A DNA stretch of 24,557 bases from a virus (IMGVR_UViG_3300044966_000262:1-24557), one strand, 5' to 3'. Numbered from the stretch's first letter, positions 1 to 24,557 are shown. Numbers and translations are program-made. Notes: generated from the sequence alone by a model not told the origin.

Positions 1-300
1 ACGCAACTGCTGCATGTGGTCCGGGGTGACCATCTCGATCAGGTAGCCGAGCGATTCCCGGCTGATGATCGACAGGATCTCCTCGCAGTCCGACGGCAGC
101 GCCACCCACGACTGGCCGTTGACGAGGGAAACGAACTTGCTGGTCCGCTCCCTGAACCGCCACGGCCTGCTGAACAGGTGCTGCCCCGCCTGATTGACGA
201 TCTCGGCGAGGCGTGCGTTGCGCGTCTGCCCCGGCGCGAGCGACGGATAGCCGCCGACGGACAGGATCGCGTGGTTCTTGGCTTCCGAGAAGGTCGGCAT
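1..300 (-). CDS. Putative head-to-tail adaptor/connector protein (partial, runs off left edge; not in the ORF track)
   Basis: Manual translation from ATG at 300: MPTFSEAKNHAILSVGGYPSLAPGQTRNARLAEIVNQAGQHLFSRPWRFRERTSKFVSLVNGQSWVALPSDCEEILSII..., open to base 1. The W-x-F...L-x-x-G...LP-x-D pattern and the position after capsid and decoration genes fit phage adaptor proteins. Confidence 0.65.
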   Translation of the reverse strand, partial: MPTFSEAKNHAILSVGGYPSLAPGQTRNARLAEIVNQAGQHLFSRPWRFRERTSKFVSLVNGQSWVALPSDCEEILSIISRESLGYLIEMVTPDHMQQLR

Positions 301-306
301 CGAATT

Positions 307-334
307 CCGCCCGGGGGGTTTCCCCCCCGAGCGG
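307..334 (-). terminator. 12-bp hairpin with GAAA tetraloop between decoration and adaptor genes (attenuator or processing site)
   Basis: Minus strand CCGCTCGGGGGG-GAAA-CCCCCCGGGCGG; no long U-tract; ends 6 nt before the adaptor ATG. Confidence 0.5.
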
Positions 335-352
335 GTGAGTTCAAGTCACGAA

Positions 353-856
353 TCAGACATCCGCGTAGAACCACAGGCCCGAACCGACCAACACGTTGAC
401 CGTGGTGGTGTTTCCGGCCGTCACCGACCCGAGCGAGATCGCCGCCGGGTAGGTGCTGGTGGCCGCAGCCGGGTTGCCGAACGCGCCAGCGCCGTCGGAG
501 ATCGACAGGACGGTGCCCATGACCACGTTGGCCGTGGTCGCGGTCACCTTCGCTGCGACGACTCCTCCGAACTGGACCGTCACTTCGGTGCCGATCCCGC
601 CAGCCTCCGATCCGAGTTCGGTCACCACGCCGATGTAGCCCGGCGTGGAGGTGTTGCCGTCGGCGAGGACGACGCAGGCGAACGGGGTGAGGGACTGCTG
701 GGCGACCGTGGTCGCCGGGTAGACGGCGCTGGTGTGGGCAAACGAGGTCACGACCACGTCGCCGATGGCGAGCGCGGCAGCGGCCTTGTTGATCACGCGG
801 GCCGTGTGGCCGTGCGGCTGGACGCCGACCGGGCCGTTGGTGGGAGCAAGGATCAT
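353..856 (-). CDS. Putative capsid decoration/cement protein
   Basis: 167 aa, rich in Ala/Thr/Val/Gly, directly after the major capsid gene; upstream RBS AGAAAGG. Confidence 0.6.
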   Translation of the reverse strand: MILAPTNGPVGVQPHGHTARVINKAAAALAIGDVVVTSFAHTSAVYPATTVAQQSLTPFACVVLADGNTSTPGYIGVVTELGSEAGGIGTEVTVQFGGVVAAKVTATTANVVMGTVLSISDGAGAFGNPAAATSTYPAAISLGSVTAGNTTTVNVLVGSGLWFYADV

Positions 857-881
857 TGTGTGTGCCTTTCTATTGGGAGAT

Positions 882-909
882 CGTGGGGGCGGCCGGGGCC
901 GCCCCCACG
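882..909. terminator. Perfect 12-bp GC stem-loop after the major capsid gene
   Basis: CGTGGGGGCGGC-CGGG-GCCGCCCCCACG; intergenic; no U-tract, so terminator versus mRNA stabiliser is unresolved. Confidence 0.5.
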
Positions 910-916
910 GGGTTCA

Positions 917-2227
917 TCACGCGAGGTCGCGCTTGAGCGGGGCGACGATGCCCATGCGCTGGCGGCTGTTGCAGAACAGGTTCCACCAGCAGTCCACCAC
1001 CTGAACGTAGGTGAAGGGCTGGTTGGGGTGCTTCATCACGTCGTGCTTCGAGAAGTAGCGGCGGCTGTGGTAGATCGGGGTCAGGTAGTTGCCGTTGACC
1101 CAGTAGTACCGCGCACCCGGGTCGGTCGCCGCCGTCTCGGTGGCACCAGCGGTGGCGCTTGCCGCAGCATCCAGCGCGCCCGTGGATGATGTGCGTACGG
1201 CCGTTCCGGGGAAGATCGCCGCCGTGTCGAGGTTCGAGCAGTACATCAGTTCGATGCCCGAGTACGACGGGTTGTTGTACGCCGGATCCTGATAGGAAAC
1301 CAGCGTGTCGTTCGACGCCCGCAGCGCCTGCTTGTACTGGTTGATGCCCAGACGCGAGCAGAGGATCATCTGCCGCTGGAGGCTGGGCTTCTCGAAGTAC
1401 TCCTGCTTGGTGCTGGGGGGCGTGAACTGGACCTTCAGGAACATGTCGTCGAACGCCGTGATGAGGCCACCGCTCTCGGCCGAGTAGGTCGTCGCGGTTT
1501 CGTCACGGACGTTGTCGATCCCCGACACGGTCTCGCGGGCCTTGTTGGGCGTCGCGGCCGTGTTGTAGTAGGAGATCTGGTTCGTCCAGCGGTCCTCGCC
1601 CGTCGTCGTGGACGACGTGTGGTTGTTGGACAGGTTCATCACGCTGGTCCAGCCCATCGGCGTCGAGCCACGGATGCCGAAGGCGTTGTTGAAGTCCGGC
1701 ACCTCGGTGATGAACGCGGGCAGCGAGAACGGCAACTTGCCGCCCGAGCCCTCCATCTCCGCGAAGTTCCCGAACGGCGTCCGCCACAGGTCGTCCTCGA
1801 AGCCGTTGAGCAGCGAGGTCCACATCCGCTGCTCCTTCTGCCGCTTCAGGCGCTTGTACTGCGCCTTGACGTAGTCGCGCCCGGCACCCTCGCCGGAGTT
1901 CAGTTCGACCTCGTGGTCGGTCCACGACATGTGGTCGATCGAGAAGCGCCACGGGCACTTGATCGTGTCCAGCACCTGCGCGTTGCGCCAGTTGAACGTG
2001 TCGTTCGGCAGGTAGTGGTCGTAGGTGGACGAGTCATCGAACATGATGACATCGCGGATCTCGTTGCCGCCCTGAATGGTGGCCTCCGAGGTCTTGTCCT
2101 TGAGGAGCCGCGAGAACGCATAGGTGTTCTTGACGGCCTCGTTGATGACGGCATCGGCCGAGGTCAGGTAGGTCGGCCCGGTGGCCGCCATGAAGTCATT
2201 GAAGGTCTGGAGGGGAGTCCCTGCCAT
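917..2227 (-). CDS. Major capsid protein
   Basis: 436 aa following portal and an acidic scaffold. N-terminal 'IQGGNEIRDVIMF...PWRF' and C-terminal 'NLFCNSRQRMGIV' resemble HK97-fold capsids of environmental podo-like phages; strong GC3 codon bias. Confidence 0.8.
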   Translation of the reverse strand: MAGTPLQTFNDFMAATGPTYLTSADAVINEAVKNTYAFSRLLKDKTSEATIQGGNEIRDVIMFDDSSTYDHYLPNDTFNWRNAQVLDTIKCPWRFSIDHMSWTDHEVELNSGEGAGRDYVKAQYKRLKRQKEQRMWTSLLNGFEDDLWRTPFGNFAEMEGSGGKLPFSLPAFITEVPDFNNAFGIRGSTPMGWTSVMNLSNNHTSSTTTGEDRWTNQISYYNTAATPNKARETVSGIDNVRDETATTYSAESGGLITAFDDMFLKVQFTPPSTKQEYFEKPSLQRQMILCSRLGINQYKQALRASNDTLVSYQDPAYNNPSYSGIELMYCSNLDTAAIFPGTAVRTSSTGALDAAASATAGATETAATDPGARYYWVNGNYLTPIYHSRRYFSKHDVMKHPNQPFTYVQVVDCWWNLFCNSRQRMGIVAPLKRDLA

Positions 2228-2234
2228 TGGAGTT

Positions 2235-3170
2235 TCACTTTCTTGTCAACCGCACTGCCTCGTCCCGGGTCTTGCCCTCCAGAAGCGCATCGAGGATCGC
2301 GTCCTCGGCATCGAACGGCGTCTTCGGGCGCTCCGAGCGAGACACGCCGCGAACGGCGGTCGGCTGCGTTGCCTTCCGTGCCTGTGCCGGGGATGCGACC
2401 TGTCCTGCGAGGCTGGAGAACGCCTCCTGAGCGAGGTGCATGACGGTGGGGTAGGTTCCGGGTTTCGATGCCCCGAGGCGGTCCATCTCGGCGATCACGG
2501 CTTCCCGCGTGGGGGACTTGCCCCCGTACTGGGCCGTGAACCACGAGACGGCTGAATCCACCTGAGACATCAACGATTGCTCCGCCGCCTTCTGCTGCGC
2601 GGTGCGGAGTTCGGCGAGTTCGGCACGCATCGCCTTGAGGGGCTTTGCGGCTTCCTCGCCAAGCAGTTCCGTGACCTCGGAGAACGGGTCTTCCGCCTCT
2701 TGGGACTCGGCCTTCGGCTTCGAGGGTTCGGCGTCGTCAACGTCGTCCTCGATGTCGTCGTCCTCGCCCGGCGGCTCCGTGCCTGCCTTGGCCTTCAACT
2801 GCTTCTCCAACTCGGCCATCTTCTTGCCGTAGCCATCGACATCCTTCTGCCGCTTGGAAGCCTTGTCGGCCCAAGCGCGGAGGGTTGCGTCGTCGGCGGA
2901 CATGATGACCTGCTCGGGCACGCCGTCCCTCTTCAGGACGCCTGCCCACTTCTCCCGGTCGGGCGACGCGATGGTCGCCACCGGGATCTCATCGCGTGGT
3001 TCGACGGGGGCAGGAGCCTCATCGGGCTCCTCGATCGCCTCCGGTTCGTCGTCACGCGACAGCAGCCGATCAAGAATGGCGTCGTCGTGATCGACGGCGC
3101 TGGCCTTGTCGGCCACGATGGGGTTCGCCTCGGCTGGTGCCTCGGCCTCGATGACGTTGGGTTCACTCAT
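2235..3170 (-). CDS. Putative capsid scaffolding protein
   Basis: 311 aa, highly acidic, low complexity with coiled-coil stretches, directly upstream of the major capsid gene. Confidence 0.7.
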   Translation of the reverse strand: MSEPNVIEAEAPAEANPIVADKASAVDHDDAILDRLLSRDDEPEAIEEPDEAPAPVEPRDEIPVATIASPDREKWAGVLKRDGVPEQVIMSADDATLRAWADKASKRQKDVDGYGKKMAELEKQLKAKAGTEPPGEDDDIEDDVDDAEPSKPKAESQEAEDPFSEVTELLGEEAAKPLKAMRAELAELRTAQQKAAEQSLMSQVDSAVSWFTAQYGGKSPTREAVIAEMDRLGASKPGTYPTVMHLAQEAFSSLAGQVASPAQARKATQPTAVRGVSRSERPKTPFDAEDAILDALLEGKTRDEAVRLTRK

Positions 3171-3176
3171 GGTGTC

Positions 3177-3473
3177 CTAGTCCTTCTCAAATCCATGCTG
3201 TGCCATGACGTTGCGCTCATGGCGGCGCGACTCGATGATGGGCTTGCCCTGACGGTTCGTCCTGCACCCGGGCAAGCGCCGGGGAAGGGCGTTGGAGACG
3301 TACGGGTACTGCGACCTGTTCGTCGCCGAATCGACCTGAAATGCGGAGATGAGCCGCGTCAGACGCACACCATCGACCTCGACGGTTGATCCGATCGCTG
3401 GCGCAGCGGCCATCGAGAAGTGCCTCTCGACCACGCGCCCCGTGGCCTCGTCGCGGAAAGCATAAATCGGCAT
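3177..3473 (-). CDS. FmdB-like small protein (Cys-less variant)
   Basis: Start reassigned to MPIYAFRDEATGRVVERHFSM (98 aa). It resembles the MPxYxYxCxxCG..E N-terminus of FmdB zinc ribbons, with the cysteines replaced; such genes often follow the portal. Confidence 0.55.
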   Translation of the reverse strand: MPIYAFRDEATGRVVERHFSMAAAPAIGSTVEVDGVRLTRLISAFQVDSATNRSQYPYVSNALPRRLPGCRTNRQGKPIIESRRHERNVMAQHGFEKD

Positions 3474-3475
3474 CG

Positions 3476-5206
3476 CTACTTTCCCCTGTTTCTTCCAAGA
3501 ACTTGTGCAATCGACTCGGACGGCGACTTGCCGCCCTGTGGTGCAGACACCACAGGCTGCTGCTGCATCTGCTGCACCTTCTGGTCGTCGATCATGTCGG
3601 CGAGGTTTGGGATGTTCATGGCGTCGCCGACGATCGACATGACTTCCTTCCACTTGACGTGGGGGCTCGCCACCACCGCCTGCGACAGCGTCCCCACCAG
3701 TTGCAGGAGTTCCATCGCCCGCTTCTGCATGACGATGTCGGATACCCGCTCCATGCTCATCACGTCGATGTCGATGTCGAGGTCGTCGAACAGCCCGACC
3801 ATCGCCCGTGGGCTGAAGATCGGCTCCGGCTCACGCATGATCACCATACCGTCCTCGCCGAGCGGGAACGTCACCTTCTGGTCGTGGAACAGGAACCACG
3901 CCACGTTCCTCATCACCTCGTTCACCTGCTCGCTGAACTGGCGCTTCAGGTGCGCCATCCGCAGGCCGCTGGCGCTCTCGGCGATCGAGATCTCCGTCGC
4001 CGTCGCCTGACCCGTCACGTTCCCGCGCATGGCGTCGTGGATGCCGCTGACGCGGTCGAGCCTGTCCTGCGCCATCCCCGAGTACTGCACCTGCTGGGCC
4101 GTGATCCCGCCAACCTCAAACGGCACCACCTGCGTGGGGTCGATGCCGTCGGCAAGCACGACATAGAGGTCGTCCCTGTCACGCAAGTCCTGAGCCAACT
4201 TGGAGTTACGGCTGTCAACGGCCACCACGCGCTTGTATGCGCTCGCCGAGTACCGCATCGAGCGAAGGTGCGCGTTGACATCGTCCATCTGCGGCACGAT
4301 GCACACGATCGGCGACAGCGGGTACGGGTCGTCCGGCACCGTGTACGCCCCGAAGACCGTGTACGGACCCGTCCTCGGCCCCCAGTAGGGGCGCGGCGCA
4401 CGCACGAACCCGACGTTCGCCGCCTCGCCCTTCGCCTGCCCCTTCAGCATGGTGTAGATCGTGCCGTTGAACATCGAGAGCCCGGTCGCCTCGTCCACCT
4501 CCTCCGAGTCCTCGTCCCTCACCTCCGGCACGAAGACCTCGTAGACGACCAGTTCCTTGCGGTCGGGGATCTCGCGCTTGCGGCCCTCGTCCGCCCGGAC
4601 CTCGTCAACGCCCGCGTTCTCGCCGATGGCGACGATCGCGTCCATGTCCCAGCCCTCCTCGCGCTGGGCCTGCTCGACGAGATCGTCCTTGTCCACCACC
4701 CAGCAATGGCCCATGTACCGAACGTCCTCGACGTTCGACGCCGCCGGGTCCATGAAGAACCTGTCCGGGCTGATGCGGTAGACGCGAGGAAGCCACGGAT
4801 CCTGACCGTCAGGCGACCTGTAGCCCTTGCGGGGCTCGTTCACCACCATCGCCACGCCATACCCAAGCAGCATGTCGGTGGCGATCCGCTCCAGCGTGTT
4901 GCGGAGTTTGGTCATCTTCGTCCAGCGGTTCAGGCCGACCTGAAGCACGCCAGCCGTCAACGACTGCGACACCGGACGGGAGGACCGCACCCGGACCTTC
5001 GGCGAGTCGTGGATGATCCTCGGCAGGATCAGCGACACGTACTCATGCACGAAGTTCTCCGGGTCGTCCTGCCCGTCCGCCGTCCCACGGAACGCAGGCC
5101 CGTGGTACCGCTCGATCAGACGCCGCCACTCCGTGAGGTGCTGGTCGCGGAAATCCTCCGCAGCCTCCACCTCCCGCATCAACGAACGAAGATCGAGCCG
5201 CAGCAT
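3476..5206 (-). CDS. Portal protein
   Basis: 576 aa between terminase and scaffold/capsid; motifs 'RISPDRFFMDP', 'RVSGIHDAMRG...ATATE' and a Gln-rich tail are typical of P22/T7-like portals. Confidence 0.85.
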   Translation of the reverse strand: MLRLDLRSLMREVEAAEDFRDQHLTEWRRLIERYHGPAFRGTADGQDDPENFVHEYVSLILPRIIHDSPKVRVRSSRPVSQSLTAGVLQVGLNRWTKMTKLRNTLERIATDMLLGYGVAMVVNEPRKGYRSPDGQDPWLPRVYRISPDRFFMDPAASNVEDVRYMGHCWVVDKDDLVEQAQREEGWDMDAIVAIGENAGVDEVRADEGRKREIPDRKELVVYEVFVPEVRDEDSEEVDEATGLSMFNGTIYTMLKGQAKGEAANVGFVRAPRPYWGPRTGPYTVFGAYTVPDDPYPLSPIVCIVPQMDDVNAHLRSMRYSASAYKRVVAVDSRNSKLAQDLRDRDDLYVVLADGIDPTQVVPFEVGGITAQQVQYSGMAQDRLDRVSGIHDAMRGNVTGQATATEISIAESASGLRMAHLKRQFSEQVNEVMRNVAWFLFHDQKVTFPLGEDGMVIMREPEPIFSPRAMVGLFDDLDIDIDVMSMERVSDIVMQKRAMELLQLVGTLSQAVVASPHVKWKEVMSIVGDAMNIPNLADMIDDQKVQQMQQQPVVSAPQGGKSPSESIAQVLGRNRGK

Positions 5207-5208
5207 CG

Positions 5209-5361
5209 TCAGCGCCCCTTCCTTCCGCCACCCATGCCACCGCCCATGCCGCCGCCCTTGCCACCGCCCATCCCGCCGCCGTGGCCGTAGCGGCTACCTG
5301 CCGACTTTCCGCCTCGGGAACGGGGGGACGACTTCATCGACTTCTTCTTGCTTCCGTACAT
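5209..5361 (-). CDS. Gly/Lys-rich 50-aa basic peptide
   Basis: MYGSKKKSMKSSPRSRGGKSAGSRYGHGGGMGGGKGGGMGGGMGGGRKGR; purine-rich RBS; stop 2 nt before the portal ATG; overlaps the preceding ORF by 68 bp. Confidence 0.5.
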   Translation of the reverse strand: MYGSKKKSMKSSPRSRGGKSAGSRYGHGGGMGGGKGGGMGGGMGGGRKGR

Positions 5362-5557
5362 GGCTCTCTTCCTTCGCGGGCTGCGCCCGCACCTTGGGTT
5401 CCTCAAGCACCAGCGCACGCAACGCCCTCGCGTCCGCGCCGCTGCACACGAACCGATCGCGGTCGCCGACGAACACGACGATCGCGTCTCCGTTGTCCTC
5501 GCACCACTTCACCGAAGCGAGCGGCACGAGGATCCTGCCTGCACAGCGGATCAGCAC
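5294..5557 (-). CDS. Hypothetical protein (87 aa, GTG start)
   Basis: (M)LIRCAGRILVPLASVKWCEDNGDAIVVFVGDRDRFVCSG... has globular-looking composition; the start overlaps the upstream micro-ORF end. Confidence 0.55.
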   Translation of the reverse strand: MLIRCAGRILVPLASVKWCEDNGDAIVVFVGDRDRFVCSGADARALRALVLEEPKVRAQPAKEESHVRKQEEVDEVVPPFPRRKVGR

Positions 5558-5589
5558 TTCTTGCCGCCCTTCTTCTTGGACTTCTTCAC
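5551..5589 (-). CDS. 12-aa Lys-rich micropeptide MKKSKKKGGKKC
   Basis: GTG start overlaps the upstream TGA (GTGA), with GGAGG RBS 7 nt upstream; it fills the gap exactly. Confidence 0.4.
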   Translation of the reverse strand: MKKSKKKGGKKC

Positions 5590-5723
5590 TTGCGGCCTCC
5601 CTTCTTCTTCGCGACACGCTCCGGCAGGCGCTTCGTGGACGAGGTCTTCTTCGCCCACTTCTTCGCCGTCTTCGGCATCGTCGCGAACATGAACCGCTGC
5701 TGGGCCTTGCTCTTGAAAGGCAT
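5586..5723 (-). CDS. 45-aa basic peptide MPFKSKAQQRFMFATMPKTAKKWAKKTSSTKRLPERVAKKKGGRK
   Basis: TGATG translational coupling to the upstream gene; MPFKSxAQ-type N-terminus recurs among small phage genes; below the ORF-track cutoff. Confidence 0.7.
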   Translation of the reverse strand: MPFKSKAQQRFMFATMPKTAKKWAKKTSSTKRLPERVAKKKGGRK

Positions 5724-5833
5724 CAGCGGCCCTTCTTCTTCGCCATCGACTTGCCAGTCTTCTTGGCGTAGGCCGCAGCCTGCATCTTGCCCATCTTCGT
5801 GTACGGGAACGACTTCTTTCCTACCTTCGGCAT
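5723..5833 (-). CDS. 36-aa basic peptide MPKVGKKSFPYTKMGKMQAAAYAKKTGKSMAKKKGR
   Basis: TGATG coupling at both ends; Lys codons all AAG, consistent with genome bias. Confidence 0.7.
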   Translation of the reverse strand: MPKVGKKSFPYTKMGKMQAAAYAKKTGKSMAKKKGR

Positions 5834-5964
5834 CACTTGCTCTTCTTCCAGCCGCTCTTCATGGCGGCGTATGACTTCGCGCTCACGGTTGACTGCGACT
5901 TGGGGCGCGAGATCCCAAGACGCTTGCGACGGTTGATGTTGCCCACCAGCGAGTTCTTCGCCAT
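5833..5964 (-). CDS. 43-aa basic peptide MAKNSLVGNINRRKRLGISRPKSQSTVSAKSYAAMKSGWKKSK
   Basis: Starts 1 nt after the previous stop and ends in TGATG coupling. Confidence 0.7.
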   Translation of the reverse strand: MAKNSLVGNINRRKRLGISRPKSQSTVSAKSYAAMKSGWKKSK

Positions 5965-5965
5965 G

Positions 5966-6310
5966 TCATTGCACCTTCTGCACGAGATTCATCGGAACCG
6001 ACGAGAACGGAGACTTGCCCTCCGACATCATCTTGCGGGCATGGGCGATCGCCTTGCGGATGATCGCCTCGTTGGGCATCTCGCCGTACTCCGATGCCAC
6101 GAGAACCTGATCGATCTCCTCGCGGCTCATGCCCGGGACCAGCGTCGGAATCTGAACCTCCTTGCCGTCGATGTCCACGCCGACCGAGTACTCGGTGACC
6201 TCCTCGCCCGACTTGTTGCGGAACGGGCCAAGCCATCCGGCACCCTTCGCCGTGCCGTCGGCACGCTGCGTCTGCGGGTCGAACCTCGCGATCATCGGCG
6301 GTATCTGCAT
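5966..6310 (-). CDS. Hypothetical protein (114 aa)
   Basis: Start reassigned to MQIPPMIARF, 1 nt after the upstream stop; motifs RADGTAKGAGWLG, TEYSVGV, IPTLVP and GKSPF; typical codon usage. Confidence 0.7.
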   Translation of the reverse strand: MQIPPMIARFDPQTQRADGTAKGAGWLGPFRNKSGEEVTEYSVGVDIDGKEVQIPTLVPGMSREEIDQVLVASEYGEMPNEAIIRKAIAHARKMMSEGKSPFSSVPMNLVQKVQ

Positions 6311-6311
6311 C

Positions 6312-6545
6312 TCAGCACCCCCACCTCTTTCTCGCGGCCTTGCCGCGCTCGCCCGTCCACGACCTCGACCTCGCACAGAACGACTTGTGCCTCGGATTGT
6401 CCTTGTCCTTCGTCGGTGCCTGCAACTTCGAGCCCGTGGCACGGTTGTACCGCGCCCGGCCCTTCGCCGTCAGGCCCGCACCCTTGGAAACAGGCAACTT
6501 CTCCCCGCGACCCACCGCCAGACTCGGCCCGCGCTTCCTAGCCAT
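6312..6545 (-). CDS. Small basic protein (DUF6321-like)
   Basis: 77 aa with GLTAKGRARYNRATGSKL..RHKSFCAR..ARKRWGC, a pattern recalled from DUF6321 phage proteins; start overlaps the terminase stop. Confidence 0.6.
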   Translation of the reverse strand: MARKRGPSLAVGRGEKLPVSKGAGLTAKGRARYNRATGSKLQAPTKDKDNPRHKSFCARSRSWTGERGKAARKRWGC

Positions 6546-8283
6546 TGATGACCTCCTCGTGCTTCAGGATGCTCCCCAACGTGTCGCCACCGTACATCGG
6601 CTCCTCCTCAACCGGGGCTCCCGCCTCGTCGCAAAGCAGCAGCGCCCCAGCACACGCGATCACACGGTCGCCGTGCGACTCCCTCGCCCCGCTCGAATCG
6701 TCACGCCTCGACCCCGCCTCGATGCTGCCATCGTCAAGCACCACATATTCGAGCATCTCGTCGAGGCACTCGCCGCTCGGCACCACACACTCGCCCTGAG
6801 CGATCGCCCGGCTGAGCCCGCCAAGCAGCGCCCGCTTCGCCCGCTTCGTGCTCGTCCAGCCCACCCGCATCGTCCGGCGCTCGTCCTTCGTCCCGTCCAC
6901 CCGCTGGCGGTAGATGTTGCGCCACCCGGCGCGCTCGAAGTCGTGGAACAACGACGCCCCGGGACCGTTCGTCTCCCAGCCGATCAGCGCCTCGCGCCGA
7001 CCACGCCACACCCGGCGCATCGCCTGCGCCACCTCCAAGGCAAGGTCGTAGGTCGGGATGTTCGGATCCACGAACTCCGCCACCACGCGCCGGGCCTGAG
7101 CGTCCATGACACACGCCACCGCGTTCGCGCTGCCCGTCCCGTACGACGGGTCGAGGAACACCACATAGTCCGCCACGCGGTCAGGCTCGCCCCACACGCG
7201 CCACCTGCCCTGCGGCGACGGCTCCAGCCTGCCCTTCACCACCTCGCACCGCCTCGGCTCGGCGGCGTTCTCGTCGCGGTGGTTCGTGATCGCCAGCGCC
7301 GAGAAGAACGACGCGCCGCTGCCGATGTTCTCGGCGAACACGTTCTGCGCGAGGTCGATGCGGTCGCGGCGCGGCAACTGGTCCGCGAGCCACGGCGTCC
7401 ACACATACCGCGCACCGACGAACCCCGTCACGCTGCCGTCGATGTCCTCGCGGTCCTCGCGGCCCGCGCCCTTCTCGGGGTGCTGCCAGTACATCAACTC
7501 GACGAGCCGTGGATCGCCGGAGGTCCGCGCCTTCGACACGAGCCGTGCGTACTCGGTGCCCGCGCCGATCGGCGTCGAGACGGCGATGCGGCACGATGTG
7601 GTGTCGGCGGCGGAGCGCCACGCGGCGTCCGCGTTGTCGAGCGCGGCGAACTCGTCGAACACCACGAGCGTCCGGCGGTCGCCGCGCCCGATGTGTTCGG
7701 TGCTGGCCTGCCCGGTGATCGTCGCGCCGCTCTCGGGGTGACGCAGCATCAGGTGCTGCCTGTACGCGCCGCCCTTCTTGAACTCGTCCGCCTTCGCTGG
7801 CAGCAGCCACCCGGGCTGCGAGGCGAGGAGGTAGTCCAACTTCCAGTACAGCGAGCCGGGGTCGCCCGTGCGATCGACGAGATCCTCGACACGCGACACC
7901 ATGAGCGCCTGCCATGCGTGGAACTGCCAGCCCCACAGCGAGACGGCGGAGAGGAGCCACGACGCGCCCATGTCGCGTGTCTTGCGAACGATCACATCGC
8001 GGCCCTCGCGGACGCACTCGATGATCGAGTCGGCGGCGGCGACCTGACACGGCCACAGGACGAACGGCGTGTGCGGGTACTCGACCGGACGCTCGCGTCC
8101 ATCGAGCGCGATCTCCTTCACGCGGTATGTCCACGCGCACGACTCGCACCACAGCGCGAAGTCCGATGCGAACGCGGCGCGTAGATGCGGCTGCTCCTTC
8201 GCGGTCGCGCCGTACACGCGCTCGCGCAGCGCCTTGATCCGCTCGTGTTCAGTTTGCGGTCGAGGTGATGCGGCCACGCGCAC
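6538..8283 (-). CDS. terL: Terminase large subunit
   Basis: 581 aa; 'LWPCQ' adenine-binding motif, 'VRKTRDMGASW' Walker A variant, 'LVVFDEFA' Walker B, 'VSTPIG' motif C, RNase H-like 'FLDPSYGTG' and 'HGDRVIA'. Confidence 0.93.
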   Translation of the reverse strand: MRVAASPRPQTEHERIKALRERVYGATAKEQPHLRAAFASDFALWCESCAWTYRVKEIALDGRERPVEYPHTPFVLWPCQVAAADSIIECVREGRDVIVRKTRDMGASWLLSAVSLWGWQFHAWQALMVSRVEDLVDRTGDPGSLYWKLDYLLASQPGWLLPAKADEFKKGGAYRQHLMLRHPESGATITGQASTEHIGRGDRRTLVVFDEFAALDNADAAWRSAADTTSCRIAVSTPIGAGTEYARLVSKARTSGDPRLVELMYWQHPEKGAGREDREDIDGSVTGFVGARYVWTPWLADQLPRRDRIDLAQNVFAENIGSGASFFSALAITNHRDENAAEPRRCEVVKGRLEPSPQGRWRVWGEPDRVADYVVFLDPSYGTGSANAVACVMDAQARRVVAEFVDPNIPTYDLALEVAQAMRRVWRGRREALIGWETNGPGASLFHDFERAGWRNIYRQRVDGTKDERRTMRVGWTSTKRAKRALLGGLSRAIAQGECVVPSGECLDEMLEYVVLDDGSIEAGSRRDDSSGARESHGDRVIACAGALLLCDEAGAPVEEEPMYGGDTLGSILKHEEVING

Positions 8284-8734
8284 CCCACTCGGCGAGGAAG
8301 CGCGAGCCCTGCGTGGACTCGCCGCTCTCGATCTTGATCGCGCCGCCGTTGGCCCCGGTGTGTTCGAGCGACACGCGCTCGCGGTACTTGTGCGGCTTCA
8401 ACGCCTTGAGCCGGAAGATCAGCAGCGTCATCGCGCTGCGGTCCATCTGCCGCTGGCCGTGGATCGCCTGCTCGGCAATCTTCTCCAGCCGATCTCCGAT
8501 GTCGCGATCGAGTGCTTCGAGCCGGGCGTGGAACTCGGGATCGCTGCGCCACCGGGACGGCGTGGTGGTCGCGACCCCGGCCATCGCACACGCCGTGTCC
8601 CAGCCGTTCTCGACCAGCGCCGAGAGGAAGACCTCTTTAGCGTGTGCAATTTCCCCTGCCGCGCTCTTGGGAGGACGCCCCGGCCCTCGCTTCTTCAGCG
8701 GGCTCGCAGGCTGTGCTGGGCTGGTCTCGGCCAT
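8249..8734 (-). CDS. terS: Terminase small subunit (putative), with N-terminal AT-hook-like motif
   Basis: Directly upstream of and overlapping terL. KRGPGRPPK, HTH-like 'ACAMAGV...RWRSDPEF', 'LLIFRLKALKPHKYRE' and 'EHTGANGGAIKIE' tail are typical of TerS. Start at 8734 (or 8746) preferred to 8857. Confidence 0.8.
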   Translation of the reverse strand: MAETSPAQPASPLKKRGPGRPPKSAAGEIAHAKEVFLSALVENGWDTACAMAGVATTTPSRWRSDPEFHARLEALDRDIGDRLEKIAEQAIHGQRQMDRSAMTLLIFRLKALKPHKYRERVSLEHTGANGGAIKIESGESTQGSRFLAEWGARGRITSTAN

Positions 8735-8791
8735 GCCGGGCTGCATACCACGATTCTGGAGAAATCTTGGAATTTCGTTGGAAAGTTGGGG

Positions 8792-8820
8792 TTGCACGGT
8801 GGCGCATCCCGATCTATGCT
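8792..8820 (+). promoter_or_regulatory. Sigma70-type promoter driving the plus-strand cassette operon
   Basis: TTGCAC (8792-8797), 17-nt spacer, TATGCT (8815-8820), preceded by an AT-rich tract in a GC-rich genome. Confidence 0.75.
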
Positions 8821-8848
8821 TGTGGTGCATTGTGGTGAAGGAACCACA
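8821..8848. promoter_or_regulatory. Operator-like palindrome 1 plus an extra half-site
   Basis: TGTGGTG (8821-8827), then TGTGGTG-AAGG-AACCACA (8831-8848), over the predicted transcription start. Confidence 0.7.
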
Positions 8849-8877
8849 GGCACTCACCCCTGACCGAGGACACGACC

Positions 8878-9270
8878 ATGACGATCACCGCTGCCCACCT
8901 CGCCCCGCCCGCCACCGTCGAGACCGCCAAGGTCCGCTACCGTCTCGCGACCCACATCAGGTGCCGAATCAGCCGCTGCGTGAGCCTGAACGCCCGCGAC
9001 AACTTCGCGGCGATCGACTACGCGCAGGCCGAGTTCCGGGGCGCGATCGACCTCGCATTCGAGATCGGCGCGATCGACTGGCACACCCGCGTCGAGTTGA
9101 TCGGCATCAACGACCGGATGGCGCGTCTGCACGGCGCGATCGTCAAGTGGCACCGCCGCAAGGTCGCCGAGCGCGGCGTTCGCCCCGATGCCAGCATGGT
9201 CTCCGCCGATGCGCTGGTGGGAGCCAAGCGCCTTGCCCGCCAACTCGACCCCACCACCACCACCGCCTGA
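8878..9270 (+). CDS. Cassette A, hypothetical (130 aa)
   Basis: GAGGA RBS; ATG and TGA both embedded in junction repeats. Confidence 0.75.
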   Translation: MTITAAHLAPPATVETAKVRYRLATHIRCRISRCVSLNARDNFAAIDYAQAEFRGAIDLAFEIGAIDWHTRVELIGINDRMARLHGAIVKWHRRKVAERGVRPDASMVSADALVGAKRLARQLDPTTTTA

Positions 9271-9301
9271 CACCACACGCACCACACACGAGGACACGAC
9301 C

Positions 9302-9412
9302 ATGTTCGCCCTGATCCTGATCACCTTCGCCGCCTCCTGCGCTGCCCTCGCGGCCTTCGCCATCGTCTACCCCATCGCCTCGGACGCCGTCCGCAGCATC
9401 CGCACCCGCTGA
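9302..9412 (+). CDS. Cassette B, 36-aa single-pass membrane peptide
   Basis: MFALILITFAASCAALAAFAIVYPIASDAVRSIRTR; start lies in a repeat with GAGGA RBS. Confidence 0.7.
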   Translation: MFALILITFAASCAALAAFAIVYPIASDAVRSIRTR

Positions 9413-9497
9413 CTGTGCCCTGCGCCTCCCCCCGTGCGAGCGGGGGGCTGGCGCTCGTCACCGTGACGCGCACCACACCCTGACCGAGGAGACACCC

Positions 9498-9965
9498 ATG
9501 ACCTTCATCACGGACCCGCAGATCACCCTGACGCTCGACGCGTACTTCGTGCAGGACCTCCGCCTGCGCTGGATGGCGACTAGCGCCCGCCGGGCGCTGG
9601 CCTACGCCCGTGCCACGCTGTACGTCCGCACCGACTTCTACCGCGAGACGATGAGCCGCCTCCCGTGCGGGGATCAGGACGCCGCTGCCGAGCGCATCGA
9701 ATCGCTGGAATACGGCCACGAAGCCGCGCTCGAACACATCAAGATCCTGACCACCGCCATCGAGTCCGCCGGGCTTGTCCCGGTCGATTCGACCACCTCG
9801 GGCTTCGGCGGCGACATCGTCACCCAGCACGAGGCGGCGATCGAACTGCTCGCGCTGGCCCTCGCGCTGGCCTCGGTGAAGGGCGAGAACCACAAAGCCC
9901 TGACCGACGCCGTCACCCACCAGCAGGCGCTGCTGGAGCGCGTCATCGCCCGAGCCGGATTCTGA
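9498..9965 (+). CDS. Cassette C, hypothetical helical protein (155 aa)
   Basis: GAGGAG RBS; repeat-bounded. Confidence 0.75.
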   Translation: MTFITDPQITLTLDAYFVQDLRLRWMATSARRALAYARATLYVRTDFYRETMSRLPCGDQDAAAERIESLEYGHEAALEHIKILTTAIESAGLVPVDSTTSGFGGDIVTQHEAAIELLALALALASVKGENHKALTDAVTHQQALLERVIARAGF

Positions 9966-10000
9966 CACCACGCACCACACACCACGAGGAGACACACACC

Positions 10001-10432
10001 ATGCCACGCACCACCAAACTCGACCGCCTCCGCGCCGAACGCACCAAGGCGCTCGCCATGGTCAAGGCTTGCGAGGACGGCCACCGCCGTGCCGTCGCCG
10101 CCCTGCCCGAGACTGCCATGCTGGCCGACGCCCGGCGCGAACACGAGGCCGCGTCCATCGCCTACATCCGCGAGCATGAGCGAGCCCAGCGCCGTGCCGA
10201 GATCCGCACCGAGTACGAGGTGCGCGAGATCGACGAGGACGGGGACGCGATCGACTGCTGGATGTTCTCCTCCCGGGAGGATGCCATCCGCCAAGCGACC
10301 CGGCTGCACGGGCGCAGCCCTTCCGATCACGCCGTGACCGTCGAGCGCGAGCGTGACGGTGACCGGAAGACCATTTGGCGTCGCGGCTCCGATGCCGCCC
10401 TCGAAGCATGGGAGGGCAACGCGACGGCGTGA
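10001..10432 (+). CDS. Cassette D, hypothetical (143 aa)
   Basis: Start reassigned to MPRTTKLDRL after the repeat and RBS; coiled-coil N-half, alpha/beta C-half. Confidence 0.75.
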   Translation: MPRTTKLDRLRAERTKALAMVKACEDGHRRAVAALPETAMLADARREHEAASIAYIREHERAQRRAEIRTEYEVREIDEDGDAIDCWMFSSREDAIRQATRLHGRSPSDHAVTVERERDGDRKTIWRRGSDAALEAWEGNATA

Positions 10433-10521
10433 CCCACGCGCAACGCCCCACCTCCCGGCGCGAGCCGGGGGGACGGGGCGGGTCGCGTGACCCGCATTCA
10501 CACCTGACCGAGGAGAACGCC

Positions 10522-11112
10522 ATGAAGACCGTCCGAATCCGATTCACCACCGACACACAGTTGACGATCGATGCCAGGATCGACCTCTCGTCCGACCGGG
10601 GGCACGAGCCCCTGACCCTGACGGTGGCCGTGTCCGTTTGCGGAGATCCCGTCTGCTGCCTCGACGAGGATCTCGAACACCTCCGCCCGATCTACCGCGC
10701 CACGGCATCGACGCTGGTCGCCGCCGCCCGGGCGCTCGATGACGCCCGCGAACTGTTCAACCACGGCGAGAGCGGCATGGAGGATGGCATCCGCGAGGCG
10801 CTGTGGGAGATCGTCCGCAATACCGTCGCCGGGCTGCTGATGGATCTCGGCGACACCGACGGCATCCGGCTCAAGGGTCGCCAGTTGCTCGGCTGCATCG
10901 TCACCGACATCATCAGCGTTCAGGAAACCGACCACGACAACGCCATCGACACGGGCGCTCTCGTGGCATGGGAGCGCGGGGAACTCGATGACGATCAGAC
11001 CGCACGGCTGTTCCAGCGCCTGATCGACACCGGGACCATCGGGCACCTTCAGGGCTGCTACCAGCGCGAGGCCATGCGCCTCGTCGCCCACGGCACGTGC
11101 CGGGGCCGCTGA
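10522..11112 (+). CDS. Cassette E, two-domain protein (196 aa); C-terminal DUF7417-like domain
   Basis: Start MKTVRIRF after the repeat and RBS. C-terminal 'AWERGELDDDQTARLFQRLIDTG..GHLQGCYQR' matches a small stand-alone phage family recalled as DUF7417. Confidence 0.7.
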   Translation: MKTVRIRFTTDTQLTIDARIDLSSDRGHEPLTLTVAVSVCGDPVCCLDEDLEHLRPIYRATASTLVAAARALDDARELFNHGESGMEDGIREALWEIVRNTVAGLLMDLGDTDGIRLKGRQLLGCIVTDIISVQETDHDNAIDTGALVAWERGELDDDQTARLFQRLIDTGTIGHLQGCYQREAMRLVAHGTCRGR

Positions 11113-11139
11113 CACCACACCACACGAGGAGACCCAGCC

Positions 11140-11328
11140 ATGAAGACCGACACGCACCCCACCTGCGCCCTGTGCCTGCAACGCCTCGAACGCCGCCGGG
11201 ACGGGCTCGACGCCCGCGCCATCGGCGTGTGCCAGCCCTGCTACGACGGCACCAGCGACACCGCCCGCAGGCTGCACACCGAGTCCGCCGTCCGCACCAT
11301 CCGCAAGGCGCGAAGCGTTCGCGCCTGA
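11140..11328 (+). CDS. Cassette F, putative C4 zinc-finger mini-protein (62 aa)
   Basis: CALC...CQPC; repeat-bounded. Confidence 0.7.
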   Translation: MKTDTHPTCALCLQRLERRRDGLDARAIGVCQPCYDGTSDTARRLHTESAVRTIRKARSVRA

Positions 11329-11353
11329 CACACCACACGAGAGGAGACACACC

Positions 11354-11584
11354 ATGAACCCCATCGCACGATCCGAAGCGCAACGCCTGTTGCAGGCCCA
11401 GCGCGACTACGCGAAGACCCAAGCGGAGATCCGCGCCCGGGTCGATGCCGAGATCGCCCGCCGCGCCGAGCATGACCGCCTGCACCCGCAGCCGGGCATC
11501 ATCAACTCGTGCCCGCATTGCGGGCGCGACTGCGAGCCCGGGGAGTCGCTGTGCGGCGATTCCGATTGCCCCCGTCACGACTGA
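11354..11584 (+). CDS. Cassette G, helix plus Cys-rich tail (76 aa)
   Basis: CPHC..C..C....C..H; repeat-bounded. Confidence 0.7.
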   Translation: MNPIARSEAQRLLQAQRDYAKTQAEIRARVDAEIARRAEHDRLHPQPGIINSCPHCGRDCEPGESLCGDSDCPRHD

Positions 11585-11608
11585 CACCACACCACGAGGA
11601 GACACACC

Positions 11609-12067
11609 ATGACCGATCACCAGTTCGAGATCGAAGTTCGCGTCCAGTTCGCGATCGTCCACCGCGCCACGCTGAAGGACCGCTGCCATGACGGCGCGGC
11701 GCTCGAAGCGCGGGCCATCACCCAGCGACACGGGCGCGGCGCAGTCGGCAGCGTGTTCATGCTCGCCGACAACGGGGAGTGGCTCCACGCCTACACCGTG
11801 GTCGGCGAGGAGATCGCGCCCGGCCCCGACTACGACGCCGTCGAGCGCCTGAACGCGGACGGGCCGCGCTGGTGCGACCATTGCGGGCAGCGCGTGTATC
11901 CGCACACGGCGCGGTTCGTGCCATCGCTGCGGGTGCCGATCGACTCCGCGAACGCGGGCGAGAGCGCCATGCTCTGCCGCAAGTGCCATGCAACCCACGA
12001 GGAAGGCGGCACGTTGCTCGCCGACCGCGACCCCATCACGGGAGCCGAGTACGGCTCGCTCACCTGA
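11609..12067 (+). CDS. Cassette H, hypothetical with C4 zinc motif (152 aa)
   Basis: CDHC...LCRKCH (HNH-like zinc knuckle without a clear catalytic core); repeat-bounded. Confidence 0.7.
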   Translation: MTDHQFEIEVRVQFAIVHRATLKDRCHDGAALEARAITQRHGRGAVGSVFMLADNGEWLHAYTVVGEEIAPGPDYDAVERLNADGPRWCDHCGQRVYPHTARFVPSLRVPIDSANAGESAMLCRKCHATHEEGGTLLADRDPITGAEYGSLT

Positions 12068-12093
12068 CCCAACACACTCACGAGGAGAACGCC

Positions 12094-12549
12094 ATGAAGA
12101 CCATCACGATCAAGACCGCCAACGCCTGCCACCCGCTCGCACCCGCCGTGCTTCGCCAACTGGGCGGGGGGAGGGAGGCGATCAGCGCCGCCCTCGACGC
12201 CGCCAAGCACGGTGCCGACGCCGGGTTCCCCGGGTTCACCTACTGCGCCGACACCACGGCATTCGCCATTCGCAACCGCCTGAACATCGGCTACTCGCTG
12301 GCCCAGCAGGCGGAGGAACTCGGCGAGGACGGCCCGGTGTCGCTGGTGCGCGAGTTCCGGTGCCTGAACGACCTCTCCAAGACCGACCGCCTGCCGTCCG
12401 AGCGGGCGATCGCACTCGCCATCTACGGCGGGCGCATCCGCCCCGGCGACGACGACCTCGCCGACGAGGTGGGCTACATCCTCAACGCCATCGCATGGTG
12501 GGCGCTCGAAGAGGTCGGTCGCGCCATCGAGGCGGAGGCGGAGCGATGA
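12094..12549 (+). CDS. Cassette I, DUF7222-like protein (151 aa)
   Basis: Start MKTITIK after the repeat. 'HGADAGFPGFTYCADT' and 'NAIAWWALEEV' match a widespread phage family recalled as DUF7222. Confidence 0.7.
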   Translation: MKTITIKTANACHPLAPAVLRQLGGGREAISAALDAAKHGADAGFPGFTYCADTTAFAIRNRLNIGYSLAQQAEELGEDGPVSLVREFRCLNDLSKTDRLPSERAIALAIYGGRIRPGDDDLADEVGYILNAIAWWALEEVGRAIEAEAER

Positions 12550-12644
12550 GCCGCCTCGCACTCGCCGTCACGCTTTCGTTTCACTTCGCCCGGCTCGCCC
12601 GGGTCCGCACCACACGCGGCAGCAGCCGCAGGAGACACTCGTGA
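12546..12644 (+). CDS. Cassette J, 32-aa peptide (uncertain)
   Basis: ATGA overlap with cassette I, GGAGG upstream, GTGA overlap with K; its 3' half is a degenerate junction repeat. Confidence 0.4.
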   Translation: MSRLALAVTLSFHFARLARVRTTRGSSRRRHS

Positions 12645-13015
12645 AGTACCTCGTTTCGTTCGTTTCGCTCGCCCTCGTCGCCGCCCCGTCGGCGGCGCAG
12701 GATCTCGCCATCCCCGTCGGCAGCACGTGGTTCGTGAATGGCAAGCCCGTGTCGGACTTCGGCTGGTTCGTCATGTGGCCGGGCGGGGCGGTCAACCGCT
12801 ACCCGGGCGGGATGATCGGCGGGCACGGGCTCGACACGGTCCCGGGCATCCTGCCGGGCAACCCGTGGGGGCTGGCCCCCGTTTCCCCAGCAGCGGCCCT
12901 AGGATCGCCTAGGATCGATCCGCAGCCGTGGTACGGGCCTCCGGCCATCGCCGAGCCCCTGACGCGCTGGAACGGTCCTAGCGCCTTTGACGCGAGCCTC
13001 TCGTGGCGGTGGTGA
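12641..13015 (+). CDS. Cassette K, putative exported Pro/Gly/Trp-rich protein (124 aa)
   Basis: GTG start with AGGAG RBS; signal-peptide-like MKYLVSFVSLALVAAPSAA/QD. Confidence 0.6.
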   Translation: MKYLVSFVSLALVAAPSAAQDLAIPVGSTWFVNGKPVSDFGWFVMWPGGAVNRYPGGMIGGHGLDTVPGILPGNPWGLAPVSPAAALGSPRIDPQPWYGPPAIAEPLTRWNGPSAFDASLSWRW

Positions 13016-13080
13016 CCCGGTCACCCGTCCGATCCAACCTCCTCGGGCCGTAAGTCCCTACGACGGGATCCCTTACGGCA

Positions 13081-13118
13081 GGCAGCGCCCGGTGTCATGG
13101 CCGGGCGTTGCTGTTTCT
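13081..13118 (+). terminator. Intrinsic terminator closing the cassette operon
   Basis: GGCAGCGCCCGG-TGTCATGG-CCGGGCGTTGCT then GTTTCT; G-U pairs valid on the plus strand; lies at the convergence with minus-strand genes. Confidence 0.65.
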
Positions 13119-13166
13119 ATGCCCGGACGCGACCGGGGCTCGCGCCCATAGCCACGAGGCACCGGG

Positions 13167-13583
13167 CTAGAAGACCTTGAACGCCTCGACCGGGATCAGC
13201 GCCACGCGCTCGATGTCGGCGGGGTCGTTTCGGTCCCGGCGGCCCCCGGCGGCCACCTCGTGGGGGGCGTCGGCAAGGTTCACCCAGCCCCGGGCATCGG
13301 ACCACGAGACGAGGAGGATGGGTGCGATGGTCCGGGCGGACGCCTCGGCGAGCATGGCCTCGACCTTCGCGTGGCTGATGAGGTAGGTGGGGTAGGCGTT
13401 GATGCCGTTCGTGCGGCACTTCACCTCGACGATCGCGACCACGTCGCCGTCGAGGGTGGCCTCGAAGTCCCAGTTGCAGAGCGGCGGGCACTCGTGGGCT
13501 TGGCACCCGTAGGACTGGCAGAACCAGCCCATGACGGTGCGCTGCCTGTTCCGGTCCTCGGCTCGTTCGTAGGTGGGTCGCAT
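13167..13583 (-). CDS. PD-(D/E)XK-family nuclease-like protein
   Basis: 'WDF...IVEVKCR' D...ExK motif; start at MRPTYER (13583), with an alternative GTG at 13628. Confidence 0.65.
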   Translation of the reverse strand: MRPTYERAEDRNRQRTVMGWFCQSYGCQAHECPPLCNWDFEATLDGDVVAIVEVKCRTNGINAYPTYLISHAKVEAMLAEASARTIAPILLVSWSDARGWVNLADAPHEVAAGGRRDRNDPADIERVALIPVEAFKVF

Positions 13584-13640
13584 GGAAAGGGATCCCGACG
13601 GCCAAACGCCGGGATCCCATAGGCCCACGCTTCGGGTGCG

Positions 13641-14033
13641 TCAGTCACCGTGGCGTGGTTCGGCGGGCATCGTACTGGCCTCGATCTCCAGTAGCCCGCG
13701 CTTCTCGCCGGGCGGCAGCACCGAGATCTCGACGCACCGCACGACGGCATCGTCCTTCCACCACCCGGCGTCGGTGAGGCCGTCGATGTAACTCTTGCAG
13801 CGCGAGAGGGCGTTGTCGCAGTCGAGGAGGCGGCGGGTCGGGCAATGCCAGCGAATGACCAGCCGCACGGCGTCGAGCGGCTCGCCACGAGGCACCGCCT
13901 GCGCGGCGATGAACGCGGTCATGCGGTCGGCGTTCGCGGCGCGGTGGCGCACGACCCAATGCCCCCGCGAGTTCGCGCCCTTCAAGGCCGGAAGCGGCAG
14001 TTCAACGCGAAGGCGGCTGGTACTCGTCGCCAT
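13641..14033 (-). CDS. rusA: RusA-like Holliday junction resolvase
   Basis: 'LPLP...N..H', 'RRLLDCDNALSRCKSYIDGL..AG..KDD' fits the RusA D-x-D-N..K...D...DD signature. Confidence 0.8.
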   Translation of the reverse strand: MATSTSRLRVELPLPALKGANSRGHWVVRHRAANADRMTAFIAAQAVPRGEPLDAVRLVIRWHCPTRRLLDCDNALSRCKSYIDGLTDAGWWKDDAVVRCVEISVLPPGEKRGLLEIEASTMPAEPRHGD

Positions 14034-14286
14034 TTGCGATCCGCTCCATCGCCTGCTTCATGTGCTGGTGGAGTTTGGCGACGTTGCGCTTCGCGACCGG
14101 GCCGCAGGCTTCGAGCCCGCCGAGGTACTGCAACTTGAACATGACGTAAGTCGCGAGTTCGTCGAGGCTTGACGCGGCGAGCGCGTGCGCCGACTCCCTC
14201 GCGATCGACTTGTCGAGTTGGTTCTTGAGGTGCCGCGCATACGCCTGCGGCCCCATCACCGCCATCGTTTCCTGTGTGGTGTCCAT
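14002..14286 (-). CDS. Hypothetical protein (94 aa)
   Basis: Start reassigned to MDTTQETM after AAGGAG RBS. Confidence 0.65.
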   Translation of the reverse strand: MDTTQETMAVMGPQAYARHLKNQLDKSIARESAHALAASSLDELATYVMFKLQYLGGLEACGPVAKRNVAKLHQHMKQAMERIANGDEYQPPSR

Positions 14287-14308
14287 GACCCTTCTCCTTG
14301 GCATGAAG

Positions 14309-14326
14309 TGTGGTGATTGTACCACC
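14309..14326 (-). promoter_or_regulatory. Extended -10 promoter overlapped by operator-like palindrome 2
   Basis: Plus strand TGTGGTG-ATTG-TACCACC; the minus strand reads GGTGG-TACAAT-CACCACA (TGn + TACAAT at 14321-14316); no consensus -35. Confidence 0.65.
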
Positions 14327-14329
14327 TCG

Positions 14330-14360
14330 AAAAAGAAATCGCCCCGCCTTGCGACGGGGC
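14330..14360 (-). terminator. Rho-independent terminator
   Basis: Minus strand GCCCCGTC-GCAA-GGCGGGGC followed by GATTTCTTTTT. Confidence 0.8.
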
Positions 14361-14361
14361 T

Positions 14362-14690
14362 TGCGTTTGCACTCGGCTGGCGGCTAGAGTGCTGGTTCCT
14401 CAACCAAACGCGCTCGCATCATAGCGCACGAGCCTCGCGGGGCGATGATGCCGCAGACGATCCCGGCGCGGTAGGGGATCAGGGTGATAGACGCAGGTGC
14501 TGACCCTACCCTGCGCCAGTCCTTCGGACTGCGCTCCTCGACGATGGCAGCGGCTGGTTGACCCCCAGCGAAATGGTGAGAATCGTCGCAACGGGAAACC
14601 TCGCATGGCTCCGGCCGGGCTGAGAATCCTGAGACCTCGGATGCCCGGGGTCTCGGTGTTCCTGCACCCACCAGCCGAACTGGAAGCGAG
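14362..14690 (-). ncRNA. Candidate structured non-coding RNA (unrecognised family)
   Basis: Only long gap in a tightly packed operon; long-range closing stem 14373-14383/14668-14678, at least five internal hairpins, then a terminator. Confidence 0.45.
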
Positions 14691-15134
14691 TCAGGCACGG
14701 CGGGGGTGCTTCCGGCAGTAGTCGATGGCCGAGGCAAGCGCCTTCGGGGTGACGAGTGCCATGTCAAACCTCCTCCTCACCGCCTGAATCTCCTCCGCGC
14801 TCGCTTCCGCCACCGTCTTCTCCGCCCAGCGTTGAAACTCCTCCTCCTCCGCCTGTGATGGGCCTTGGACGGACACGAACCGTGCCTCCGGCGGACGGCC
14901 GACGGCAGGGCGGAGGTGGGTGGTGCGCTCGCAATACTCCGCATGGATCCGGGTCAGGTCGGGCACGGCCTGACGCACGAGGCGGTGTCCCTCGATGATG
15001 GTGCGGAGGATGTCCTGATGGAGCGATCCCCACCGCTCGTTGAGGATCCTCCCCTCCGCATCGGACGGCTTCCACTTCGGCCACAGCGCCGCCATCAGGC
15101 GCTTGTTGTCGTTCCATGTCGGCTTGTCATCCAT
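14691..15134 (-). CDS. Hypothetical protein (147 aa), possibly a replication accessory (helicase loader/inhibitor-like)
   Basis: Coupled to the upstream gene with GGAGG RBS. 'LMAALWPKW...W...L' only loosely recalls phage loader/inhibitor proteins, so the function is weakly supported. Confidence 0.55.
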   Translation of the reverse strand: MDDKPTWNDNKRLMAALWPKWKPSDAEGRILNERWGSLHQDILRTIIEGHRLVRQAVPDLTRIHAEYCERTTHLRPAVGRPPEARFVSVQGPSQAEEEEFQRWAEKTVAEASAEEIQAVRRRFDMALVTPKALASAIDYCRKHPRRA

Positions 15135-15399
15135 CGCCCATCGCCTCCTCGATCATGTCGATCCTCATCCGGTTCACCCACAGGGGAGTCGCCTCCCCGA
15201 CGTACGCGCCGACCACGTTGAACTCCATGTGTTCGGTCGCCTCCTCCTCGGTCATCTTGTCCCGGCGCATGAAGTGCTTCACGGCCTTGTCGTAGTCGTA
15301 GACGGCACGGACATGGCCGCTCCACTCCCGCGTCAGGCCGATGAATGCGCGGTCGAGCCCCATCACGAGCATGATTTGCTTCTGTTCCTTCGCCATCAT
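15127..15399 (-). CDS. Conserved phage hypothetical protein (90 aa)
   Basis: 'GLDRAFIG...AVYDYDK...MTEEEATEHMEFNVVGAYVGEATP' is a recurring phage family pattern; ATGA coupling. Confidence 0.75.
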   Translation of the reverse strand: MMAKEQKQIMLVMGLDRAFIGLTREWSGHVRAVYDYDKAVKHFMRRDKMTEEEATEHMEFNVVGAYVGEATPLWVNRMRIDMIEEAMGDG

Positions 15400-15677
15400 C
15401 CTTCTCCCGAGTAGAGGGTGCGTTCCAGTTCCGCGAATCCCATGCTCGGCATCCGCTTCACGAGCCAACGATACTTCTCCTGCATCCGGTTCAGGCGGTC
15501 GCAGACGAGCCAAGCGTTGTGGCGGCAGTCGAGGTCGAACTGCTCCTGTTCCGATTCCTGATCGCTGTAGCGCACGAGGTGCCGGACCACGTCGCCCGGC
15601 AGCGCCGCGTACTCGGTGACGGTCCAGCGCGGCAGCGTGAAGCCCTGCTCGTCCGCGTGTCGGTCATAGTTTGTCAC
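15396..15677 (-). CDS. Hypothetical protein (93 aa, GTG start)
   Basis: AAAGGA RBS; overlaps its neighbours in operon fashion. Confidence 0.6.
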   Translation of the reverse strand: MTNYDRHADEQGFTLPRWTVTEYAALPGDVVRHLVRYSDQESEQEQFDLDCRHNAWLVCDRLNRMQEKYRWLVKRMPSMGFAELERTLYSGEG

Positions 15678-15882
15678 AGAAGTCCTTTCTGTCCCAGCAG
15701 TCCCAGCCGCGATCCTCGGCGCACTCACGCGGCGGCTGCGTCGATGCGTAGCACACCTCGCGCCGTGCCGCATCGCGCTCGGCGGTGAGGGTCTCGATGG
15801 TGTCGGCGGCTGCACGCATCAGCGCCGCGTCGAGACCTCCCGTCTCGCGCAGCCGCTTCACGATGTGTTCCATGTGTGTCAT
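15664..15882 (-). CDS. Hypothetical protein (72 aa)
   Basis: MTHMEHIVKRLR...AAADTIETLTAERDAARREVC...RGWDC; GGAGG RBS and ATGA coupling. Confidence 0.65.
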   Translation of the reverse strand: MTHMEHIVKRLRETGGLDAALMRAAADTIETLTAERDAARREVCYASTQPPRECAEDRGWDCWDRKDFCDKL

Positions 15883-16232
15883 GCCAGCACCTCCTGCACG
15901 GGGTCGGAGACGAGCCAGTCGCACAGCGCCTTCGAGATGGTGGCTGGCTGCGTCCACGCATCGTCGCGCTCGCACACGATCGAGAACCTCGCCTTGCGCT
16001 TGCCTCGCACGACCTCGATGAAAACCACCTTGCGCTCGCCGTCCGGCAAATCTTCGAGCGCAGGCTGCACCTGTCTCGCGTGGACCATGCCGATGTCGAA
16101 CGCGGCGATCACGAGTTCCGCCTCCAGCAGCGCCGACTCGTGCGTCGCCTTGAAGGCGATCACGACGCTCGTCAACTTCTTCCCGTCGCGCCAATGCTGG
16201 AAGTCGATCGACCACTTGGGCCTGCGTCTCAT
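15879..16232 (-). CDS. Hypothetical protein (117 aa)
   Basis: Start MRRRPKWSIDF; GGAGG RBS and ATGA coupling. Confidence 0.65.
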   Translation of the reverse strand: MRRRPKWSIDFQHWRDGKKLTSVVIAFKATHESALLEAELVIAAFDIGMVHARQVQPALEDLPDGERKVVFIEVVRGKRKARFSIVCERDDAWTQPATISKALCDWLVSDPVQEVLA

Positions 16233-16558
16233 TCCGTGCCTCCCATCGGGAACAGGGTCATCGCCGTCGCCGGGACGCACACGATCCGGGGACGCCCGGC
16301 CGTGCCCTTTCGGACACGGCCGGAGTCCACGATCAGCCCGAGCGAGCGGAGTTCGCTGCAACGCTTCCACCAGCAGCCGCCGACCCCGGCGACCGCAGCG
16401 GCCTCCTCGTCGGTGAGCCCGTCCGGGTGCTGCTCGAACGCACGGAGGATGGTCTCCCGCTGGGTGACCGCCGCCTCGCGGATGCTTCGATCCGCGTAAC
16501 TGCTGGTCCACGGGTCGGTGACACGGACGCACGCGATGTCAGAACGGGATTTCGTCAT
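16229..16558 (-). CDS. Winged helix-turn-helix DNA-binding protein
   Basis: 'TDPWTS', 'GLTDEEAA', 'KRCSELRSLGLIVDSG.R....GR' pattern of phage wHTH proteins. Confidence 0.7.
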   Translation of the reverse strand: MTKSRSDIACVRVTDPWTSSYADRSIREAAVTQRETILRAFEQHPDGLTDEEAAAVAGVGGCWWKRCSELRSLGLIVDSGRVRKGTAGRPRIVCVPATAMTLFPMGGTE

Positions 16559-17522
16559 CGGACAAGTCCTTGTGCGGCCCGGACTGCGCTGCGCTGGAGG
16601 CGACTGGGACGCGACGCATCTCGGTGATCTTGGCCTTCGCCGCCTTCGGCGCGTCGGCCGGGGGCTGCTCGACCACGATCGACACCTCGCTGCCGACGGC
16701 GTCGTGCAACGCCTCGAACAGGTCGGGGTTCCACACGTTGAAGCGGCCGCCGCTCGTCGTGACCGCCATGAACGGCGACCGCGACTTGTTGTTGGCGACC
16801 TTCTCCTCGACGCCCTCGATCACGACGGTCATGTACTCGCCGTCCCCGTCCCCCGCCGGGAGGGAGGAAGCACCAGCCGAAGCGGCGCTCCCTCCCCTTC
16901 CGGGGGACTGATCAGCCACGGCAGCAACCGGGGCCGGAGTGGATGGCTCGCGCATGGTAGCAGACTGGACCGCCACCTTGAGGGCCGTGAGCCCGGACGC
17001 CTTCGGCACCGACGGCTCCGGCGGCAGCGGCTTGCCCGCTCCCGGGATGGTCTCGACCTCGGTCTCGTCGAGGAACCCCAGCCCGCAGATGGAGAGCGTC
17101 AGTCGGCGCTTGGCCTTCGTCTCGCACTTCATCAGGGCGTTGGCGAGCGCCTCGCCCTTCAGCCCGCCGATCGAGAGGACCGCCGAGGACTCGTCCTCGC
17201 GCCCGGTCTTGTCCCGGCCGCGTGCCACGACCTCGAACAGGCCCATCTCGGCGATGTGCCGCCGCTCCAGCGCCAGCACCGACACCGAGTTGATCTTCCG
17301 CAACTGCTCGGAGCAGGCGCGGGTCGCGTAGCACACCAACTTCCCGTTCAGCGGGATGAACTCGAAGGGCCGCGTCAGCGGGTTGAGCCCGAGGCTCTCG
17401 CACAGGCGGTTGACGTACGACACGCGCTGCTCGGCGGTCAGCCGCGACAGGTCTCCGCCGACCAGCACCTGCTCGATCGACTGCGCGGCCGACTGGCCGC
17501 TGGTTCTCATCAGTTCAGACAT
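16539..17522 (-). CDS. RecT/Red-beta-like single-strand annealing protein with SSB-like acidic tail
   Basis: Start MSELMRT (327 aa) coupled to the exonuclease; 'CESLGLNPL', 'ALMKCETKAKRR..L...GL...DE.E' and C-terminal DDEIPF. Confidence 0.75.
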   Translation of the reverse strand: MSELMRTSGQSAAQSIEQVLVGGDLSRLTAEQRVSYVNRLCESLGLNPLTRPFEFIPLNGKLVCYATRACSEQLRKINSVSVLALERRHIAEMGLFEVVARGRDKTGREDESSAVLSIGGLKGEALANALMKCETKAKRRLTLSICGLGFLDETEVETIPGAGKPLPPEPSVPKASGLTALKVAVQSATMREPSTPAPVAAVADQSPGRGGSAASAGASSLPAGDGDGEYMTVVIEGVEEKVANNKSRSPFMAVTTSGGRFNVWNPDLFEALHDAVGSEVSIVVEQPPADAPKAAKAKITEMRRVPVASSAAQSGPHKDLSDDEIPF

Positions 17523-18372
17523 TGCAGTTCTCCTCTGCTTGGATGCGTGCGAGAGCCCACGACGGGATCCCGATCTCTGTGACGCCCTCGTACCCCTTCG
17601 GACCATCCGACAGGTAGGAGCGGTACTTCTCGACAAGCCTCATCATCGTCGGCTCGAATGAAGCAACTACTTCATCCTTGAACCGATACACGGCGACCGC
17701 GTGCGGTGCCGCCTTCTCCACCACCACGAACACGAAGTGCTTCGGGTCGAGCCCGCACAGGCGTGCCATGTGCAGGTAGAAAGAGCATTGCAGGCCGTAG
17801 CCGAAGTTCCACACCGACCGCTCGAACTCGTCCTTCGAGGCGCTGCCGCTGGTGGTCTTCACGTCCACGATGATTCCCTCTCCTCCGACCTCGACGTAGC
17901 GATCGAACCGTGCCTTCGCCTTGATGCCAGAGACCTCGGCGAAGAGCGAGAGTTCCGCCTGCCCTTCGAGTTCCCGGCATACCTGCGCTGCATCTGGGTT
18001 CGCCATCACGGCGGCGCTCATCGCCGCAACCTCGTCACCTTGGTCCGAGGTCAGCACGGTCTTGCTTCCCGTGGTCATCAGGAAGTTGTCGTAGATCGCC
18101 TTGCCTTCCTTGGTCCGGCGGTCAACCTTGGGTGCCTCGGCGAAGTCCCGGCCCCACAGGTGTGGTGTCAGGACAAGGCTGTGGAGCGCACGGCCGACGG
18201 CGAACGCCGGGCTGTCGGCTGGGTTGGCGATCTCGTGGGCGAGGTGCAGGCTGGTGGCACGGTCCAGCACCTTCAAACGCGATGCACTCATCGCGTCGTA
18301 CCCGTGGTAAAGTGCTTCGGGCAGGCCGCGCTCGATGTGCGGCCACGATTCAGGCTCGAATCTCAAATTCAA
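17515..18372 (-). CDS. RecE/exonuclease VIII-like PD-(D/E)XK exonuclease
   Basis: 'SASRLK', 'GRALHSLVL', 'DRRTKEGK', 'KARFD', 'IVDVKTT', 'YGLQCSFY', 'FVFVVVEK'; TTG start 8 nt after GAGGAG. Confidence 0.88.
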   Translation of the reverse strand: MNLRFEPESWPHIERGLPEALYHGYDAMSASRLKVLDRATSLHLAHEIANPADSPAFAVGRALHSLVLTPHLWGRDFAEAPKVDRRTKEGKAIYDNFLMTTGSKTVLTSDQGDEVAAMSAAVMANPDAAQVCRELEGQAELSLFAEVSGIKAKARFDRYVEVGGEGIIVDVKTTSGSASKDEFERSVWNFGYGLQCSFYLHMARLCGLDPKHFVFVVVEKAAPHAVAVYRFKDEVVASFEPTMMRLVEKYRSYLSDGPKGYEGVTEIGIPSWALARIQAEENCNV

Positions 18373-18388
18373 AGTGACTTCTCCTCTC

Positions 18389-18417
18389 GTGCCGTGTGGC
18401 TTCACAGCCCACGGCAC
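18389..18417 (-). other. Intergenic hairpin between regulator and exonuclease
   Basis: Plus GTGCCGTG-T-GGCT-TCAC-AGCC-CACGGCAC; GTGA (GNRA) loop on the minus strand. Confidence 0.55.
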
Positions 18418-18420
18418 TTC

Positions 18421-18618
18421 TCATTTCTTCTTGGCGGGTGCGGGCGAAGCGGCTTCGGCCGTCGCCTCCTTCAGTTCATGCTCGTACTGGTCGAGCAGCA
18501 TGGAGACGAGCGCGGACTGGGTCCATCGCCCGGCCCGGGCGAAATGCTCGATCCGCTGCTTGACGTGACGGGGAACCGTCAGCGTCGCGTGCCGTCGGGG
18601 GGCGGGTTGTGTGTCCAT
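18421..18618 (-). CDS. Ribbon-helix-helix (CopG/Arc-like) transcription regulator (65 aa)
   Basis: Start MDTQPAP after AAGGAGG; 'ATLTVP' ribbon, 'VKQRIEHFARAG' helix, 'TQSALVSMLLDQY' helix. Confidence 0.7.
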   Translation of the reverse strand: MDTQPAPRRHATLTVPRHVKQRIEHFARAGRWTQSALVSMLLDQYEHELKEATAEAASPAPAKKK

Positions 18619-18633
18619 GAGGCATACCTCCTT

Positions 18634-18655
18634 TCTGTGGTGAATGCACCACAGA
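18634..18655. promoter_or_regulatory. Operator-like palindrome 3 (perfect arms)
   Basis: TCTGTGGTG-AATG-CACCACAGA between the -10 box and the RBS of the RHH gene. Confidence 0.8.
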
Positions 18656-18658
18656 TAC

Positions 18659-18687
18659 AAGGTACGCACCACTCAGGCGGCTGTCAA
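18659..18687 (-). promoter_or_regulatory. Sigma70-type promoter for the RHH-recombination operon
   Basis: TTGACA (18687-18682), 17-nt spacer, TACCTT (18664-18659). Confidence 0.8.
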
Positions 18688-21600
18688 GGGCTCGGCTGGG
18701 TGGCTTTGCGGATTCTTTCGAGCCGCTCCAGTTCCGCCATCCGGCGGCGCTGGGCAGGGGTCAGGGTGCCTTCCCGCTCCCGCTTGCGGTACTCGGTGAG
18801 GAGCCTCGACGCCGGGGGACGGACCTGCTCCGCCGTCCGCACGATCGTCCTGATCGGGCTCACCACCGGGATGCCGCCCAGTTGCAGCGTGGTCCCGGTC
18901 ACGTCGGCGAACCCACGGGCGCGGTTGCGCCTGAGTTCAGGGATGCGAGCCCGCTCCGTCGGCGTGAGCGTCCCCTCGCGCTCCTTGCGTTCGTACTCCA
19001 TCAGGGTGGACGTTGCTTGCGTTGCGCCTGCTGCCTGCTTTGCGGCGTCGCCGATCATGCGGATGGCGAGCGGCTCCATCACGTCGTCGGCCATCTCCGG
19101 GCTTGACATCGCCGCCTCGACGAGGCCCGAGGCGATGATGCCGCTGTACCCGGCCACCGACGAGACGGCGTCCGCCGCCAGCCCCGAGGCCGAGTACTTC
19201 ATCTCGCGCTCCATCAGCATCCGGCGGATGATCTCCTCGTCCTCCTCGTCTCCGCCGAACAGGTTGGCGACGGCGAGCCCGGCGAGCGCCCACAGCGGGT
19301 TCACCGCAGCGGCAAGCGCCATGTTCCCGGCGATTCCCGCCGTCGTGCGCCCGATCTGCACCGGGTCGCCCGACATGATCGCACGACGCAACTGGTTGTG
19401 GCCCTTCAGCGGGTCCGACGAGAACGGGAACAACACGCGGCCGATGCCCTTGTTGAACTTGTTGACGGCCGCATACAGCGTGTCGTCGAGCGCGTCGCTC
19501 ACGTTCTGCGTCCTGCGGAAGGCATCCTCCGCCATCTGCGCCGCCATCCGGTCCACCTGCGCGTCGGCCATGCCCGGGTTCCGGCGCTTCAGGTCAGCAC
19601 GGAATCCCTCGAACGCGACCAGCATGATCTGCCGATCGACCGCACGGATCACGCCGTCGGCGCTCCGCGAGATCTTGCCGACGGTCATCGTCCCCTCTCG
19701 CAGCGCCTGCGCGGCACGCATGAAGTCGCCTGCCGCCGCCGACTCGCCGAGCGTCGCGAGGCTCCGGCCCGTCGCCTGCATCGCAGTCACCCACTGCTCG
19801 GTCCCGGTGCGCGGGTCGCCGATGACGTTGGCGAAGATTCCGATCTGGCTCCGGCGGTGGCGATCGTACAGGTATCCGTTCAGCCCCTCGATGTAGGCGA
19901 TCCGTTCCTTGCGCTGGGCCAGCGTCATCGCCAGCGACCGCGCCGATCCCTCGGCCAGCGCCGTCGGCGACATCTCGCTCGACAGCCTGAACGCGCCGCC
20001 CAACTGGCGGATCCACGTCTTCGGGTTGAGAGTGATCAGGGCACCCGACACGTTCGAGTTCAACTTCTCGATCAGGTCGTTCGTCGGCCGTCCCGACAGC
20101 CCGACGCCGTTCAGCACCAGTTTCCGCACGGCGTCGTTCGCGCCGTCGCCAAGCACCCGCTCCATGCTCGTCCGCACGGGCGTCGTCTTCAGGACGCTCA
20201 TCGCGTACCTGAGCGGCAGCGACAGGTGGATCAGCCGCAGCGACTCGTCAATGTGCGAGTCCATCGTCCGCATCAGGCCGGACACCACGAGCGTGGACCG
20301 CGCCGCGACGCGCTCCTTCAGGAACCCGGCGTTCGACAGCATCGTCGAGACCACCTGCGTCGGGTCCATGTTGATGTCGATGTTCGCGTCGCCGATCTCG
20401 TCGCCGAGGCGCTGGCGCGGGAAGTACCCGACCACCGTGTCCGGCTGGCGTCCGTTGATCTGGAAGTAGATCTCGAACGCCATCGGCCGGATGCGCTCTT
20501 CGAGGATCGCCTTCATGTCCTCGATCAGCGCACGCTGCTCGGCGGTCAACCCGGCGACGATCGCCGCGTGTTCCTGCTGCGTCAGCAGGATCGGGTCGCC
20601 CTTTCGGTAGGTCGAGAACACGATCGGCGAGCCACGGCTCTCCGGGTCGTTGGCGTCGGTCAGGAGCGACACCGTGTCCTCGTCGAACGCGGCGATATTC
20701 AGCATCATGTCCACCGGGATCATCCGGTCCACGCCGCCCATCCGCACCGTCACCGTCTCGGCGGACGTGTCCCCGTACAGCCCGGCGGCGCGGGCCGCAT
20801 ACCCGTCGTACCCGGCGTACCCGGCACGGCGCAGCGACCCGTCGATCGACTCGTCGATGGCCCGGCGTGCCACCGTCATGGCGTTCTTGCCAGCCTTCAA
20901 CTGGTTCCACATCTTGCCCAGCACCCCTGACTCGCCACCTTCGAGGCGCTGCATCAGGGTGTAGGCGTCCATGTTCATGAACTCGGTCAGCAACTGGCGG
21001 ACGATCCCGGGCTGCGGAGCCTGCGACGCCGTGGGCTGCGCCGGGAGCGGCGTCAACGTGTTGATCGTCGCGCCAAGCACCGCCGAGTCTGCGGCCACCT
21101 CCTCGGCACGCCCATCGCGCCCGGCCCGGTACTCCTCGCGTTCGAGGTCGAATGAATCCTGCGCGTTCGCGAGCGCCTGCCTCGCGGAGATGATCCGGTT
21201 CCGCAGGTCGATCGAGTCGGTGAACGGCAGCAGCCGCTTCTTGCCCGTCGCCAGCAGGCCGAACGCCGTGTCGAGTTGCGCCTTGATCGCGGCACGGGTG
21301 TCCGCCCGCAGACCGACCTTCTTCACCCGCTTCCGCAGGCGGTTGATGTCCGACACCGTCTCGATCGCCTCGGCGCGGTACAGATCCTGCATCACCCGGC
21401 GGGCGACCACGGCGACGCCGCTCGGCGTCCGCATCGTGGCGAGCGCATCGACATACTTGCCGCGCATCGAGCGAGGCAGCGACGAGATGATCTCCGCCGC
21501 CTGCTTGCGGATCTCGACCATCTCCTTCTTCGCCTCGGCCCATCCGGCGGCAGCGCCCTTTGCCTGCCCGGCGAACCACGCCCGCAGCGCCTTGCGCTCG

Positions 21601-24557
21601 GCACGCTCCGCCGCCTCGTCCCTCCGCAGTTCTGCCAGCCTGCGGGCACGCTCCATCCGCACGCGCAGCGCATCGTTGCGGGCGACCTCGCGGTCCAGCC
21701 GCTCGTTGAACGCGGCCATCCGGTTCTTGAACTTCGAGCGCAGTTCATCGCGCTTGGCGGCTGCCTTGGCCTGCTCGACATCGCGCACCTCGCGTGCGGC
21801 CATCTTGCGGCCCTTCATCACGCCAGCGACTTGCCCGGCACGGCGGCCGATCGCGAACGCCAGAGACGGCGCGTCGATCTTGCCGACCGAGCGCAGCCCG
21901 CGCAGCGCGGCCTTGAACTCCTTGCGTGCGTCGGCGATCTTCGCCTCGTCCCCGGTCTTGCGTGCCGCTTCGAGCGCGACGCGGGCGGCGGTCAGGCGCT
22001 TCCCGGCGTCCTTGATCTCGCCAGCCGGGACGCGGCGGCGGGCGGCGCGAAGGCCGGGAGCCTGCGTCGGACGCTCGTTGAAGATTGACTTGGCTTGGTT
22101 GGAATCGAAGATTCCGTAATTGATGACGCCGCGTTCCTGCGTAACGATGCCGTCATATCCGAGATTCCTGATGAACTCGACGAAGGTTGGTTCTTCAAGA
22201 ACGTCCCAATCGCCGCGCATAGCACGAAACTTCCAATCCTCAGTCGCTCCCCATTGGTTCAGGATGGTCTCTGCTTCTTCTGTATTTCTGACATCGAACG
22301 GCTTCCGAATGTTCAGATATACGGGAATCAACCGTGCCGAGTAATTGACTCGCTTGCCGTCAACCTCGCGATACTTCGCAAACGCGAACTCAGAGGCTAC
22401 GTCTGGCGATGTCGAAAAGAATGCAAGCAGCCCACCACGATCTTCGACCTTTCGACCGTAATCCTCAAACTGGTCGAAATCTTCCTGAGACATTGTCCCG
22501 TGGTACACGACCAGCGGCCTGCCCTGCTCGTCCACGACCTTGCTGTCGCCGAACCACGCACGCCACTCGGGCGTGAACTCGGAGAGTTCGCGGGGGCGGC
22601 GGGCCATGCGGATGTCCGTCTCTGCCACGTCGAAACGGCGCGAGAGCGGAATGACGTTGCCCTGATCGTCGTAGGTGAAGGGGTCGGCGGACTTGAACTG
22701 CTCCGGCCTGAACACGACGTAGTGCGTCGATGGCTCGGTCGGGTCGATCAGGTTCTTGAAGATGACACCATCATGTCCAGCGGCAATCGCTGCCTGAATC
22801 TTCGGCGTGAGCGCGAATTCGGCAGGAGTCTTGCCTTCAGCGTCATAGATCGCCGGGTTGTCGATCTTCGCCAGCAGGTGAAGAACGCGGCGGTTCGGCA
22901 GCGCGTCCGACACACGCTCATACAAGAACTGCGTCAGCGCATTTCGCGTTTCGCCTACTTTGCTCTGCGCTTCTTTCAGGCGCGGCGTGTTCCACCAAGA
23001 ATCCGAAGACCTTGCACTATTGACGAATTCGTCTAGTTCACGATTGCGAACAATTGGATCTGGCGACAGGATGTCAGCCAACTTGTCCGCGAATATCTGC
23101 CGTGTTTCAGCGGCCCGCGCATCGATTGCTGCTTGAAGTTCGTCCAAGGCATCCTGATGCACGGCCTTCAGGCGCTTGCCTTCATCCGTGTTCGCGGCCT
23201 CGTCTCGAAGCGCGGAAATTGGTCCGCCGAACGCAAGGTCGAACACTCCACCCATGCCGATGTTGCGCGAGTATTCCTCGGCGACCTTTGGGTTGTCCGT
23301 GGCGAACATCCCGATTTGCGCCGATTCCGCCCCGGTCTTGGACCCGCCCTTCTCGATGTCAAACACCGTGAAATTAGGACCGTTGGTCCCGTGGTAGACC
23401 TCGAACCGATATCCGGCAGCAGCCCCTGCCTCGATCGCCATCCGCTGCCCGGTCGCCGTATCGCCGCGTGCGGCGGCGGCTAGGTATTCGGCGTCTGAGG
23501 CGCGGCGGCGGGCGGAGACTGTGCCGGAGACGACTGCGGTCGGACCCCATCCGTACTTGGCATCGAAGTCGCGGTTGACGGCCTCGACACGGGAACGAAG
23601 ATCTGCGACCCGCTGGAGAAGATCGGGTCGCTGGGACTGAATTCGGCTTCGATAATCTTCACCATTTGGACTCCTCTGCCAGTCGTTTCCGATGTAGTCG
23701 CCATCGGAACGGAAACTGCGCGTCGTGACTGTACCACCGCCAAACGTGTCAGGCAAGGATTCGAGAACCTCTCGGACCCCACGCTGGAAGTCGGCGTTGG
23801 CAATGTCCGTGAAGTTCAGGATCCTCGCTCCGTCAGGGCGGTATGCGGGCGCAAGTTCCTGCGTGTTGAACTTGGCGATCACCGCCGAGTACAGCGCCTG
23901 CATCTCCTGCTGGTCGAGCGGACGTGCCGTCGTCAACTCGATGCCGTTGTGCCGGATCTTGGCGTCGTCGAAGACGGGCGTGTGGTAGACGACCGCGTCC
24001 TGCTCCATCACCAATCCGCGGATCGCGGCAGCGAGATCGAGCAGCGCCGTCGCCGCAGGCTTGATCTTTCGAGACTTGCCAGCCCCGGCAGACGGCACGG
24101 GCACGAACGTCTGCGCCCCGGCACCAATGTCGCCGAGCCACGCGCTGAACCCATCGACCGTCGTGCCCTGCGGCAGGCCGACCATGTCCGCGATGGCGTC
24201 GCGATTGTTTTCGGTCAGCGCCGCCTTGACGGCCTGCAAGTACTCGAACTTCTGCGCGAGCGGAGCGGCGTGGATGCCCGGCAGCGACCGCCCGGTCGAT
24301 GTGCTTGGCGTCGCCTCCCATGACATCTGCACCATGCGCTCCCGGAGCGCGTCGCTGAAGTCGTACTTGCTCTGCTCGATGTCCGCCGTGTTCAGCGCAT
24401 ACGCCATGCCCATCTCGTGGGCAAGCCTGTAGTGCCTGTACCTGTTCTCGGCCGGGATGACGAACTTCTCCGTCTCCTTCCCGGTCTTCTTGTCGATCTC
24501 CTTGGTGACGGTGCCGATCCCTTCCTCGATCTCGCGCTCGCGCAGCGCACCGCGGAT
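18684..24557 (-). CDS. Large polyvalent-type (probable ejected virion) protein with two tandem ADP-ribosyltransferase-like domains; 5'-partial, >1950 aa
   Basis: Frame checked open from 24413 to the window end. Two 'YHGT...F.(T/S).P.VA..(Y/F)...GxDG(V/I)...Y..F...Q.KS' modules (ART-PolyVal pattern), then a coiled coil and a long helical C-terminus typical of podophage internal proteins. Confidence 0.78.
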   Translation of the reverse strand: MRGALREREIEEGIGTVTKEIDKKTGKETEKFVIPAENRYRHYRLAHEMGMAYALNTADIEQSKYDFSDALRERMVQMSWEATPSTSTGRSLPGIHAAPLAQKFEYLQAVKAALTENNRDAIADMVGLPQGTTVDGFSAWLGDIGAGAQTFVPVPSAGAGKSRKIKPAATALLDLAAAIRGLVMEQDAVVYHTPVFDDAKIRHNGIELTTARPLDQQEMQALYSAVIAKFNTQELAPAYRPDGARILNFTDIANADFQRGVREVLESLPDTFGGGTVTTRSFRSDGDYIGNDWQRSPNGEDYRSRIQSQRPDLLQRVADLRSRVEAVNRDFDAKYGWGPTAVVSGTVSARRRASDAEYLAAAARGDTATGQRMAIEAGAAAGYRFEVYHGTNGPNFTVFDIEKGGSKTGAESAQIGMFATDNPKVAEEYSRNIGMGGVFDLAFGGPISALRDEAANTDEGKRLKAVHQDALDELQAAIDARAAETRQIFADKLADILSPDPIVRNRELDEFVNSARSSDSWWNTPRLKEAQSKVGETRNALTQFLYERVSDALPNRRVLHLLAKIDNPAIYDAEGKTPAEFALTPKIQAAIAAGHDGVIFKNLIDPTEPSTHYVVFRPEQFKSADPFTYDDQGNVIPLSRRFDVAETDIRMARRPRELSEFTPEWRAWFGDSKVVDEQGRPLVVYHGTMSQEDFDQFEDYGRKVEDRGGLLAFFSTSPDVASEFAFAKYREVDGKRVNYSARLIPVYLNIRKPFDVRNTEEAETILNQWGATEDWKFRAMRGDWDVLEEPTFVEFIRNLGYDGIVTQERGVINYGIFDSNQAKSIFNERPTQAPGLRAARRRVPAGEIKDAGKRLTAARVALEAARKTGDEAKIADARKEFKAALRGLRSVGKIDAPSLAFAIGRRAGQVAGVMKGRKMAAREVRDVEQAKAAAKRDELRSKFKNRMAAFNERLDREVARNDALRVRMERARRLAELRRDEAAERAERKALRAWFAGQAKGAAAGWAEAKKEMVEIRKQAAEIISSLPRSMRGKYVDALATMRTPSGVAVVARRVMQDLYRAEAIETVSDINRLRKRVKKVGLRADTRAAIKAQLDTAFGLLATGKKRLLPFTDSIDLRNRIISARQALANAQDSFDLEREEYRAGRDGRAEEVAADSAVLGATINTLTPLPAQPTASQAPQPGIVRQLLTEFMNMDAYTLMQRLEGGESGVLGKMWNQLKAGKNAMTVARRAIDESIDGSLRRAGYAGYDGYAARAAGLYGDTSAETVTVRMGGVDRMIPVDMMLNIAAFDEDTVSLLTDANDPESRGSPIVFSTYRKGDPILLTQQEHAAIVAGLTAEQRALIEDMKAILEERIRPMAFEIYFQINGRQPDTVVGYFPRQRLGDEIGDANIDINMDPTQVVSTMLSNAGFLKERVAARSTLVVSGLMRTMDSHIDESLRLIHLSLPLRYAMSVLKTTPVRTSMERVLGDGANDAVRKLVLNGVGLSGRPTNDLIEKLNSNVSGALITLNPKTWIRQLGGAFRLSSEMSPTALAEGSARSLAMTLAQRKERIAYIEGLNGYLYDRHRRSQIGIFANVIGDPRTGTEQWVTAMQATGRSLATLGESAAAGDFMRAAQALREGTMTVGKISRSADGVIRAVDRQIMLVAFEGFRADLKRRNPGMADAQVDRMAAQMAEDAFRRTQNVSDALDDTLYAAVNKFNKGIGRVLFPFSSDPLKGHNQLRRAIMSGDPVQIGRTTAGIAGNMALAAAVNPLWALAGLAVANLFGGDEEDEEIIRRMLMEREMKYSASGLAADAVSSVAGYSGIIASGLVEAAMSSPEMADDVMEPLAIRMIGDAAKQAAGATQATSTLMEYERKEREGTLTPTERARIPELRRNRARGFADVTGTTLQLGGIPVVSPIRTIVRTAEQVRPPASRLLTEYRKREREGTLTPAQRRRMAELERLERIRKATQPSP

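Follow-up and report, generated by a model that had tools for sequence, protein, structure and literature searches.

Layout of the locus

The window, the whole 24,557-nt stretch of DNA analysed here, belongs to an uncultured lake phage of about 40 kb and carries on its plus strand an array of nine variable genes and a conserved last gene, located between terS and rusA (Table 1). Every gene assigned outside the array lies on the minus strand, in agreement with the first-pass annotation, which had described about 11 ORFs, opposite in orientation to the rest, between one promoter and one terminator. The array stands as described, its count is corrected to 10 genes, and the terminator at its end was found. 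A 32-codon ORF (12546-12644) was rejected as a gene since it overlays a junction. The single promoter holds for the window phage, where the site falls below the threshold of a consensus promoter scan that itself returned nothing, but not for the relatives, which have two or three. In 18 of 24 loci a promoter-like site lies 50-60 nt upstream of the first gene, scoring 10-11/12 in two of them, and among the relatives a second promoter precedes the DUF932 gene in 11 of 14, with three promoters in one clade. Promoters within arrays occur only at the array start and at one or two internal places.

Table 1. Features of the array, its flanking genes and the candidate recombination genes.
Feature	Position	Strand	Evidence or comment
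Terminase small subunit, left anchor of locus	8249..8830	-	phrog_4044, E 1.6e-10; start codon uncertain
Predicted sigma70-type promoter, TTGCAC, 17 nt, TATGCT	8792..8820	+	7/12 consensus
Predicted 5'-terminal hairpin of transcript	8822..8857	+	z -2.8; relatives have hairpins at same place
Cassette gene c1, 130 aa, no assigned function	8878..9270	+	Unrelated genes in its place in L004 and L191
Short junction, CA tract and SD, 31 nt	9271..9301	+	X14 and X17 contigs have a breakpoint at 9289
Cassette gene c2, 36 aa, hydrophobic	9302..9412	+	446 other bases instead in runs X14 and X17
Long junction: predicted RNA rod, alternative second hairpin, CA tract, SD	9413..9497	+	z -2.1
Cassette gene c3, 155 aa	9498..9965	+	Homologs in L019, L020
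Short junction, 35 nt	9966..10000	+	L004 homology begins at 9970
Cassette gene c4, 143 aa	10001..10432	+	Neighbours differ: 4 upstream, 5 downstream
Long junction: predicted RNA rod, second hairpin, CA tract, SD	10433..10521	+	z -3.6; L004 has a copy, 94% identical, flanked by two other genes
Cassette gene c5, 196 aa, C-terminal DUF7417	10522..11112	+	L004: unrelated gene between same two junctions
Short junction, 27 nt	11113..11139	+	Contains a 13-nt repeat, 11116-11128 = 11329-11341
Cassette gene c6, 62 aa	11140..11328	+	Missing from 34.7-kb and 40.0-kb contigs of close strain
Short junction, 25 nt	11329..11353	+	
Cassette gene c7, 76 aa	11354..11584	+	Cys-rich C-terminal 24-28 aa also present in two otherwise unrelated families
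Short junction, 24 nt	11585..11608	+	93% identity with L040 (TerL 56%) stops here
Cassette gene c8, 152 aa	11609..12067	+	Match over 61 aa to an array gene of G004
Short junction, 26 nt	12068..12093	+	22-nt identity with junction before c5
Cassette gene c9, 151 aa	12094..12549	+	Related to DUF7222 via homologs: PF23864 in 13/40
Degenerate junction	12550..12640	+	z +1.0; T-rich tail of relatives' terminator retained, hairpin lost
Conserved last gene, 124 aa, hydrophobic N-terminus, not variable cassette	12641..13015	+	Family F2/F16, end of all 14 complete arrays
Predicted intrinsic terminator	13081..13118	+	Found at 13081-13112
RusA-like resolvase, right anchor of locus	13641..14033	-	
Likely Rad52-superfamily single-strand annealing protein	16539..17522	-	Structure model, fold matches, Atlas neighbours
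RecE-like exonuclease VIII (DUF3799)	17515..18417	-	phrog_412, E 3.5e-63

Junction sequences and predicted RNA rods

Six of the nine junctions in the window are short (24-35 nt from stop to start), two are long and folded (85 and 89 nt) and one is degenerate (91 nt); across all loci, 102 of 125 spacers fall into two narrow length classes. The array junctions end in an SD and the start codon of an ORFan, a recurring repeat occupying the ribosome-binding position of many array genes. The four junctions quoted earlier lie where they had been placed (9963, 11110, 11326 and 11582), and both reported identities, 22 nt between 10509-10530 and 12081-12102 and 16 nt upstream of the starts at 8878 and 9302, are exact. 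The sequence GAGGAGAC has five copies in the window, all on the plus strand and within the array, and ACACCAC has 9 of its 13 plus-strand copies inside the array, which makes up 18% of the window. The combined stop/CA-tract/SD/start pattern matches five times in the array and not at all on the minus strand of the window or, on either strand, within the first 20,000 bases (1-20000) of G001, the matching complete genome. The junction repeats are not due to chance. Their wording is degenerate and clade-specific, with a variable number of CA units, and broad junction patterns retrieved 129 and 89 loci from viral contigs, mostly as single matches.

The second junction class, missed by the first-pass annotation, contains a predicted folded RNA rod of 83-98 nt. 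All 35 rods evaluated fold at z<-2, versus 1 of 34 coding controls. Each rod is an imperfect palindrome (60-75 nt) whose mismatches are conserved; the median is 22 pairs over 63 nt, and the stems vary in sequence and keep their pairing. Covariation is seen in one subfamily only (L019/L036/L040), with 92.9% of cells paired and compensatory changes in 7 of 14 pairs; RNAalifold on a MAFFT alignment of mixed rods, whose subfamilies are out of register, gave only four pairs, and the covariance model R1, built from another subfamily, does not detect the window's own rods. In L191 the counterpart of the junction before c3 has kept its flanks while the top stem is swapped for that of L041. Rfam gave two weak matches to the rods, far below the gathering score; these structured RNA elements have no accepted Rfam match. 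Folding the 3' part alone produced a second hairpin in 39 of 39 rods, a count that has no control and carries little weight. Two roles were rejected for the rods, that of intrinsic terminator, which the lack of a following U tract (0 of 39) makes improbable, and that of internal sigma70 promoter (a promoter-like site, >=7/12, occurs in 1 of 42 rod junctions and is misplaced, 6 nt from the start). By analogy with the T7 early transcript, the rods might instead be RNase III sites whose cutting releases a downstream message carrying a 5' hairpin of its own, a prediction with somewhat less than an even chance of being right.

Gene turnover among related phages

Cassette content varies among relatives, as had been predicted, with 13 gene line-ups among 14 complete arrays. 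Of 57 sharp homology ends, 39 fall within a junction on both sides, versus the 21.5% of bases that junctions occupy, and 33 of the 39 change neighbour, counts drawn from events that are not phylogenetically independent and from hand-curated gene calls. The earlier proposal that breakpoints fall inside the repeats applies to these 39 ends and fails for the 15 that lie within genes. The break positions include the stop, the CA tract, the SD and the initial codons, and two crossover zones are seen, one around the stop codon and one around the SD, ATG and first codons. Selection for intact genes likewise concentrates breaks between genes.

In strains about 95% identical, single genes are missing or replaced at junctions. 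One relative (L004) is 96% identical to the window as far as the first ATG and retains its junctions with different genes between them. In contigs of runs X14 and X17, c6 is absent (joint 11128 to 11349) and c2 is replaced, with both breaks in junctions. Among the matches listed from eight runs, represented by contigs, which drop rare forms, no junction-to-junction back joint of an excised circle was found. Four clean indels coincide with perfect repeats of 16, 8 (20/22 imperfect), 10 and 13 nt, in all four resolved cases the longest or near-longest repeat available; random viable joins would land on such repeats 0.9-2.5% of the time per indel. Three of six candidate indels (F11, F14 and F8) were left out of the repeat count since their upstream gene ends differ, and the joint of the F51 indel was placed by anchoring on the rod by eye. 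At four replacements homology extends 4-15 nt into unrelated genes, and unrelated genes at swap points have their first 3-5 codons in common. Long homology flanks one side of many exchanges. In a strict three-parent test, overlap was present in only 1 of the 7 trios. Near-identical segments that end in junctions are also found between clades whose TerL proteins are about 56% identical (L191 and L041, 91% over 317 nt; the window and L040, 93% over 118 nt). A metagenome scan with TerS yielded three loci, one of them useful, and TerL relatives numbered none in genome_contigs and none above about 33% identity among the deposited phages listed.

Two parts of the initial interpretation did not survive. 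Each gene was thought to arrive with its own RBS, but the 24 nt before the start track the clade of the host genome and not the gene (mean scores 9.98 by clade vs 7.59 by gene); the RBS usually comes from the recipient, not the incoming gene. Reordering of genes is rare, with two reversals against 106 gene pairs that co-occur in at least two loci, which indicates slot-wise exchange rather than integron-style shuffling.

Recombination proteins and cargo

Tyrosine (PF00589) and serine (PF00239) recombinases were found in none of five near-complete genomes (97-100% complete) in searches whose controls matched 14 of 14, in line with the integrase-free system first proposed. The phage-encoded exonuclease and annealing protein that it invoked are represented by the RecE-like exonuclease and a likely annealase. 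The latter, encoded at 16539-17522, is likely of the Rad52 type, judging from its structure model (pLDDT 84.8). The modelled order of hairpin, helix, three-stranded sheet and helix is that of the Rad52 superfamily, whose fold is given in the accessible text of PMC11783212 as a beta-hairpin and a three-stranded sheet crossed by a helix. Fold comparison placed Rad52, Sak, Mgm101 and Red-beta in the top 12, with Rad52, Sak and Red-beta as the longest matches (98-138 residues, Z 5.9-6.8), at Z-scores under 8 and tied with dsRNA-binding domains, and the Atlas neighbours are RecT/Rad52 at 0.90-0.91. The candidate has no Pfam or PHROG match of its own, its family has only scattered weak ones, and the family has no match among PDB sequences.

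The small cassette genes are likely early genes. Their suggested anti-defence role was not borne out by PADLOC, which matched 0 of 10, and an Atlas search with c9 gave nothing usable. DUF932, found in relatives' arrays, is linked to anti-defence.

Origin of the exchanges

The locus is a hypervariable operon whose spacers mark where close relatives have gained, lost and replaced whole genes, probably by short-homology recombination through the RecE-like nuclease and the predicted annealase and with no integrase. The spacers would have originated as strong, unstructured translation signals and, once repeated, would have become the only homology between unrelated genes, so that crossovers there would yield an intact, expressed gene in the recipient's slot. 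Between co-infecting phages, a crossover in a junction could be paired with another in a long homologous flank; within one genome, two junctions could be joined. Repeated exchange would homogenise the junctions within a lineage. Efficient Red-beta pairing is quoted at 23-27 bp in the accessible part of PMC3945230; the perfect repeats of 8-16 nt are shorter, and slippage or rare events could have made the indels.

If the repeat were a translation-initiation signal only, genes would move by random breakage and the surviving joins would be those between genes. The CA tract is G-poor and open with a strong SD in a genome of 67% GC, the G count over the 20 nt preceding the SD region is 1-6 in cassette leaders and 2-12 in core genes, most of the cassette leaders have a more open predicted structure, SAS repeats are interpreted in this way in the available portion of PMC3203893, and some breaks do fall within genes. 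This explanation is nevertheless unlikely to suffice: the tight spacer lengths with no remnants, the placing of all four resolved indels on the longest or near-longest repeat, the initial codons common to unrelated genes at swap points and a junction wording that follows the genome all speak against it. A translation role of the CA tract and SD is probably true as well, but leaves the indel and swap patterns unexplained. Equally improbable is that junction homology serves host routes, with slippage causing losses, RecA crossover in long flanks causing replacements and the phage annealase being incidental, even though the repeats are short and 200-500 nt apart, CA unit number varies and long one-sided homology is frequent. 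Slippage brings in no new genes, yet near-identical segments cross clades and end in junctions, and Rad52-like phage recombinases are reported to be better than RecA on short or diverged homology (PMC3945230, accessible part).

A site-specific, integron-like system, in which the rods are attC-like folded DNA sites for a host integrase or an unrecognised phage recombinase, is largely disfavoured and very improbable. The palindromic rods with their conserved mismatches would suit it, as would the commonest gene end, GCCTGA (15 of 90), which is close to an attC R'' box. Against it stand the lack of a tyrosine or serine recombinase in the five genomes, crossovers at several positions from stop to first codons, the location of most swaps at short junctions without a rod, G-U pairs, which are common in the rods and point to RNA, and a gene order that is mostly kept.

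Short-homology recombination at the spacers could also, with a rather low probability, form part of a two-tier integrase-free system, in which short and rod junctions were selected as standard plugs for the annealase, at least 50 early genes were pooled lake-wide across distant clades and took the recipient's junction wording, and swappable rods cut the message into separately stabilised units. Recombination would then rewire gene content and expression level together.

Whether phage mosaicism arises from short boundary homologies or from random breakage followed by selection is a question of long standing and is debated, as set out in the accessible text of PMC3945230. This phage family provides an unusually clean natural test: its strains are nearly identical, single-gene indels fall on repeats of 8-16 nt, the junction wording goes with the genome, and the nuclease/annealase pair is compact and clonable. 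Its approximately 50 unstudied early proteins are candidates for host-interaction screens.

Relation to known systems

No literature on this phage family was found in a search of openly accessible papers. The T7 early transcript, a precursor of about 7,000 nt with five RNase III processing signals, has similar long irregular intergenic hairpins in a polycistronic message, which in the lake phage is presumably early and its cleavage predicted only; the median of 22 pairs in the rods equals the length given for an idealised substrate, and the accessible text does not present the T7 sites as points of gene exchange (PMC3867540). An intercistronic irregular helix of about two turns is common to both, with covariation in the L019/L036/L040 subfamily only. 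The SAS and ESAS repeats of Cluster K mycobacteriophages and Microbacterium cluster EF phages also form an over-conserved repeat at the ribosome-binding position of small non-structural genes, with a longer form that has an upstream inverted repeat (PMC3203893, PMC7302621, accessible parts). According to the same texts, SAS is a fixed 13-mer scattered in the genome and proposed for translation only and ESAS has 17-bp inverted repeats of conserved sequence, whereas in the lake phage a degenerate CA tract and SD join consecutive genes and mark exchange points, and the rods vary in sequence and keep their pairing.

Integrons, which comprise IntI, attI and attC, hold a series of unrelated cassettes, each of one gene, downstream of a promoter, with related sites between the cassettes. 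The lake phage array has this same layout and differs in having no integrase or fixed crossover point, in mostly keeping its order and in taking the RBS from the recipient. Of the label integron-like but integrase-free, the second half holds and integron-style shuffling does not, and assignment as an integron was rejected as there is no IntI-type recombinase (PF00589, 0 of 5) and no fixed crossover point.

The phages with promoter-early stem-loop (PeSL) cassettes have genomes of the 160-kb class. These cassettes, described in the T4-type phages RB49 and phi1, likewise consist of a repeated intergenic regulatory element that ends in an SD and start beside ORFans in a hypervariable region; gain, loss and replacement at the element affect individual genes, with crossovers close to the SD and no integrase, and their authors also drew the comparison with integrons, as far as the accessible text goes (Arbiol et al., 2010, PMC2839356). 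Each PeSL, however, has a sigma70 promoter and a terminator-like stem-loop, whereas the lake rods have a promoter-like site in 1 of 42 and a U tract in 0 of 39, and the short junctions of the lake family (22-49 nt) have no hairpin. PeSLs are spread over the genome, while the lake phage has one tandem operon in 40 kb, and mini-circles were demonstrated for PeSLs (PMC2839356) and none was seen in the lake-phage contigs, where rare forms drop out. The general mechanism is already known from PeSLs, which limits the surprise, and the junction mechanism proposed for the lake phage is close to the published one, without the internal promoters of PeSLs.

The phage and its array

The window derives from a tailed phage: it encodes a major head protein, portal, TerL, TerS, RusA, a PDDEXK nuclease and exonuclease VIII, all on the minus strand, as is a polyvalent-type protein of 1,909 aa in which three stretches match the ART-PolyVal domain. 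Polyvalent-type proteins are linked to host conflict. The relative locus L001 is identical to the window over 17,041 nt and its record, G001, is a complete genome of 40,412 nt. The runs in which the sequence occurs are mostly lake-water metagenomes, and a search of bacterial genomes found no relative.

The array consists of the variable genes c1-c9 and a tenth, conserved gene at its end, separated by six short junctions (stop, CA tract, SD and start), two long junctions bearing a rod (a predicted folded RNA) and one degenerate junction. The junctions and sequence identities quoted in the first-pass annotation are exact and confined to the array. The promoter that it proposed has a weak consensus (7/12, missed by a consensus scan), but its position is kept in 18 of 24 loci, and the proposed terminator was detected at the array end, with an additional strong hairpin directly ahead of it. 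The last gene, which is Gly/Trp/Pro-rich with a hydrophobic N-terminus and gave no match in a family search, closes all 14 complete arrays and is preceded by a terminator in several relatives. In terS, close strains (L191 and runs X14, X16 and X17) have diverged patches within flanks 95-99% alike, which suggests that terS alleles may be exchanged.

Coordinates of features in the window or, where named, in a relative locus
Feature	Position	Strand	Detail
terS patches	about 8400-8710	-	
c2 and top of its rod	9289 to 9451		breakpoints of the replacement in X14 and X17; 446 bases between
c6	11128 to 11349		joint in X14 and X17, where c6 is missing; 10 bases between
c7 Cys-rich C-terminal module	11498-11584	+	
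Last gene of array	12641-13015	+	
Hairpin ahead of terminator	13016-13080	+	
Putative annealase gene	16539-17522	-	
Exonuclease VIII-like gene	17515-18417	-	
1,909-aa protein	18684-24413	-	
Set-apart clade array, L027	4290-8000		reverse-complement coordinates; small hairpin beside SD
Set-apart clade array, L032	12429-15770		reverse-complement coordinates; small hairpin beside SD

Line-ups among relatives

A TerL search gave 51 loci, of which 30 extend into the interval beyond TerS. Four duplicates (L001, L025, L026, L046) were left out, as was a clade of five loci (L027, L028, L031, L032, L050) in which the gene caller had missed the genes, and the addition of L188 and L191 gave 24 loci, window included, with hand-curated array gene calls. 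In every case terS and rusA flank the array, its genes form 52 protein families after one correction, and the 14 complete arrays contain 13 distinct line-ups. Spacer lengths (n = 125, near-duplicate loci counted) include 50 at 22-49 nt and 52 at 77-98 nt. The set-apart clade, of which three loci were examined separately and two in the promoter analysis, has an array of its own with its own junction wording and rods; three sigma70-like promoters lie within that array.

Exchange at the junctions

Sharp homology ends were de-duplicated and counted in 23 loci, with L006 excluded as a duplicate. Of 57 such ends, which are non-independent events, 39 are junction/junction, 15 are gene/gene and the other 3 are mixed. 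Junction zones make up 21.5% of bases; part of this junction excess is expected under any gene-preserving model. Neighbours change at 33 of the 39 junction/junction ends; among the 15 ends inside genes, 14 are within one family. Individual cases give a clearer picture. L004 (TerL 98%) matches the window up to the first ATG and then has only c4 in common, with unrelated genes placed between the window's own junctions. In L191, the gene that replaces c1 has 91% DNA identity to a gene of L041 (TerL ~56% identical), and homology stops at the stop codon. L021 and L022 have different first genes; downstream of these they share 99.7% identity, and homology reaches 12 nt into both genes. In 8 of 24 runs, contigs were compared with the window: long contigs of X14 and X17, from a close strain, have c2 replaced and c6 missing, X14 has a further short, shallower contig lying inside c6, and X20 and X22 add more loose ends and joints at junctions. 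The expectation of variable cassette content with breakpoints in junctions is supported by the 39 ends and by the L004, L191 and X14/X17 cases. Some cassette genes are themselves mosaics with common C-terminal tails; the Cys-rich module of c7 recurs in two unrelated gene families and has 93% DNA identity to L040, a phage with TerL identity of 56%.

Four clean single-gene indels, resolvable where three further candidates were not, each coincide with a perfect direct repeat (16 nt, 8 nt within 20/22, 10 nt and 13 nt), and each is counted as loss or gain without direction; among all enumerated random viable joins of the same junction pairs, such overlap occurs in 0.9, 1.6, 1.3 and 2.5%. Of 7 trios put to a strict three-parent test, 1 gave a positive result. 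The first-pass annotation had each gene arriving with its own RBS and start. Similarity in the 24 nt before the start, however, averages 11.05 within a genome (n = 186) and 9.98 within a clade (n = 1218), while members of one gene family from different clades average 7.59 (n = 54), no improvement on genes of different clades that are unrelated (7.26, n = 3044), with clades hand-assigned and pairs not independent. Because this leader resembles genome or clade and not gene family, a moving gene generally adopts the RBS of its recipient and in many cases the recipient's first codons too; the commonest protein starts are MKT and MTT. The proposed reordering of cassettes is rare: order is mostly kept, and against 106 gene pairs that co-occur at least twice there are 2 reversals. 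This pattern fits slot-wise exchange between co-infecting phages, with indels from one junction to another in addition; excision followed by reinsertion at a promoter does not fit it. The observation is real and its reading as repeat-guided gene exchange is well supported; the mechanism we infer.

Long junctions

The long junctions had been overlooked in the first-pass annotation. Each of the 35 distinct examples has a folding z below -2, versus 1 of 34 coding controls, and forms an irregular rod (median 22 pairs over 63 nt); a U tract is absent after 39 of 39, no promoter was found in them and an Rfam search matched no family. For one subfamily, pairing is kept in 92.9% of alignment cells and both partners have changed in 7 of 14 pairs, more than in shuffled or slid controls; the alignment was fitted to structure and includes two partial reverse-strand matches, and a covariance model built from it did not find the window's own rods. 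Between the window's first rod and that of L191 the flanks are kept and the top stem is swapped for another pairing stem. The rod 3' arm is predicted to be able to refold into a small hairpin, and one 10-nt hairpin core lies both behind the window's second rod and behind the promoters that precede DUF932 in L040 and L044. This recurrence after rod and promoters suggests that a new 5' end may be formed in the rod, as RNase III makes new 5' ends in the T7 early transcript in the available text of PMC3867540.

Putative recombination machinery and cargo

The gene overlapping the exonuclease VIII-like gene had no match of its own in Pfam and PHROGs profile searches; its family, which is large and has no name, accounts for 7,787 matches among 8,000 scored. 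Its model (pLDDT 84.8) has a hairpin, helix, three-stranded sheet and helix, the order in the part of the Rad52 superfamily description drawn on here (PMC11783212). The longest structural matches are Rad52, Sak, Mgm101 and Red-beta, at Z 5.9-6.8, a level that dsRNA-binding domains reach as well, and Atlas neighbours include RecT and Rad52 clusters. The product is likely an annealase, a candidate for a new family, and we infer a possible role in gene exchange. Such annealases recombine short, diverged homologies, as excerpted from PMC3945230, where the efficient minimum quoted for Red-beta is 23-27 bp; the perfect repeats at the indels are shorter. Nothing implicates RusA, which had also been proposed to take part.

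Recognised cargo is limited to DUF7417 (c5), DUF7222 (c9, by way of its homologs, of which 13 of 40 carry it) and a DUF932/TIGR03299 gene of the relatives. A Pfam search matched none of 42 out of 43 family representatives of relatives, and a PADLOC search matched 0 of 10 window array genes. The suggested early host-takeover or anti-defence function would be plausible given the type of promoter and the sizes of the genes. In 14 of 24 loci (L008, L012, L024, L040 and others) the second-last or a mid-array gene is DUF932/TIGR03299, preceded by a promoter of its own; the window's array is without one.

Comparison with known systems

A literature search, with subscription papers outside its coverage, found no description of this family's array. 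The integron was rejected as a model: order is mostly kept, and PF00589 and PF00239 had no match in five genomes (97-100% complete; controls positive in 14/14 and 12/14), in agreement with the integrase-free system first envisaged. The junctions are alike in position to the start-associated sequences (SAS/ESAS) of phages, as far as the available text of PMC3203893 and PMC7302621 describes them, and the rods are similar to the T7 RNase III signals of PMC3867540. The array behaves like the shuffling mediated by PeSL, the promoter-early stem-loop cassettes of T4-type phages, in the portion of PMC2839356 used here, but the internal promoter that defines a PeSL there is missing from the array junctions, and for this reason the array is not a PeSL.
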